Positions 1 through 64,000 of a stretch of 64,000 nt of DNA are shown piece after piece; positions within the stretch are counted from its first letter, which is position 1, and the number at the start of each line of letters is the position of its first letter. A program made the translations under genes and the position numbers. Source of the DNA: Blastocatellia bacterium. GTDB lineage: Bacteria; Acidobacteriota; Blastocatellia; RBC074. The notes under the pieces were generated by a model. It searched no databases, was not told the origin of the DNA, and saw only the letters and a program-made list of their open reading frames with translations. The DNA is taken from contig JBBQVH010000022.1 in the NCBI GenBank assembly GCA_038211695.1, positions 1,602 to 65,601 on the forward strand, written 5' to 3'.

Positions 1-309
1 GGCAAGCGCATCTTGTCGAAAGCCACGGTGGAATTGATGACGCAGGTGCATACGGGCGAATTGAAAGCGGGCTTTTCGCCGGGCATCGGGTATGGGCTGG
101 GCTGGGCTGTGGTGCGGAACGTGGAAGGAATGTTCCGGCTGAATTCCATCGGCACTTATGGCCACGGCGGATTGTGGAAGACCTACGGCTTCATTGACCC
201 GAAGAAGGAACTGGTCGGCATCATTCTGATGCAGCGGCTCGACGGCGATGGCGATCTGGCGGATGAGCTCAGCGCATTTATGACGATGGCTTCGGCGGCG
301 GTGAATTGA
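1..309 (+). CDS. Serine hydrolase / beta-lactamase-family protein, C-terminal fragment (5' end outside window)
   Basis: Frame-1 ORF open from the window edge (track ORF 13..309). The C-terminal GTYGHGGLWKTYGFIDPKKELVGIILMQ resembles the HxG/KTG-box end of class-C beta-lactamase/PBP-like serine hydrolases. Confidence 0.6.
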   Translation, partial: GKRILSKATVELMTQVHTGELKAGFSPGIGYGLGWAVVRNVEGMFRLNSIGTYGHGGLWKTYGFIDPKKELVGIILMQRLDGDGDLADELSAFMTMASAAVN

Positions 310-318
310 CAAAAAACA

Positions 319-397
319 AACCACGGATGGACACAGATAAACACAGATTGAAAATTGTCTTAATCCTGTCTGTGTTCGTCCGTGTTCATCCGTGGTT
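319..397. terminator. Imperfect ~29-bp inverted repeat between convergent genes (possible bidirectional terminator / REP-like element)
   Basis: aaCCACGGATGGACACAGATAAACACAGA ... CTGTGTTCGTCCGTGTTCATCCGTGGtt. The arms pair with a few mismatches or wobbles. It sits between the stop at 309 and the stop at 403. Confidence 0.45.
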
Positions 398-402
398 GAG
401 AT

Positions 403-3400
403 TTACGTTTTCGGCACGAAGATGACCTGCGGATCGTCTTTGTGATCACTGTCCGCAATGACGTAGCGCAGAAAGTTTTTCATCATCCCGCCGCCATCTA
501 TCGCGAAGAAAGTAAGTTGATTACTAACGGCGTGAATGCGAATTGTAGATTGAGGCAGGGTGCCTTGTCTGATAAAGGTGACGGATTCTTCGTTGCGGGT
601 CGCATTATGCGAAGACCTCCAAGTGCCGGATTCAAGCGCCGGAGGAGTTTGAAACGCTCGATAGCCTTTCATTGTCCACGTGCCATCAGCATTGATTTGA
701 AATTCCATCGTGAAACCGGTTCGATCCCATTCATCGAGGTTGGCATGCACAATGCCCAATGAATTGACCGTGTACATGATCTTCCAGGTGCCGATCAGGT
801 TTTCAGGCGCAGATTGTTCATCGAGGCGAGCGTTGCCTTGTGGTGCGGGGTCGTGCCAGCAGAGGCGGGAATTACTGTCCGGATCGCAATGCACCGGATC
901 GTAGGAACGCCCATCATCGCCATATCCGCTGAAGCGGTGATCTGCCAGCATGGAATCAGCGGGCGGGCGTGTGCGAATCAGATCGTTTTGATCAATTCGC
1001 CCTTCTCCATCTTCGCCGGGCAGCGGGATGGTCGTGTCCCAATACGCGGCAAACGTGATGTTCCAATGCCAGCGGTTCGTGTTCAGATTCAGTGAGCGGG
1101 CAATTCCTGCGATCTTCCAATAGGGCGTCAACATCAGGGTATTGTTTGCTGCTGATGCCCGCCAAAGATTGAAGATCTCTTGCGCTGTCGCGCTTCCTTC
1201 CGCCACCAAAGCATCTTCGTCAATCGGCGCTGCCCCTCCCTGATACCCGTAATCACGGTTGCGTTCCGCTGGGCCGCGTCCTTGCCGGTCAGTTTTGCCT
1301 GTGTAATTCCAGACGGCCATTTCGCGCGTCAGAAAGTCACTGGCCTGAGCCAGCGTGATTGCCGCGCCCAGTGGGCTTCGCCCGGATTGAAGCCGGTATT
1401 GATTGATCAGCTCCAGCAGCTTCTGCTCTTCCGTATCCAGCGGGACTGCTGTTGCCGAAGTTGCAGGAACGTCTGTGGGGATTGGTTTCGGTGTGGGCGT
1501 GGGCGTGGGTGTTGGAGTTGGAGTTGGAGTCGCGGGCGGTTTCGGTGTGGGCGTAGGAGTCGGTATTGGTGTCGGTGTCGGCGCCGGGACGGGAGTCGGA
1601 GTGGGTGTTGGGGGAGGGAAGGAGTTGCCGCCGGACAATGTAATCAGCACGAACGCGTTGAATTCGGGACTGGTGGTGGAACCGGTCATTGGCAGTATTA
1701 ACGGCGTGTTGTTGTATACGCCTGACACCAAAGGCGCGCCATAGAAATTCTGCGGGCTGCGAACTTCGTACCGGTCACCCGAGCGCAAAATGTTCGAGAC
1801 ATTCACTGCGACCTGACTGGCCAAATCCCAATTGTACACAGCGATGTTGGCTCGCCCCGGCTCATATAGGTTGGGGCGGACGAAAACGCGGTTACCGGTC
1901 GGGTGACTGATCACCTGACTGTTACGATCTTGTGCGCTGATCTGTTGCCATTGAGGGAAATCGCAGTTACAGGCTTTCTGTTCGTCTCGGTAGCGAAAGG
2001 GGTACGGGCTGCCTTGGGAAAAATACTTATTGTTGTCTATCAGATAGTTGGCCGCAGTGCGTCCGCTGGCGGGGACAATAACCAACAAGTCACCATTCGA
2101 AATAAAGGTGTTGCCGGTTAACGTCAGACTATCCCAGTTGGAAATAAATCCCATTGCGGTAACTCCGCCAACGAAATAGTTATCACGAACGATGATGTCG
2201 TTATTACGGCTGGACGTATAACCGAGTTGGAAGCTGTTACCCCGCGCGCTGGGCGGATGGTAGGTGTAGTTACTGAGCCAGGTAATACCCGTGGATGGTG
2301 TAATTCCACTGCCGACAAACATATTGTCCAGGCGATCGTATTCCGAGCGCGGCACCGCCGGAGAGCCATTGTTGAACGAAATGTTCCCCTCAAAATAAAA
2401 CCCGGACACGTTGCCGTGTTCGGTGAAGGCTTTCATCCCGGTCGCATAATTGTCGAACGAGATGACGTCAACGATCCGTTTCGTGCCCGTCAGATTTTGC
2501 GAATAGAGTCCGTGCCCATTGCCGCGAAAATCGGTCGGGCCTTCCCATCCATTGTGATATGTGATGACGCCATAAATTTCGGAATTTTCCGATGGCTGCC
2601 AGAACCCGATGCCGTCACCGCAATCGTGGATGATCAAGTTGATCAATCTGACGTGATCACCGAAGACATTCAGCCCTGTCGGACGCGTGGTCGTGCGGTC
2701 GGGATTCGTGTTGGTGATTTCAAAACTGATGTAGTAGGTCCACGCGCCTTCGATGCGCATGCCGCCAATAATCGTGGCGCGCTCGCCCGGTTGTTGGCGC
2801 AGCATGATCGGCGCGTTGGGCGTGCCGGTTAGCTTGCTGATGAAGGGCGGCGCGTCCGTGCCCGATAGTTTGGCATTCGGCACGCTGTAGGTGCCGCCGC
2901 GCAGCCAGATGGCGTCGCCAGGACGCGCCGGACCAGTCGCCGACAGAGCCGTCACCAGATCAATCGGGCGCTCAAGGCTGCCATCATTTGCCGAACTGCC
3001 GTTGGGCGCAACGTATAGATTCCGTAACGGTACCGGCAGCGGAATCGGCGTTGGCACTGGTGTTGGCGTCGGTGTCGGTGTCGCAACAGGCGTTGGAGTC
3101 GGTGTGGGTGTCGGCGTCGCAACAGGAGTTGGAGTTGGAGTCGGTGTTGGAGTCGCCGATGGATCTATCGGTGTTGTCACGGTCACCGTGTTGGACGGCG
3201 GTGAGATCAGATTGCTGCCGCTGAGCACAAGCCGAATCTGGTAATTGTAAATTGAATTGGCGGTTACAGTCCGATCAATGTAACTGGTGGTTGTGACTGG
3301 AACGTTGGTAACGACTTGAAATAATTGTGAAGAGCTGCCAGAAGAACGTAAGACGCGAACTGCCGTAATCGAACTGGAAGAATTGATGCGCCAGTTTAAT

Positions 3401-3603
3401 TGCACCTGTGTTGGGGCAATGGGAGTCGCGCTCAAAGTCACTGGGTTCGAGCTTTGGGCTGAAGTGCGCTTGAGCGCGAATAAGCCACTGATCAATAAAA
3501 CCAGAAGCAACGTGACTGCCGAAAAGCGCCACGATTCAAATGTAAGTTTTGGGAAATGCCGATTGTTCAACTCTCGATTGTTGGGTAGTGCTTGATACTG
3601 CAT
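403..3603 (-). CDS. Secreted/anchored multidomain protein (FN3-like + parallel beta-helix-like + CAP/SCP(YkwD)-like domain, Pro-Thr linkers)
   Basis: 1066-aa ORF with an N-terminal hydrophobic anchor (AVTLLLVLLISGLFAL), two PTPTPTP linkers and a central beta-helix-like repeat region. It also has a CAP/SCP-like stretch (LLELINQYRLQSGRSPL ... NLWRASAANNTLMLTPYWKIAGIA). Confidence 0.7.
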   Translation of the reverse strand: MQYQALPNNRELNNRHFPKLTFESWRFSAVTLLLVLLISGLFALKRTSAQSSNPVTLSATPIAPTQVQLNWRINSSSSITAVRVLRSSGSSSQLFQVVTNVPVTTTSYIDRTVTANSIYNYQIRLVLSGSNLISPPSNTVTVTTPIDPSATPTPTPTPTPVATPTPTPTPTPVATPTPTPTPVPTPIPLPVPLRNLYVAPNGSSANDGSLERPIDLVTALSATGPARPGDAIWLRGGTYSVPNAKLSGTDAPPFISKLTGTPNAPIMLRQQPGERATIIGGMRIEGAWTYYISFEITNTNPDRTTTRPTGLNVFGDHVRLINLIIHDCGDGIGFWQPSENSEIYGVITYHNGWEGPTDFRGNGHGLYSQNLTGTKRIVDVISFDNYATGMKAFTEHGNVSGFYFEGNISFNNGSPAVPRSEYDRLDNMFVGSGITPSTGITWLSNYTYHPPSARGNSFQLGYTSSRNNDIIVRDNYFVGGVTAMGFISNWDSLTLTGNTFISNGDLLVIVPASGRTAANYLIDNNKYFSQGSPYPFRYRDEQKACNCDFPQWQQISAQDRNSQVISHPTGNRVFVRPNLYEPGRANIAVYNWDLASQVAVNVSNILRSGDRYEVRSPQNFYGAPLVSGVYNNTPLILPMTGSTTSPEFNAFVLITLSGGNSFPPPTPTPTPVPAPTPTPIPTPTPTPKPPATPTPTPTPTPTPTPKPIPTDVPATSATAVPLDTEEQKLLELINQYRLQSGRSPLGAAITLAQASDFLTREMAVWNYTGKTDRQGRGPAERNRDYGYQGGAAPIDEDALVAEGSATAQEIFNLWRASAANNTLMLTPYWKIAGIARSLNLNTNRWHWNITFAAYWDTTIPLPGEDGEGRIDQNDLIRTRPPADSMLADHRFSGYGDDGRSYDPVHCDPDSNSRLCWHDPAPQGNARLDEQSAPENLIGTWKIMYTVNSLGIVHANLDEWDRTGFTMEFQINADGTWTMKGYRAFQTPPALESGTWRSSHNATRNEESVTFIRQGTLPQSTIRIHAVSNQLTFFAIDGGGMMKNFLRYVIADSDHKDDPQVIFVPKT

Positions 3604-4090
3604 AAAATATTGCTTGGGTAATATCTGTTGTTATGTCCGCAGTCTTCCTGCCGGACAAGCCGCATTTGTCTGAAGCAGGCGAATGGCACAAGGCCACGGC
3701 TTTTCCCGGCGCAAAGAAAGAACTGTCTTCATTAGCGAAAAAAGCCAATTTAGGGAATCAGCGGATTTGGGGTTTTGAAAGTGCGGGACACACTACAAGG
3801 CGCAACCTTTTTCAGGATTGCTCACGCTAAGGGGCACGGAAGAAATTGATTGTCAGGACAGGGGGCGATTGCGATGGCCGTCAGTGTTGACCATTTAATA
3901 TCGGACTACATTTGGGAAACAACGGAGTTTTATTGATCAAGCGTGACGATGATGTACGGGGAATTGTGAAGGATCATCGACGCGCGAAAGTGTAGCCCAC
4001 GGGTGCTGAAACGGTCAACGACTTTCTCATGATCATCAGGTGAGAGCGTAGGAATTGGGCAGATCAGAATGGCGGGATGATGGGGAGGGG

Positions 4091-5143
4091 TCAATTCCCC
4101 TGCTGTGGCGAAGGGCCGCGCGTGATGGTTCTGAAATTTTCGCGCGCCCCACGCCGCAACAGAATGAAGTCTATGCACCCGCGCAGAAAACCATATCCAT
4201 ACCCCAGGTGATAACAGCCGAAGATGAACGGCAGAATAGGCAGGAATTTGAGGTGCTGTGGGCGGCGTCCAGTCAACAAGGTTGCTGCCAGGTTGGCCAA
4301 TAGATAGGACGCCATGTGAATTACTAGAAGCCAGGCAATCAGGTGACTGAAGGGCGAAAGCGCGAGCAGCAGAAACAGGCTGGCCAGCCAGACGCCAGGG
4401 ATCAAGTGCCGCCACGAGGCGGGGATTTTGTGCTTTTGGATGACACGCACTTTCCAATATCCGTATTGCGAATATTGCCGCCATAGCGCCGCCAGCGAAG
4501 GGCGTGGTGAATACCAGGATTTGATTCGCGCAGATTGCCAGATGACGCCGCCCGAACGCGTAATGCGCAAACTTAATTCATCATCCTGGTTGCGCACGAA
4601 TTCTTCGTCAAACAATCCCAGTTCCATCAGCCTGTCTTTGCGCCAGCAACCGTAAATGACCGTGTCCACCGGCCCTTCGTAATTAAGATCGCGCGAACGC
4701 GCTCCGCCCGCTGAAAACGGAGAGTGCCACGCCAGCGCGATGGCTTCCTGCAAATAGCCATCGGCTTTGGTGCGCCATGCTCCACCCACGTTATCGGCAT
4801 TGGTTTCCGCCAGCACCGCAACGCACTGTTTGATGTAATCAGCAGCGTATTGCGTGTGCGCATCCATTCGCACAATCACCTCGCCCGTGGCCATCCGGAT
4901 AGCTTGATTCAACCCGGTCGGGACGATCCTGCCCGGGTTGTCCACAAAATGGATTGAAGCGTGGTGTTGGCAGTATTGCTGCAACACATCGCGCGTGCCG
5001 TCGTCGCTCATTCCATCTGCCACAATGATTTCCAGCCGCGCGGGCGGGTAATCGCTGGCCAGAATCGAATCCAGGCAGGGGCCGATGAACTGGCGTTCAT
5101 TGCGGCAGGGAATGATGACGGAAACCTGTGGCAGTGTGTTCAT
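4091..5143 (-). CDS. Glycosyltransferase family 2 (ExoA-like, with C-terminal TM helices)
   Basis: VSVIIPCRNERQFIGPCLDSIL ... ADGMSDDGT is a GT-A/GT2 signature. The C-terminus is hydrophobic. Confidence 0.85.
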   Translation of the reverse strand: MNTLPQVSVIIPCRNERQFIGPCLDSILASDYPPARLEIIVADGMSDDGTRDVLQQYCQHHASIHFVDNPGRIVPTGLNQAIRMATGEVIVRMDAHTQYAADYIKQCVAVLAETNADNVGGAWRTKADGYLQEAIALAWHSPFSAGGARSRDLNYEGPVDTVIYGCWRKDRLMELGLFDEEFVRNQDDELSLRITRSGGVIWQSARIKSWYSPRPSLAALWRQYSQYGYWKVRVIQKHKIPASWRHLIPGVWLASLFLLLALSPFSHLIAWLLVIHMASYLLANLAATLLTGRRPQHLKFLPILPFIFGCYHLGYGYGFLRGCIDFILLRRGARENFRTITRGPSPQQGN

Positions 5144-5154
5144 AACGTCTCGGC

Positions 5155-6159
5155 CTAAGCCCCTGCCTGTACCCCTGCCTGCGCTGTTGCCGCGCCAAGC
5201 TTGGCACGTTGTTCGGCGATTACAGTTTCCAGAATGCCGTCCAGCGTATACGTTGGTTTATACCCGATCAGGTGATGGATTTTGGTCAAATCCGGCACGC
5301 GGCGCATCATGTCCTCGAAGCCTTCTTCGTATGCTTCTTGATAAGGAACAAAGACAATTGGCGATTTCGATCCGGTCAATTCCTTGATTCGTTCGGCCAG
5401 TTGCAGAATGGTGACTTCCTGCTGGCTGCCGATGTTGTAAACCTCGCCGACGGCTTCCCGCGTGTTGGCCAGTTTAATCAGCGCATCCACCACGTTCGAA
5501 ACGTGCGTGAAGCAACGGCTTTGCGACCCGTCGCCGTAAACAGTGATCTCGCCATCGCTGAGCGCCTGCCGGACAAAATTGGGGATTACCATGCCGTATC
5601 GCCCTGTCTGGCGCGGGCCAACGGTGTTGAACAGCCGCACGATGACAGCCGGGACTTTCTTTTCTTTCCAGTATGCGATGGCCAGAAATTCATCAATCGC
5701 TTTGGAACAGGCATAGCTCCAGCGGCCCATGTGCGTCGGCCCCATAATCAAATCCTCGTCTTCGCGAAACGGAATGTTGACCCGCTTGCCATAAACTTCC
5801 GACGTGGAAGTGATCAGCACGCGCTTGCCTTTTTTAGCGGCAAGTTCCAGAACGATCTCAGTGCCGGCGATATTGGTTTCGATGGTGTTGACAGGGCTTT
5901 CGACGATCAAACGCACGCCGACGGCGGCGGCCAGGTGATAAACCACATCGCATAAATCAACCAGTTCGGCCATCAATTGGCGGTTGCGAATCGTATCAAT
6001 GTAATAGTGGAAGCGCGGATTGCTTTTCAGTGACCAGATATTTTCCATTGCGCCCGTTGAAAGGTCGTCAATGATGTAGACCTCGTCCCCATGTTCCAGA
6101 CACTTTTCCGCCAGATGCGAGCCGATGAATCCGGCACCGCCTGTAATCAAGATTTTCAT
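5155..6159 (-). CDS. NAD-dependent nucleotide-sugar epimerase/dehydratase (extended SDR)
   Basis: MKILITGGAGFIGSH Rossmann motif and catalytic YACSK (YxxxK). Confidence 0.9.
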   Translation of the reverse strand: MKILITGGAGFIGSHLAEKCLEHGDEVYIIDDLSTGAMENIWSLKSNPRFHYYIDTIRNRQLMAELVDLCDVVYHLAAAVGVRLIVESPVNTIETNIAGTEIVLELAAKKGKRVLITSTSEVYGKRVNIPFREDEDLIMGPTHMGRWSYACSKAIDEFLAIAYWKEKKVPAVIVRLFNTVGPRQTGRYGMVIPNFVRQALSDGEITVYGDGSQSRCFTHVSNVVDALIKLANTREAVGEVYNIGSQQEVTILQLAERIKELTGSKSPIVFVPYQEAYEEGFEDMMRRVPDLTKIHHLIGYKPTYTLDGILETVIAEQRAKLGAATAQAGVQAGA

Positions 6160-6229
6160 TCTTTATCCTCTCAGTGGTGTGTTTTCGGTCGTGATGGGGC
6201 ACCTTGCTAGGATAGCATTTGTTGTCAGT

Positions 6230-6868
6230 TTACTTCGGCTTCAACTGTTTGGTCATTTCGCCCTGCCAAACGCCCGCCTTGATCACCTTCTGCCAGCCCA
6301 AGCCCTCGTAAAATTGGATTGCTTGATGATTCGCGGTATTGACACTCAGGCTCATCTGTTCGAAGCCGCGATCTCTGGCGGCTCTTTCCGATTCGAGCAT
6401 CAGGATTTTGCCGACCCCCTGTCCTTGAAAATTCGGATTCACGGCAATGGCCAAAATGCCAAATGCCTTTTTTTTCGGCTGAGCGGGGAGGGGGGCTTGG
6501 GTGGGAGGCTTGGAAAACCGGCGCAGTACGCTCAGGCCATTTCGCAATTTATCTCTGAACAACGGATTACAGATCAACCAGGGATGCGTCGCCACACGCA
6601 AGGCCAGATAATTGCGATTCTTTTGCAGAAAGCCGGACAGAGCGCCGCGAAAGACGCCGCCGAAACAGAACCCCGCCATCTCGGTATTGCGAAACACCGC
6701 GAACGCGGAAACGTCGTGTGGCCCGCTGAGCTGCCATTGATAGTAGCGCCGAACCGCACCCTCGCCCAATGCCGTCAAGGCGCTGTCGTGAAAGGCCAGC
6801 AGATGAATTCGCGCTGCGGCGATCAGATCGTCTTTCTGCAATGCTCTGAGCTCGGTGGTCTGGGTCAT
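6230..6868 (-). CDS. GNAT-family N-acetyltransferase
   Basis: QGQGVGKILM acetyl-CoA binding motif and the FYEGLGW C-terminal strand. Confidence 0.8.
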   Translation of the reverse strand: MTQTTELRALQKDDLIAAARIHLLAFHDSALTALGEGAVRRYYQWQLSGPHDVSAFAVFRNTEMAGFCFGGVFRGALSGFLQKNRNYLALRVATHPWLICNPLFRDKLRNGLSVLRRFSKPPTQAPLPAQPKKKAFGILAIAVNPNFQGQGVGKILMLESERAARDRGFEQMSLSVNTANHQAIQFYEGLGWQKVIKAGVWQGEMTKQLKPK

Positions 6869-6915
6869 GTTTACGTCAGTGTTTTCTCAGTGTTTACTCA
6901 GTCGTGTGAGTTGCC

Positions 6916-8808
6916 TCAGACAGCGGCGGCTGGCGTCAGTGTGGCCTGCCGGTTTTGCAACTCCGAAAAGTAGGTCTGTTTCCAAACCGCGATCATCACC
7001 AACTGCTTAATCAATTCTCCGTGGCGATTGTCGCCGTTGAGAAATTCGCCAATGAGGGATTGCAGCTTCGGTTTGACAAAGGGGCCTGTCTTGATCGGAT
7101 CAAGGGATGGCAGCGTACTGACGATCTCGCGCAATTCCGGAACCTCGCGGAAATAGCGAAACCAGGGGACGCCAAAGCCCCATTTGCGGCCCTGCTGGAT
7201 GGCCGGCGTCAGGCGATGGCCAAGCGCTGCCCGCAGCAGGTGTTTGGTGTGCCGTCCGGAAATCAGTGTCGGCGTCGGCAGGGCCGCCATCATCTCGACC
7301 AGGCGATAGTCCAAAAAAGGCACCCGGCATTCAATGGATGCGCCCATCGTCATCCGGTCGTTCCGCTCCAGCAGCGACGCCAGGAAAGTGTGATGATCAT
7401 GGTACATCGCCTGTCGCATCGGTTCGTTGGGATACAACTGCCGTGCTTCTTCCAGCGCCTGTTGCCGATAGACGAATTGTTGATCGAGCGGACGATCCAA
7501 AAACTCCAGGTCTTCAGGGAGCAGTTCGCAGGCATTGAACAGGATAAAGTTTTCGATGGAACCCAGGTTCAGGAACCGGGCCAGTTTCTCCATCCGATGA
7601 TTCAGGCGCAGCGCCGGGCTGAGGAATGGCAAGATGGGACGAGCCATGTTCAGCAACCCGGGATGCCGTAACGGCTGATAGCGGATATAACCGCCCAACA
7701 TCTCATCCGCGCCTTCGCCTGACAGCAACACCGTCACTTTGGATTTGGCGTAAGCCGAAATTGCCAGCAGGTACAGATCGTTGCCGTGCGCCAGCGGTTC
7801 ATCGTTGAACCATGACGCCTGCTGCAATTGTTCCAGCAGGTTGTTTCCGGCAATGCGCAGTTCGTTGTAACTCATCTTCCACTTGGTCGCCAGTTCTTGC
7901 GCCAGCGGGCCTTCGTCGTAGTTCGCTTCATCGAATCGCACCGTGAACGTGGCGACATCCGAACCGGCCTGCGATGCCAGCGAAGCCGCGATGCTGCTGG
8001 AATCAAGCCCGCCGCTCAGCAACACGCCGACCGGCACATCGCTGATCCGCCGTAGGTCAACCGAATCATCAAACATTTCGCCGAACCAGGCGACGGCGTC
8101 TTTCGGCAACTCTTCGCGCCGCTCCCGCGCCCTTTCCGCCAGGTTCCACCAACGCGTGATCTTCAGTTCCCCTTCCCGCCAGGTCAGGTAATGGCCGGGC
8201 AGCAGGCGGTTGACGCCGAGAAAGGGCGTCTGTTCGCCGGCGACGTACCGGAACAGAAGCAGTTCTTCCCAGCTTCTCTCATCGAATTGCGCCGGCACGC
8301 CCGCGGCAAACAGAGCCTTCTCTTCCGACGCGAAGTAGAGTCCTTCGGGGCGCACGGCGTAATAGAATGGTTTGACGCCCAGGCGGTCGCGCGCGACGAA
8401 CAGGCTGCGCTCCTGCGCGTCCCACACTGCGAAGGCGAACATGCCGTTCAACCGATCCAGCATGCGCGGGCCTTCTTCGGCGTATAGGTAAAGCAGGACT
8501 TCGGTATCCGTGCCGGACCTGAACTCATGCCCGCGAGCTTCAAGCCATGGACGCAGTTCGCGGTAGTTATAGACCTCGCCGTTGTAGGCGATCCAATAGC
8601 GCCCGTCCGGCGTGGACATCGGCATGTGCCCCCGTTCCGAAAGGTCCAGGATCGCCAGCCGGCGGGAGCCTAACGCAATGCCGGGCGCCAGATAATGACC
8701 TGCGTCATCCGGCCCGCGGTGATGCAGCATGTCGCGCATTGCCAGCAGTTCATGTTCGCTACCGATTTGATTCGCATCGCGGAAAGCGATGCCGCAGAGA
8801 CCACACAT
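6916..8808 (-). CDS. Asparagine synthase (glutamine-hydrolysing) family amidotransferase, paralog 1
   Basis: The Ntn start MCGLCGI (Cys2 nucleophile) places the start at ATG 8808. The track start at 8847 lies inside a palindromic repeat. SGGLDSS PP-loop present. Confidence 0.9.
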   Translation of the reverse strand: MCGLCGIAFRDANQIGSEHELLAMRDMLHHRGPDDAGHYLAPGIALGSRRLAILDLSERGHMPMSTPDGRYWIAYNGEVYNYRELRPWLEARGHEFRSGTDTEVLLYLYAEEGPRMLDRLNGMFAFAVWDAQERSLFVARDRLGVKPFYYAVRPEGLYFASEEKALFAAGVPAQFDERSWEELLLFRYVAGEQTPFLGVNRLLPGHYLTWREGELKITRWWNLAERARERREELPKDAVAWFGEMFDDSVDLRRISDVPVGVLLSGGLDSSSIAASLASQAGSDVATFTVRFDEANYDEGPLAQELATKWKMSYNELRIAGNNLLEQLQQASWFNDEPLAHGNDLYLLAISAYAKSKVTVLLSGEGADEMLGGYIRYQPLRHPGLLNMARPILPFLSPALRLNHRMEKLARFLNLGSIENFILFNACELLPEDLEFLDRPLDQQFVYRQQALEEARQLYPNEPMRQAMYHDHHTFLASLLERNDRMTMGASIECRVPFLDYRLVEMMAALPTPTLISGRHTKHLLRAALGHRLTPAIQQGRKWGFGVPWFRYFREVPELREIVSTLPSLDPIKTGPFVKPKLQSLIGEFLNGDNRHGELIKQLVMIAVWKQTYFSELQNRQATLTPAAAV

Positions 8809-8841
8809 CAGTTTTTTTCCATTATAGACATCAAGAAAAAG

Positions 8842-8929
8842 GAGCATGGAGTTCAGCCTTTAGGCTGTCGGATTTCTTGACCGTACCTTTCCCGGAAACC
8901 GGACAGCCTAAAGGCTGAACTCCATGCTC
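8842..8929. repeat. REP-like palindrome (~29-nt perfect arms)
   Basis: GAGCATGGAGTTCAGCCTTTAGGCTGTC(G) ... (C)GACAGCCTAAAGGCTGAACTCCATGCTC. Confidence 0.8.
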
Positions 8930-9021
8930 GGCGCGCGACGGGTTGTTTGGCAGACGAAAAACATTTTCTTAAATGCTATAGAAAAGAGGGCGGCTTGGGT
9001 GACAGCCGGGGTTTCCTGAGT

Positions 9022-10059
9022 TTAGGGGAGAATACGTTGGAAGATTGCTTCCCATTTCAATTTCACCTGTTCCCAGGAAGATTGCTCGGCCAGGTTTCTG
9101 CCATTGACGGAAAGCCGTCCGGCTAAATCGGGGTCATTGAGCAGGGCAAGGATTGCTTCGACCATTCGCTCCTCGTCCTCGTCGGGGACCAGCAGCGCGG
9201 TTTGCCCGTTGGTCAACAGATCGGGGATGCCGCCGACTTCGGTGGCGACAACGGGCATGCCCATCGCGCAGGCTTCGACGACGGCGATGGGCATGTTATC
9301 AATGCGATTGGTGTTGATGAAGATGTCGGCTTGTTCGCCTTCGCGCACTTTGCCGGCCATATCCAGAAAGCCCGCGAAGCGCACGGCGTCGCCGACGCCC
9401 AGGGCTTCCGCCAGTTTTTGAGCCTCAATTTGAAGCCCTTTGTCCTGACCGGCCATCGCCAGTGTGGCATTGGGAATCCGTTCGCGCAGCCGCGCCAGCA
9501 CGCGCACGGCCATCAGCGGATTCCACGCTTCGTGGAAGCTGCGCATCCAGAACAGGTGAGGGCGTAATTGCCGCCGGTGACGATACGGGTAACGGGCCAG
9601 ACTGATGACGTTTGGAATGATCGTCGCGTTGAATCCGTATGGTTCGACGGCTTTGGCCAGATAGGGCGAAGGCGCGATGATCGCATCCGCGCGCGCCAGC
9701 ACCCGCCGCGCCCAGTTCGGGTACTTCCGCATAAATTCGGGCATCCCGCCGCCGTGCAAAAACATAATCATTCGCAATCCGAAGAGCTTGCCCAGGAAGC
9801 TGGCAATGTCTTCGACCACGAAGCTGGCGCCGGAATAGACGTGAACGATCAGGATGTCTATCTCCTTTCGCTTCCGAATGATTGTTGCGGCGATGTCAGC
9901 CAGACGGACATACCGGTTCGGATGCGAAGACGCGGTCGTCACTGGATAGCCGGACTGTTTGAAATGCCCCGAAATGATTTGGCCTTGCGTGACGACATGC
10001 CCCGGATTATGCCCGATCATTGGGCCGACAAAACAAAGACGTGGATAACGAGTGCTCAT
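9022..10059 (-). CDS. Glycosyltransferase family 4 (GT-B)
   Basis: C-terminal NRIDNMPIAVVEACAMGMPVVATEVGGIPDLL (EX7E-type region). Confidence 0.85.
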   Translation of the reverse strand: MSTRYPRLCFVGPMIGHNPGHVVTQGQIISGHFKQSGYPVTTASSHPNRYVRLADIAATIIRKRKEIDILIVHVYSGASFVVEDIASFLGKLFGLRMIMFLHGGGMPEFMRKYPNWARRVLARADAIIAPSPYLAKAVEPYGFNATIIPNVISLARYPYRHRRQLRPHLFWMRSFHEAWNPLMAVRVLARLRERIPNATLAMAGQDKGLQIEAQKLAEALGVGDAVRFAGFLDMAGKVREGEQADIFINTNRIDNMPIAVVEACAMGMPVVATEVGGIPDLLTNGQTALLVPDEDEERMVEAILALLNDPDLAGRLSVNGRNLAEQSSWEQVKLKWEAIFQRILP

Positions 10060-10092
10060 TGAATGAATGGTTTATGGTGGCGACCGAAGTCA

Positions 10093-12018
10093 TTACCAAC
10101 TCAAGTTGTTTTTCCTGAGCCAGAGTTCCAGCGAAAGAACAATCAAGATGCGTTGATACAAGCCTTCGCGGCTGATCTCGCTGGATTGTTTGGCTGTCAG
10201 GGGTTGTTTAAATTGTGTGACCCATCGCGCGACGACTTCCGGGTTCAGAATTCCCTGGATTCGCGCCTGCGCTGAAAGCAGGGTATCGGCCAGCATCTCG
10301 TGAAAGCGCGGCGTCGCCATGCGGTCAAGCGGGATGCGGAAGCCGAGTTTACGATGCGCGGCGACTTTCTCCGGCAACCATTGCCGCGCCAGTTCGCGCA
10401 GCACCAGCTTGCCCGTGCGCCCGTCGGTTTTCAGGCGATGCGGCAACGACAGGCCCAGTTCGACGACCTTCTCATCCAGCAACGGCACGCGGACTTCAAT
10501 GCTCGCAAGCATGCTCATCATATCCACCTTGCGCAGCATGTCGGAGGTCAGGTTGACGGTGAAATGGGTTTCGGTCAGGCGTTGCGATAAATCTTCAAGG
10601 CCGGTGAAATTCGCTGTGTGATGGCCGTTGAAGTGGCGGTAGACCTTCTGCAATTCGCGGGCGATTGCAGGTTGTGCCAGTTCCTGCTTCTGCTCCTCAT
10701 TCAGGTAGTTCGACAGCCCAGCCAGCAACACGGCTAATTCCTGATGGCCGGCCTGCGCCAACCGGATGGCTTTGATCAACTGGCGTCCGAAATCCCGCGT
10801 GTGCGGCATCAGCGCATCGCCGGCCATCAGCGCGGCGCGCTGCGCCAGCCGGGGCCATTTCATCAGGCTGGCAAATTTGTTGGCGCGCCAGAAACATCCG
10901 TATCCGCCGAAGGCTTCGTCGCCACCGTCGCCCGACAGGGCACAGATGATACCTTGTTCGCGGATCGCTTTTGAAACGAAGTAGGTCGGGATCAGACTGG
11001 AATCGGCGAACGGTTGATCGAAATGCAGCAGCAGGTCCCGCGTCAGTTCCGGCGTGACGGCAAAATCGTCAAGCGCGATGGTGTGATGCCGTGTGCCGTA
11101 ATGTTCAGACACGGCCAGCGCCATCGGCGTTTCGTCGTAGTCCTGGTCGGGGAAGCTGACATTGAAGGTCGTCGGGTGAGTCTGCGTCGTGCGGCAATAC
11201 GCCGCGACCACCAGCGACGAATCTATCCCCCCGCTCAACAATGCCGCCACCGGCACGTCGGCCACCGCCTGCGCCGCAACCGACGCACTCAATGATTGCG
11301 AAACATCGGCGGCGACGGCATCGAACGATTGTTCCACCGGTTTTGCCTGCAAGCGGTAATACTGGTGAAGCTGCACCTGGTCCGCGCTGGCCAGCAGCAG
11401 ATGCCCCGCCGGCAGTGCGCGGATTTCGGCGAATGCGGTTTGCGGTTCGGGAACGTAGCTGAGGCCCAGATAGTCGTAGCAGGCTTGTCGGTCAATCGTC
11501 GGCGCGAATCCGGGGATCGCCAGGATCGCTTTGATCTCGCTGGCGAAGACGAGCTGATCGCGGAGCGCGGCGTAATAAAGCGGCTTGATGCCGAACCGGT
11601 CGCGCGCCAGCAACAACTGCCGCCGCGTCTGATCGTAGATCGCAAAGGCGAACATCCCGCGCAACCGTTCAACCATCTCCGCGCCCAGCTCTTCGTAAAG
11701 ATGAACCAGCACTTCGGTGTCCGATGTGCCGCGAAACTGATGCCCGCGCGCCAACAGCCCGGCGCGCAGTTCGCGGTGGTTGTAGATTTCGCCGTTGAAG
11801 ATGACATAAACCGAATGATCTTCATTTGCCATCGGCTGATGGCCGGTCGGTGAAAGGTCCAGCAGCGCCAGACGGCGATGAACCAATTCACACTGCGCGT
11901 CGGCGAAATGGCCCTGTCCGTCGGGACCCCGATGTTCCAGCAGCGAGTCCGCGTCGGCGCGCCAGCCCGGATGTTCGGGCAAATGGATCGAATGAAATCT
12001 TCCGGCAATCCCACACAT
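10093..12018 (-). CDS. Asparagine synthase family amidotransferase, paralog 2
   Basis: MCGIAGRF Ntn start, SGGIDSS PP-loop, 641 aa. Confidence 0.9.
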   Translation of the reverse strand: MCGIAGRFHSIHLPEHPGWRADADSLLEHRGPDGQGHFADAQCELVHRRLALLDLSPTGHQPMANEDHSVYVIFNGEIYNHRELRAGLLARGHQFRGTSDTEVLVHLYEELGAEMVERLRGMFAFAIYDQTRRQLLLARDRFGIKPLYYAALRDQLVFASEIKAILAIPGFAPTIDRQACYDYLGLSYVPEPQTAFAEIRALPAGHLLLASADQVQLHQYYRLQAKPVEQSFDAVAADVSQSLSASVAAQAVADVPVAALLSGGIDSSLVVAAYCRTTQTHPTTFNVSFPDQDYDETPMALAVSEHYGTRHHTIALDDFAVTPELTRDLLLHFDQPFADSSLIPTYFVSKAIREQGIICALSGDGGDEAFGGYGCFWRANKFASLMKWPRLAQRAALMAGDALMPHTRDFGRQLIKAIRLAQAGHQELAVLLAGLSNYLNEEQKQELAQPAIARELQKVYRHFNGHHTANFTGLEDLSQRLTETHFTVNLTSDMLRKVDMMSMLASIEVRVPLLDEKVVELGLSLPHRLKTDGRTGKLVLRELARQWLPEKVAAHRKLGFRIPLDRMATPRFHEMLADTLLSAQARIQGILNPEVVARWVTQFKQPLTAKQSSEISREGLYQRILIVLSLELWLRKNNLSW

Positions 12019-12029
12019 GAGTTTTGAAT

Positions 12030-13490
12030 CTACCTGATGCCCGCGGCTTGGCGAGCAGGTTGGTTACGTGACAGCGCTTCGATCTCTTCGCGGGAGAGGT
12101 TGCAAATGACAGCTTGAAACTTGCCGGAAGCGCGTCGCGGAATGGCGTCCACCAGCACCACTTCTGTTCGCACCTTACCGACGTGCAGTTGCATATTGCT
12201 CTTCAATTTCTCGGTGTCCCGTTCGTTGTAACCTTCCGCTGGGACGACGTTGATAACGAACAAATCCAGCGCTTGCTGAACGACTTGTGCTTCGCGGATG
12301 CTGGTCACGCCTTTGAAAACCGTATCGAAGCGCAGCACCTGCCGCCCGTCCGGCGTGTAGCACATATCTTCGACGCGCCCGTCAATCGCTTCCAGAATCG
12401 GCATCTCGCGTCCGCAAGGGCAGGCTTGGTCAATCGCCCATCGCGCGGCGTCGCCGATGCGGTAGCGGATCAATGGTTGCAACATGTTTCGCAGGCCCGT
12501 GCAGACCACTTCGCCGATGACTCCTGGCGGGCAGGGTTGCCCGTCGTCATCCACGATCTCGATGATGCCCGCTTCCGGGCTGACGTGGTAACGGCCATGT
12601 TCGCATTGCGAAGCGAACATGCAGCATTCGACAGCGCCGTAACGATCGTACAGGCGGCACTGCCAGGCCGCTTCGATGTTTTCGCGAACCTGCGCCGTCA
12701 CCGTCTCCGAAGTCGTCAGGACGGCTTTGGCCGGGGCAGGGAAGTCGCCGGTCTGAAGCGCGTAGCGGGCGATGATATTCAGCGCGTTCGGATATCCCAT
12801 TACCGTCGCCGGTTGAAACCGGCGCAGAAATTCGATGTAGCTCGGCAGATTCCGCGGTGAAAGATGATAGATCGAGCCGTAGGCCAAATCCTCCGCCGGG
12901 CTGAAACGCCAGAACGGCGGGCGCGATTGATCGGGATGGCAGACTTTGCGCGCGCCGAACATGACGCGCCGATTCTGATGGCTGACGCCCGCCCAGCCCA
13001 GGCTTCTGACTTCGGGCAGCGCCAGCTCAAACGAATGCAAATCAAGCGTGTAGTAGATGTCGGTAGGCGTGCCGGTGCTTCCGCTCGACCGTTGCACGAT
13101 CACGCCTTTGGGCAATGAAGTTTGCGTCAGCAGGTCTTTGGCCCGCGTCCGCAAGGTTTGTTTTGACAGCAAGGGTAGCTTTGCCAGCGCCTCGCGCGGG
13201 GGCGTGGCCGGTGTGACGCCCGCTTCGGAAAAGACCTGATGGTAATAGATGGACCGGGCGGCGGCCTGCAATAACTCAGCGAGTTGTTGATCCTGATACT
13301 GGCGAAACTGCGCGGCAGTCCAGTGTTCGCGCGAAGCGAATTCGGCGACCTGCTCGTGAAACGAGGCGCTGAACCGCCGCCGGTACCACCACCAGCCATA
13401 TGCCGCGACGAACATCTGCTGAATGCTCACCGGACTTTTTAAATAAAGTGCGTCAACAAAACCAGCCATAGTTTTCAATCGCCATCTCAA
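12030..13490 (-). CDS. Phenylacetate-CoA ligase / CapK (F390-synthetase-like) adenylate-forming enzyme
   Basis: RSSGSTGTPTD AMP-binding motif and family-typical length. The track start is TTG at 13490 (TTGA overlap with the upstream stop). An ATG alternative is at 13469. Confidence 0.75.
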   Translation of the reverse strand: MRWRLKTMAGFVDALYLKSPVSIQQMFVAAYGWWWYRRRFSASFHEQVAEFASREHWTAAQFRQYQDQQLAELLQAAARSIYYHQVFSEAGVTPATPPREALAKLPLLSKQTLRTRAKDLLTQTSLPKGVIVQRSSGSTGTPTDIYYTLDLHSFELALPEVRSLGWAGVSHQNRRVMFGARKVCHPDQSRPPFWRFSPAEDLAYGSIYHLSPRNLPSYIEFLRRFQPATVMGYPNALNIIARYALQTGDFPAPAKAVLTTSETVTAQVRENIEAAWQCRLYDRYGAVECCMFASQCEHGRYHVSPEAGIIEIVDDDGQPCPPGVIGEVVCTGLRNMLQPLIRYRIGDAARWAIDQACPCGREMPILEAIDGRVEDMCYTPDGRQVLRFDTVFKGVTSIREAQVVQQALDLFVINVVPAEGYNERDTEKLKSNMQLHVGKVRTEVVLVDAIPRRASGKFQAVICNLSREEIEALSRNQPARQAAGIR

Positions 13491-14929
13491 TTGCCAAATG
13501 AGGGCCTTGCCGCGCCGGAGGATTGCGATCTGACAGGCGCCTGATGGTTAGACTCACCGTGTTCCTGGAAAAACAGGAAGGCCGCGGAAGAGAGTCCAAG
13601 CACGAATGACGGCGCAGCCAACCGCATTGCAGAGGCGAGCATAAAAATGAAAGCCCAGGCGATCAGCGAGACGACCAACGCCCGGGTTTGCATCGTTCTC
13701 GCCCGCCTGTAGTTCGCCACTGCGATGTAAAGAATGATCAACAGCGCGCCTAAACCGAACAGGCCATGTTCCGCCAGCAAGCGTGAAAATTCGGTATGCG
13801 CCGCGCCGCGCCGCGTGATGGCAGTTTCCCGTTCATTGATCGCCAGACCGGGGCCGATGCCGAAGATTGGATTTTCACCCCAGACCTTCAGATCGGCTTT
13901 CAGATATTCGCTGCGCCCTGTCGAAGTGGTGTTCTGGAACCTTTCAACAATGGCGCCGCCGGTGAAGCTGTCCAACTGCGGGAAGATGACGAAATAAGCC
14001 AGCGGGATGACGATGGCGCTGGCCATCAGGAGTTGAAATCTCGCTTTGCCATTGCGCACGAAAAACAGCGCCGCAACCAAGACGGCCGCAGCCGCGCTGT
14101 ATAGGCCGGTTCGTGAAAAGGTCAGGGCGCTTTGCGTTGCCAGCCCAACGATGATGGAGATCAGCAGAAGTTTTACGGAGGGGCTTCGACGCGCCATCAT
14201 CAGATAGAGAAACGCCGACAGGATTGCCAGGCCGAGCAATGCCGAAACCTGATTGGGGCCGAAGCCTCCGCTGGCGATCAGGTTCGATTCCCGGCGGAAG
14301 GTAATCGCGCTGGTCGTCAAAAGTTTGTAGGTTGCCAACGATGCGATTCCGGCGACCGGGGCAATGACAGCCAGCAGAATGCGGCTCAGTTGTTCTTCGT
14401 CCAGTTTGACCTGTGACAGAAACCAGACTGAAACCGCCAACGCAAATGGGCCGGATAGATTGAAGCTGAGATACGCCCGCATTGTGCCATTGTCCGTGTT
14501 GGCCATGGGTAAAACGATGGACGGCAGCAGCAGCGTGAAGTACACCAGCGCCAGCCACGAGCCGCGGAACAACCCGTTGCGCAGAATCGCCAACAGAAAG
14601 ACCGCCGTCAGCGCGTATTTGCCATATTCCCAAAATGTCGCGGCTTTCGTCATGCGCCACAGCACTTCGCTGCCGGCGATGTACGCGCCAATCATCACCA
14701 CGCGCTCCAGCCTGCCGCCCGCCAGCGCGAACCAGCAACCGATGGCCAGCGTCGCCAGGGCATGCCCCGTGGCGATAATGGGCGAAACGCTCATCAGCAG
14801 CGCTAGCAGGACGTGTAAAAGCAAAATACCCGCGATCGCGAAAAGTTTGCTTTGGAAAAGACCGGGAAGAACGCCAGGGAGGGCGCTACCGGGTCTGCGT
14901 TGAATATTTGCTGCCAGGTAAGGGTTCAT
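13487..14929 (-). CDS. O-antigen ligase/polymerase-family (Wzy-like) integral membrane protein
   Basis: About 10-12 hydrophobic helices. LTFSRTGLYSAAAAVL is typical of the Wzy_C family. Confidence 0.7.
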   Translation of the reverse strand: MNPYLAANIQRRPGSALPGVLPGLFQSKLFAIAGILLLHVLLALLMSVSPIIATGHALATLAIGCWFALAGGRLERVVMIGAYIAGSEVLWRMTKAATFWEYGKYALTAVFLLAILRNGLFRGSWLALVYFTLLLPSIVLPMANTDNGTMRAYLSFNLSGPFALAVSVWFLSQVKLDEEQLSRILLAVIAPVAGIASLATYKLLTTSAITFRRESNLIASGGFGPNQVSALLGLAILSAFLYLMMARRSPSVKLLLISIIVGLATQSALTFSRTGLYSAAAAVLVAALFFVRNGKARFQLLMASAIVIPLAYFVIFPQLDSFTGGAIVERFQNTTSTGRSEYLKADLKVWGENPIFGIGPGLAINERETAITRRGAAHTEFSRLLAEHGLFGLGALLIILYIAVANYRRARTMQTRALVVSLIAWAFIFMLASAMRLAAPSFVLGLSSAAFLFFQEHGESNHQAPVRSQSSGAARPSFGN

Positions 14930-16026
14930 GCGAGCGCCAATCGGTAAAGCTGCAAAAGGTAGTGTGGAAGCGTGGTCAGTGAATAGTTCGTTTCAATCGT
15001 CCTGCGCGCCGCGCCACCCATCTCCAAGCGAAGTTGAGGATCGGCGGTCAACCGTTTCAAATGCGCGGTCATTTGTTCAAGCAGTAAAGTTTCGTCCCCC
15101 ATCTCGGCCAGAAAACCGGTTTCTCCGTGTTGGACGATTTCAGGAACCCCGCCGACTTTCGCCGCTGCCACCGGCAGTCCGCAGGCCATCGCTTCCAGAA
15201 TGACGTTCGGAGTGCCTTCCCAATCAGACGTTAGGACGAGCACGTCCGATTCCGCGTAGATGCCTGCCATCTGATTGCTGCTGCCTCGGAATTCGACAAC
15301 TTCGGGCGAGAGTTTCATCGCTGCCGCCTGATTCTGCAATTGTTCGCGCTGCGGCCCGTCACCGACGATCAATCCTTTCACTGCCCTTGAATCCTGACAC
15401 AGGCGGGCGATGAGTTCGAGAAAGCGATCCAGGCGTTTTTCCTCCGACAACCTTCCGGCGGCCAGCAGGACGACCGGGCCTGTTTTGCGCTGCGGCTTCA
15501 GGGTGAAGACATCAGTGTCAACCACGTTGGGCAGCAGGAAGAGCCGTTCAGCGGCTACGCCGAATTCGATTGCCGTGTTGATGGCGGCGCGCGAATTGAC
15601 GGCCATTTGGCGCGGCGCTTTCAAACTGCATTTGCCGGTCAACGCGTGGGCTTGCACTTCGTTTGTCGTGGCGCTGCGCAGCGCGCCGATTTCCCGTTTG
15701 CCCGTCGCACGCGCCGCCGCGACTGCGTACAGGTTAGTATAAAAGTGCTGGCTTTGAATGATCTGTGGCGAACGGCGGCGAATCTCAGTCAGGATGCGCC
15801 ACGCGCGTTGCAACCGGCGGCCCTGCCCAACGCAGGTCACAGGCACGCCCAATGAGCGAATCGGTGCTTCCCAATATTCGTCACGCGTCAGGCTCAGCAG
15901 CCAGGGGCGCGCGCCGAGTTCACGTAGCGTTTTCAAAATGTAAAAGAGCTGTCGTTCCGCGCCGCCCTGTCCCAGCGTCCCGGCCAGGAAGCAGATGTTG
16001 AGCGCCGCCAGATCATTCACCGGCAC
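14926..16026 (-). CDS. Glycosyltransferase family 4
   Basis: LTSDWEGTPNVILEAMACGLPVAAAKVGGVPEIV. GTG start, overlapping the upstream gene by 14 nt. Confidence 0.85.
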   Translation of the reverse strand: MPVNDLAALNICFLAGTLGQGGAERQLFYILKTLRELGARPWLLSLTRDEYWEAPIRSLGVPVTCVGQGRRLQRAWRILTEIRRRSPQIIQSQHFYTNLYAVAAARATGKREIGALRSATTNEVQAHALTGKCSLKAPRQMAVNSRAAINTAIEFGVAAERLFLLPNVVDTDVFTLKPQRKTGPVVLLAAGRLSEEKRLDRFLELIARLCQDSRAVKGLIVGDGPQREQLQNQAAAMKLSPEVVEFRGSSNQMAGIYAESDVLVLTSDWEGTPNVILEAMACGLPVAAAKVGGVPEIVQHGETGFLAEMGDETLLLEQMTAHLKRLTADPQLRLEMGGAARRTIETNYSLTTLPHYLLQLYRLALA

Positions 16027-17185
16027 GCAGCTTCCCCCAGGCCGCCGTCAAGATGCGGCCAATGCGATCGCGCCAATTTTCCAACGAATACTTCCGCGCC
16101 GTTTCAACCGCGCATTTCGACATGGTTTGATAGACCGTTTTGTCGGCCAGGCATTGGCGCACGGCGTCGGCCACCGCCGCTGGCGAAACTTCGTCCATCA
16201 GCACACCCGCGCCAAGCCCGGCGAGTTTCGGCAGCGCGGAAACTCTGGTTGCGACGATCGGCAATCCGCAGGCGATGGCTTCCAGCGCGGCTTTGGGAAA
16301 GCCTTCGGACGCAGTCGGAAAGCAGAATAGGTCTGCCTGCTGCATCAATTCGATGACCTGGGAATGATTGACCTGACCGTGAAAGCGAACCCGTTCGCCC
16401 AGTCCCAGTCCGGCGGCCAAGGCTTTGAATTCTGCCAGCGCGCCGCCGTCGCCGACCACGTCGAACGCGATGCCGGGAAACTGCTCTTCCAGCAGGCGCA
16501 GGCTTTCGATCACCACGCCCGTTCCTTTTTGCTGTTCCTGCCGGCAGGCAATGAGCAGGCGCGGCGCGTCAGGCGCTTGACGCGGAAATTGATCCCGATT
16601 CGTGCCGCAACGGCGCAGTTGCAGTTCGGTCAGCGTGGTCGCGAAAATCCATTTCAGGGCCGGGTTGCGCTGCGATGGCGGTTCGGTCTGTTCGCCGGTC
16701 GCCAGACAGACAAACCTGCCGCCCGCGTACCTTTCCATAAACCAGCGCCAGAATCGTTCCGCCGCTGTCGTTGGTTCATTCCAGTTGCCGCAGTAACGAA
16801 CGAAGAGCGGTTTGCGCAACAGGAACGCCAGCATCATGCCGATGCTGCCAATGTCACCGGGAATCGGCGCGTGAATGGCGTCGGCCTTCAAAATTTCGCG
16901 CAGCAACGTCACGCTGTTGGCCAGCAGCCAGAAGGGAACTCTCAGCTTTCGCCGGAAGTCTTCGCCCCCCAGCATTGGCAGCGGCACGACCGACAGATTG
17001 TTGCCCGTCAGATGGCCTTCGCCTGTGGGCGTTTCGCCGTTCGCGCACAGGATCATCAACTTTGTTGCATCGAACAACTCCGAAAGCGCGCGCATTTGAA
17101 AAGGGAATCCGCCATTGCTGGCATACCCCGACGGCGAGGCGGGCTGCGGCCAGCAAATTTTGTAAGAGACGACCAGAAGTTTCAC
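16013..17185 (-). CDS. Glycosyltransferase family 4
   Basis: FCFPTASEGFPKAALEAIACGLPIVATRVSALPKL. GTG start. Confidence 0.8.
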   Translation of the reverse strand: MKLLVVSYKICWPQPASPSGYASNGGFPFQMRALSELFDATKLMILCANGETPTGEGHLTGNNLSVVPLPMLGGEDFRRKLRVPFWLLANSVTLLREILKADAIHAPIPGDIGSIGMMLAFLLRKPLFVRYCGNWNEPTTAAERFWRWFMERYAGGRFVCLATGEQTEPPSQRNPALKWIFATTLTELQLRRCGTNRDQFPRQAPDAPRLLIACRQEQQKGTGVVIESLRLLEEQFPGIAFDVVGDGGALAEFKALAAGLGLGERVRFHGQVNHSQVIELMQQADLFCFPTASEGFPKAALEAIACGLPIVATRVSALPKLAGLGAGVLMDEVSPAAVADAVRQCLADKTVYQTMSKCAVETARKYSLENWRDRIGRILTAAWGKLRAGE

Positions 17186-17210
17186 GTGATGTCTATGATT
17201 GAAATCGTGT

Positions 17211-18155
17211 TTAGTTCTTCGATGGAAGACCGCGCAGAATCGTCAGCACGCCTTCCAATCTGCCGCGCAATTCCAGCAGATCGGTTTGGCGGCGGCGGCG
17301 GACGGCCGACGCGGCGATGCGCAGAAACTCGAACAGTTGAAAGCGCCAGAAGCGATAGCGTTGCCCAATGCTCAATGGGCGCGCGATGTCGCGGAAAACG
17401 TAATAGTAGTTGACCACGCATTTGTAACCGATCTTGCGGCGATCCACGCGCCCGCCGGGCGCTTGCAACTCAAGGCAGCGCGCGTCGCCGCATTGCAGCA
17501 GCTTCCATTGCAGCCGCGCGCGCAACGCGAAGTGCGCATCCTCCAACACGCCATAATCGCGGAAGAAAAGATCGAAGCGCAAGCCGGAATCGAATACCTC
17601 GCGCCGCCAGACGGCGCAGGCCGTCGTCATAAAATCAACCTCGCGCGTGCCCGTGAACGGCGGCTGCAAGCTGTTGTTGATCGGATAGCCGTTCTCAAAA
17701 TCGTACCGCCCCGGCTCGTAGGTCGAAAACAGATTCAACCGGCGGTACCAGCGCCAGCGTTCCGATTCAGCAACGCCCGCATGAAAATTATTGCGATAAC
17801 CGACGATGCCGCCGATTTCGCCGGAGGCGTCTTTTTCAAAAACTTCCAGAATGCGCGCCAGGAAATCCGGTTCCAACCGGACATCGTCGTCAACCAGGGC
17901 GACGTACTGGCCGCGCGCCCGGTCAATGCCGAAGTTGCGCTGCACGGCGGTGCCGCGCTCCGAACGAAAGTAGCGGCATTCAAACGGCAGCGTGCCGATC
18001 ATTGGCGTGATGGACTCTTCGGTTGCGCGTTCTTCGGCGGGAGCGCCATCCACCAGAATCACTTCATCCGGCATCCGCGTTTGCCGCGACAGGTCGAGCA
18101 GTAAATCCCGCGCTTCCTGCGGACGGCGAAAGGTTGGGGTGACGACGGTCAGCAT
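17211..18155 (-). CDS. Glycosyltransferase family 2
   Basis: MLTVVTPTFRRPQE ... VALVDDDV. Start set at ATG 18155 (TGATG overlap with the upstream stop). The track start is 18194. Confidence 0.8.
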   Translation of the reverse strand: MLTVVTPTFRRPQEARDLLLDLSRQTRMPDEVILVDGAPAEERATEESITPMIGTLPFECRYFRSERGTAVQRNFGIDRARGQYVALVDDDVRLEPDFLARILEVFEKDASGEIGGIVGYRNNFHAGVAESERWRWYRRLNLFSTYEPGRYDFENGYPINNSLQPPFTGTREVDFMTTACAVWRREVFDSGLRFDLFFRDYGVLEDAHFALRARLQWKLLQCGDARCLELQAPGGRVDRRKIGYKCVVNYYYVFRDIARPLSIGQRYRFWRFQLFEFLRIAASAVRRRRQTDLLELRGRLEGVLTILRGLPSKN

Positions 18156-19579
18156 CAATTGCGTTGTCCTCTCGCGGCCAGATTCAACAGACATTCAACC
18201 ACGCGCCGGCCCGATTGCCCATCCAGCGTGTTGCCGAACATTTCGCGGATCAGCCGCTGGCGTGGTTCACGGTTGATGTCGGGATGGTTGAGCGTTTGTT
18301 CCAGCAGTGCGCGCATTTCATCTTCCGAGTGCGCCAGCAAGGTCGCGCGGCTTTCGACAATCGGTCGGTAATGATCGAAGAAGTAATAACGCGGAATGTC
18401 CACCGGACTGATGTCTATGCCAACAGGGTTGTAGCCGACATTGATGACGGGCTTATCGAACATGCACAGTTCCAGCGAAATCGTTGAACCGACGTTGACG
18501 CCCACGGCGGCGTGACGAATGGAATTCGCCATCATGTAAGCGTCCTCAATTTTCGGCGTCAGCCATTTTGCTTCCCAGGGGACTTCGGGGAACAGAACCT
18601 GCGGATACTGGCGCTTCAGTTCATCGAATCGCCCGGTCAAATCTTTCGGCGAAATGCGCACCATCAGTTGCGGGCGGGCCTCGCCGGGCATCTCTTCCAG
18701 CATCTTGATGATGCTTTCGACGATGCGCGGTTCGCCGGGCACGTGGTTCGGCATGCCCGTGCTGTAAAACACAATAGGCCGCGCCGGATCAGCGCTGATT
18801 CGCTGGCAAAACTCTTCACGCGTCCAGTGGTATTGCGGCTGAAAGTGCGTGTCGAATTGCGGCGTGCCCGTGACAAAGACGTTCTCAGGATTGATGTGCG
18901 GATAGATGCCGAGCAGTTGGTCGCGCAGGTGATCGTTCCAGACCAGATAGTAATCATACGGCAGCATGATCCGCCCCTGCGAAGTCAGGTTATCCCACGA
19001 AAAGATAAAGGTCGCCGTTGGAATGCCCAGCCATTGCGCGGCCTGCACCGATTGAATGGCGTTGATGCTGTGCGAATGCGAGGCGTTGAAGATCAGCGAC
19101 GGGCGCAGTTCGCGGTACAGGTTTAGATACTCATCTGTCGTGTTGAACTGGCGGCTGATCGTGCGTTCGATCTTCGACAAAAGCTGCACACCCGGCTGGC
19201 TGGCGAAAGGCAGCGCCGCCATCTTCTTGCTTTGCCGCTTGATCCATTTGCCCGGCGTCGTTGCTTCGGCGTCGCGCAGCCGCCAGCGTTCCTGCGCCGC
19301 GCCCGACCACAGCCAGCGCCCGTGCGACAGGTCCAGCACTTCTCGCAGAATGCGGACGCGCCATTTGTCCGTGTACGTCATCAGCGGCAGCACGCGCCGG
19401 AAGCGTTGGCGCATCATCTGTTCGACTTCCGGCGTTGGAAAAATAGAGAGCACTGTCAGTTCAGCGTTCGCCGCGATCTGGTCCAGCGCGCCGTTGTAGA
19501 CGAAGTTTCGAAACGTCTCGCCGCGCGGCAGGATGGCAACAATGTGAGATTGAATATGTGGTTGGTTGTTGCCAGTCAA
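18155..19579 (-). CDS. Uncharacterised GT-B-like transferase (TagF/KpsS-like features), paralog of 19576..21057
   Basis: 474-aa ORF. Shares IPT(A/L)(T/A)FI(F/T)SWDN, PQ(F/Y)D, DPARP(I/V)... blocks with the next gene. TTG start overlaps the upstream stop (TTGA). Confidence 0.5.
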   Translation of the reverse strand: MTGNNQPHIQSHIVAILPRGETFRNFVYNGALDQIAANAELTVLSIFPTPEVEQMMRQRFRRVLPLMTYTDKWRVRILREVLDLSHGRWLWSGAAQERWRLRDAEATTPGKWIKRQSKKMAALPFASQPGVQLLSKIERTISRQFNTTDEYLNLYRELRPSLIFNASHSHSINAIQSVQAAQWLGIPTATFIFSWDNLTSQGRIMLPYDYYLVWNDHLRDQLLGIYPHINPENVFVTGTPQFDTHFQPQYHWTREEFCQRISADPARPIVFYSTGMPNHVPGEPRIVESIIKMLEEMPGEARPQLMVRISPKDLTGRFDELKRQYPQVLFPEVPWEAKWLTPKIEDAYMMANSIRHAAVGVNVGSTISLELCMFDKPVINVGYNPVGIDISPVDIPRYYFFDHYRPIVESRATLLAHSEDEMRALLEQTLNHPDINREPRQRLIREMFGNTLDGQSGRRVVECLLNLAARGQRN

Positions 19580-21057
19580 AACCTTCTCCGCGCGGGCGAT
19601 TGATCAATCAGCATTTTGGCGGCCTCGGCCATGCGCCAGCCTGCCCGGTCATCAATTGGCCCGCAGACGCGTTCGACGATCCAGCGGCGCTTTTCACGAT
19701 GCAGTTCCGGTTGGCACAGATACGTTTCGGTGGCCCTCACCATCTCGTCCATGTTTTTGACCATCCACAATGCCCCCGATTCGGCAATCGGTTTGAAGTG
19801 GTTCCATTTGTGATTGGCGTCTTCGACCAGTTGGCGATTGGGGGTGCCGGGTTCGGGATCGAAATCCAGGTTGACAACCGGCCGGTCGAAGATCGCCGCG
19901 TCAATCGCCATCGTCGAAGACAGGTTGATGACGACGTCAGCATGGCGGACGGTGTTGACCCATTCAACGATGCTCTCTTCGTTCTGGAAAGGCGTCTTGC
20001 TCCAACTGCGATGCGGGCCTTGAATGACGACCTGCGGGTATTTGGCGCGGACCGGTTCCAGCGCCGTCAGCGCCGCTTCCAGCTTGGCCGGATGCGGGCG
20101 AATGATCAGTTGCGCTTGCGACAGCGCCGGGTGCGCGAACATCCGTTCGGCGAAATCCACCGCGCCGTAATCTTCGCGGAGCATGTTGGGCGAGCCGAGC
20201 GAATAGAGAATCACCGGACGGGCGGGATCAAGGCCGTACCCGCGCAGGAATTCTTCGCGCGACCGGCGGTACCGCGGCTGGAAGAAAACGTCGTATTGCG
20301 GCGAACCGGCGACGATCACCGGGCGGTTGCGGCTTTGCGGATAGAATTCATGAAGCTCGTCCTTCATCTGCTCCGACCAGACAACATAGGAATCGTACTG
20401 ATAGACCAGCCTGTGTTTGGTCGAAATGTTGTCCCACGAAGTAATGAAGGCCAGCGTCGGAATCTTCAACCGCTTGGCCGCCGCCGCCATAACCATATGC
20501 GGTTCGGTGAACGGATACATCGCCACGACCAGGTCGGGGCGTTCTTTCTCAAACCAGGCCAGCGTTGACGCCGGAACGCCGTATCGCACCAGCGCCTTTT
20601 CCAGCATCTTCTCGGCCCAGTTTTCCAGTCCCAGCGGCGACAGGCCCTTGGCGATGGCGCGGAGCATGTGCTCGCGCCGCGCGCTTTCGTTCGCTTTCCG
20701 GGTTTGCCAGAAGCTTTCGCGGCTGGCCGACAGTTTTTTATGATCCCACAAATAGGTTTCCAGGCGGCGCACCAAGGTCAGTTTGTACGGAAACGACTGC
20801 GCCAGCGAAAACGGCCTGAAGTATTTGCCGTAGGGGTGATGATGCGGAAAGGTCTGTTCGGAAACCGCATCGCTCAAAATCACCGGTTCGGCAAAGCTGG
20901 TCAGATGATCCAGAAACGAGCTGTACAGCAGAATGCGGTCGGTGGCGAACAGCGACGAAGCGCAGAGCACCTTCGGTTTGGGCTGGGACGCGACGGTTGG
21001 CGGCATGTCGGAATGGGAAGCAGTTTGAATCGTCTGGTTGGGTGCGCAATCAATCAT
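19576..21057 (-). CDS. Uncharacterised GT-B-like transferase (TagF/KpsS-like features), paralog of 18155..19579
   Basis: 493-aa ORF. VILYSLGSP and IIRPHPAK resemble the 'YAPT' and 'K-HP' blocks of TagF/Capsule_synth-type enzymes (from memory, unverified). Confidence 0.5.
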   Translation of the reverse strand: MIDCAPNQTIQTASHSDMPPTVASQPKPKVLCASSLFATDRILLYSSFLDHLTSFAEPVILSDAVSEQTFPHHHPYGKYFRPFSLAQSFPYKLTLVRRLETYLWDHKKLSASRESFWQTRKANESARREHMLRAIAKGLSPLGLENWAEKMLEKALVRYGVPASTLAWFEKERPDLVVAMYPFTEPHMVMAAAAKRLKIPTLAFITSWDNISTKHRLVYQYDSYVVWSEQMKDELHEFYPQSRNRPVIVAGSPQYDVFFQPRYRRSREEFLRGYGLDPARPVILYSLGSPNMLREDYGAVDFAERMFAHPALSQAQLIIRPHPAKLEAALTALEPVRAKYPQVVIQGPHRSWSKTPFQNEESIVEWVNTVRHADVVINLSSTMAIDAAIFDRPVVNLDFDPEPGTPNRQLVEDANHKWNHFKPIAESGALWMVKNMDEMVRATETYLCQPELHREKRRWIVERVCGPIDDRAGWRMAEAAKMLIDQSPARRRF

Positions 21058-21099
21058 TTTGAAATTCGATAAAAGGCCGCAGGCAAAGTCTTCTAACGT

Positions 21100-22071
21100 T
21101 CATTGCTGAACCGCGGGGCGCTGACAACGCGCCTCGACGCCATTGCCGCCGTATTCGGCCCAAATCTCTTTTGCGCCCAGACCTTCCAGCGTCGCGCGAA
21201 TCTGTCCGCGCGTGCGGAAGTGTTTGAACCAATCGGTCAGCGAATCGTGAGTGTCCAGCAGCGCCCATTCCCGTTGCAATTCGTCGGTCAATCCCGGAAA
21301 CGCCCGGTAATAACAAAGCACGGGCGAAACGCGGCTGAGCACCATTTGCGCCGGATGGAACGACCGCGCGGCTTTGTGCAGCGGCAGAAAGACATCCACC
21401 AGACGCTCCGTCCATTTCAGCCCCTGGTCCGGCGGCATCCGGCGTAGTACTTTCCGAAAGAGCCTCGCGGACTTCGTGTAATAGGAAAGGCTGTGCGTGT
21501 AATGATCAAAGATCAGCCAGCCACCGGGTTTGACTTGGTTATAGAGTGCGGCAATGGTTTCTTCAGGAGAGGGTGTGTGCTGCACCACGCCCAGACAGAG
21601 CACGACATCGAATTGTCGTGGCGCAAAAGGCAATTTCAAGATGTCGGCTTGGGCGATGCGGTGCGCACCATTTTGCGGGAAATTGTCCTGATTGGCTTCG
21701 ACGGCTTCGCTTAGATCAACCGACGTAACGCGCGCGCCGCGATCAAGCAGCACCTCAGTAAAGCGGCCCGCGCCGCAACCGGCTTCAAGAACGTATTTCC
21801 CTGGCAAGTGATCCCATAATTCATCGCCAAAGCATCTGGCCAGGCGATCCCTGGAAATCGGCACGCCTGAATGCGAGTCCAGTTGCGTCAACCGGTACCG
21901 GTTCCATTGCAGGCCGAAGGCCGCCGTGTAACTGGAATTCGGCACGAATCGGGGGATGCCTTTACGGCTTGCGTACGAACACCCGTCGGGGCAAACGAAA
22001 TCGCCATTTCGATCCACCAGTGTCTGCTGATGCGCTGGGCATACCCACGCGGGCCAGGGGGTCTCTGTCAC
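21100..22071 (-). CDS. Class I SAM-dependent methyltransferase with N-terminal Cys-rich (zinc-ribbon-like) segment
   Basis: Motif I VLEAGCGAGRFTEVL. N-terminal CPAH...CPDGC. GTG start. Confidence 0.85.
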   Translation of the reverse strand: MTETPWPAWVCPAHQQTLVDRNGDFVCPDGCSYASRKGIPRFVPNSSYTAAFGLQWNRYRLTQLDSHSGVPISRDRLARCFGDELWDHLPGKYVLEAGCGAGRFTEVLLDRGARVTSVDLSEAVEANQDNFPQNGAHRIAQADILKLPFAPRQFDVVLCLGVVQHTPSPEETIAALYNQVKPGGWLIFDHYTHSLSYYTKSARLFRKVLRRMPPDQGLKWTERLVDVFLPLHKAARSFHPAQMVLSRVSPVLCYYRAFPGLTDELQREWALLDTHDSLTDWFKHFRTRGQIRATLEGLGAKEIWAEYGGNGVEARCQRPAVQQ

Positions 22072-22177
22072 AGTTGCTCTTCTCCTCTCGAAAACCTGGG
22101 AGCGCGGGCGTCCCGCCCGCTGTAGATTGAAGCGCGAAGCATCCTTTTCCCTCTTTTGCGCAGGCCCTGTTCAGTAA

Positions 22178-23445
22178 TCATTGCGTTGCGGTCGGCACGA
22201 TCTGTGCGGAGGTGGAAGGCGTTGGCTGCAAGCGCCAGTCGACATCGGGGCTGAGCATGGCCTTTCCGTGATGTTTGAACTCGCCGTGGACTTCGACGAT
22301 GGCGCGTTCCGACATCACCCTGCCAGAAGACGAAGAAGACGAATCGGCATTCAGCACGATGAACTTGAAGTAAGCCGTATAGACGCCTGGCGCCATCCAC
22401 AGGGCGGGCAGGTCCAGTTCCAGCCGGTAAACGCCGTCAATCAGCTCCGCGCCGATGTCATTGCCGTTGATACGGCTGTGGACAACCGTGTTGCCGGTGA
22501 AATCTTCGATGATGAAATACATCGAAGGATTGCGAACCTGTTGCCCGGCCACCGGCAACGTCACTTTGAACGGTTCGCCCGAAACGATGGCGTTGCCCGC
22601 GCGGCTGTGAATCTGCACTTGCCCGACGACGAACGGCTTGGCACCGGCTTCAACGACGATGGGTTTTTCTTCGACCAGTTTCAGGTACCGGCCAATGCAT
22701 TCCGCCGAACCGCCTTGAAAAGCGACGTGTCCGGCGTCCAGCAAAATGCCGCTCTGACACAGTTCTTTCACCGCGCTCATGTTGTGGCTGACAAAAACCA
22801 CCGTGCGGCCCTCTCTGGCCACTTCGCTCATCTTGCCCAGACACTTCTTTTGAAACGCGGCGTCGCCGACGGCCAGCACCTCATCCACGAACAGAATCTC
22901 CGACTCCAGATTTGCGGCGACGGCGAAAGCCAGCCGCAGGTACATCCCCGATGAATAGCGTTTGACGGGCGTGTCAATAAACTTTTCGACTTCGGCGAAG
23001 GCGACAATCTCATCGAATTTGCGCGTGATCTCCTCCCGGTGCATGCCCAGAATCGCCCCATTCAAAAAGATGTTTTCGCGCCCGGTCAGTTCCTGGTGAA
23101 AGCCCGTGCCGACTTCCAACAGCGAACGCACGCGGCCCTGAATGTCAGCATATCCGGTGGTCGGTTCGGTAATGCGCGACAGGACTTTCAGCAGCGTGCT
23201 TTTGCCCGCGCCGTTGCGTCCGATGACACCGACGGCTTCGCCGCGTGGAACCTCAAACGAAACATCGCGCAGCGCCCAGAACGTCCCTGCCTCCGGCTTC
23301 GCCGCCTTCTTTCCGAAAGAACGAACGGCGCGCAATGGCGCTGCCAGAATATGCGCGATGGAATCGCGCATGGTTTTATAACTTTCCTGTTGTTGGCCGA
23401 TCTGGTACTGCTTGCCCAGTCCAACCACTTTGATCGCTGTGTTTG

Positions 23446-23449
<4 letters not shown>
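22178..23449 (-). CDS. wzt: Polysaccharide/O-antigen ABC exporter ATP-binding protein with C-terminal extension (Wzt-like)
   Basis: Walker A GRNGAGKST, signature YSSGM, Walker B ILFVDEVLAVGD, plus a ~190-aa beta-rich C-terminal domain. Start set at ATG 23449 (ATGA overlap with the upstream stop). The track start is 23512. Confidence 0.85.
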
Positions 23450-25209
<1,760 letters not shown>

Positions 25210-25227
25210 GGCGATTAAAAGTCGAAG

Positions 25228-25947
25228 TTAAATGTTTCCGGTTGGTTTGCCACTTGGTCTTTTGGATAAAAGCGTTTCTGCGAGTTGCCAATCTTCCGGC
25301 GTATCAATATTGGCGCTGTGAGCAGGGTCTAGCGGAAGGCCTTTGAAGCGGCTTCCATAAAAACTGTTGCCTTCTATCAAAACATTTCGCCGCACGACGT
25401 AAACAGAGCCTTCGCGGTGAAACGCTGGCGGCAGACTTTGGCGGCGCGGAATCGGCACGTCTTCACCGGTGCTCAATTTCAGCAAGCCGCTTTCGTCCTG
25501 GAAGTAAACCCAATGCGGATTGTATTCGGCAGGCACGGGCAAGATGGTGGCGACGGCGTCAGCGTCGCTCGATTCCAGCAGTTCGATGCAGGCGTCAATA
25601 TCTTCGCTGCGGCGCAGCGGATTGGTTGGTTGCAGCAGACACAATGCGTCGAAGTGCTCGCCCGCTTCTTCCAGCATTCGCACGGCGTGTTGCGCCACGG
25701 GTAAGGTTGGCGTTGAGTCCAGCGCCAATTCCGCCGGGCGCAGAAAGGGAACGTCCAATCCGCAGGCACGTCCGATGGCAGCGATCTCGTCATCGTCCGT
25801 GCTTAGAATCACGCGCGACAATCGTTTGCTGTTCAGGGCCGCTTCCGCCGTGTAAGCCAGCAGTGGTTTGCCGCACAGCAGCTTGATGTTTTTGCGCGGC
25901 ACGCCTTTCGATCCGCCGCGCGCTGGAATCAATCCTAAAACTCTCAT
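25228..25947 (-). CDS. neuA: Acylneuraminate (nonulosonate) cytidylyltransferase
   Basis: MRVLGLIPARGGSKGVPRKNIKLLCGKPLL N-terminal signature. ATG 25947 overlaps the upstream stop (ATGA). The Arg-rich 102-aa extension in the track ORF is discarded. Confidence 0.85.
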   Translation of the reverse strand: MRVLGLIPARGGSKGVPRKNIKLLCGKPLLAYTAEAALNSKRLSRVILSTDDDEIAAIGRACGLDVPFLRPAELALDSTPTLPVAQHAVRMLEEAGEHFDALCLLQPTNPLRRSEDIDACIELLESSDADAVATILPVPAEYNPHWVYFQDESGLLKLSTGEDVPIPRRQSLPPAFHREGSVYVVRRNVLIEGNSFYGSRFKGLPLDPAHSANIDTPEDWQLAETLLSKRPSGKPTGNI

Positions 25948-27155
25948 TTTGCCGCTGCCGCCGCTCCTTCTTCGTAAATGTAATTCAGCCGCTTCTGCAC
26001 ATAAGGTTTGAGCGTTACCAGACCGTCGGCGATGCGCTCGGAGACATACCCATCGCCGTACAGCTTGCTTGGCGCGTAACGTCCGTGTTCCAACTCCCGG
26101 CGAATGATCGAATGGATTTGGTCGGCCACGGGCGCGGTTTGCGTAACGTGAATGTCGGTTTCGCGGCCTTCCTGCCGGTTGCCGACCAGCACGACGGGCG
26201 TGCCGAAATAGCTGGCGTCGCGGACGAAGCTGCTGGAATTGCCGATGGCGCAAGCCGCGTTGGCCAGCACTTTCAGGTAATTTTCGGGACTCAGGTTGGT
26301 AATTGTCCGCAGCCAGTCGGGTTTGTGGTGATCGCGGAAGACGCGAATTGCTTTGCTGATGTGATCGGCACCCGCGTCAATGTTTGGCCACAGCAGCAGT
26401 GTCGGCCAAAGCTCTGGCCTAACTTCTGGATGCTGTAAACGGTTCAGCGCTTCCAGCATCGCTTCCATCTGCGCGCGCGCGCCACCGAATTCAGTGGTCG
26501 TTGGATGGAAGAGCACCAGCAAGTAAGGCTTCGTCACATCAATCGGCACGCCGCCGCCCACTGTATTGACGACTTCCGGCGCGAGCGTTCGATCCAGCAG
26601 CCGCGCGATGTCTGACGACGGGCAGCCAATAGCCAGTACGTTTTCCGGCTTCTCGCCCATGCGAATCAGGTATTCCGCCGAACGTTTGGTGCTGGGGAAA
26701 TGGAAGTGCGCATACTTTGAAATCGCATGCCGCGTGCTTTCGTCAATTGAACCGGAGACCTCGCCGCCTTGAATGTGCGCGATGCAGATGTTCATAAACG
26801 CTGCGGCCAGCGCGGCTCCCAATGCTTCGTAACGGTCGCCGATAATCAACACAACATCCGGTTTCAAGCGTTGGAATTCGCTGGCGAATTCGACCACGGC
26901 AAAGCCGACGGATTTGGCCATCGTCGCGGGCGTCGAACCTTCCAGTTCGATATAAATTTCGCCGTCCACGTTGAACCCGTCACGTTTGACGACGTTGACC
27001 GGCAGGTCAAAACGCTCCAGCACCATTGTGCCTGCGGCAACAATCTGCAATTCCAGTTCAGGGCGCGCGGCAATCGCGTGCATGACTGGTTTCAATCTTC
27101 CGTAATTGGCGCGGTCAACCAACACCACACAAATTTTTCGTCGGGGTTCACTCAT
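25944..27155 (-). CDS. neuC: UDP-N-acetylglucosamine 2-epimerase (hydrolysing), NeuC-like
   Basis: GDRYEALGAALAAAFMNICIAHIQGGEVSGSIDESTRHAISKYAHFHF. ATG 27155 is preceded by GAGGAG at 6 nt. The track start (TTG 27197) is less likely. Confidence 0.85.
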   Translation of the reverse strand: MSEPRRKICVVLVDRANYGRLKPVMHAIAARPELELQIVAAGTMVLERFDLPVNVVKRDGFNVDGEIYIELEGSTPATMAKSVGFAVVEFASEFQRLKPDVVLIIGDRYEALGAALAAAFMNICIAHIQGGEVSGSIDESTRHAISKYAHFHFPSTKRSAEYLIRMGEKPENVLAIGCPSSDIARLLDRTLAPEVVNTVGGGVPIDVTKPYLLVLFHPTTTEFGGARAQMEAMLEALNRLQHPEVRPELWPTLLLWPNIDAGADHISKAIRVFRDHHKPDWLRTITNLSPENYLKVLANAACAIGNSSSFVRDASYFGTPVVLVGNRQEGRETDIHVTQTAPVADQIHSIIRRELEHGRYAPSKLYGDGYVSERIADGLVTLKPYVQKRLNYIYEEGAAAAAK

Positions 27156-27172
27156 CCGGTTCTCCTCGTCAT

Positions 27173-28135
27173 TCAAAATGCTGTCGCGTCCTTGCAATCA
27201 ATCCGGCGAATGGCAAACACGTCATCACCTACAGCGGTCGCGCCAACTTCGGTTGCAAACGAACAAGCGAAGCCAAGCCGTTGAAGTTCGCGCACCGTCG
27301 TTGCGTTGAAAGTATGCTGCTTGCCATATGGGTAAGTGAACGGCCACCGCGTTTGCGCATTCAGATTTTGCCGGATCAGCCGATGACACAAGGTTAGGTC
27401 GTCCGTCTGCGCATCATCCGTCATCGTCGCCAGCGCCTGATGTCGGTGCGAGTGGCCGCCGATTACCATTCCCGCATTTTGCATCTGCCGCGCTTCATCC
27501 CAACTCAGGTAAAGCTCGCGCGCAAACTCCGCTTCGTCACCGAGCCGTTCAACAAAAATCTCGCGCACGATTTCATCACGCAGCGCCGCATCGAGTTTGA
27601 AGTTGAACAGAAACTTGAATGCTGCGATTGCCGGCTCATCCCAGCGATAGGTGTGACGAACTTGCTCGGCGTTCATCTCCGCGATGCTTGGCAGCTCGTC
27701 GATTGTCGGAGCATCCGGCGCTTTATCACGCAGGCGTTGCATAAAAGCTTGTTGATATTCGTTGAATTCGAGCGCGGCCATCAGGAAATGATTCATATGC
27801 ACCGGTGCAACGCGATGTTCTTCCAGCGCGGAGGTGATAACGAAAAACAGTCCTTCGATTTTGCGCTCGACCAGGATCGGCATGACTTCGGCGAAGTGTT
27901 CTTTCAATCCGTCGTCAAACGTCAGCAGGCACAGATCGCGTTTTGGCCTGTAATCGCCGTGCAGGAATGCCAGCGCCGTTTCGAGCGTCGCCATTTCATA
28001 CTGTTCAGCCAACATCGCCACTTGCGTGCGAAACTCATCCGTCAGCATGCCTTTGATGCGCGGGAACCGCGTGCGCGGCAGGTCGCGCACGTAGTGATAC
28101 ATGACGGTGTGTAACTGATGGTTTGCGGAATTCAT
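27173..28135 (-). CDS. Polysaccharide deacetylase (NodB-homology) family protein
   Basis: MYHYV ... LLTFDDGLKEHF motif. ATG 28135 is preferred over the TTG track start at 28165. Confidence 0.75.
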   Translation of the reverse strand: MNSANHQLHTVMYHYVRDLPRTRFPRIKGMLTDEFRTQVAMLAEQYEMATLETALAFLHGDYRPKRDLCLLTFDDGLKEHFAEVMPILVERKIEGLFFVITSALEEHRVAPVHMNHFLMAALEFNEYQQAFMQRLRDKAPDAPTIDELPSIAEMNAEQVRHTYRWDEPAIAAFKFLFNFKLDAALRDEIVREIFVERLGDEAEFARELYLSWDEARQMQNAGMVIGGHSHRHQALATMTDDAQTDDLTLCHRLIRQNLNAQTRWPFTYPYGKQHTFNATTVRELQRLGFACSFATEVGATAVGDDVFAIRRIDCKDATAF

Positions 28136-28170
28136 AAAGCTAGGACTTATGCAAAAGCGGATCAAATGTG

Positions 28171-28233
28171 GCGCGAGTTGCCTACTCGCGCAGCCAATTC
28201 ATTACAGAACGGTGCGAGTAAACAACTCGCACC
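28171..28233. repeat. Two tandem short perfect hairpins in an intra-operon spacer
   Basis: GCGCGAGT-tgcct-ACTCGCGC (28171-28191) and GGTGCGAGT-aaaca-ACTCGCACC (28211-28233). Confidence 0.7.
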
Positions 28234-28258
28234 ACACTTTGCGTAAGTCCTGAAAGCG

Positions 28259-29380
28259 TTAGTTTGGGCGATCCTGATCGGCGTCCGACTTCGTCCAGTA
28301 CCAGTTGCAATCCGGGCTGGCAGTGCAGGCGGGCCTATCGCCCGCGATAAACATCGAACTCATAATCGCCGCGCTCTTGCCATCCAGCGGTTGGAATCGC
28401 GCCGGAATCGCAGCACCGTCTGCGTGCGATTCCATAGGCAGGAAATTGTTTTCGCTCAGCCAGTGGCGCGTTTCGCCGTGATACCCGTAAAAGTCCGCGC
28501 CAACCGCATCGGCTTCGAGCAGTTGTTGAAAAAAGGCCGTCAGCAATTCGCGGGCGTTGTCACGCGATGCCGGAAGGAATTCAACCATGCGGCCAACGCG
28601 ATCAAAAAACTCTTCGCCTGCTTCGGTTTTGCGGCGAATCGTCTCCAGCCGCCAGACCAGCAAACCATCGTCGAGCGTAACGAAGCGATAATCGAAGCGC
28701 GGATGCTGACGATAGCGCCAGTTCAAATACGCCGCGTTGCGGGCCGCGCCGATGGTTGTCCGGGCGATGCGTGGCCAGCAGGTTTGATCCCATTCATCAG
28801 GCAAATCATTGATCGCTTCGGTGGATGTTTCGTTGATCGCGGGCAATGTGAATGCCGCGGCCAATGCCAGCGCCCGTTCGCGCGGCCAATCGGGATGTGT
28901 CAGATGAATCAACTCCGCCATTCGATCCACGGCGTGCGGCAGCGTCACAACGTGGCGCGGAATGTTTTCCAGCAAGCGCCAGCGCAACACTTGATAGATG
29001 GGCGCGGTCTTCGGGTTAATGCCGAAGGCAATGGTCGCCTGGTATGGCGCGCGCCGCATGGTGTTCAAAAGCTGCACGGCCAATGATCCGCGCCGGTTGT
29101 CCGGCTTGAGCATGTACTGCGCCAGCCACAGCGCGGGCGCAGTTTGTCCAAACTGATTCAGTTCGAATGGAATGCTGCCCAGAATGCCGATGACTTCGCC
29201 GCTCTCTTCGGCCAGCGCGAATGAATATCCGTCGCGATCCCACAAATCGCTGCGTCCATACGTCCAATCGAACAGCTTCCGGTCGCGCACGTAGATGTGA
29301 TCCGCCGCCCAGTAATCAGCCAGAAAGCGGCTGATGCGCGGATATTCATCAAAGCTGGCGTAACGCAGTTCAACAGGCAT
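28259..29380 (-). CDS. Hypothetical protein (possible acyltransferase-fold, function unknown)
   Basis: 373-aa ORF with an ATG start 4 nt after the ACP stop, inside the acyl/nonulosonate module. I can name no diagnostic motif. Confidence 0.6.
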   Translation of the reverse strand: MPVELRYASFDEYPRISRFLADYWAADHIYVRDRKLFDWTYGRSDLWDRDGYSFALAEESGEVIGILGSIPFELNQFGQTAPALWLAQYMLKPDNRRGSLAVQLLNTMRRAPYQATIAFGINPKTAPIYQVLRWRLLENIPRHVVTLPHAVDRMAELIHLTHPDWPRERALALAAAFTLPAINETSTEAINDLPDEWDQTCWPRIARTTIGAARNAAYLNWRYRQHPRFDYRFVTLDDGLLVWRLETIRRKTEAGEEFFDRVGRMVEFLPASRDNARELLTAFFQQLLEADAVGADFYGYHGETRHWLSENNFLPMESHADGAAIPARFQPLDGKSAAIMSSMFIAGDRPACTASPDCNWYWTKSDADQDRPN

Positions 29381-29383
29381 TGC

Positions 29384-29638
29384 TTAGATAGTGGGAATCG
29401 CCGCCAGCTTCTCTTCGATCAGGTCAACGATCAGTTCGACTGAAAGCATTTGTTCAATCTCTTCCGGTGAGAACTGCAAGTCGAACTCTTTTTCCAACGC
29501 CAGCACGACGTTCAAATGTTGCAGTGAATCCCAGCCTTCAATGTTGTCTGGTGACGATGAAGTGGAGATTTGATCGGGCGAGAGACTGAAAACGTCCGCC
29601 ACAATGTCGCGGACGCGTTCAAACAGTAAGCTGTTCAA
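29384..29638 (-). CDS. Acyl carrier protein
   Basis: GWDSLQHLNVVLALEKEF contains the DSL phosphopantetheine-attachment serine. About 84 aa if the in-frame TTG 29638 is the start (the track ORF extends to 29701 and overlaps the FkbH-like gene). Confidence 0.8.
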   Translation of the reverse strand: MNSLLFERVRDIVADVFSLSPDQISTSSSPDNIEGWDSLQHLNVVLALEKEFDLQFSPEEIEQMLSVELIVDLIEEKLAAIPTI

Positions 29639-31583
29639 GATGCAATGACTCCTTATTCGTTTGGGCGCTGACTTGCAGTTTGATCCATTCAGGACAGGCA
29701 AGCTGTGATTGCTGAAGCTGAAGGTCTACCGAATACAATTTGCCGTCGCCGGTCTCTTCAATAACTTGAAAAGCGTGATCGCGGTAGAAGCTGTTTGCCG
29801 GTGCGTTCTTCTTGGTCGGCAGAAACCAGCCTTGCAATTGCCGCGCGCCGTTGTCTCGCGCTTCTTCAGCAAGAAAGCTGAGCAGCGCAGTTTCGACCGT
29901 GCGGCCAATGACGCGGCAGCTCAACAGAAACGCGTCAATTTCCCAAACGTTGCGCTCGGCTTTCGCAATCATCACGCCAACCAGGCCGTGATCGCCGAAG
30001 CGGTCTTTCACGCTGGCGGTATAAACGCGCCATTCGCTGTTGCCTGCGATCTCGGCGATTCGCTGCTCGCTGTAACGCCGCGTGGTCAAGTTGAACTGAT
30101 TGGTCTTCTGCGTCAGTTGCGCCGTGCGAGCCAGCGTCATCGGCGTAACCGGTTCAATCATGACTTCCTGTTCCAGCGAACGGTAAAAGTCTTCGATGGA
30201 AGTGGCACCGATTTGCAGTTCGGCGCGCTGGCGCTGTTCGGCGTAATGGCGTCCACGTTCGCGGTCTTCGGCGGAAAGCGTCAGTCGTTCAAACACGGCG
30301 CAGTTGCGCAAGGTTGCGGCATAATCTTTTGAATCTTTCGGCAATTCAATGACGGTGACTTCGGGCAGTTCCTGCCGCGCGCGCGCGCATTCCGCCGGGT
30401 TGTCGTCAATGAAAGCAATCGCATCCAAACCGATGTTCAGTTCCGTGGCGATCTCGCGCAGATTTTGCGCCTTGTCCTGCCAGTTGATGCGTAGCGCGGC
30501 GAAATGGGCAGGGCGCAGAATCATTCCCGGATGCGTTTCGATGGCGGTCAGCGCGTCGGCTTCGTTGTTCTTGCTGTTGACGGCCAGGATGATGCCGCGC
30601 CGGTGCAGGTCCAGCATCGCCCGTTGCAGCGATTGAAAGTCCGCGCCGGGATATTCAGCGCCCAACTTGATGCCTTCCATTCCGTCTTCGCCGATGACGC
30701 CGCCCCACAGCGTGTTGTCCAAATCCGTGACCAACGCTTTGCAAATTCTGCCGGTCAGCGGGTGCAGGAAGCGCAGCCATTCGCCAGTCAATTCGGTGAA
30801 GGCGTCCACAGTCATCGGCAATCGCATCGTTAACCAGCGGCGTTCGTCGTGCCAGCGCGAGCGCCCGAAGCGCGCCACCACCGCGTCGTAATCCAGAAAG
30901 TAGACGCCGCGATGTTCGCCCGCCAGCCGCTGCAATTCGCGGTTGATGGTTTGAATGGCCGTGGCTTGGCTGTGCGCGGTTTGTGAATCCAGCGCACCTT
31001 GCGCAGGGAAGAGAGGTGTCTCCAACCCGTGAAGGATCAGATGCGCCTGACTGTTTTTGCCGAAGGCTTCAATCCAGTCATTGAAACTTGCAGTGATGCG
31101 GTTGACTTCGGCGTTGACGTCGTCAGGTGAAAGCGAGGTGAACGAATGCCAAAGCTCCGGCGCGATGTCGCGCGTTTGAATCGCCAGTACCACAACGTCC
31201 GGCGAGAAACGATAAAGCTTGCTGTCGGGATTGAAAATCTCCTGCGGGTAGGCATTGAAATCGCCAACCTGCACGGTCAGATCAATGCCGCTGGCAAAGG
31301 CCCCGGCGCGCAGCAGCAGCGCCAACGGTTCCACCGTGAACGAACGCAGAATCGCCAACCGGCACAGCGTCATCGGCAATCGCTCGCGCAGCCTTTCGAA
31401 CCGCGCGATCACGAAGTTGGCCGTCGCGGGGGAAGGCTGCTGTTGCCACAACGCAATCAGCGCATCGCGCGCCGCAAACCATTCTTCGCGAGTGATGTAG
31501 TTTTCAATCTGTTGCCGTTGGTTTCGCGGATCAGGCATTTTGAGGTTTGAGATTCGGAATTTGGGATTTGGCTTTTCGATCAC
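29619..31583 (-). CDS. FkbH-like HAD-superfamily (subfamily IIIC) protein with C-terminal GNAT-like region
   Basis: VTDLDNTLWGGVIGEDG (HAD motif I in an FkbH/IIIC context). The GTG start at 31583 overlaps the upstream stop. The alternative ATG 31538 would leave the heptamer tract non-coding. Confidence 0.8.
   Translation of the reverse strand: MIEKPNPKFRISNLKMPDPRNQRQQIENYITREEWFAARDALIALWQQQPSPATANFVIARFERLRERLPMTLCRLAILRSFTVEPLALLLRAGAFASGIDLTVQVGDFNAYPQEIFNPDSKLYRFSPDVVVLAIQTRDIAPELWHSFTSLSPDDVNAEVNRITASFNDWIEAFGKNSQAHLILHGLETPLFPAQGALDSQTAHSQATAIQTINRELQRLAGEHRGVYFLDYDAVVARFGRSRWHDERRWLTMRLPMTVDAFTELTGEWLRFLHPLTGRICKALVTDLDNTLWGGVIGEDGMEGIKLGAEYPGADFQSLQRAMLDLHRRGIILAVNSKNNEADALTAIETHPGMILRPAHFAALRINWQDKAQNLREIATELNIGLDAIAFIDDNPAECARARQELPEVTVIELPKDSKDYAATLRNCAVFERLTLSAEDRERGRHYAEQRQRAELQIGATSIEDFYRSLEQEVMIEPVTPMTLARTAQLTQKTNQFNLTTRRYSEQRIAEIAGNSEWRVYTASVKDRFGDHGLVGVMIAKAERNVWEIDAFLLSCRVIGRTVETALLSFLAEEARDNGARQLQGWFLPTKKNAPANSFYRDHAFQVIEETGDGKLYSVDLQLQQSQLACPEWIKLQVSAQTNKESLHLEQLTV
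31541..31575. repeat. Degenerate 7-nt tandem repeat (5 units, TGRGATT-like; decayed GCGGATT family)
   Basis: TGAGGTT TGAGATT CGGAATT TGGGATT TGGCTTT. Confidence 0.6.
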
Positions 31584-32788
31584 ATCGTCACGCCGCCGCA
31601 GACAGGAATGTCCGCGCCGGTAATGAAGTCCGCCGCATCAGAGCAAAGAAAGGCGACAGTGCGCGCGACGTCTTCGGGCGTGGCCAGACGGCGTAACGGA
31701 GTCTGCATCGCCTGTACTTTGCGCAGCCGTTCGGGCACGTCTGCGATCAGATCGGTTTCGGTCATGCCAGGAGAAACCAGATTGACGCGGATGCCTTTCG
31801 GCCCAAGTTCGACGGCCAGGGCGCGGGTGAATGCCTGAAGCGCGGCTTTGGCGGTGACGTAGCCGGCCAGATTTGCGGGCGGCGTGTTCCAGGCATAGAT
31901 CGAACCGATGTTGATGATCCGGCCTGATTGCGCTGCGAGCATTGCGGGCAAAGCGGCTTGCACGCAGTTGAAGGCGCCGCGCACCTGCGTGTCGAAATGC
32001 ATTTGCATCTCAGCCCATGAAGTTTCAGCAAACGGGCGCGCCTGAATCGCGCCGCTGGCGTTGTTGATCAGCACATCCACCGGCTTGCCAAAATGACTGG
32101 CCGCGCCATCCACCATTCGCTTGACGGCATCGGCGTCGGTCACGTCGGCTTGAATGGCGATGGCTTGGCCGCCGCCGGATTCGATGGCGCGCTGCACTTC
32201 ATTTGCGGCGGTTTCGTTTTTGATGAAGTTGATGACGACGCGGCAACCCGCCGCCGCCAGCCCGCGCGCGATGGCCGCGCCGATGCCGCGCGAACCACCG
32301 GTGACCAGGGCCACTCGTTCGCTGAGCGGCAGATCGCGAATCTGTTTTTTCTCTTCCAGTACCATAACGGTTCCCTCGCCTTCCAGGACGGTTTGGCCGT
32401 TTTGATTGACGGCGCTGACTTCAATGTTGAGCGTCCGCGTGCCTTCGGATTTATGCGTGACTTTCAGCGTGATCGAAATTTCGTCGCCGATGAAGACGGG
32501 TGAGCGCCAGCGGAAATTCTGCTGCGCCCACAGCGCACCCGGCCCCGGCAGATGCATTCCGACCAGCGTCGAAACGTAGCTGCCGATGATCATTCCGTGC
32601 GCGACGCGGCGCTGGAAGCTGGTGCGGCGCGCAAACTCCGCGTCCATATGCAGCGGATTGTAATCGCCCGAAAGTCTAGCGAAGGCATCCACGTCTTCGG
32701 CCAGAATCTTTTTGACCAGCCGGGCTTCGTCGCCAACGGTAATCTTGTCGAAGCTGGCGATCTGAATTGTCGGTTGCGCTGAAGTCAT
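31580..32788 (-). CDS. MaoC-like (hot-dog) dehydratase fused to short-chain dehydrogenase/reductase (FabG-like)
   Basis: N-terminal hot-dog segment (DYNPLHMD...) and C-terminal VALVTGGSRGIGAAIA Rossmann/SDR. ATG at 32788 (TTG alternative at 32797). Confidence 0.85.
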   Translation of the reverse strand: MTSAQPTIQIASFDKITVGDEARLVKKILAEDVDAFARLSGDYNPLHMDAEFARRTSFQRRVAHGMIIGSYVSTLVGMHLPGPGALWAQQNFRWRSPVFIGDEISITLKVTHKSEGTRTLNIEVSAVNQNGQTVLEGEGTVMVLEEKKQIRDLPLSERVALVTGGSRGIGAAIARGLAAAGCRVVINFIKNETAANEVQRAIESGGGQAIAIQADVTDADAVKRMVDGAASHFGKPVDVLINNASGAIQARPFAETSWAEMQMHFDTQVRGAFNCVQAALPAMLAAQSGRIINIGSIYAWNTPPANLAGYVTAKAALQAFTRALAVELGPKGIRVNLVSPGMTETDLIADVPERLRKVQAMQTPLRRLATPEDVARTVAFLCSDAADFITGADIPVCGGVTM

Positions 32789-32793
32789 TAGGT

Positions 32794-33849
32794 TCAAATC
32801 AGGTCGGATTCTTGCAGCAGGTGATCGGCGGCGACCGCGACGCGCAAGCGGCGGCCAAGCAATTCAGGCAGGCGCGCGGCGGGAATGCCTGTGCCGGGCT
32901 TTTTGAACGCCAGATCGCTTTCAGTCAGCTCCGCGCCAGCGGCCAATTCGCGGCGGGCGACAATGCTTTTGGTGAATAGTTGCCGCAGCGGATCGAGTTC
33001 CGCCGCCATCGCTTCCTTGTCAATCGGATGCGCCAGCGCTGTTTCAATGAAGCTCACACCGGCGACCAACTGCTTTAAGCCTTTGGTCGTGATTGAAGCA
33101 GGCACATCCGGGCCGAAGCATTCGCGCGAAAAGGTGACGTGGACTTCAATCAGGTTCGCGCCCAGCGTCGCCGCGCCAATCCCCGCGTAAATCGTCCCCG
33201 AATGATCGGACAAACCGACCGGGCATTGATAACGCTGGCGCAGTTGGGCGATGACGTTTAAGCCCAGCTTTTCCGGCGGGCACGGATACGCCGTCGTGCA
33301 TTGCAGAACGGCCACGGGCGCGCCGTTTTCGCGCACGCAATTGACCGCCGCATCCAGTTCATCCCATCCCGACATCCCGCTTGAAAGGATAACCAGTTTG
33401 CCCGTGCGCGCCATCTTTTCCAGCAGCGGCAGATTCGATGTTTCGCCCGCGCCAACCTTCCACGCGGGCACGCCGACACGTTCGAGCAAGTCCACCGCCT
33501 CAAACGAAAAGGCCGACGACAGAAATATCAAGCCACGTTCGCGCGCATGCTCGGCCAGCCCGTGCCATTGCTCTTCGGTGAACTCCATCCGCCGCCAGTA
33601 CTTGTAGCGGGTCGCATCTTGTTTACTGAATTTGATTCGCCAGGGTTCACCGGGCGTGCTTTCGGCGGCGGCAATGTGCGTTTGAAATTTGATGGCGTCC
33701 GCGCCCGCGTTCGCGACGGCGTCAATATAGGCGTGCGCCGTACCCAGGCTGCCATCGTGCGTTTGCGCGATCTCGGCAATGACGAGGCAATGATTCAGAA
33801 GGCGGTCAAAAATGTCTTGTTGTGCTGGCAAATCTTTTTCCTCAGCCAT
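32794..33849 (-). CDS. neuB: N-acylneuraminate (nonulosonate) synthase, NeuB family, with SAF domain
   Basis: IAEIAQTHDGSLGTAHAYIDAVANAGADAIKFQTH, plus a C-terminal SAF-like tail. Confidence 0.9.
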   Translation of the reverse strand: MAEEKDLPAQQDIFDRLLNHCLVIAEIAQTHDGSLGTAHAYIDAVANAGADAIKFQTHIAAAESTPGEPWRIKFSKQDATRYKYWRRMEFTEEQWHGLAEHARERGLIFLSSAFSFEAVDLLERVGVPAWKVGAGETSNLPLLEKMARTGKLVILSSGMSGWDELDAAVNCVRENGAPVAVLQCTTAYPCPPEKLGLNVIAQLRQRYQCPVGLSDHSGTIYAGIGAATLGANLIEVHVTFSRECFGPDVPASITTKGLKQLVAGVSFIETALAHPIDKEAMAAELDPLRQLFTKSIVARRELAAGAELTESDLAFKKPGTGIPAARLPELLGRRLRVAVAADHLLQESDLI

Positions 33850-34780
33850 GTCTGACGGCCAATGCCATTGCTTGGGCTTTGTCGGCGGGCAGGACGAGCG
33901 ATTGCGGACGCTTGAACTGCTCCGGCGCTTGCGAAGTCGGCGAGGTGAACATGCAGGTGTACATCAACCTGTCGTGAGTGCGCGCCAAACCGCCCTTGTG
34001 GTAACCAGCGGTATCGGCGAAGACGATCGTGCCTTTTTTGCCGATGCCGGCGACCCACCGTTCTCGCGGCACGATGGTGGCCATCTGATTGTCATTGGTG
34101 CGGCGGACGCCGTTTTCGACAAAGAACTCAGGCGTCCGGCGAATTGCGCCCTTGTGATGCGTGCCGGGCGCGTAGGTGAAAGGCCCCGCGCCTTCATCAA
34201 TGTCCATGAAGTAAACGAACAGTTTGAGAATCGAATGGTCTTCGCGATCACGATGCCAAAGCTGTGATTCACGGGCTTCGGTTTTGGTCGTCAGCGTGTG
34301 CCAGACGTTGTAATACCGCAGTTGTGTGTACATTCCGAAGTAGGCATTCGAGATTTGCAAAATTGGTTGCTGCAAAGCGAAGCGCGTATAAACGCCGTCA
34401 GGATCAAGGTGCGGCTGCTTTCCCAATAATTCGAAAAGGAAGGTCTTGTGGCTCGTGTTATAACTGTGGGCATTGGCGCGCTCAGTGGCGATTTGACCTG
34501 CCCAATCGTTCTCCAACTCATCAACCGCACGGCACAATTCATCAAAGCATGAAGTATTGCCGAAAAGCTTTTCGACCGAAGTGATCGCGATGCCGCTGTG
34601 GTTCAATTCATCAAGCACGCGATCAGCTTCGCCGTTGAGCGCCGGTTGAGCGTCCGGTTGATCGAATTGATAGGCCAGCGTTGATTTCAGATTGAATCCG
34701 TAACGCCATGTCGGCGTGAAGTGCCTGCCCGCGTAGGCGATCTTGCGTCGAATCAATTTGGGATAGCTTGATAATTCCAT
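33842..34780 (-). CDS. Phytanoyl-CoA dioxygenase (PhyH)-like Fe(II)/2-oxoglutarate oxygenase
   Basis: QLWHRDREDH ... GPFTYAPGTHHKG (HxD...H facial-triad pattern). Confidence 0.65.
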   Translation of the reverse strand: MELSSYPKLIRRKIAYAGRHFTPTWRYGFNLKSTLAYQFDQPDAQPALNGEADRVLDELNHSGIAITSVEKLFGNTSCFDELCRAVDELENDWAGQIATERANAHSYNTSHKTFLFELLGKQPHLDPDGVYTRFALQQPILQISNAYFGMYTQLRYYNVWHTLTTKTEARESQLWHRDREDHSILKLFVYFMDIDEGAGPFTYAPGTHHKGAIRRTPEFFVENGVRRTNDNQMATIVPRERWVAGIGKKGTIVFADTAGYHKGGLARTHDRLMYTCMFTSPTSQAPEQFKRPQSLVLPADKAQAMALAVRHG

Positions 34781-34804
34781 CGTGCGAGACCTTTGAAGAG
34801 ATTG

Positions 34805-35734
34805 CTAGACGATGTCCGCGAAGGTTTTTTCCATCCGGCGAAAGTAAAACGCGCCGCCCGCCAAAATCAATACGGAGACGAGAGAAGAAACAATCAGTAA
34901 TTTGCCTGGGGCCGAATTCGTGCCGAGCAATGCCCAACGAAACCCTTCGACCACGCCCGCCATTGGATTCAAGCCATAGACCGTGCGCCAGGGTTCGCGG
35001 ATGGCACTGCTGGGATAAGCGATCGGCGTAGCCAGCATCCAGAACTGAGCCAAAAACGGTACGACGTAACGCACGTCACGGTACTGCACATTCAGCGCTG
35101 ACAGCCACAAGCCCACGCCGAGCGATGCGACAATCGTCAGCAATAAGAAAAACGGCAGATAGATAATTTGCCATGACGGAACGATGCCGTAATAGAGCAT
35201 CATCAACATCAGCAGCCCGAATGCCAGCAGCACATCAATGATGCCCGAAAACACCGTTGCCAGTGGGATCGTCAAGCGCGGGAAGTAGACCTTGGTGATC
35301 AGATTGGAACTGCCGACCAGACTGTTGGAGGATTGCGTCAAGCCGTTGGCAAAAAACGTCCACGGTACGAGCGCAGCAAAACAGAAGATCGGGCGTGGCA
35401 GGCCGTCCGATGAAATTTTCCCCAGGCTGCTGATAAAGGTGAAAACCAGCATGGTTAGAAATGGCTGCAAGATCGCCCAGACCACGCCCAAGGCGGTCTG
35501 TTTGTAGCGTACCTTGATGTCGCGCCAGGTCAGAAAGTAGAGCAGTTCGCGGTATTCCCACAGTTCGCGCAGTCTGAGGGAAACCCAGCCGCGCGATGGT
35601 TCGATGCGATGTATGGGAAGCTCTTCCATTGAATTGATAACCTTGTGTGTGGCGACCTTGCGGTCGGCTTGAAGCTCGGCCTGAAGCCCTGATTGAGTGG
35701 AAACGGATGTTTTGACTTCGCTGATTGAGTTCAC
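34805..35734 (-). CDS. wzm: ABC-2 type polysaccharide export permease (Wzm-like)
   Basis: LWEYRELLYFLTWRDIKVRYKQTALGVVWAILQPFL signature and 6 TM segments. The GTG track start is 35734. ATG 35629 would give a typical 274 aa. Confidence 0.85.
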   Translation of the reverse strand: MNSISEVKTSVSTQSGLQAELQADRKVATHKVINSMEELPIHRIEPSRGWVSLRLRELWEYRELLYFLTWRDIKVRYKQTALGVVWAILQPFLTMLVFTFISSLGKISSDGLPRPIFCFAALVPWTFFANGLTQSSNSLVGSSNLITKVYFPRLTIPLATVFSGIIDVLLAFGLLMLMMLYYGIVPSWQIIYLPFFLLLTIVASLGVGLWLSALNVQYRDVRYVVPFLAQFWMLATPIAYPSSAIREPWRTVYGLNPMAGVVEGFRWALLGTNSAPGKLLIVSSLVSVLILAGGAFYFRRMEKTFADIV

Positions 35735-36244
35735 AGGAATAAATGATGTCTGGCGTGTCGCGTCACAAATGCCCCGGATATTAAAGACACTTCGGCGCGT
35801 AGCAACCAGACCGTAAAGGAAACCTCATGTCGAGGCAGCATTAGGTTATCAAGCGGTTATCAAGATCACGGCTTGGCGCCGATTCAGGACATTGCAAAAT
35901 TACAACGGTAAAGAAAGCCGCCACGCCAACCAAATAGCACCAGTAGCAAAAGATAATTTTACGGATTTGGTTTTCCGTCAAGGCGGTCAAATCCTGCAAG
36001 GCAATTATCGAACTCGCAAATCATCATAAGAGAGACTAACTGAAACGTCAGGTGGGGGTGGAAGCGGGTCGTGATTCTCGGGTGGCCGGTGAGAATCAGG
36101 TTTGATCGGGGCGTCGTGGCAGGCCGTAGAGCTTGCTCGCCACGAGTCGGCATTATACATGCCGACCTTCTTCTGTAAACAAGTTTTTTAATCTTTGCGG
36201 ATTGCCACGGCATCATCTCATTGTTCGTACAAAACAAGTGAGGG

Positions 36245-36305
36245 CGCAAAAACACAGAGGCCCTGCGAGAGATGTATCTCTCGCAGGGCCTCTGTGTTTT
36301 TGCGC
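36245..36305 (-). terminator. Perfect 61-nt palindrome, intrinsic (bidirectional) terminator after the 36317..39868 gene
   Basis: GCGCAAAAACACAGAGGCCCTGCGAGAGAT-gt-ATCTCTCGCAGGGCCTCTGTGTTTTTGCGC. GC-rich stem flanked by an A-run and a T-run, 12 nt past the stop. Confidence 0.85.
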
Positions 36306-36316
36306 TGTTTTAGGCG

Positions 36317-39300
36317 TTATTGCGACACGTAGTTGCTACGCGACAGTTTGGCGCTTGTGCCATTTGGATTGGTCACGACAGCATCGCGATTGCCAAACGG
36401 GGTCTTTTGCGTCGTTTTGGCGTTCAGCATAATGGTGTCTTCCTCAATGCTGACAACGGTGACGGTGATTTGTGATCCGCCCTGGCAGAAGGAAGTGCAA
36501 TCAAAGCGCACCTGCGTCCCCTGAGTGAAACCAGTGCCTGTGACAGTCATCGTGATCGTGTTAAATGTCGAAAGCTTGGCCGGGCTGGCGCTGATGATGG
36601 TCAGCGGACGCGGCAGCACTTCGATGGATTGGGGCGCGGTCGTGCTGACTCCGCCTTTGCCGTCAGAGACGGTCAGCGTGATCGAGTGAATGCCGACCGG
36701 CAGCGTGGCGTTGACGATTGCGCCTTCTGCAATGACGGCATCGCCATCTTTCCAAACATAGCTCAGCGGGTCCAGGTCAGGGTCGCTGGATTGCGAACCG
36801 TTCAGTTGAACCGTTGCGCCTTGCTTGCTGGTGGCTTGAGCAGTTGCATCCAACGGCGCCATTCGGGCGGTTGGCGCATTATTGGTGTTGCCGCCGCCGC
36901 CGCCGCCGCCGCCATCACCCGGGCCAGGGCCGCCGCCAGGGCCATTACCACTGCCCGTGTCGTCATTTTCGACATCGCTGAGTTGAATGCGGAAGTACAG
37001 GGTGTAATACGAACCACCTTTACCATCCGTCGCGACAATGCGGACGTTGGTTGCCACAGCCTGATCGCCTTGATGCGGCGTCAGGATCAGCTTCGCCTGA
37101 CGCGCGACCGGGTCAATTGCGTCCAGCCGCGCGTAGGCGGGCGCGCCTTGCAGCGCGAAGATGACAGGGTCGTTGTCAGCGTCCGTCGCCTGCAGCGTAA
37201 TCTCGCGCTGTTTATCCACGATCACGTATTGATCGTTCAGATTGGCCGTGACGGGCAGTTTATTGCCTGCCGTGCCGCCCGTCTGCGGGAAGTTGCCACC
37301 GCCTTTTTTGACCTCAACCTCCATCGTCGCCTTTGTTTCGTTGCCTGCGTTGTCACGCGCGGTGAAGATGACCGTGGTTTTGCCAATCGGGAAAAGGTAG
37401 CTTGGCAACACCGAAGATTTGACTGGCACGTTGCCGTCCACAGCGTCGTAGGCCACGGGCAGCGGATACGTCACTGTTGAGCCAACGTTCGATGCCGTGG
37501 TCTTGCTGATTTTCGAAGGGATGCCGCTCATCACCGGCGCTGTCGAATCGAAGACTTCCATCAGCGTGAACCTGGGTTCACTCGATAGCGCACTGCCATC
37601 TGTGACGATCAGTTTTAGGGTATGAGAGCCAATGCCCAGACGGTAGTCCGAGATCGGAGCGCTCGAAATGAGCGTTTCGCCGTCGTACCACTTGTAGGTC
37701 AGCGGATCGCCCTCATCGGGATCGGTCGAACTGCGGCCATCCAGACGAACAATTGTGCCGGTAATGCCGCGCGCTTCAATGCCATAGTTGATCGTTTCAA
37801 AATTGGCCGTTGGCGCGTGGTTGTTCGGATTGGTGGACGCCGTTTTCAGCAGATAACTGTCCGTCGTCGCCAGAATGTGCAGCGTCACGCCGCCTTTCAA
37901 TCCACCCGTCCAATTCGAACTAACGGTTTGGGCGGTGAACGGAGTGTTCGGCAGGTTGGTTGCCCAAGCGAAGATCGGCGTGCCGGGCGTCAGCTTCATC
38001 CAGCCACGATGGCCTTTCAGAATCGTGCTGGTAATTGGTTGTGCGTTGATCGAAGGCTTCAAATTCCCGACCCGGACTTCCAATCCGCCGGCGGTTGCTG
38101 ACGCGGCTGCCAATAGTTCGTCAATGACCGTCGAGACCACAGAGCCGCGTGTGTTCACCGGATCAAGTATGTTCGCCGGGGGACGCGCGTAACCGAGCAT
38201 CGTCGTATTGTCCTGCTGACTGGGCAGACCAGCGATCGCCAGCGTCGCGGGCAGGCGGTCGTAGTTTTGGTCGTCGAACTTGAGATTTGAAGTTTGAACG
38301 TCCTCGTTGCGTGGCACTGTGCCGGGCGCGTTCTTGGCCACTGCCAGTGCGTTGTATCCGAAGGATGCGCCGTTTTGCTCTTTAACCCGCGCGCTGCCGA
38401 TCAGGAAGTTGAAATTGAGCGGCAGTGCGCGCGCGTCAATCGCCATCGCGAAGAGCCAGCCTTTCTGATTCGCCGCAAAATCCTGCGGATTGATTGTCGT
38501 CGTTTGATTCGGGAAGAGGCTGATGATCGTGTCGGTCATCAGCGTTGAGTCGGCCAGGCCGGTGAAAAAGACCCGCACGCGGACTTTCTGGGTCGGGTGC
38601 GTATTGGTGATGACAATCTGCGAATTGCCGAAGACTCCACTGGTGAAGCGTGAAAAGATGAGTGCGCTGCCCGCCTTCATCTCGCTGGCGCCAAGCGAAC
38701 CGGCAGGCGCATCCGGCAGATTCGAAGTCGCCACATTATTGGCCGGAATTGGCGGCGTGCTGATCGGCACATTCATGCTGAACGAATCCAATCGGCTGAG
38801 CACCTGCATATGGCGCGCGCTGTTATGTGCTTCGCCAAGGCCATCAGTGAGGCTGACGCCGAGCAGGGGAACAGGCGTGCCTTCGACTTGCGCGGCGAAA
38901 CTGCCCCAGCCTGCGCGCTCCGGTGTGATGAAACTGTTCAACGTAGGAACCGTCCAGATGTTGCTGACCTGAGCGTTTAAGCCACAGACTGTATCTACGA
39001 TTTGAGGAAATGGTCTGCCACTTTGATCATACGCAATCGCGGTCACCCTCAATGCCTGCGAAGCATTGCCGCCTAAATCCGCCAGAGGACTGAAAAGCGA
39101 GACATCCGTGCGAACGGCGCTCTGCGGTGTCGGACCAAGAGTCGGATCTTGATTCTGAATCTGATCCAGTGCAATCGCCTGCGGCAGCCGGTCATAATCC
39201 GTATCGTTAAACTTGATCGCCGCGCTGATCGCGCCTTCGGCCACAGTGACAGCACCCCCTGTGCGTTTGGCCACGCCGACCGCGTTGTAGCTCGCTTCGT

Positions 39301-39868
39301 GGCCATTGACGTCGCGCCCCGTGATAATGCTTGCGCTGCCGATGAGCCAGTTGAATTGCGTGGGAATCCCTTGCGAATTGACGGCGGTAACGATCATGTA
39401 GCCGGTCTTGCCCGGATCTTCCGTGCTGGCCAGCAGGGTGCGGGTCTGGTTGGCAGTCAAGTTCAGAAACGTGCTGTTGACCTGGCAATCGCGGACGAAG
39501 AACACGCGGACGGTGACGCCGTCGCGCGGATTGGTGTTGGTCAGCGAAATGATCGTGTTGACGCCACTCGGATTCGAATTGTTGCTGGTGTATTTCGGCA
39601 GGAAGAGCAGGCTTCCGGCCTTCGTGTTGCTCGCCGCGCTCTTTGGCGCGTTCGATCCAACCTGCGGAACGCCTGGCCCAACCGATGGCTGATCGTTTTG
39701 AATTGCGGTCAGCAGTGTAGAGGCCGCCGCCGGGCGCGCAATCATCAATGCTGTTAATGACGCGGCCACCAGTCCCAACGTCATCAGAAAAGCAGCAGCT
39801 TTGCGGGAAAAGATAAAGTGAGAGCGTGTGTATTTCATTGGTCTAAATCTGTGAGGGTTGAACTGCAT
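36317..39868 (-). CDS. Large secreted protein: duplicated unknown N-terminal module + PKD, HYR, Ig-like and C-terminal IPT/TIG-like domains
   Basis: 1183 aa with a signal peptide (AAFLMTLGLVAASLTALMIARPAAAS). PKD-like (DGRSSTDPDEGDPLTYKWYDG; NGSQSSDPDLDPLSYVWKDG). HYR-like (DSTAPVMSG...TVIFTARDNAGNETKATMEV). GAGGAG SD before ATG 39868. Confidence 0.8.
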   Translation of the reverse strand: MQFNPHRFRPMKYTRSHFIFSRKAAAFLMTLGLVAASLTALMIARPAAASTLLTAIQNDQPSVGPGVPQVGSNAPKSAASNTKAGSLLFLPKYTSNNSNPSGVNTIISLTNTNPRDGVTVRVFFVRDCQVNSTFLNLTANQTRTLLASTEDPGKTGYMIVTAVNSQGIPTQFNWLIGSASIITGRDVNGHEASYNAVGVAKRTGGAVTVAEGAISAAIKFNDTDYDRLPQAIALDQIQNQDPTLGPTPQSAVRTDVSLFSPLADLGGNASQALRVTAIAYDQSGRPFPQIVDTVCGLNAQVSNIWTVPTLNSFITPERAGWGSFAAQVEGTPVPLLGVSLTDGLGEAHNSARHMQVLSRLDSFSMNVPISTPPIPANNVATSNLPDAPAGSLGASEMKAGSALIFSRFTSGVFGNSQIVITNTHPTQKVRVRVFFTGLADSTLMTDTIISLFPNQTTTINPQDFAANQKGWLFAMAIDARALPLNFNFLIGSARVKEQNGASFGYNALAVAKNAPGTVPRNEDVQTSNLKFDDQNYDRLPATLAIAGLPSQQDNTTMLGYARPPANILDPVNTRGSVVSTVIDELLAAASATAGGLEVRVGNLKPSINAQPITSTILKGHRGWMKLTPGTPIFAWATNLPNTPFTAQTVSSNWTGGLKGGVTLHILATTDSYLLKTASTNPNNHAPTANFETINYGIEARGITGTIVRLDGRSSTDPDEGDPLTYKWYDGETLISSAPISDYRLGIGSHTLKLIVTDGSALSSEPRFTLMEVFDSTAPVMSGIPSKISKTTASNVGSTVTYPLPVAYDAVDGNVPVKSSVLPSYLFPIGKTTVIFTARDNAGNETKATMEVEVKKGGGNFPQTGGTAGNKLPVTANLNDQYVIVDKQREITLQATDADNDPVIFALQGAPAYARLDAIDPVARQAKLILTPHQGDQAVATNVRIVATDGKGGSYYTLYFRIQLSDVENDDTGSGNGPGGGPGPGDGGGGGGGGNTNNAPTARMAPLDATAQATSKQGATVQLNGSQSSDPDLDPLSYVWKDGDAVIAEGAIVNATLPVGIHSITLTVSDGKGGVSTTAPQSIEVLPRPLTIISASPAKLSTFNTITMTVTGTGFTQGTQVRFDCTSFCQGGSQITVTVVSIEEDTIMLNAKTTQKTPFGNRDAVVTNPNGTSAKLSRSNYVSQ
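36890..36913 (-). repeat. (GCC)8 trinucleotide tract encoding Gly8 in a Gly/Pro linker
   Basis: gccgccgccgccgccgccgccgcc on the + strand, equal to GGC x8 in the gene frame (…GDGGGGGGGGNTNN…). Confidence 0.9.
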
Positions 39869-40511
39869 AATAAAAATCTCCTCGTCAGCGATAAGCTCAA
39901 AGACGGCTCAAAGCAGGTGCCCGAAAAGAGACGTCAACTTTGGCGAATGAATGAATATTGAAATAAAGAGATAACGAGGGGTCGGGAATGGTTTTTTATG
40001 AAACGGCTGATCGCAGGTTCGACGCCGCACCGGTCCGAATGAACGTCTGCACCAACAGGTGCCAAGGTTAAACGATCAATCACCACGCCAATTGTCATCT
40101 ACGCCATCCCAGCAGGAATGGCCGCACGTTCGGCATCGTTTCTAATCGGGTGTGATCTGGTGATAGAGAATCACAAGGGCAAGCATAAATACTCAATAAA
40201 CAATATCTGGATAACACCCATTTTGGCCTACGCCTGAATGATCGGATGCAAATTTGAATTGAGATGCGCTTGATGCTGGGCAGGCGGTCAAGCTCGATTG
40301 GTTGATGTCCGCAGATCGGGGTACGGAAGAGTAGGTCAAGGTGCTGTTAGCGTTGTGGCAAATTGCCGTGAGGTCACGCTCAGCGGGGCGGAGAGTAGCA
40401 TAAGCCTTTAGGCGTCGCAAGATATTTTGCAGTCAGCGTTTCCAGGCTTTTCTGAGGCGTTAGATTAAATGCTGCGGACGGCTCCATCGCAGTGAGCAAG
40501 AGTGGGCGAAC

Positions 40512-40537
40512 AAAAAAAGGAGGCATTGGCTGCCCCC
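40512..40537 (-). terminator. Probable intrinsic terminator of htrA
   Basis: The minus strand reads GGGGGCA-gccaa-TGCCTCC followed by TTTTTTTG, about 50 nt past the stop. Confidence 0.55.
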
Positions 40538-40584
40538 TTTTGACCCTCATTTTGAACCGGGAGTTTGATGCTCCGGCCTTGTTA

Positions 40585-42171
40585 TTACTCTTCGTCCTTG
40601 ACCACGACATATCGTGGCCCATCAGAAGTCAGGATGCTGAGTAGCACGCTCTTCTTGTTGCCCAGCTTTTGCAGAGAGGAATTAAATTCATTGAGATTGG
40701 CAATTGGCTGCCGAGCGACTTCTTCGATGACCTGACGAGGCCGCAATCCGGCTGCCCAGGCATTGCTGCTTTGATCCACATCGGTGACCAAAACGCCACG
40801 CGCGCTTTCCGGCAGTTTCAGTTTCCCTGCCATCTCCGATGTCAGTGCTTCGACGCGGACCCCGGAAAGCAGGCCGCCAGCCGCACTTGAGTCGCTGCCG
40901 CCCGCGCCTGGTTCAGCATTTTTCGCCAGTGTATCGTTCTCAACAAGCTTGGCGGAGAGTTCCCGTTCCGTTCCTTCGCGCCAAACTTTGAATTTAACCG
41001 TCGTGCCGGGTGCGGTCTGCGAAACCAGGTTGCGGAACTGAGCGCTGGTTTCGATGCGTTGTCCCTGAAATTCAGTGATGATGTCGCCGCGCTTGACGCC
41101 AGCCTGATCGGCAGCCTTGCCGGGCGTGACTCGCTGGACGAATGCGCCTTTGCTGCCTTTGTAGCCGAAGGCGTCAGCGTAATCAGCCGTGACGGGCGTG
41201 ATTTCCACGCCAAGCATTCCGCGGTGAACCTTGCCGTTGCGCAGCAACTGATCCATCACATCGCGCGCCATCTTGGTCGGAATCGCAAAACCGATGCCGA
41301 TGCTGCCTCCGCTTTGCGACAGAATTTGCGATGGAATTCCGATCAATTCGCCGCGCAGATTGACCAGCGCGCCACCCGAATTACCGCGATTGATGGCGGC
41401 GTCGGTTTGCAGGAAGTCTTCAAATGAAGTTCGGTTGCCGGAAGCGCGGCGGCCTTTGGCGCTGATGATTCCCATCGTCACCGATTGGCCAACGCCGAGC
41501 GGGTTGCCAACTGCCAGCACGATGTCGCCGACTTCAACTTTGTCTGAATCGCCAAACGGCAGTGCGGGTAACCCGCTGGCATCAACCTTGATCAGGGCGA
41601 CATCGCTCGGTGGGTCGGTGCCGATGACCTTGGCTGTGAATTCGCGCCCGTCGGCCAACTCGACCTTGACTCTGTCCGCGCCGTCAACGACGTGGTTGTT
41701 GGTCAGGATATAGCCTTCAGGGCTGACAATCACGCCTGACCCCGTACCAAGAGCCTGCAATGGCCCTTTGCCCTGCGGTTGTTGCTGGCGCGGCGCCACG
41801 CGTGGGCGGCGCGGTGTTCCTTCATCGTCTTGATCCGGGGTGCCAAACAGGTCGCCGAAGGGATCAAAAGAGAAAGGCATTTGTTGTTGTCTGCGGCCTT
41901 CGACGTTGATCACAACAACGGCGGGCGTGACCGCCTTGGCGATCGAAGAGAATCCGCCATTGAGCGTGACTTGCTGATTGATCTGCGGATCGGCCGAAAC
42001 GTAGATCGGGACTTTGTTTCCGCCTCCGCCCTTGAACCAGCCGCGTGAGGTCGCGGCGACACTAAACACGGCGCCGATGAGTAGAACCGCGACGCCAATA
42101 ATACCCATCAGTTTCCAATTGAAGCGCTGATGACGGCCAACGTTGATGACTTGATCGTATCCTGTTTCCAT
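40585..42171 (-). CDS. htrA: Periplasmic serine endoprotease, HtrA/DegP (Do) family with two PDZ domains
   Basis: Triad context TNNHVV, DVALIKV, GNSGGALVN. ATG 42171 is preceded by AAGGAG. The track start (TTG 42243) is less likely. Confidence 0.9.
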   Translation of the reverse strand: METGYDQVINVGRHQRFNWKLMGIIGVAVLLIGAVFSVAATSRGWFKGGGGNKVPIYVSADPQINQQVTLNGGFSSIAKAVTPAVVVINVEGRRQQQMPFSFDPFGDLFGTPDQDDEGTPRRPRVAPRQQQPQGKGPLQALGTGSGVIVSPEGYILTNNHVVDGADRVKVELADGREFTAKVIGTDPPSDVALIKVDASGLPALPFGDSDKVEVGDIVLAVGNPLGVGQSVTMGIISAKGRRASGNRTSFEDFLQTDAAINRGNSGGALVNLRGELIGIPSQILSQSGGSIGIGFAIPTKMARDVMDQLLRNGKVHRGMLGVEITPVTADYADAFGYKGSKGAFVQRVTPGKAADQAGVKRGDIITEFQGQRIETSAQFRNLVSQTAPGTTVKFKVWREGTERELSAKLVENDTLAKNAEPGAGGSDSSAAGGLLSGVRVEALTSEMAGKLKLPESARGVLVTDVDQSSNAWAAGLRPRQVIEEVARQPIANLNEFNSSLQKLGNKKSVLLSILTSDGPRYVVVKDEE

Positions 42172-43238
42172 ACCTCTCACTCCTTTGATCGTGCTGGTAG
42201 ATCGTGCTGGAACTTCTAAGCTTTGCTGCTTGCGATGGCGCAAGCGCAGGGAGAAAACTTACGGTTGCGGTAAGCGAAAATATCTTAGCAATGGCTTGGC
42301 CCCTTTTCAAGAATGTGCATCAGAAGGCCATGAACAGGCATTGGCGCGATTTCCGCCAAAGACTCAAGCCTCTTCGTTAAACAGCGACGGTGCGACAAAT
42401 TACCGCTTGACGGACTTTAGCACGTTGGCTAAGATGCGTCGCGGATAAGGTGTAACGAATCAGAAACGGCAACACCCGATTCTCCTCACTGGTGATGATT
42501 TTAGTTGCTTCTCAATTGCCGTGCCTCACAATTCTTAAAAGATCAATGGTTCAAAGCTAATATCTGCCAAGTCTGATGACGACAAAATTGATGCCCCAAG
42601 GTCTGTGTTGAGAACCTGCGAGTGAGAGTCGAAGAGAGTGTATTGAGGAATTAACGAAAGGATGAGTTCGCCCAACGCCATTCATCATGTGCCCGCCAAT
42701 CCATCTCCCTTGTGCTCCATTCGTAGGCTTACTTATTTTGAAAAGCTTGTTGATCTGTCACGGCAGGATTTGAAAAACAAGCAATCATCTTCCCCTGATC
42801 TGTTTACTTCGACTCAATTGCCTGTCGTGGGTCTGGTGCCCCAAGTTCATAATTCAGGTGCTCCAACAAACATAATCTTTTCGCATTTAAATAGGATCAG
42901 CGCGTGAAAGCGTGTCTTGATTAAGTCAGCGTCGTAGTGTGAGATCACACGCTCAAGAGGCCTTTGTCTGGCCTTGTTGTTTGAGTTGTTGAGATGTGGA
43001 ATGCGTGATCCCGTGTGATGGCCGTTGGCCAATGTGATGTCGCACGGGCAGTGACTGAGGCTTTCAGCTTACGGCTGAAGCTTAGGTCCAATGCCTTCTG
43101 GAATCGGGCAGAGTCTGAGGTTTGGCTCGGGTTTGCCCAAGGTTAGATTGATAGATCATTTTTAGTGGCTAGCCGCGGGGCCTTACGAAGCCGTGCGGCA
43201 ATATCTTCGGCGCCATGGAAAAAGGAGTCTGAAAAACA

Positions 43239-46200
43239 ATGGCTGGTCGCGAATATCTTCTCAGGTTGTGCCGCTTGGCTTCACGCCGGGCGGTAGTCAT
43301 TGCGCTTGTCGCTGTGTGTTTGGCCAGTGCTAGCCTTATTAGCTGGTGGCAGGCATCAGCAGAGCGCTCACTGAATTCATCTGCAGCAACTATATCCCCA
43401 AAGGGAAATGCCGCAACTGCTGGCTCGCTGGTCTCACTAAGCGGTCTCAAATTCGCCCAGGGCGATGGCGCGCAAGGCGCTATGCTCGGTGAGTTCGAAG
43501 GCTACTTCGATGCCAAGACCCGCAGTTTCTCATTGCAGCCCAAGGGCGAGCGGGCGGGCACAGGCAATCGCCAGGCGTTCCGCAGCGATCCGGGTGGTGA
43601 CGTGCCGGTCGGGCCGTCAGGCTTTAGTTTCCGCGTGGTCAGAAGCGATTTCGTCAATACGCCTGACAATCCCGCAACGGTCGTCGGTGAAATTGAACTG
43701 ACGAACAACACAAGCGGCATCCTGTACAACACGCGCGTTGTCTTTACGTCGTTCAAGCTCAGTAATGCTGGTGGCGCGGATGCGGGGAATTTGCCGGGTG
43801 CCAATGGCTTTGCATATTTCAACGATGGCCAAGTCGCCTACAATAACAAGCTAAGCGTTTCTCGTGCTTACGGCGACATTGCGGCGGGCGGGAAGGTCAG
43901 TCAGGTCTGGTCTTTTGCAGTCGGAAACACTCCACCCAGCTTCTTTTTCGCATACAAAGTGATTGCGGACATTGGCGTCGCGGCTGAGAGCGTTGCTCCG
44001 GCGGCGGTGCAGGTGAATGCTTCCACGGGAACCAGCGTCATGATCAATGGCCGCGGATTTACCGGGACGCCAACGGTCCAGCTTGTAGGCGCTTCAACGG
44101 TTGCGCTAACGGGTGTGTCGGCGACGGCTACTGCGATCACGGCAACTGTTCCTGCGGGCACTGCCGCTGGCGCTTACAGCGTTCGTGTGATCAATCCTGG
44201 TGGGACGGCGGGTGGCGCAGGATCAAGCGTGCTGAATGGCAAATTGAAAGTGACGGGCGTGCCTGATGCAGGGCATACCGTTTCCGGCAACATCGCGGCC
44301 TTCGCCGATGCCGGGCCATATTTAGTTTCGGGCAGCGCGACGATCGGTTCGGCGGTGACGATTCCTGCCGGTGCGGTGATTTACGTTGCCGGTGGCGCTG
44401 CGATCACAGTCACCGGTGCTGGAAACATCACGGCAGATGGCGGAATTCCCGGAGTGTCTGCCACGAATCCAAATCAAATCGTGATTACATCTCAGCGTTC
44501 TCCGGGGGCGGCTTTGCCTGCGGCAGGAGCCTGGGGTGGAATCAATGCTACGTCGGTGGCTTCCTCGACGTTGACGATGAGGAACGTCGTGGTCGAATAC
44601 GGCGGCGCGTCGGGCAGCGCGGAAATCAACCTGACCGGTTCGGGGCGCACCCTGCGCTTTACGGACAGCATCGTTCGATCAAGCGCGGGCGCGGGCATTT
44701 CGGCGGCGGGCACGGGCGAGAGCCTGGTCGGCTTTGCGCGCAACCGGGTGGATAACAATGGCACGTCGGCCAGCGACCCGGCGGTGCTGGTCAGCGGTAA
44801 TGCTTCACTCGGTCTGTATGACATCAACAGCGCTAATGCTGCGACCAGCGTTGGCGATCCTTCCTATTTCTACTCATCCGCCAACGATTTCACCAACAAT
44901 CAAGTCAACGCAATTCAGATCGGAACCACTGCTGACGCAGCTTCAAACGATTTCACCAAATCGGGCGTGCTGGTCGGACAGGGGACGACACCGATCAGGA
45001 TTGCAGGCAGTTGCGCAAACCCGGCGATTGTCGGCGCGGTTCCTCCGGCCACTCCGGCGGAACTGACAATTGGCCCGTCAGCCACAATTCAGCTTGCGGC
45101 AGACCTCAACCTTCAAGCCGGTGATTATCCGTCGAATAAAGTCGGGTGTATCGCGGCCAACGGCTATGCCGGAGCCTACATCGGCCCCAAGCCAGGATCG
45201 GCGGCAGTCAACAAGCTGATCTCGTTCGACAAGATTCCGAGCGGCGGTAATTTCAGTGCAATCTTTTTCTCGCGCAACGCGATGGCCAACTGCATTCTGA
45301 ATTACGTCAGCGTGCAGAATGGCGGCGCGGCATCAGCATGCAGTAATGGCAACGGCGAAGTGATTACGGAAGTAATCGGCCTGAAGGTGACCAATTCGGT
45401 GATCACAGGCAGCGCGACAGGCGGTTTGCTGTCAATCGTCGGCGCAAAGGTGGATTCGCGCGGTTCAACGTTGAGCGGCAATGCCATTCCGATTATTGAT
45501 ACCATCGCCGGCGGTCTGCTGGGTGACGGTAACCTTGCCATACAATCCACCGTCTATTTGCCCATTGCGATTGCGACCGATCCCTTAGGCCGCGGCATTT
45601 ACGTGGCCGATTCAGCCGGAACCTTCCTGATCCGCTTCATCAATACGACGCGCAACACAGTGACGATTGGCGGGCAGAAAATTCCCGCCGGTGCGATCCG
45701 CACGGTCATTGGCGCTCCGAACGGCGACGGGGCTGACAACGTGCCCGGCACGACAGCAGACGTTGGCAGCTTGAGCGGTTTGGCGGTCAGCAAGGACGGC
45801 GATCTGGTCTACTGGATTGATCAGGGCGCTTCGGTCATTCGTGTCTACAACGCCTCTGCTTCGCCCAAAGCGGTTGCTGGGGGCAATCTTGCTCCTGGCA
45901 ATGTCACAACTGTGATCAGTATGGGACTTGGCTCCAGCGTCAATGCCCTGGCTGTGAATCCGGTGTCGGGTGAAATCTATGTTGCTGATGCGACAGCGGG
46001 CGTCAATCAGATCTTCAAGTTTGCTCCCACAGGCGGCGCTTTAACGCCGGTTGCAGGGAATGGCGCAAACACCAAATCTGATGATGCCTTCACGCCAGGC
46101 GCGGCAACCAGCAGTCCGCTGCTGCAACCCCGCGCGATTACATTCGATCCGCAAGGCAATCTTTACATCTCTGACACAGGCCACGCCCGCGTGATCAGAG

Positions 46201-47849
46201 TGGATGCGGGCGGCACCGCTTCACTGTTGGCGCAATTCCCGCCCAAGAGCGATCCGGCGGCGATGCCTTACGATAGTAATCCATTCGCCACAGGGCTGAC
46301 CTTCTTCAATGGCAAGCTCTACATTGCCAACGGCAACGCGCAGGACATCGCGCGGATTGACGCGCCGAATAATTTCACGACGATTGCCGGAACGATCAAA
46401 ACTTCCTGCGATTACACCTCTGACACCTGTGGCGATGGCGGGCCGATCGCTCAGGCTCTCTTTAACCTGGTCGGCAGCGTGTCGCAGCCGCCGCTGGTCG
46501 GGTTTTCATCCGACGGCAAAGGACTGTATGTCGCTGATCAAAGCTCGGGCAGCAAAGGCCGCGTCCGGTATCTGAATTTGAGCGCAATGGATACTGAAGT
46601 CGCGGGGATATTGGTGGCGGCCGGCAACATCAATACCATTGCCGGCGCGGGGCTGCCTTCGCCATTCAATGGTGGATTGGCGACCAGCGCCGCTTTCAAC
46701 AAGCCGAGTGGTGTTGGCGTGGACGGTAACGGGAATCTTTGGATTACCGACACGCTGACCAGCAAACTGCGCTTCGTGAATATGGGGACAACGACGATCA
46801 CGATTTTCGCAGGCACGACGGCAACTCAGGATGTGAAGCCGGGCGCGATCGCCGAAGTCAACAAGAACATCGGCGACGGCCCGAACGACGGCGCGCCGGT
46901 TAATTTCGCGGTCTTCGACACTCCGCAGGGATTGACCATCACCGCGCAGGGCATCTTTATAGCGGACTCAAAGTTCGGCGGCACGGTGGCGACCGGCAAC
47001 AAACCGCGTACCAGTTCGCTGCGCTTCATTAACACCACCAGCCAGACGATCACGTTTTATCCCAACGGCGCGACCAAGGTGAATGTTGCACCCGGCAACA
47101 TTGCCAGGATCGTCGGCGGCAGCACCGATCCGAATCTGCCAGGAGATGGCGCGAACCCGCTTGGGGCGAGATTGATCGGCGCGACTGACGTGGCGGTTCA
47201 TCCAACCACGGGTGACCTTTACATCGCCGAAGCCGGGCACGTTACCTTGTCGCGCATCCGCCGCGTGGATCGCAGCACGGGCGCGGTTTCGACCATCCTG
47301 ACGGGGGCAACGAACGATGCCTATCTTGGCGTGTCGTTTGACTCGGTTGGACGGCTGCTGGTCGCCAACGGCGGCTTCAAAACCGGCACTGGCGCGACGA
47401 CCAATCTGGGCAACAGTTCGATTTTGCGCGAGAAGGCTTCGGGACAGTGCGCGACCAACGCGACAAACTGCTTCGATACGATCTTGTCGGGTGGCACAGG
47501 CTCACTGCTGAAGAACCCACGTGATGTCGTCGAAGGCCGTGATGGCGCGTTGTATGTTACCAATGCCGGACCGTCCGAGGTGGGCAAGAGCGATAACAAG
47601 ATTCTGCGCATCGTGGTGTCGGGCACCACGGGCACAGCGTCAGTTTATGCCGGCACCATCCAGGGCTATAGCGGAGACGGGGGACCGGCGATCAACGCGC
47701 AACTCAACCTGGCGTCGGATGATTTCATCATCTCGACCTTCGGCACACCGGTGCTGACTTCGCGCGTGAATGTCACCATTACCATTGGGCTGAACGGAGA
47801 AATCATTTTCGCTGATGCGGCCAATAACGCGATCCGCCGGATTCGCTAA
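43239..47849 (+). CDS. Giant secreted protein: IPT/TIG-like + right-handed beta-helix-like region + multiple NHL/beta-propeller repeats
   Basis: 1536 aa with an N-terminal signal anchor. IPT-like segment (PAAVQVNASTGTSVMINGRGFTG...). Many NHL-type motifs (GIYVADS, LYISDTGHARVIRVD, LWITDT, LYIAEAGH, LYVTNAG). Confidence 0.8.
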   Translation: MAGREYLLRLCRLASRRAVVIALVAVCLASASLISWWQASAERSLNSSAATISPKGNAATAGSLVSLSGLKFAQGDGAQGAMLGEFEGYFDAKTRSFSLQPKGERAGTGNRQAFRSDPGGDVPVGPSGFSFRVVRSDFVNTPDNPATVVGEIELTNNTSGILYNTRVVFTSFKLSNAGGADAGNLPGANGFAYFNDGQVAYNNKLSVSRAYGDIAAGGKVSQVWSFAVGNTPPSFFFAYKVIADIGVAAESVAPAAVQVNASTGTSVMINGRGFTGTPTVQLVGASTVALTGVSATATAITATVPAGTAAGAYSVRVINPGGTAGGAGSSVLNGKLKVTGVPDAGHTVSGNIAAFADAGPYLVSGSATIGSAVTIPAGAVIYVAGGAAITVTGAGNITADGGIPGVSATNPNQIVITSQRSPGAALPAAGAWGGINATSVASSTLTMRNVVVEYGGASGSAEINLTGSGRTLRFTDSIVRSSAGAGISAAGTGESLVGFARNRVDNNGTSASDPAVLVSGNASLGLYDINSANAATSVGDPSYFYSSANDFTNNQVNAIQIGTTADAASNDFTKSGVLVGQGTTPIRIAGSCANPAIVGAVPPATPAELTIGPSATIQLAADLNLQAGDYPSNKVGCIAANGYAGAYIGPKPGSAAVNKLISFDKIPSGGNFSAIFFSRNAMANCILNYVSVQNGGAASACSNGNGEVITEVIGLKVTNSVITGSATGGLLSIVGAKVDSRGSTLSGNAIPIIDTIAGGLLGDGNLAIQSTVYLPIAIATDPLGRGIYVADSAGTFLIRFINTTRNTVTIGGQKIPAGAIRTVIGAPNGDGADNVPGTTADVGSLSGLAVSKDGDLVYWIDQGASVIRVYNASASPKAVAGGNLAPGNVTTVISMGLGSSVNALAVNPVSGEIYVADATAGVNQIFKFAPTGGALTPVAGNGANTKSDDAFTPGAATSSPLLQPRAITFDPQGNLYISDTGHARVIRVDAGGTASLLAQFPPKSDPAAMPYDSNPFATGLTFFNGKLYIANGNAQDIARIDAPNNFTTIAGTIKTSCDYTSDTCGDGGPIAQALFNLVGSVSQPPLVGFSSDGKGLYVADQSSGSKGRVRYLNLSAMDTEVAGILVAAGNINTIAGAGLPSPFNGGLATSAAFNKPSGVGVDGNGNLWITDTLTSKLRFVNMGTTTITIFAGTTATQDVKPGAIAEVNKNIGDGPNDGAPVNFAVFDTPQGLTITAQGIFIADSKFGGTVATGNKPRTSSLRFINTTSQTITFYPNGATKVNVAPGNIARIVGGSTDPNLPGDGANPLGARLIGATDVAVHPTTGDLYIAEAGHVTLSRIRRVDRSTGAVSTILTGATNDAYLGVSFDSVGRLLVANGGFKTGTGATTNLGNSSILREKASGQCATNATNCFDTILSGGTGSLLKNPRDVVEGRDGALYVTNAGPSEVGKSDNKILRIVVSGTTGTASVYAGTIQGYSGDGGPAINAQLNLASDDFIISTFGTPVLTSRVNVTITIGLNGEIIFADAANNAIRRIR

Positions 47850-47869
47850 CGCTTGCGCAATGACAACCT

Positions 47870-47902
47870 GGGAGCGCGGATGGGTTTTACCTCCGCGTTC
47901 CC
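47870..47902 (+). repeat. Stem-loop after the giant gene (REP-like; possible terminator, no U-run)
   Basis: GGGAGCGCGGA-tgggttttacc-TCCGCGTTCCC (11 bp including one G-U). Confidence 0.4.
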
Positions 47903-47956
47903 GGCAAGCAGGAATTGCCAAAGAATATAGCCAAATAAATTGGAGGCAGTGATTTT

Positions 47957-48946
47957 ATGAAGTTATTCAGTAAGGCAAGAGGTCAGGCAACCAGGACGGC
48001 GGCTCGCGGCGCTGCCAGTGGAGTTGCCATCCTGATCGCTACCGTGCTCTGTGCTCTGGCCACGTCTGTCGTGGCATTTGGACAGGAAGCCAGGGGCGAC
48101 GAGAACTACGCGATCTTCGTATCGCAGCGCAACGGCGCCGCGGAACTTTATCTGATTGATCTTGGCACACACCAGGTCAGCCAATTGACCAACACCGGGC
48201 GAGGGCATTTGACGCCCTCCATCGCCGCCAATCGAGCCATTGTTTTCGCTTCGCGCGAAGGCTCGAATTACGAACTGTTCAGCGGATCCCTGGGCACTGC
48301 ATGGCGCACTCGCCGTCCGGTGATTACTGGGCTGAACCGGCTGACCATCAACACTTCCGACGAAACCGGAACCAGCATCACGCGCGAAGGCGATACGATG
48401 GCCTTCGTTTCGGGCAACGGTATTGAACTGATGACCGCCGGTGGCGGATCGCGTCAACTGGCCATCCCGGCAGGCGAGGAATCGAATGACTTTGCTCCGT
48501 CAATTTCGCCGGATGGCGCGCGCATCGCGTTTGTTTCGAATCGCGCGGGCGGCTACGACCTCTGGCTATACACCAAATCCACGGGGGATATTCGCCAGTT
48601 GACGCGCAGCGCCAAGGCGGGTGGCGGTGTCAGTTGGAGTGCGGATGGACGGCAGATCGTCTTCAACACAACGGCCACTGACAACGAAGCCAGCGGCGTC
48701 GCAATGGCGGATGCCGAAACCGGCGCCTTCCGTGTGTTGACCAATCAGGGCGACTTCAATGGTTCGCTATCGGCTCGCGGCAACCGGATGCTGTTTACCT
48801 CGACGCGTGACGGCGACGCGGAACTTTATCTGCTCAACGTCGGCAGCGGTTCGGTCGAACGCCTGACCATCAGCCCGGGGGCGGATGATGGAGCGGTCTT
48901 CGTGGCGGAACCGATTCGGCCAAGCCCGCCATCGCGCAGGCCATAA
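47957..48946 (+). CDS. TolB-like PD40/WD40-like beta-propeller repeat protein (secreted)
   Basis: Signal peptide present. PD40 motifs ELYLIDL..., PSISPDGARIAFVSNRAGGYDLWLY, FTSTRDGDAELYLLN. GGAGG SD. Confidence 0.8.
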   Translation: MKLFSKARGQATRTAARGAASGVAILIATVLCALATSVVAFGQEARGDENYAIFVSQRNGAAELYLIDLGTHQVSQLTNTGRGHLTPSIAANRAIVFASREGSNYELFSGSLGTAWRTRRPVITGLNRLTINTSDETGTSITREGDTMAFVSGNGIELMTAGGGSRQLAIPAGEESNDFAPSISPDGARIAFVSNRAGGYDLWLYTKSTGDIRQLTRSAKAGGGVSWSADGRQIVFNTTATDNEASGVAMADAETGAFRVLTNQGDFNGSLSARGNRMLFTSTRDGDAELYLLNVGSGSVERLTISPGADDGAVFVAEPIRPSPPSRRP

Positions 48947-49036
48947 ATTGACAATCGCTGGGCTGAGAAACAAATAAGCTGTGCGCTTTGACGACGGCCC
49001 AAATAAGTCTTTGGAAAGGACGCAAGGAAAATTCCC

Positions 49037-49480
49037 ATGCAGATGCAGACCAGTTCCCCGAAAATCGTGACGAAAGAGCAGGCTTCATTTACCGAACTGC
49101 TCGATAACCAAGAAGGCATCATTCTCGATCTTGAGAACCTTCATTACTACACCTTGAATGCGGCAGCGGTCTTCCTGTGGAAGCAGATGCGGTCAGGTTC
49201 GGCCAACACGGCGGAATCACTGAGCGCGGCGTTGGCGACAGCGTTCAACATCAACAGCGATCTGGCGGAGCTGGATTCGCGCGCATTCCTCGACGAACTC
49301 GAAGGCAATGCGTTGGTCTTCCACTCCGAGTTTGACGTGACAGTGATCAACCGGGCGCTGGCCGCCGCAAACGGCGAACTGCCCGCCTACGAACCACCGC
49401 AACTGAAACTGTCGAATTCACTGACGCAGGTTACGCTGTCGGGTTCTTCGACCATCGCAGTCGCGGCCATCGGCGGCTAA
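49037..49480 (+). CDS. PqqD-family protein (RiPP-recognition-element-like) with ~50-aa C-terminal extension
   Basis: EGIILDLENLHYYTLNAAAVFLWKQM ... AELDSRAFLDELEGNALV matches the PqqD/RRE winged-helix pattern. Confidence 0.75.
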   Translation: MQMQTSSPKIVTKEQASFTELLDNQEGIILDLENLHYYTLNAAAVFLWKQMRSGSANTAESLSAALATAFNINSDLAELDSRAFLDELEGNALVFHSEFDVTVINRALAAANGELPAYEPPQLKLSNSLTQVTLSGSSTIAVAAIGG

Positions 49481-49484
49481 ACAG

Positions 49485-49516
49485 ATTGCGGATTGCGGAT
49501 TGCGGATTGCGGATTC
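49485..49516. repeat. (GCGGATT)n heptamer tract, left arm of a 32-nt perfect inverted repeat
   Basis: ATTGCGGATTGCGGATTGCGGATTGCGGATTC, lying between the PqqD stop and the kinase-like start. Confidence 0.9.
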
Positions 49517-49560
49517 AAACCGTATATCCGCAATCCCTGCTCCACTCTTTGCACTCCTTT

Positions 49561-50634
49561 ATGCCTGCCGTTACGCTGGCGATTTGTGGCAATCAACTTT
49601 CCATTTCGGCGCGTGCGCCTCGCCTGATTCGCCTCTTCGCCGACTACTTTCGCTACTACAATCCCCAGATCATTTCCTCCACTGACACGCCGAATCCTTT
49701 GGCGGACAATCCACCTGCGCTCCAAATCGAACTGAAGATGCGCGATGCGTTACCGCCGCGCGAACGATTGATCCCGCCGTCGGCAGAACTCTTTTCGCAA
49801 ACGGGTATTGTCAGCTTGTGGCGGGAGACAGGGCGAAAAGAATCCGCAATCCGCAATCCGCAATCCGCAATTGCAGAAGTTGAGGGGAGGTTTTTCTTTC
49901 ACCTCGGGGTAGCGGCGTTTCGTGTGGATGTTGAAACTGGCCGCGCCATTGGCCTGGTCACGCCGCAGGCCATGGAATACCCGCACATTCTGGCCAATAC
50001 CTACACGCTGTTTGCGCTGTTGTTGATGCTGCGCACGCGGCGGCTCTATCACCTTCACGCGGCAGCCATCGTTTCGCCGGATGACAAGCTGTGGCTGATC
50101 TGTGGCGCGCAGCGGGCAGGGAAGACGACCTTAACGACAGCGTTGGGATTGGCGGGCTGGCGACCCATTTCGGATGATTCGCTATTGATCGGCAGAGATG
50201 AAGAATCCGCCTGGCTGACGCCGTTCAAAAAGTATTTTCACATCGGCGATGAACTGCTGCGTCGCTGGCCTCAGTTAGAAGGCATCCAGCGTCATCACCA
50301 ATATCTTGACCGCACCTGCACGGGCGGGCTGGAGTTTTTTGGCACGCGCGAATTGGCCGAAACGAAATTCCGCCGCATTGATCACATTGTCCTGCCGCAG
50401 ATCGTCAATGAACAAGTGAGTCGTGTGGAACCTTTGGCGCGCAGTGAAGCCATGCTGCGATTGGCCGAACAGAGCATGTTCTTTCAGCTTTGGCGCGACC
50501 ACACCGCCCGGCAATGGCAGTGGCTGAATGAATTGGCAGCAAACGCTAAGTGTCATCGTTTATTTTCAGGGGCTGACGCCTTGGCGGACCCGCACACCGC
50601 CGCGCGAATTCTGGACAGGCAGAGTGGAGATTGA
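49561..50634 (+). CDS. HPr-kinase-like (HprK-related) P-loop protein
   Basis: LHAAAIVSPDDKLWLICGAQRAGKTTLTTALGLAGWRPISDDS matches the HprK C-terminal pattern H-x..G-x-x-G-x-GK[ST]...DD. Start set at ATG 49561, because the track start at 49486 lies inside the heptamer tract. Confidence 0.7.
   Translation: MPAVTLAICGNQLSISARAPRLIRLFADYFRYYNPQIISSTDTPNPLADNPPALQIELKMRDALPPRERLIPPSAELFSQTGIVSLWRETGRKESAIRNPQSAIAEVEGRFFFHLGVAAFRVDVETGRAIGLVTPQAMEYPHILANTYTLFALLLMLRTRRLYHLHAAAIVSPDDKLWLICGAQRAGKTTLTTALGLAGWRPISDDSLLIGRDEESAWLTPFKKYFHIGDELLRRWPQLEGIQRHHQYLDRTCTGGLEFFGTRELAETKFRRIDHIVLPQIVNEQVSRVEPLARSEAMLRLAEQSMFFQLWRDHTARQWQWLNELAANAKCHRLFSGADALADPHTAARILDRQSGD
49840..49871. repeat. (AATCCGC)n heptamer tract, right arm of the inverted repeat, in-frame inside the HprK-like gene
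   Basis: GAATCCGCAATCCGCAATCCGCAATCCGCAAT is the exact reverse complement of 49485-49516. It encodes ...ESAIRNPQSAI... Confidence 0.9.
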
Positions 50635-50681
50635 GAGCTGTCCTGACAATCATTCTGTCTCCTTCCTAATCGCCGAATTGC

Positions 50682-50710
50682 TTGACACCCTTCAAGCGCA
50701 CTCACAGAAT
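50682..50710 (+). promoter_or_regulatory. Candidate sigma-70-type promoter of the ECF-sigma/kinase operon
   Basis: TTGACA, 17 nt, CAGAAT, about 70 nt upstream of ATG 50782. Confidence 0.4.
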
Positions 50711-50781
50711 CACGGCTCAAATTTTTCCATCCCCACTTTTGCTCGCAATTTAAGAAGGCAGTCTTTGCCGAAACCACCAGT

Positions 50782-51348
50782 ATGCCGACATCACCGAACA
50801 AGGACGTAACACAACTGCTGGCTGATTGGAGAAAAGGCGATCAGGTGGCATTGGATCAACTGGTTCCGCTCATCTACCAGGAGCTTCATAAAATCGCGGG
50901 CGGTTATCTCAGCCGCGAACGATCCGGCCACACGATCCAGCCAACGGCGCTGATTCACGAAGCCTATCTGCGGCTGGCGGCGCAGCAGATGCCCGAATGG
51001 CAGAACCGCAAACATTTCTTCGGCGTGGCTGCACAATTGATGCGGCAGATTCTGGTTGAACACGCGCGCGCCCACGCGAGCGCCAAACGCGGTGCGGGCG
51101 AACAGAACCTGCCGCTGGATGAAGCGCTGGCCTATTCCACAGAGCGTCCCGGTGATCTGGTTGCGCTCGACGACGCGCTCAATAGCCTTGCGGCCTTCGA
51201 CGAGCGTAAAAGCCGGATGGTCGAGTTGCGCTTTTTCGGCGGCTTGTCGCTGGAAGAGACCGCCGAAGTGATGGGCGTTTCCATTCCCACCGTCGTGCGC
51301 GAAATGCGGCTGGCGCAAGCCTGGCTGCACAGAGAAATGGCCAAATGA
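50782..51348 (+). CDS. ECF-type RNA polymerase sigma factor (kinase-associated subgroup)
   Basis: LLADWRKGDQVALDQLVPLIYQELHKIAGGYL...ALIHEAYLRL (region 2) and LSLEETAEVMGVSIPTVVREMRLA (region 4 HTH). ATGA overlap with the kinase gene. Confidence 0.9.
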   Translation: MPTSPNKDVTQLLADWRKGDQVALDQLVPLIYQELHKIAGGYLSRERSGHTIQPTALIHEAYLRLAAQQMPEWQNRKHFFGVAAQLMRQILVEHARAHASAKRGAGEQNLPLDEALAYSTERPGDLVALDDALNSLAAFDERKSRMVELRFFGGLSLEETAEVMGVSIPTVVREMRLAQAWLHREMAK

Positions 51349-54300
51349 CCCCAGCTAACATGACCCCTGAACGCTGGCAAAAAGTTGAAGAGGTTTTTGA
51401 AACGGCGATCGAGCTTCCGGCCGAAGAGCGCGAAGCCTTTCTGACGCAAGTCTGCGGCGAAGACGACGACTTGCGCACCGAGATCGCTTCGCTGCTGGAG
51501 AACGAAGCCGAAGAGACGTTCTTTCAGTCGGCGGTTAAAGATGGCGCGCAAACCTTCGCCCACGCCGCCGTCGAAGAGATCATCGGCCAGCGCATCGGCG
51601 CTTACCGCATCACCGGTCTGGTTGGGCAGGGCGGGATGGGCGCTGTTTATCGGGCCGTCCGCGACGACGATCAGTTCAATCAACAAGTCGCCATCAAGAT
51701 CATCAAGCGCGGAATGGACACGGGGCTGGTGCTGCGCCGTTTCTGGCGCGAGCGGCAAATCCTGGCCAGCCTGAACCACCAGAACATTGCGCGATTGCTG
51801 GATGGCGGGACGACTCCGGACGGGCGGCCTTACTTTGCCATGGAGTTCATCGAAGGCCAGCCGATCAGCGATTACTGCGAAGCCCGCGAGCTTTCAATTC
51901 CCGACCGATTGAAACTCTTTCGTCAGGTGTGCGCCGCCGTTCAATTCGCTCATCAAAATCTGATCGTCCACCGCGACATCAAACCGGCCAATATTCTGGT
52001 CACTGAAGACGGCACGCCGAAGCTGCTGGATTTTGGCATCGCCAAACTGCTGGCGTCCGACACGGGCCAGGCTTCGACGCGTACCGTCACCGGAATGCGC
52101 CTGATGACGCCCGATTACGCCAGCCCCGAACAGGTGCGCGGCGGAACGATTACGACGGCTTCGGATATTTACAGTCTGGGCACTGTGCTTTACGAACTGT
52201 TGACCGGCCAGCATGCGCATCAATTCAAAACCTACTCGCCTGTCGAAATCGAAGAAACCGTTTGTCTGACGGAAGCCGAAAAGCCCAGCGAAGCTGCGGC
52301 GCGCGCTGAAGGCGGGCACTCGCGCTGGCGCAAGCAATTGGCCGGTGACGTGGACAACATCGTGCTGATGGCCTTGCGCAAGGAACCTGAGCGCCGCTAC
52401 CAATCGGTTGAACAATTTTCCGAAGACATTCGCCGCCACCTGGAAGGTTTGCCGGTCATCGCGCGCAAAGACACGGTCGGTTACCGCACGGGCAAATTCG
52501 CGCGGCGGAACAAACTGGGGATTGCGGCGGTGGCGCTGGTCATGCTGAGCCTGATCGCGGGCCTGATTGCCACGCTGCATCAGACGCGCATTGCCCGCGC
52601 CGAAAGCGCCCGTGCGGAAGGCGAGCGTGCCCGCGCCGAAGCCAATCTGGTAGAAGCCAGAGCGCAAAAAACAGAAGCCGAATCGCAGCGAGCCGAAGCC
52701 CTGCGGCAACGCAGCGAAGCCGATGTTCAGCGCGCATTGGCTGAAGAGCAGCGCGCCGAAGCCCAGGCCCAAACCGTCGAAGCCATGCGCCAACGCGCCC
52801 TGGCCGAAGCCGAGCGCGCCAAAGCCGAAAACCGATTCGGCCAGGTTCGCAAACTGGCCAACACTTTCCTTTTCGATTTCCACGACAAGATTCGCGATCT
52901 GCCCGGTTCGACTCCGGCGCGCGAACTGGTGGTCAAGACCGCGCTCGAATACCTGGACGGTCTGGCACGGGAATCGGCGGGCGACACGGCCCTGCAGTGG
53001 GAACTGGCGACAGCTTATGAAAAAGTCGCCGATGTGCAGGGCAATCCGAATCAGGCCAATCTGGGCCAGACGGCGGCGGCGCTGGAAAGCTATCGCAAGA
53101 CAACGGAGATTGCGGAAAAATTGTTGGCGCGCGATCCGGCCAACGAAAAATTCCTGCGCATGCTGGCTTCGGTTTACAGCAAAGTCGGCCCGATCGAATT
53201 GCGTGGCGGCAAGACCGCGCTGGCCAGACAGACGGCGCAGAAAGGCATCGGCATCGCCGAGCGATTGTTGGCGGTCAGGCCCGCGGACGACGAAGTTTTT
53301 GCGCTGATCATCGTGGGGTACGCCAACATTGGCGCAACGGATCAATTGACCGGCGACATTCCGGGCGCGATGCAAACCGCCCGCCAACGTCTGGCCATCG
53401 CCAACCGCTGGATGGCTGAACGTCCCGGCCCGCGCGCGCGCGCCAGCCTGGCAACCAGCCAGGGCGAGATTGCGGATATTTCGAACCATATGGGAGATTT
53501 GCCCGCCGCATTGGAGCTTTTTCGCCAGGCGCTTGCCTTCTATCTGGTAGCCGTCGAAGAGCAGCCCAATAATGCCCAGGTGCGACGGCAATTGGTTGCG
53601 ATTTATGGAAGGTTGGCCAGTGTGCTGGGCGATCCCAGGGGCATCAATCTGGGAGACACAGCGGCGGCGATCGAACACCAGCGCAAAGCATTGGCGATTG
53701 CGGAGGAGTTGGCGGCGGCGGATCCGAAGAACGTGCGCGCGCGCAACGAGCTGAATTTTCAATACCGCGATCTTGGTTTGCTGCTCGGCGAAACCAATCC
53801 GGCAGAAGCGATAAAGCTTTTTGATCAGGCATTCACCGTCATGAAAGCCACGGCTCCGGCGGGCAGGCCGGTCTCGCGCGAATACGAAGCGATGTACCAC
53901 GCGGAGGTCGCCCAACCCTGGCTCAAGATGGGAAACCGTGCTGCCGCCCGCCAGCACGCCGACCAGGCGGGCGAACTCCTGCGGGCGATTCCTATTCAAA
54001 ACCGCATGTTCACCACTGAGATTGCCGACAAACTCCATCTGGCAATCGGCGATGTGTTATTGGAGACCGGCGATGTGGCGGGGGCGTTGGAAAATTATCG
54101 CCAGGCCCTGTCCTTTGCCGAAGGCGACGTGGCAGCCAGTCCCTTCGATATGGAAAAACGATACGGCCTTGCCTTCTGCCACGAAAAGCTTGGCAAGTAT
54201 CACGTCACGCTGGCCGCGCAAGCCGGTCTGGCCGCCGGTCAACAGACCGAACATTGGCGCGAAGCGCGCGCCCACCATCAGAAAGCCACGCAGGTCTGGA

Positions 54301-54413
54301 ACGAATGGAGCCGATGGGGCAAATCGAGCGCCTTCGATGTCAAAAGAAAAGAACAGACCGCGCGTGCCCTGGCCGAATGCGACGCCGCGCTGGCAAAGCT
54401 GGGAGCGCGATGA
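51345..54413 (+). CDS. Membrane Ser/Thr protein kinase with coiled-coil and TPR-rich extracytoplasmic region
   Basis: GQGGMGAVYRA, VAIKII, HRDIKPANIL, DFGIAK, SPEQ. One TM helix (IAAVALVMLSLIAGLIATL), an RAEA-rich coiled coil, then TPR-like repeats. Confidence 0.9.
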   Translation: MTPANMTPERWQKVEEVFETAIELPAEEREAFLTQVCGEDDDLRTEIASLLENEAEETFFQSAVKDGAQTFAHAAVEEIIGQRIGAYRITGLVGQGGMGAVYRAVRDDDQFNQQVAIKIIKRGMDTGLVLRRFWRERQILASLNHQNIARLLDGGTTPDGRPYFAMEFIEGQPISDYCEARELSIPDRLKLFRQVCAAVQFAHQNLIVHRDIKPANILVTEDGTPKLLDFGIAKLLASDTGQASTRTVTGMRLMTPDYASPEQVRGGTITTASDIYSLGTVLYELLTGQHAHQFKTYSPVEIEETVCLTEAEKPSEAAARAEGGHSRWRKQLAGDVDNIVLMALRKEPERRYQSVEQFSEDIRRHLEGLPVIARKDTVGYRTGKFARRNKLGIAAVALVMLSLIAGLIATLHQTRIARAESARAEGERARAEANLVEARAQKTEAESQRAEALRQRSEADVQRALAEEQRAEAQAQTVEAMRQRALAEAERAKAENRFGQVRKLANTFLFDFHDKIRDLPGSTPARELVVKTALEYLDGLARESAGDTALQWELATAYEKVADVQGNPNQANLGQTAAALESYRKTTEIAEKLLARDPANEKFLRMLASVYSKVGPIELRGGKTALARQTAQKGIGIAERLLAVRPADDEVFALIIVGYANIGATDQLTGDIPGAMQTARQRLAIANRWMAERPGPRARASLATSQGEIADISNHMGDLPAALELFRQALAFYLVAVEEQPNNAQVRRQLVAIYGRLASVLGDPRGINLGDTAAAIEHQRKALAIAEELAAADPKNVRARNELNFQYRDLGLLLGETNPAEAIKLFDQAFTVMKATAPAGRPVSREYEAMYHAEVAQPWLKMGNRAAARQHADQAGELLRAIPIQNRMFTTEIADKLHLAIGDVLLETGDVAGALENYRQALSFAEGDVAASPFDMEKRYGLAFCHEKLGKYHVTLAAQAGLAAGQQTEHWREARAHHQKATQVWNEWSRWGKSSAFDVKRKEQTARALAECDAALAKLGAR

Positions 54414-54483
54414 TTTTCCGCTCCCGCCCATGATTCCTGCCTTCGGCGGCCCCTGAAAAATATCGTAACAGCTCAGCCTTATT

Positions 54484-54668
54484 CGTCCTGTAGGGACGTT
54501 TGAATGTAGGCAGGTCGTTTACGGCCTGCTAATGAAGCGAAGGTATTCCCGTCCCATCGGGACGGTTGACACGGGAAGGCATTCAACCGTCCCGATAGGA
54601 CGGCGGTTTCTACGCTCTACTCGCAGGCCGTAAACGACCTGCCTAAGTTCAGGCCGTCCCGCTGGGAC
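54484..54668. repeat. Composite ~185-nt palindrome: two inverted ~90-nt REP-like units, each with CGTCC(C)-N3-4-GGGACG mini-hairpins and a 23-nt perfect arm
   Basis: 23-nt arms TAGGCAGGTCGTTTACGGCCTGC (54507-54529) / GCAGGCCGTAAACGACCTGCCTA (54623-54645). Mini-hairpins near 54484, 54549, 54587 and 54654. Confidence 0.8.
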
Positions 54669-54834
54669 GAAAAGTGGGTAATTACAAAAAATAAAAAAAT
54701 CTTCTGAGCCGTGATCAATTCGCCTCTTCTTTTTCGCCTGTCAGGTTGAAGGCGATGATGGCTGGCAGCGCAAGAGCGCAACGCGCGGCATTCATCGCCA
54801 ATCACAACGGCAACGAACGAGAAAAGGAAACACA

Positions 54835-55338
54835 ATGAAAATCAAAACAAACGTTAAAGCAGGCTTTCTGACTGGGAACCACAACCAGACGGTGTCGCGC
54901 GGCCTGAAGGTCAAGACCAGCGTCAAGGCCGGATTCAATCCCCAGCCCGACCCGCCGGGCCGCAGCAACCACAACCAGACAGTGTCGCGCGGCCTGAAGG
55001 TCAAGACCAGCGTCAAGGCCGGATTCAATCCCCAGCCCGACCCGCCGGGCCGCAGCAACCACAACCAGACGGTGTCGCGCGGCTTGAAGGTCAAGAGCAG
55101 CGTCAAAGCGGGCTTTCTCTGTGACAACCACAACCAGACGGTGTCGCGCGGCCTGAAGGTCAAGAGCAGCGTCAAGGCGGGATTCAACCCCCAGCCCGAC
55201 CCGCCGGGCCGCAGCAATCATAACCAGACGGTGTCGCGCGGTCTGAAGGTCAAGAGCAGCGTCAAGGCCGGATTCAATCCCCAGCCCGACCCGCCGGGCC
55301 GCAGCAACCACAACCAGACAGTGGCGCGCAGCTTGTAA
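54835..55338 (+). CDS. Cassette-repeat peptide/protein A (6 cassettes; KVKxSVKAGF - variable - NHNQTVSRG)
   Basis: 167-aa ORF. The in-frame 69/90-nt periodicity is conserved at protein level with genes B and C. No signal peptide. Cores are [15 protein letters not shown] (x4) and FLCD. Confidence 0.8.
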
Positions 55339-55540
55339 GGTCAAGACCTTCGTCAAGGCCGGGCTTATTGATCTGACTGACAGGTGGCAAAGATTGGCTC
55401 GGCGGACGAGAATGAAAAGAGGCATTAGCCCGTTCGCGTTCGCCGCGTCAGTGGTAGCCGTCTTGTCGGCCACGGTCTGGGCGGGGCCTCAATCGCCGGA
55501 CGCAAACATCACCAAAAGATCACCAAAACATCATGCCTGA
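55337..55540 (+). pseudogene. +1-frame continuation of gene A: orphaned terminal cassette ([13 protein letters not shown]...) followed by a signal-peptide-like 42-codon sORF
   Basis: Gene A ends AGC TTG TAA G where gene B has AGC CTG AAG G. Skipping T55336 restores [15 protein letters not shown]... An ATG at 55412 then gives MKRGISPFAFAASVVAVLSATVWA-GPQSP..., with stop at 55538-55540. Confidence 0.35.
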
Positions 55541-55686
55541 CGCTGGCCCAGTGCCTATACTCCGCATCGTTGACGGCGGCCTCAAACGAGGCAATCGCCG
55601 TGGCAATTGAAAAAATGATCGTCCGGCTGGCTGTGCGGAAAGCCATCAGCCAGCCGGATGCCAACAACGAGAGAGATTAATACGTC

Positions 55687-56274
55687 ATGAAAACCACGAA
55701 TAAGCAGCAAGTTTTGAAGGTCAAGACCAACGTTAAGGCTGGCGGCTTCCAACTCAACCACAACCAGACAGCGGCGCGCGGCCTGAAGGTCAAGAGCAGC
55801 GTCAAGGCTGGCGGTCTCACCAGTGCTAACCACAATCAGACGATGGCATGTGGCCTGAAGGTCAAGAGCAACGTCAAAGCTGGCGGTCTCGCATCCAACC
55901 ACAACCAGACGGTGGCGTGTGGCCTGAAGGTCAAGAGCAACGTCAAGGCGGGCAGTCTCACCAGCAACCACAACCAGACGGTGGCGCGTGGTCTGAAGGT
56001 TAAGAGCAACGTCAAAGCCGGCAGTCTTACCTCGAACCACAACCAGACGGTGGCGTGTGGCCTGAAGGTTAAGAGCAGCGTCAAGGCTGGCGGCATCATC
56101 GTTAACGACCGAAATCACAACCAGACGGTGGCGCGTGGCCTGAAGGTCAAAAGCAAGCTGAAGGCGGGCGAATATCCGCCCGACCCGTGTCGCACCCGCA
56201 ACCACAACCAGACGGTGGCGCGCAGCCTGAAGGTCAAGACCAACGTCAAGGCAGGGCTGATCGGGCTGTTGTAA
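55687..56274 (+). CDS. Cassette-repeat peptide/protein B (7 NHNQT cassettes + terminal [14 protein letters not shown])
   Basis: 195-aa ORF. Cores are GFQL, GLTSA, GLAS, SLTS (x2), GIIVNDR and [10 protein letters not shown]. The linker residue toggles between Arg and Cys. Confidence 0.8.
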
Positions 56275-56473
56275 TCACGGCTGACCGGACTGAAAGATTT
56301 TTTTGATCGAGATGATAGTTTTGACCGATCTTTTCCGCCTTATCAGGTGAGCGCCGAATGAGGCGCTTAACGAAATGGCAGCGAAGCGGTTTTTCACCAT
56401 TCCCTACAAGGCAGGGGCGGCGGTACTTCGCACGCCGTCCCCAACCGACGATCAAATCGTTATAGGAGAAATC

Positions 56474-57094
56474 ATGAAGGTCAAAACTCAAGTCAAAGCG
56501 GGCGGGATTACTTGGAATCACAACCAGACGACGGTGCGCGTCAAGACTGGCGTCAAAGCTGGCGGGATGAGGGTCAATCACAACCAGACGGCGGTGCGCG
56601 TGAAGACCAGCGTCAAAGCGGGCGGAATACAATTCAACCACAACCAGACGGCGAAAAGCTTGCGTATCAAGTCCGACGTTAAAGCGGGTGGCATTCAGTT
56701 CAACCACAACCAGACGGCGAAGAGCTTGCGCATCAAGTCCGGCGTCAAAGCAGGTGGGATAAGTTTGCAGCACAACCAAACGGCGAAAGGCTTACGCATC
56801 AAGTCCGGCGTCAAAGCTGGCGGCATGAAGGTGAATCACAACCAGACGGTGAAAAGCTTGCGTATCAAGTCCGGCGTCAAAGCCGGACCAGGTAATGGTG
56901 GTGGTGTATGGCTCAACCATAACCCAACAGTGAAGAGCGGCTTGAAGGTCAAGTCGAGCGTCAAGTCGGCCGGCCCTGGCGTCGTGCTTCAGCACAACCA
57001 GACGGTGAAGCTTGGCCTGAAGGTCAAGACCAGCGTCAAAGCGGGCGGAGCCAAGCTCAACCACAATCAGACCGTGGCTGGTGTAATCGCTTAA
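56474..57094 (+). CDS. Cassette-repeat peptide/protein C (9 cassettes; [KR][VI]KxxVKAGG - xxx - [NQ]HN[QP]T)
   Basis: Start set at ATG 56474, preceded by AGGAG with a 5-nt spacer (the track ORF starts at 56375). 206 aa. Cores after GG are ITW, MRV, IQF, IQF, ISL, MKV, (P)GNGGGVWL, PGVVL and AKL. Confidence 0.8.
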   Translation: MKVKTQVKAGGITWNHNQTTVRVKTGVKAGGMRVNHNQTAVRVKTSVKAGGIQFNHNQTAKSLRIKSDVKAGGIQFNHNQTAKSLRIKSGVKAGGISLQHNQTAKGLRIKSGVKAGGMKVNHNQTVKSLRIKSGVKAGPGNGGGVWLNHNPTVKSGLKVKSSVKSAGPGVVLQHNQTVKLGLKVKTSVKAGGAKLNHNQTVAGVIA

Positions 57095-57108
57095 TGGCGA
57101 TGATAATC

Positions 57109-57144
57109 CGCCGCCGAAATTTCCTGGAAAAATTTACGGCGGCG
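57109..57144 (+). other. Stem-loop 15 nt after gene C stop (possible attenuator/mRNA-stabilising hairpin; no U-run)
   Basis: CGCCGCCGAAATTT-cctggaa-AAATTT(A)CGGCGGCG: 14 bp with one bulge. Confidence 0.45.
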
Positions 57145-57192
57145 TGATCAATCCGGCGCGCCGTTATCGCATGTCAAGATGGGAGGGCGAGT

Positions 57193-58308
57193 ATGATCGC
57201 GGCTACCGAACAATCATCATCACAACCGCCGGCAGACCCTGCGGAACAAGCCGTCAGTTTGCACGAAGCGGGCGTCGAGGCTTATCACGCGGGGCACGGG
57301 CCGCGAGCCGAACGGCTGTTTCTGTCGGCGGTGGAATTGTTTGAAACGCACGACGGCGTTGATTCGCCGGACGTAGCGGCAGTGCTCAATGATCTGGGCG
57401 CGGTGGCCGAAGACCGCTGCGATTACGAAACGGCGCTGCGGCGGTTCCGCCGCGCGGCTGAGATCATTGAACCGCTCGGCGATGCGGATGACGAAGATTT
57501 ACGGCGGCTGTGGCTGCAATCGTGGAGCAATCTGGGACGGCTGACCCGCATTCAAGGCCGCTACGACGAGGCAAAGCAGATTTGCAAACGCGCGCTGGAT
57601 TACGCCCAAGCGACCTTCGGGGCTGAAAGTACGGAAGCCGCCGACGCGCTGAACAATCTGGGAATGGTCGGCAAGTTCGCGGGCTGGTTCGACGAAGCCG
57701 AAGGTTATTACCATCGCGCGGTGGCAATTCTGGAGCGCGAACACGGAGCCGATCACGTTTCACTGGCTTCGCTCTTTCACAACTTGGGCGGCCTGGAACA
57801 CGCGCGCGGACGTTTTGCCAAAGGCGAACCATACGCACGCCGCTCGGTTGAATTGCGCGAAAAGGCCGTGGGCAAGGATCATCCCGACGTGGCTGCGGAT
57901 GTGGCCGCGCTGGCCGCACTGCTTGACGGGCAGGGCAAGTATGAAGAGTCCGAACCGCTTTACCACCGCGCACTGGCCATCTTTCGCCGGGTGCACGGCG
58001 AAGAGCATTACGAAATCGCCGTCAATCTGAACAACCTGGCCGCGATTTATCAAGAGCAAGAACGATTCGCCGAATCAGAAGATCACTACCTGCGGGCGCT
58101 GGCCATCAAGGAAAAAATCTTCGACGCCGCGAACGTCGAAATCGCGCTGACGCTGAACAACCTGGCCGTGCTGTATCAGGCTCAGGGGCGTCATGACGAA
58201 GCCGCCGTGTTATTGCGTCGCGCGCTGGCGATCTTTGAACAAACACTTGGCGACGATCATCCGCATCTGGTCGCCTGCCGCGAAAATCTAGCTGGATTTG
58301 TACCGTAG
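57193..58308 (+). CDS. Stand-alone TPR protein (kinesin-light-chain-like TPR_10/12 repeats)
   Basis: About eight 42-aa repeats (…AAVLNDLGAVAEDRCDYETALRRFRRAAEI…, …ALTLNNLAVLYQAQGRHDEAAVLLRRALAIFE…). GGAGG SD. Confidence 0.85.
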   Translation: MIAATEQSSSQPPADPAEQAVSLHEAGVEAYHAGHGPRAERLFLSAVELFETHDGVDSPDVAAVLNDLGAVAEDRCDYETALRRFRRAAEIIEPLGDADDEDLRRLWLQSWSNLGRLTRIQGRYDEAKQICKRALDYAQATFGAESTEAADALNNLGMVGKFAGWFDEAEGYYHRAVAILEREHGADHVSLASLFHNLGGLEHARGRFAKGEPYARRSVELREKAVGKDHPDVAADVAALAALLDGQGKYEESEPLYHRALAIFRRVHGEEHYEIAVNLNNLAAIYQEQERFAESEDHYLRALAIKEKIFDAANVEIALTLNNLAVLYQAQGRHDEAAVLLRRALAIFEQTLGDDHPHLVACRENLAGFVP

Positions 58309-58401
58309 GCTGTCCAGCCTGCGGAGGTCTTGGCCGAGTGATCTCTGGTTTCCCAAAAGTTCTTCGCCGGAAGCATCCGCAGGCTGGACAGCCTACGGTA
58401 C
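58300..58401. repeat. 26-nt perfect inverted repeat (50-nt loop) spanning the TPR stop and the spacer before the HlyD-like gene
   Basis: GTACCGTAGGCTGTCCAGCCTGCGGA (58300-58325) / TCCGCAGGCTGGACAGCCTACGGTAC (58376-58401). Confidence 0.85.
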
Positions 58402-58423
58402 ATTGCCGAACAGGAGAAACGAT

Positions 58424-59578
58424 ATGCCCACCCCGTTCACACGCTGCACGCGCGCATTGAATGCCGACGGATTTAACCGGTCGGCCATCGCCATTTTGTT
58501 GGTGGCGGTTTTGCTGGGCGGTTGGCTGGCGTGGTTTGTACTGGCAAACGTGGCGTTGTATGAAACGACCGACACGGCGCGGCTGGAAGTGGATCGGGCA
58601 GTTCATCCAATCGAAGTTCTGATCGGCGGACGGGTGACGGCCACCAACCTGAAAGTCGGGCGCGAGGTGAAAGCCGGCGACGTGCTGGTCGAACTGGAAA
58701 CCGAATCGCAGCGGTTGCAGTTAGTCGAAGAACAAACCCGCATCGCCGCCCTCGCCGCGCAACTTGCCGCATTGCGTGGCCAATCCACCGCCGAACAACA
58801 AGTCCAAACCGAAACCAGAGGAGCCGCGCCAGTCGCGCTGGACGAATCGCGCGCCAAACTGGAAGAGGCCGAAGCCGGAGAGCGCGCCGCTGCCGACGAA
58901 GCTCGCCGTTACGAACAACTGCGCGCCGACGGTCTGATCGCCGAGATGGAAGTGATTCGCGCCAAATCCGAAGCCGAAAAGAAACAAGCCGCCGCCGCCG
59001 CCCTGCGCATCGCCATCAATCGCCAGAACAAAGATCAACGCGCAACGGACAGCACACAACAAGTCGCCATCGAAGAATTGAAGCGCGATGCCGCCGTCAT
59101 CGAAGGCGAGATCAAAACCCGCCAGACCATCATCGAACGGTTGCGGCACGAGATGACCCAACGTTTCATCGTCGCGCCGGCTTCGGGCAAACTCGGCGAA
59201 GTCGCCGAACTGCGCGCGGGCCAGGTTGTCCGCGAAGGCGACAAACTTGGCGTTGTGATTCCCGACGGCCAACTGAAAGCTGTCGCCGAATTCCCGCCCT
59301 CCGATTCGCTCGGACGCATTCGCAAAGGCCAACAAGCCAAACTGCGGCTGGATGGTTTTCCGTGGACGGAGTACGGCAAACTCGCCGTCGAAGTAATCAG
59401 CATCGCCAGTGAACCGCGCTCTGGCAAAGTTCGCGTTGAACTGTCGGTGCGCCCCGAATCAGCGCCGATGATCCCGCTGCAACACGGGCTGCCCGGCAAG
59501 CTGGAAGTCGAAGTCGAACGCATCTCGCCCGCCGCGTTGGTGCTGCGCAGCGTCGGCAAACTACTCGCCCAACGATGA
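58424..59578 (+). CDS. HlyD-family membrane-fusion/secretion protein
   Basis: N-terminal TM (AIAILLVAVLLGGWLAWFVL), a barrel-sandwich segment (VTATNLKVGREVKAGDVLVELE) and a long coiled coil. ATG 58424 is preceded by AGGAG. The track start at 58298 lies inside the palindrome. Confidence 0.85.
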   Translation: MPTPFTRCTRALNADGFNRSAIAILLVAVLLGGWLAWFVLANVALYETTDTARLEVDRAVHPIEVLIGGRVTATNLKVGREVKAGDVLVELETESQRLQLVEEQTRIAALAAQLAALRGQSTAEQQVQTETRGAAPVALDESRAKLEEAEAGERAAADEARRYEQLRADGLIAEMEVIRAKSEAEKKQAAAAALRIAINRQNKDQRATDSTQQVAIEELKRDAAVIEGEIKTRQTIIERLRHEMTQRFIVAPASGKLGEVAELRAGQVVREGDKLGVVIPDGQLKAVAEFPPSDSLGRIRKGQQAKLRLDGFPWTEYGKLAVEVISIASEPRSGKVRVELSVRPESAPMIPLQHGLPGKLEVEVERISPAALVLRSVGKLLAQR

Positions 59579-62481
59579 CCCCAAATAAAACCATAACCCG
59601 CCGCCGCCTGTTTGTGCCGGAAGTCGTGCAGACTTCGGCGATGGATTGCGGCCCGGCTGCGCTGAAATGTTTGCTTGAAGGCTTTGGCGTCGGGGTCAGC
59701 TACGGCCGTTTGCGCGAAGCCTGCCAGACGGATGTGGACGGCACTTCAATTGACACGCTGGAAACCGTCGCCGTGCAGTTGGGGCTGGAAGCCGAGCAGG
59801 TAATGTTGCCCGAAGATCATTTACTGCTGCCCGAATCCGCAGCCTTGCCCGCCATCGTTGTCGTGCGCACGCCGAACGGCTCGACGCATTTCGTCGTCGT
59901 CTGGCGGCGTCACGGGCGATTCGTTCAAGTGATGGACCCGGCCACGGGGCGTCGCTGGATGAGCTGTGATGAACTGCGCGCTGAGTTGTACAAACATTCG
60001 ATGGCGATTCCGGCTGAAAGCTGGCGCGAGTGGGCAGGGTCGGAAAGTTTCCTGAATGGGCTGCGGCGGCGGATGAGCGATCTGGGCGTACCGAACAAGG
60101 AACTGATCGAACAGGCATTGGCCGATGCCGGTTGGCGCACGCTGGCGGCGTTGGACGCGGCGACGCGAATGGTTGAATCAATCGTGCGTTCGGGCGGCAT
60201 CAATCGAGGCAGCCAGGCCGCGCACGTGCTGAAGACTTTTTTCAATCGTGCCATTGGTGCAGTACCGGCTGATACGGAACCGGGAGCGGTAGCGACCGGG
60301 TTATCCGTGATGGACGACACCGAAGACACCCGGTCGCTACCGCTCCCGGTTCCGCACCACGCTGACATCATCCCCGCCGGTTACTGGATGGCGCGTCCCG
60401 CCAAACCCGGCGAAGACGGCGAAGAACAAGTCACGATGACCGGCGCGGTGCTGGTGCAGGTGCGCGGGCGGCGGGCGAAAGTTGAGGCTGATGCAAGCGG
60501 CGTCTCCGCGCTACCGCCCGATCTGGTTGCCGCGCTGGAAGAGAAGCCAACTCATCCTGGCCGCGAGTTGTTCAATCTGCTGCGCGCCGATAGCCTGCTT
60601 GCGCCGCTGGCCGTGCTGGCCGCGCTGGCGCTGGCGGCGGGCGGCGTGCTGATTGAAGCCGTGCTCTTTCAAGGGCTGTTCAACTTCAGCCAGAAGCTGA
60701 ACCTGACCGAACAGCGGTTGGGCGCGATGGCGGCGCTCATCGTTTTCAGTTTGGCGCTGTTCTGTCTGGAACTGCCGATTGTCGCGGGGCTGCTGCGCGC
60801 GGGGCGGCTGATGGAAGCGCGGTTACGGCTGGCGTTTCTGGAAAAGATTCCGCGCCTGGGCGACCGCTATTTTCAAAGCCGGTTGATTTCGGATATGGCC
60901 GACCGCAGCCACAGCGTGCAGGCGCTGCGAATGCTGCCAACATTGGGCGGACAGTTCTTGCGATTCACTTTTGAATTGGCGCTCACCTGCGCGGGGATTA
61001 TCTGGCTTGACCCGCGCGGCGCTTGGGTGGCGGTGACGGTGGCGGTGATTGCGGTGGCGCTGCCGATGGCGATGCAGTCTCGATTGACCGAACGCGATCT
61101 GCGCGTCCGCAGTCACAACGGCGCGCTCAGCCGGTTTTATCTGGATGCGCTGCTGGGCCTGGTCGCCGTTCGCACGCACGGCGCGGCAATGTCGTTGCGG
61201 CGCGAACACGAAAGTCTGCTGGTCGAATGGATGCGCGCCAGCTTCGGATTGCTGCGAACGGCGCTGACCATCGAAGCCGTCGAGGCGCTGACGGGTTTTG
61301 GTCTGGCGGCGTGGCTGTTGTTCGATCATCTGTCGCGCGGCGGCGACGCGGGCAGCGCGTTGCTGCTGGTTTATTGGGCGCTCAACCTGCCCGCGCTCGG
61401 CCAAGAGATCGCGCTGATTGCGCAGCAATACCCGGCTCAGCGCAACGTCACGCTGCGTGCGCTGGAACCGTTGGGCGCGCCTGAAGACGGAGAGACGGAG
61501 GGACGGAGCGACAGAGGGAAAGAGAGACAGCGGGACAGCAAGACGGATTTGCATTCACCTCTCCGTCCCTCCGTCTCAACTAGCGTCGCGCTCAAATTTG
61601 AAAACGTCAGCGTGCTGGCCGGCGGCCATTTGATTCTCAACGGGATTGATTTGGAGATTGAAGCCGGAAGCCACGTGGCAATTGTCGGTTCGTCGGGCGC
61701 GGGCAAATCGTCGTTCGTTGGGTTGCTGCTCGGATGGCATCGCGCGGCGGGAGGGCGCGTGCTGGTTGATGGCGAAGATTTGAACGGCGCGCGGTTGGCG
61801 CAGTTGCGCGGCGAAACGGCTTGGGTTGATCCGGCGATTCAACTGTGGAATCGGTCGCTGATTGACAACCTGCGCTACGGATCAAATGAAGAATCCGCAA
61901 TCGGCACTCTGAAGAATGGGCCGCAATCCGCAATCGAAGGGGCTGATCTGCGCCGCGTGCTGGAAAAACTACCCGATGGTTTGCAGACCAAATTAGGCGA
62001 AGGCGGCGCGCTGGTGTCAGGCGGCGAAGGGCAGCGCGTGCGGCTGGGGCGAGCAATGCTGCGCGGCGATGCGCGGCTGGTGATTTTGGACGAACCGTTT
62101 CGCGGGTTGGATCGCGACAAGCGGCGAGCGTTGATGCTGCGGGCGCGCCAGATGTGGCAGGGCGCGACGCTGCTGTGCATCACGCACGATGTCGGCGAGA
62201 CGATGAACTTCGAGCGCGTGCTGGTGGTCGAAGGCGGCAAGATTGTTGAAGACGACAGCCCGCGTTCGCTGGCCGCTCAGCCTGATTCGCGCTACAGCCA
62301 GTTGTTGCAAGCCGAAGACGCCGTACGCGCGGGGTTGTGGGCGAATGACGAATGGCGGCGCGTGCGGATGGATGGCGGGCGAGTGATCGAAACTCGCGGG
62401 CGAACGGAGTTGAGCACTGGCGGTCAGATGGAAGCGCGAGTGACTGTTCTGACTGATGAAAGGAGGCGGCGCGCAGGATGA
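59575..62481 (+). CDS. Peptidase-C39-domain ABC exporter (PCAT: peptidase/permease/ATPase), unusually long (968 aa)
   Basis: C39 catalytic context QTSAMDCGPAAL ... STHFVVVW ... MDPA. Six-TM ABC membrane domain. Walker A GSSGAGKSS, signature VSGGEGQR, Walker B LVILDEP. ATGA overlap with the HlyD-like gene. Confidence 0.9.
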   Translation: MTPNKTITRRRLFVPEVVQTSAMDCGPAALKCLLEGFGVGVSYGRLREACQTDVDGTSIDTLETVAVQLGLEAEQVMLPEDHLLLPESAALPAIVVVRTPNGSTHFVVVWRRHGRFVQVMDPATGRRWMSCDELRAELYKHSMAIPAESWREWAGSESFLNGLRRRMSDLGVPNKELIEQALADAGWRTLAALDAATRMVESIVRSGGINRGSQAAHVLKTFFNRAIGAVPADTEPGAVATGLSVMDDTEDTRSLPLPVPHHADIIPAGYWMARPAKPGEDGEEQVTMTGAVLVQVRGRRAKVEADASGVSALPPDLVAALEEKPTHPGRELFNLLRADSLLAPLAVLAALALAAGGVLIEAVLFQGLFNFSQKLNLTEQRLGAMAALIVFSLALFCLELPIVAGLLRAGRLMEARLRLAFLEKIPRLGDRYFQSRLISDMADRSHSVQALRMLPTLGGQFLRFTFELALTCAGIIWLDPRGAWVAVTVAVIAVALPMAMQSRLTERDLRVRSHNGALSRFYLDALLGLVAVRTHGAAMSLRREHESLLVEWMRASFGLLRTALTIEAVEALTGFGLAAWLLFDHLSRGGDAGSALLLVYWALNLPALGQEIALIAQQYPAQRNVTLRALEPLGAPEDGETEGRSDRGKERQRDSKTDLHSPLRPSVSTSVALKFENVSVLAGGHLILNGIDLEIEAGSHVAIVGSSGAGKSSFVGLLLGWHRAAGGRVLVDGEDLNGARLAQLRGETAWVDPAIQLWNRSLIDNLRYGSNEESAIGTLKNGPQSAIEGADLRRVLEKLPDGLQTKLGEGGALVSGGEGQRVRLGRAMLRGDARLVILDEPFRGLDRDKRRALMLRARQMWQGATLLCITHDVGETMNFERVLVVEGGKIVEDDSPRSLAAQPDSRYSQLLQAEDAVRAGLWANDEWRRVRMDGGRVIETRGRTELSTGGQMEARVTVLTDERRRRAG
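60275..60354. repeat. 27-bp perfect hairpin element inserted in-frame in the PCAT gene (C39-TMD linker)
   Basis: (C)GGAACCGGGAGCGGTAGCGACCGGGT ... ACCCGGTCGCTACCGCTCCCGGTTCC(G). It encodes ...TEPGAVATGLSVMDDTEDTRSLPLPVP... Confidence 0.85.
61492..61577. repeat. 17-bp perfect inverted repeat element in-frame in the PCAT gene (TMD-NBD linker)
   Basis: GAGACGGAGGGACGGAG (61492-61508) / CTCCGTCCCTCCGTCTC (61561-61577). It encodes ...ETEGRSDRGKERQRDSKTDLHSPLRPSVS... Confidence 0.85.
61892..61936. repeat. Interrupted (AATCCGC) heptamer-family tract in-frame in the PCAT nucleotide-binding domain
   Basis: AATCCGCAATC ... CCGCAATCCGCAATCG. It encodes ESAIGTLKNGPQSAI, compare ESAIRNPQSAI in the HprK-like gene. 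Confidence 0.7.

Positions 62482-64000: not shown

Follow-up and report, generated by a model that had tools for sequence, protein, structure and literature searches.

Introduction

C39-type exporters pass only the part of a substrate that lies C-terminal to the cut, and double-glycine leaders comprise about 15–30 or more residues. Such leaders are cut after Gly-Gly/Ala/Ser and form an amphipathic helix with hydrophobic residues at positions −4, −7, and −12 (PMC6363468). ECF43 systems are characterized by a co-encoded Hanks kinase, the lack of an anti-sigma factor, and a phosphorylatable Thr which replaces the acidic motif of region 2.2 (PMC13147305, PMC7826278). In these systems, the kinase phosphorylates the sigma factor directly, without accessory proteins (PMC7826278, PMC13147305).

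The window (the whole stretch of DNA analysed here, 64 kb from a Blastocatellia bacterium) carries three adjacent genes, A, B, and C, which code for proteins built from short cassettes (Table 1). The family to which they belong is placed between a receptor-kinase/sigma pair and a peptide-cleaving exporter, which gives its members the appearance of secreted peptide precursors of a new kind.

With class II microcins and bacteriocins (CvaA/CvaB-type), the locus shares signal-less gene products of 60–200 aa which, in our case, presumably lack modification and are putatively secreted. It also shares an adjacent HlyD gene, an exporter with a C39 domain that is predicted to be active, and a Gly-containing site near the N-terminus. 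It differs in the putative leader (about 10 residues, 20 in gene B), which ends in VKAG plus an optional second Gly and apparently lacks the full −4/−7/−12 hydrophobic pattern, in the body, where the leader-like motif is repeated in tandem, and in the setting, with two ABC subunits and a TPR protein, no immunity gene found, and a host from the Acidobacteriota. The prochlorosin/NHLP/Nif11 systems resemble our locus in their three-gene HlyD/ABC1/ABC2 export module, in precursor loci that are scattered over a genome with one exporter, and in the combination of conserved and hypervariable parts. In one genome (L003), the exporter module is even common to cassette genes and NHLP-type RiPP precursors. 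However, the cassette proteins have neither an NHLP/Nif11 leader (no NCBIfam match above noise for A, B, and C, including leader models TIGR03793 and TIGR03798) nor a LanM or radical-SAM partner, and iterated cassettes vary here, whereas a single C-terminal core varies there. Cyanobactin PatE also iterates short hypervariable segments between conserved flanks within one ORF, but the cassette loci lack PatA/PatG proteases, a heterocyclase, and a long N-terminal leader, and about 19 of the about 23 residues of a unit are conserved. Our best reading, by analogy, is that the cassette proteins would resemble microcins or prochlorosins in their logic rather than PatE-type RiPPs.

The ECF43 pairs EcfP–PknT from Vibrio parahaemolyticus and EcfK–PknS from Xanthomonas citri resemble the genes upstream of gene A in the translational coupling of a PF07638 sigma factor to a transmembrane kinase whose periplasmic domain contains TPRs, with no anti-sigma factor and with a Thr in sigma region 2.2 (PMC13147305). 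Here, however, the pair is duplicated repeatedly per genome, and behind each copy there is a cassette gene that has a promoter motif of its own. Rap–Phr systems and ComC/ComD pherotypes, known from quorum sensing in Gram-positive bacteria, comprise many modules of adjacent receptor and peptide genes per genome, with peptide and sensor domain being hypervariable between close relatives. The cassette loci recall them in the number of modules and in the hypervariability of peptide and sensor but differ in that the receptor is a Ser/Thr kinase on an ECF sigma factor and the putative ligand is a multi-cassette polycation.

Table 1. Coordinates of the cassette genes and of associated features in the window
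Feature	Position	Strand	Details
ECF sigma factor, ECF43-like	50782..51348	+	PF07638 (Pfam E = 1.6e-54, 185 bits); stop overlaps kinase start
Hanks-type Ser/Thr receptor kinase	51345..54413	+	Pkinase E = 1e-44 plus TPR matches
Long inverted repeat	54501..54651	.	69-nt arms; between kinase gene and gene A promoter
Promoter-like element, gene A	54685..54766	+	A-rich tract, CGTGATC, 17 nt, TTTCGCCTGT, then GGTTGAAGG, GC-rich hairpin
Cassette gene A	54835..55338	+	167 aa, 6 cassettes, net charge +23; variable segments include FLTG/FLCD
Gene A remnant (terminal K-strand and tail)	55337..55540	+	Out of frame; runs into small ORF resembling a signal peptide
Cassette gene B	55687..56274	+	195 aa, 7 NHNQT motifs, 8 VKAG strands, net charge +31
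Promoter-like element, gene C	56294..56367	+	T-rich tract, GATGATAG, TTTTCCGCCTTATCAGGTGAG, hairpin AGCGCC-GAATGA-GGCGCT
Cassette gene C	56474..57094	+	206 aa, 9 cassettes, net charge +35
Cytosolic TPR protein	57193..58308	+	371 aa, TPR_12/TPR_10 repeats, no signal peptide
HlyD-family periplasmic adaptor	58424..59578	+	Likely start Met43 of ORF from 58298; in 19 loci
Peptidase-containing ABC exporter	59575..62481	+	Peptidase_C39 (E = 2.4e-22), ABC_tran; in 22 loci
Second ABC exporter subunit	62478..64000	+	Without peptidase domain; continues past window end

Cassette genes and their products

The three ORFs of the preliminary description were reproduced in coordinates and length (167, 195, and 206 aa), and its count of 6 + 7 + 9 cassettes equals the number of NHNQT-type motifs found. 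The cassette motif occurs nowhere else in the 64-kb window. A, B, and C are real genes under purifying selection. Cassette genes have strong ribosome-binding sites, and an invariant Met precedes the first K-strand. For gene C, a longer ORF from 56375 is available, but the start at 56474 is favoured because of the ribosome-binding site TAGGAGAAATC ahead of its ATG and because of family homology.

A cassette has the form KVKTxVKAG, variable segment, NHNQT, xxRG, where KVKTxVKAG is the invariant, cationic K-strand and NHNQTxxRG the linker to the next unit. Each protein opens precisely with a K-strand and closes with another one plus a short tail, and members of the family have between 2 and 9 cassettes. 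The Thr of NHNQT is invariant in every cassette. Variable segments are most commonly 4 residues long (range of the insert: 3–30 residues), and C-x4-6-C-G loops occur in 5% of them, a feature that suggests an oxidising destination outside the cytoplasm. The proposed layout of conserved flanks around a truly hypervariable centre is thus borne out, but the proposed double-glycine site KAGG is not. What the family conserves is VKAG, and the residue after it is already part of the variable segment: a second Gly is present in about half of the cassettes from the window, in none from gene A, and in 31% of 343 family cassettes.

On the 19-codon conserved flank, comparison among cassettes gave a pS of 0.25–0.54 and a pN/pS of 0.05–0.49. 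Selection therefore acts on the peptide, as had been proposed. Tandem Repeats Finder reports periods of 60–90, 159, and 249 nt in the cassette genes (scores 186–860). Gene A has undergone recent tandem duplications (90-nt units with 97% identity), and its C-terminus is truncated, the stop codon having arisen from a 1-nt insertion.

In A and C, the first cassette begins at Met1; in B, it begins at residue 10, behind the N-terminal extension MKTTNKQQV, and the protein ends in the tail LIGLL. A hydrophobic N-terminus and a Sec or Tat signal are absent from all three proteins, in agreement with their preliminary description as signal-less. They are strongly basic, as described (Lys+Arg vs. Asp+Glu: 28/5 in A, 34/3 in B, 36/1 in C), but with about 4–5 rather than 3–4 basic residues per cassette. 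AlphaFold2 was run twice, each time with another query and another alignment, and gave a pLDDT of 56, a pTM of 0.15–0.21, and no secondary structure; A, B, and C are thus predicted to be intrinsically disordered. An assignment to the RTX substrates of type I secretion, which are marked by GGxGxD nonapeptide repeats and by a secretion signal at the C-terminus, was rejected: Pfam gave no RTX/HemolysinCabind match, and A, B, and C are basic, not acidic.

Family distribution and divergence

Searches with A, B, and C against Pfam, NCBIfam, and PDB sequences returned only noise, and a literature search for the cassette motif and for comparable systems retrieved no description. The preliminary impression of an unrecognized family is thereby confirmed. 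With a threshold of E <= 1e-3, a profile search returned 2,924 clusters, and 1,058 remained at E <= 1e-10; members mostly have 66–120 aa and are from Blastocatellia. By sequence, the cassette proteins form a large, undescribed, and unannotated family centred on this class. About 55–58 genome loci from 36 genomes were gathered with a gap-free two-cassette alignment; they belong to Acidobacteriota and to a few Myxococcota, Planctomycetota, and others.

The closest relative shows 85–90% identity in the sigma factor, kinase domain, TPR protein, HlyD, and exporter but has none of the variable segments in common with A, B, and C. In the kinase, the periplasmic part is 14–48% identical and the kinase part 74–98%. 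Faster evolution of periplasmic domains is common, so that it may be a coincidence that sensor and cassettes have diverged in parallel.

Conserved gene neighbourhood

Recurrent neighbours were defined by clustering all ORFs in 58 loci. Only sigma factor, kinase, TPR, HlyD, and ABC genes recur, and Pfam scans of the neighbours in the window agree. The recurrent order (55 loci) is ECF sigma factor, transmembrane Ser/Thr kinase, and cassette gene(s), optionally followed by TPR, HlyD, C39 exporter, and ABC2. The HlyD/C39-exporter/ABC trio is found within 10 kb in 19 of the about 58 loci and in at least 17 of the 36 genomes. The co-occurrence that had been suggested from the window is thus an evolutionarily conserved linkage. 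Most genomes with several cassette loci have one exporter locus. Two observations count against the reading as secreted pre-proteins that we favour below: an exporter is missing within 10 kb in two thirds of the loci, and four loci with full 10-kb flanks (L012, L020, L027, L034) have nothing linked. An immunity gene or an outer-membrane channel was not identified, which also counts against this reading.

Modifying enzymes (YcaO, radical-SAM, or Lan enzymes) or a macrocyclase do not recur in the 55 loci, and no protease other than C39 does. A glycosyltransferase or ATP-grasp enzyme is not linked either, and the ideas that N-Q-T is an N-glycosylation sequon or that Lys-Asn isopeptides are formed were therefore set aside. 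An acidic mirror-image protein is encoded at L001; as this is the single example in 58 loci, an acidic counterpart was rejected as a general partner.

Sigma factor, receptor kinase, and promoter-like elements

The upstream sigma/kinase pair, the cytosolic TPR partner, and the common promoter element are absent from the preliminary description. A sigma gene of the same cluster is near cassette genes in 21 loci, and the kinase is directly upstream of them in about 22 loci, some of which have no exporter. Region 2.2 of the sigma factor reads IQPTAL, so that the Thr is present and the acidic DxxD is absent. The kinase has a cytoplasmic kinase domain (residues 87–353), one TM helix (approximately 395–417), and a periplasmic sensor with coiled coil and TPR. 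The pair matches the ECF43 hallmarks in its PF07638 sigma factor with a region 2.2 Thr, in the Hanks kinase encoded next to it, and in the lack of an anti-sigma factor, and is classed by sequence as an ECF43-type sigma/kinase signalling pair with putative phosphorylation.

In about 20 loci, cassette genes are preceded by an element of the same architecture as that ahead of gene A. A strict promoter pattern has seven matches in 890 kb, of which four to five are directly upstream of cassette genes. The element appears to be family-specific and promoter-like. A separate promoter element was not found for gene B, which is therefore probably co-transcribed with gene A. Scans of 54400–57300 for sigma-70 promoters and intrinsic terminators returned nothing, nor did an Rfam scan of the whole window. 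The inverted repeat ahead of the gene A promoter may serve as a terminator or insulator or may represent a small mobile element. In the window, the promoter motif has no match ahead of the sigma gene, and autoregulation of the sigma factor through this motif was discarded.

Export module and putative leader

As stated in the preliminary description, a C39 exporter starts 2.5 kb downstream of the cassette genes. Its C39 signature is intact (Gln19, Cys25 in MDCGPAAL, the His in THFVVV, and Asp-Pro). The best NCBIfam matches of the module are NHLM_micro_HlyD, ABC1, and ABC2, all of them below cutoff (NHLM_micro_ABC1 for the exporter: 167 bits vs. a cutoff of 853). Orthologues of the TPR protein (45–87% identity) adjoin cassette genes and exporter in 24 loci. 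However, a homologue search gave more than 1,200 matches with the generic annotation "tetratricopeptide repeat protein," and the TPR partner is by sequence a member of a generic, very widespread TPR family, which counts against the reading that we favour below. BLASTP found no similarity between the TPR protein and the TPR sensor of the kinase in the window. Matches to the kinases of L007 and L014 (29–33% identity) probably reflect generic TPR similarity, and homology to the kinase sensor was rejected.

With an intact C39 domain, an adjacent HlyD gene, and linkage in 19–22 loci, the exporter side is as expected for C39 substrates. The leader is not: the N-terminal segment of 10 residues (20 in gene B) ends in Ala-Gly. 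Were it cut after VKAG, positions −4, −7, and −12 would be Val, Lys, and Arg, and the K/V alternation looks like a beta-strand rather than a helix. The leader thus seems to fit the double-glycine rule poorly, which, together with the lack of any GG in gene A, counts against the favoured reading, in which the C39 domain would remove it.

Possible functions

We consider it about an even bet (probability near 0.5) that A, B, and C are sigma/kinase-controlled, exporter-secreted, disordered polycationic pre-proteins with the variable segments as the active part. Transcription would start from the family-specific ECF-type promoter, with the ECF43-like sigma factor being active after phosphorylation by the co-encoded receptor kinase; gene order and the published ECF43 paradigm point to such control. 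The cassette protein would then be handed, perhaps by the cytosolic TPR protein, to HlyD, C39 exporter, and ABC2, a route suggested by their conserved linkage. The C39 domain may cut at VKAG(G) and so remove a short K-strand leader from the N-terminus, and the rest would presumably cross the envelope unfolded. Outside the cell, the hypervariable segments may act in antagonism, like a microcin or a cationic antimicrobial peptide, or as a strain-specific signal that is read by the equally hypervariable periplasmic TPR domain of the kinase. Further cleavage to single cassettes could occur, and post-translational modification is not implied.

Alternatively, the proteins may be polyproteins from which each cassette is freed as a cationic peptide of about 20–30 aa with a variable and a conserved part. 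The C39 domain or some extracellular protease would cut either at every VKAG(G) or at the NHNQT linkers. This would be a bacterial counterpart of eukaryotic multi-copy precursors of antimicrobial peptides or pheromones. The iteration of units with invariant boundaries in 2 to 9 copies, the recent duplications in gene A, the coincidence of protein start and end with unit boundaries, the predicted disorder, and a neighbouring C39 domain with intact catalytic residues that is predicted to be active all favour such processing. However, repeated cuts in the cytoplasm would strand internal units, as only the part C-terminal to a cut is exported, the GG is found in only 31% of units, and a second protease is not conserved in the loci. 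We thus regard complete processing as rather unlikely.

The triad of sigma factor, kinase, and cassette gene might also be a self-contained module for signalling or kin recognition, in which the exported cassette protein, or fragments released from it, would be the cognate ligand of the hypervariable periplasmic TPR sensor, and the adjacent kinase would phosphorylate the sigma factor and so induce the cassette promoter; we judge this to be distinctly unlikely.

It is quite improbable, in our view, that the proteins are exported intact as disordered polycationic surface or matrix proteins which bind polyanions such as extracellular DNA, exopolysaccharide, or lipopolysaccharide or stack into cross-beta hairpins, with repeats providing avidity. 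The L-K-V-K-T-x-V-K alternation, the Gly turn, and the hydrophobic-x-hydrophobic-N-H-N-Q-T stretch have beta-hairpin character with the variable inserts at the putative tip, and the acidic protein at L001 could be a partner. On the other hand, hypervariability between close relatives is unusual in a scaffold protein, and neither a Sec signal nor a curli- or Fap-type outer-membrane secretion gene is present. AlphaFold2 usually models curli-type solenoids well but predicted no beta structure here. A functional amyloid or beta-solenoid (CsgA, FapC) was rejected on the same grounds (no signal peptide, no csgG- or fapF-like neighbour, pLDDT of 56 without strands in both runs).

The preliminary description had compared the cassettes to multi-core RiPP precursors of the PatE type. 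On such a reading, the variable segments of 3–11 aa would be excised and modified, the flanks being recognition sequences. Conserved flanks around a hypervariable core fit this layout, and a RiPP radical-SAM C-methyltransferase is encoded near the cassette gene at L003; however, this enzyme has NHLP-type precursors of its own. The fact that the 55 loci have no recurrent gene for a modifying enzyme, a macrocyclase, or a protease specific to the flanks, together with a commonest variable segment of just 4 residues, makes this comparison very hard to sustain.

Least of all do we expect a cytoplasmic partner of kinase and sigma factor, with the NHNQT Thr as multi-site phospho-acceptor or the protein as a buffer: the kinase directly upstream, also in exporter-free loci, the invariant Thr per cassette, and the lack of a signal peptide would suit it, but one third of the loci are linked to exporter and TPR genes, some variable segments have two-cysteine loops, a kinase docking motif is not expected to be hypervariable, and ECF43 signalling is described as direct (PMC7826278, PMC13147305).

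Implications

The cassette family comprises about 1,000–3,000 sequence clusters, often with several loci per genome, which are without annotation. Blastocatellia and their relatives within the Acidobacteriota rank with the most abundant bacteria in soil but are poorly cultured. To our knowledge, almost nothing is known about secreted peptides and signalling in Acidobacteriota. As its regulation-and-export context is complete and conserved, the family is directly testable. If the cassette proteins are antimicrobial, they would represent a new, genetically simple class of cationic peptides which does not need modifying enzymes. If they are ligands of the adjacent kinases, they would be the first signals for the large orphan families of ECF43-type sigma factors and kinases and a new form of peptide communication in bacteria. 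Should the triad prove to be self-contained, this would be pherotype-like autoinducing communication in a diderm soil phylum, which proceeds via Ser/Thr phosphorylation of a sigma factor and uses a multi-epitope polyprotein signal. The combination of invariant flanks with a freely variable insert of 3–30 residues is a natural display scaffold.

Three genes built from tandem cassettes

The three adjacent ORFs of the preliminary description (genes A, B, and C) were recovered with identical coordinates and lengths, and its 6 + 7 + 9 cassettes are matched by the counts of NHNQT-type motifs (see the table below). The repeated unit of the encoded cationic proteins consists of [LM]K[VI]K[TS]xVKAG (the K-strand), a variable segment, [NQ]HNQT, and an xxRG linker. 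Array periods of 60, 66, 69, 90, 159, and 249 nt were detected by Tandem Repeats Finder. A hydrophobic N-terminus is absent from A, B, and C, and the cassette motif does not occur elsewhere in the window. When the conserved flank (19 codons) was compared cassette against cassette, pN/pS was 0.05-0.49 at a synonymous divergence of 0.25-0.54. The three genes are thus coding sequences under purifying selection and not repetitive DNA that is open by chance.

Gene A is internally very young, as its 90-nt units are 97% identical to one another. Compared with gene B, a single extra nucleotide gives rise to its TAA stop codon (AGCTTG-T-AAGGTC vs. AGCCTG-AAGGTC; window 55330-55545). Past this stop, a normal terminal K-strand with its tail can be read in the +1 frame, and this remnant leads into a small signal-peptide-like ORF (MKRGISPFAFAASVVAVLSATVWAGP..., ATG at ~55412). 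The stop could stem from a sequencing error or a recent truncation, or it could reflect a programmed frameshift. In gene B, three linkers (55828-56060) read VACG in place of the VARG of the family (CGT to TGT), which provides an otherwise Cys-poor protein with three regularly spaced cysteines.

Features of the cassette module: position in the window, number of loci in which the gene family is a neighbor of cassette genes, and sequence identity between assembly CAZXZU01 and the window
Feature	Position	Length (aa)	NHNQT-type motifs	Net charge	Acidic residues	Loci	Identity
ECF sigma factor	50782-51348					21	90%
Transmembrane Ser/Thr kinase	51345-54413					22	74-98% (cytoplasmic part), 14-48% (periplasmic part)
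Inverted repeat	54501-54651						
Promoter-like element preceding gene A	54685-54766						
Cassette gene A	54835-55338	167	6	+23	5		
Cassette gene B	55687-56274	195	7	+31	3		
Promoter-like element preceding gene C	56294-367						
Cassette gene C	56474-57094	206	9	+35	1		
Cassette promoter							~90%
Cassette variable segments							none in common
Cytosolic TPR protein		~371				24	87%
HlyD adaptor						19	89%
ABC exporters (C39-containing and second subunit, ABC2)						22	87% (C39 exporter)

The cassette family

Proteins A, B, and C have no match in Pfam, NCBIfam, or PDB sequences, and no mention of the cassette motif was found in the literature. At least 224 matches, every one labelled "hypothetical protein", were obtained from an index of 5.8 billion proteins. 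A profile search against 1.84 billion cluster representatives (50% identity) returned 2,924 sequences at E <= 1e-3 and 1,058 at E <= 1e-10. Typical members have 66-120 aa and 3-4 K-strands; the window genes, with 6-9, are unusually long. Because family proteins start exactly at the first K-strand and end with a K-strand and a short tail (e.g., PPIIxD, G-[VI]-[IV]-x-x-[DE], or LIGLL), their architecture is (K-strand + variable segment)n with NHNQTxxRG linkers in between. The logo of 343 cassettes reads R-G-L-K-V-K-[TS]-[NG]-V-K-A-G; the variable part comes next, most commonly with 4 residues (233 of 408) and overall with 3 to ~30. A C-x4-6-C-G loop occurs in ~5% of the variable segments, and the proline-rich type FNPQPDPPG recurs in distant members.

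Genomic context

A genome scan yielded 55 cassette loci, most of them in metagenome-assembled genomes of Blastocatellia and Pyrinomonadaceae, with a few in bins of Myxococcota, Planctomycetota (Singulisphaera), Verrucomicrobiota, Eisenbacteria, and Proteobacteria. Neighbors were analyzed by tblastn with the neighboring proteins from the window and by all-against-all clustering of every ORF of the loci; only five gene families recur beside cassette genes (see the table). Neither a modifying enzyme nor a second protease or an immunity-like gene proved to be conserved across the loci in the ORF clustering. In the canonical arrangement, the sigma gene is followed by the kinase gene and the cassette gene(s) and, optionally, by genes for the TPR protein, HlyD, C39 exporter, and ABC2, in this order; the window matches it exactly. 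An exporter is found within 10 kb in about one third of the loci and another third are "orphan" sigma-kinase-cassette triads, the remainder being short contigs or true orphans. Genomes with multiple loci usually have one exporter-bearing locus (e.g., CAVUPU01, JBFWUF01, DASUNP01, DATMVD01, DASTMP01, DATCXQ01, and CAZXZU01), a layout resembling that of the prochlorosin system. Up to four sigma/kinase pairs per 20 kb are interleaved with cassette genes in loci L005, L006, and L007, apparently the result of a local expansion of these modules through duplication.

Locus L001 codes, beside and divergent to a normal cationic cassette gene, for an acidic "mirror image" (9290-9565, minus strand; VEIELTVEE..IAPG-xxx-NHNET x3, net charge -20). 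This protein has no family match and is the sole such case among 58 loci. Upstream in the window are genes for large NHL/TIG and PKD/HYR repeat proteins and an HtrA-like Trypsin_2-PDZ protease (43239-47849, 36317-39868, 40585-42243). They are syntenic with the closest relative (~70% nucleotide identity) and are not kept beside cassette genes in other loci.

Diversification against the closest relative

The closest relative is assembly CAZXZU01, with loci L019 and L022 being syntenic to the window. Its label "Heliomicrobium" is probably a binning error. Its variable segments include GPGIVL, EGYTGA, EGWTGN, and AFEYG. Nucleotide similarity is lost across 52555-54686, and the drop in kinase identity starts at the transmembrane segment (window 52555-54413 vs. 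L019 8020-9656). Among seven triads, identity is 61-85% for the kinase domain and 17-53% for the periplasmic domain. As the periplasmic domain and the variable segments differ while the rest is kept, it is the two parts of the module located, or presumably located, outside the cytoplasm that diversify. In CAZXZU01, the orthologous cassette gene is broken by an insertion sequence (L019 9854-10345, L022 1-3260); a transposase ORF is found on the minus strand of L022 (~1900-2900), where the contigs end.

The sigma/kinase pair and a promoter-like element

The window sigma factor (PF07638, 185 bits) is translationally coupled to the kinase, in which a single transmembrane helix links the cytoplasmic Hanks domain to a periplasmic coiled-coil/TPR region. 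Coupling to such a kinase is characteristic of the ECF43 group, where Thr phosphorylation in region 2.2 activates the sigma factor (PMC7826278, PMC13147305); the window sigma factor reads IQPTAL at this position.

About 20 loci have in common a conserved element, located 60-140 nt ahead of the cassette start codon and composed of an A-rich tract, CGTGA(T/G)C, ~17 nt, TTTCGCCTGT, 3-4 nt, GGTGAG, and a GC hairpin. It is absent ahead of gene B in the window. The strict pattern has seven matches in 890 kb of loci, four to five of them directly upstream of cassette genes, and Rfam has no match for the element. We infer that it represents a promoter of the ECF type (-35/-10), flanked by an UP-like tract and a 5'-UTR hairpin. 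The inverted repeat between the kinase stop codon and the promoter of gene A (69-nt arms, 81% complementary, 13-nt spacer) occurs once in the window, and none of the 59 retrieved loci contains it. It could act as a terminator or insulator, or it could be a small mobile element.

Predicted structure and proposed export and processing

The sequence pattern of the cassette is like that of a beta-hairpin, with a strand of alternating hydrophobic and Lys residues, a Gly turn bearing the variable insert, and a second putative strand (hydrophobic-x-hydrophobic-N-H-N-Q-T). AlphaFold2 was run for gene B (117-sequence alignment) and for a typical 110-aa member (cleaner 58-sequence alignment). Both runs gave a mean pLDDT of ~56, a pTM of 0.15-0.21, and no secondary structure. 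With no independently folding unit predicted, the cassette proteins would better match a peptide precursor or a substrate exported unfolded than a solenoid.

In locus L003 (GCA_028285035.1, 4254-20576), two NHLP-related precursor genes and the gene for a RiPP radical-SAM C-methyltransferase (TIGR03975, 568 bits) are interspersed among the cassette genes, and all of these genes are located upstream of the same TPR-HlyD-exporter module. Because this module is shared with the NHLP-related precursors, we place the cassette proteins among the putative cargo of the exporter. The L003 cassette genes are of an NHNET subtype and are located among NB-ARC/BTAD and MalT-type TPR regulators.

The C39 catalytic motifs of the window exporter are intact. 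The double-glycine rule calls for GG, GA, or GS, along with a helix that bears hydrophobic residues at -4, -7, and -12 (PMC6363468). Judged by sequence, the cassette proteins would conform only in part: Gly at -1 and Val at -4 agree with the rule, but Ala occupies -2 and Lys -7, and Gly directly follows KAG in only 31% of the 343 cassettes. The reading of KAGG as a double-glycine site is thus only partly supported. The same applies to the proposed analogy to multi-core RiPP precursors of the PatE type, as an exporter of this kind moves only the part C-terminal to the cut, and cuts at every cassette in the cytoplasm would strand the internal units. We therefore favor a scheme in which a single N-terminal mini-leader is removed and the complete chain is exported, any additional processing taking place outside the cell. 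The kinase-activated sigma factor would transcribe the cassette genes, the C39 domain would cut at the first VKAG(G), and the HlyD/exporter/ABC2 system would carry the products out of the cell, possibly with the cytosolic TPR protein as chaperone or adaptor.

Possible function

Two readings are supported. A role in antagonism would be consistent with polycationic, amphipathic proteins, an exporter of the microcin type, hypervariable segments, several loci per genome, and some loops that look disulfide-capable. Signalling or kin recognition would be consistent with every cassette gene travelling with its own receptor kinase and sigma factor, with parallel diversification of the periplasmic TPR sensor of the kinase and the cassettes, and with triads that are duplicated like Rap-Phr cassettes. 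We consider a structural or matrix role, or that of a cytoplasmic kinase substrate, less likely.

ABC transporters with a C39 domain that export a signal-less peptide or protein are a known kind of system. The cassette family itself, its tandem architecture with a variable insert within an invariant cationic frame, and its systematic association with ECF43-like sigma/kinase pairs and a TPR partner appear to be undescribed.
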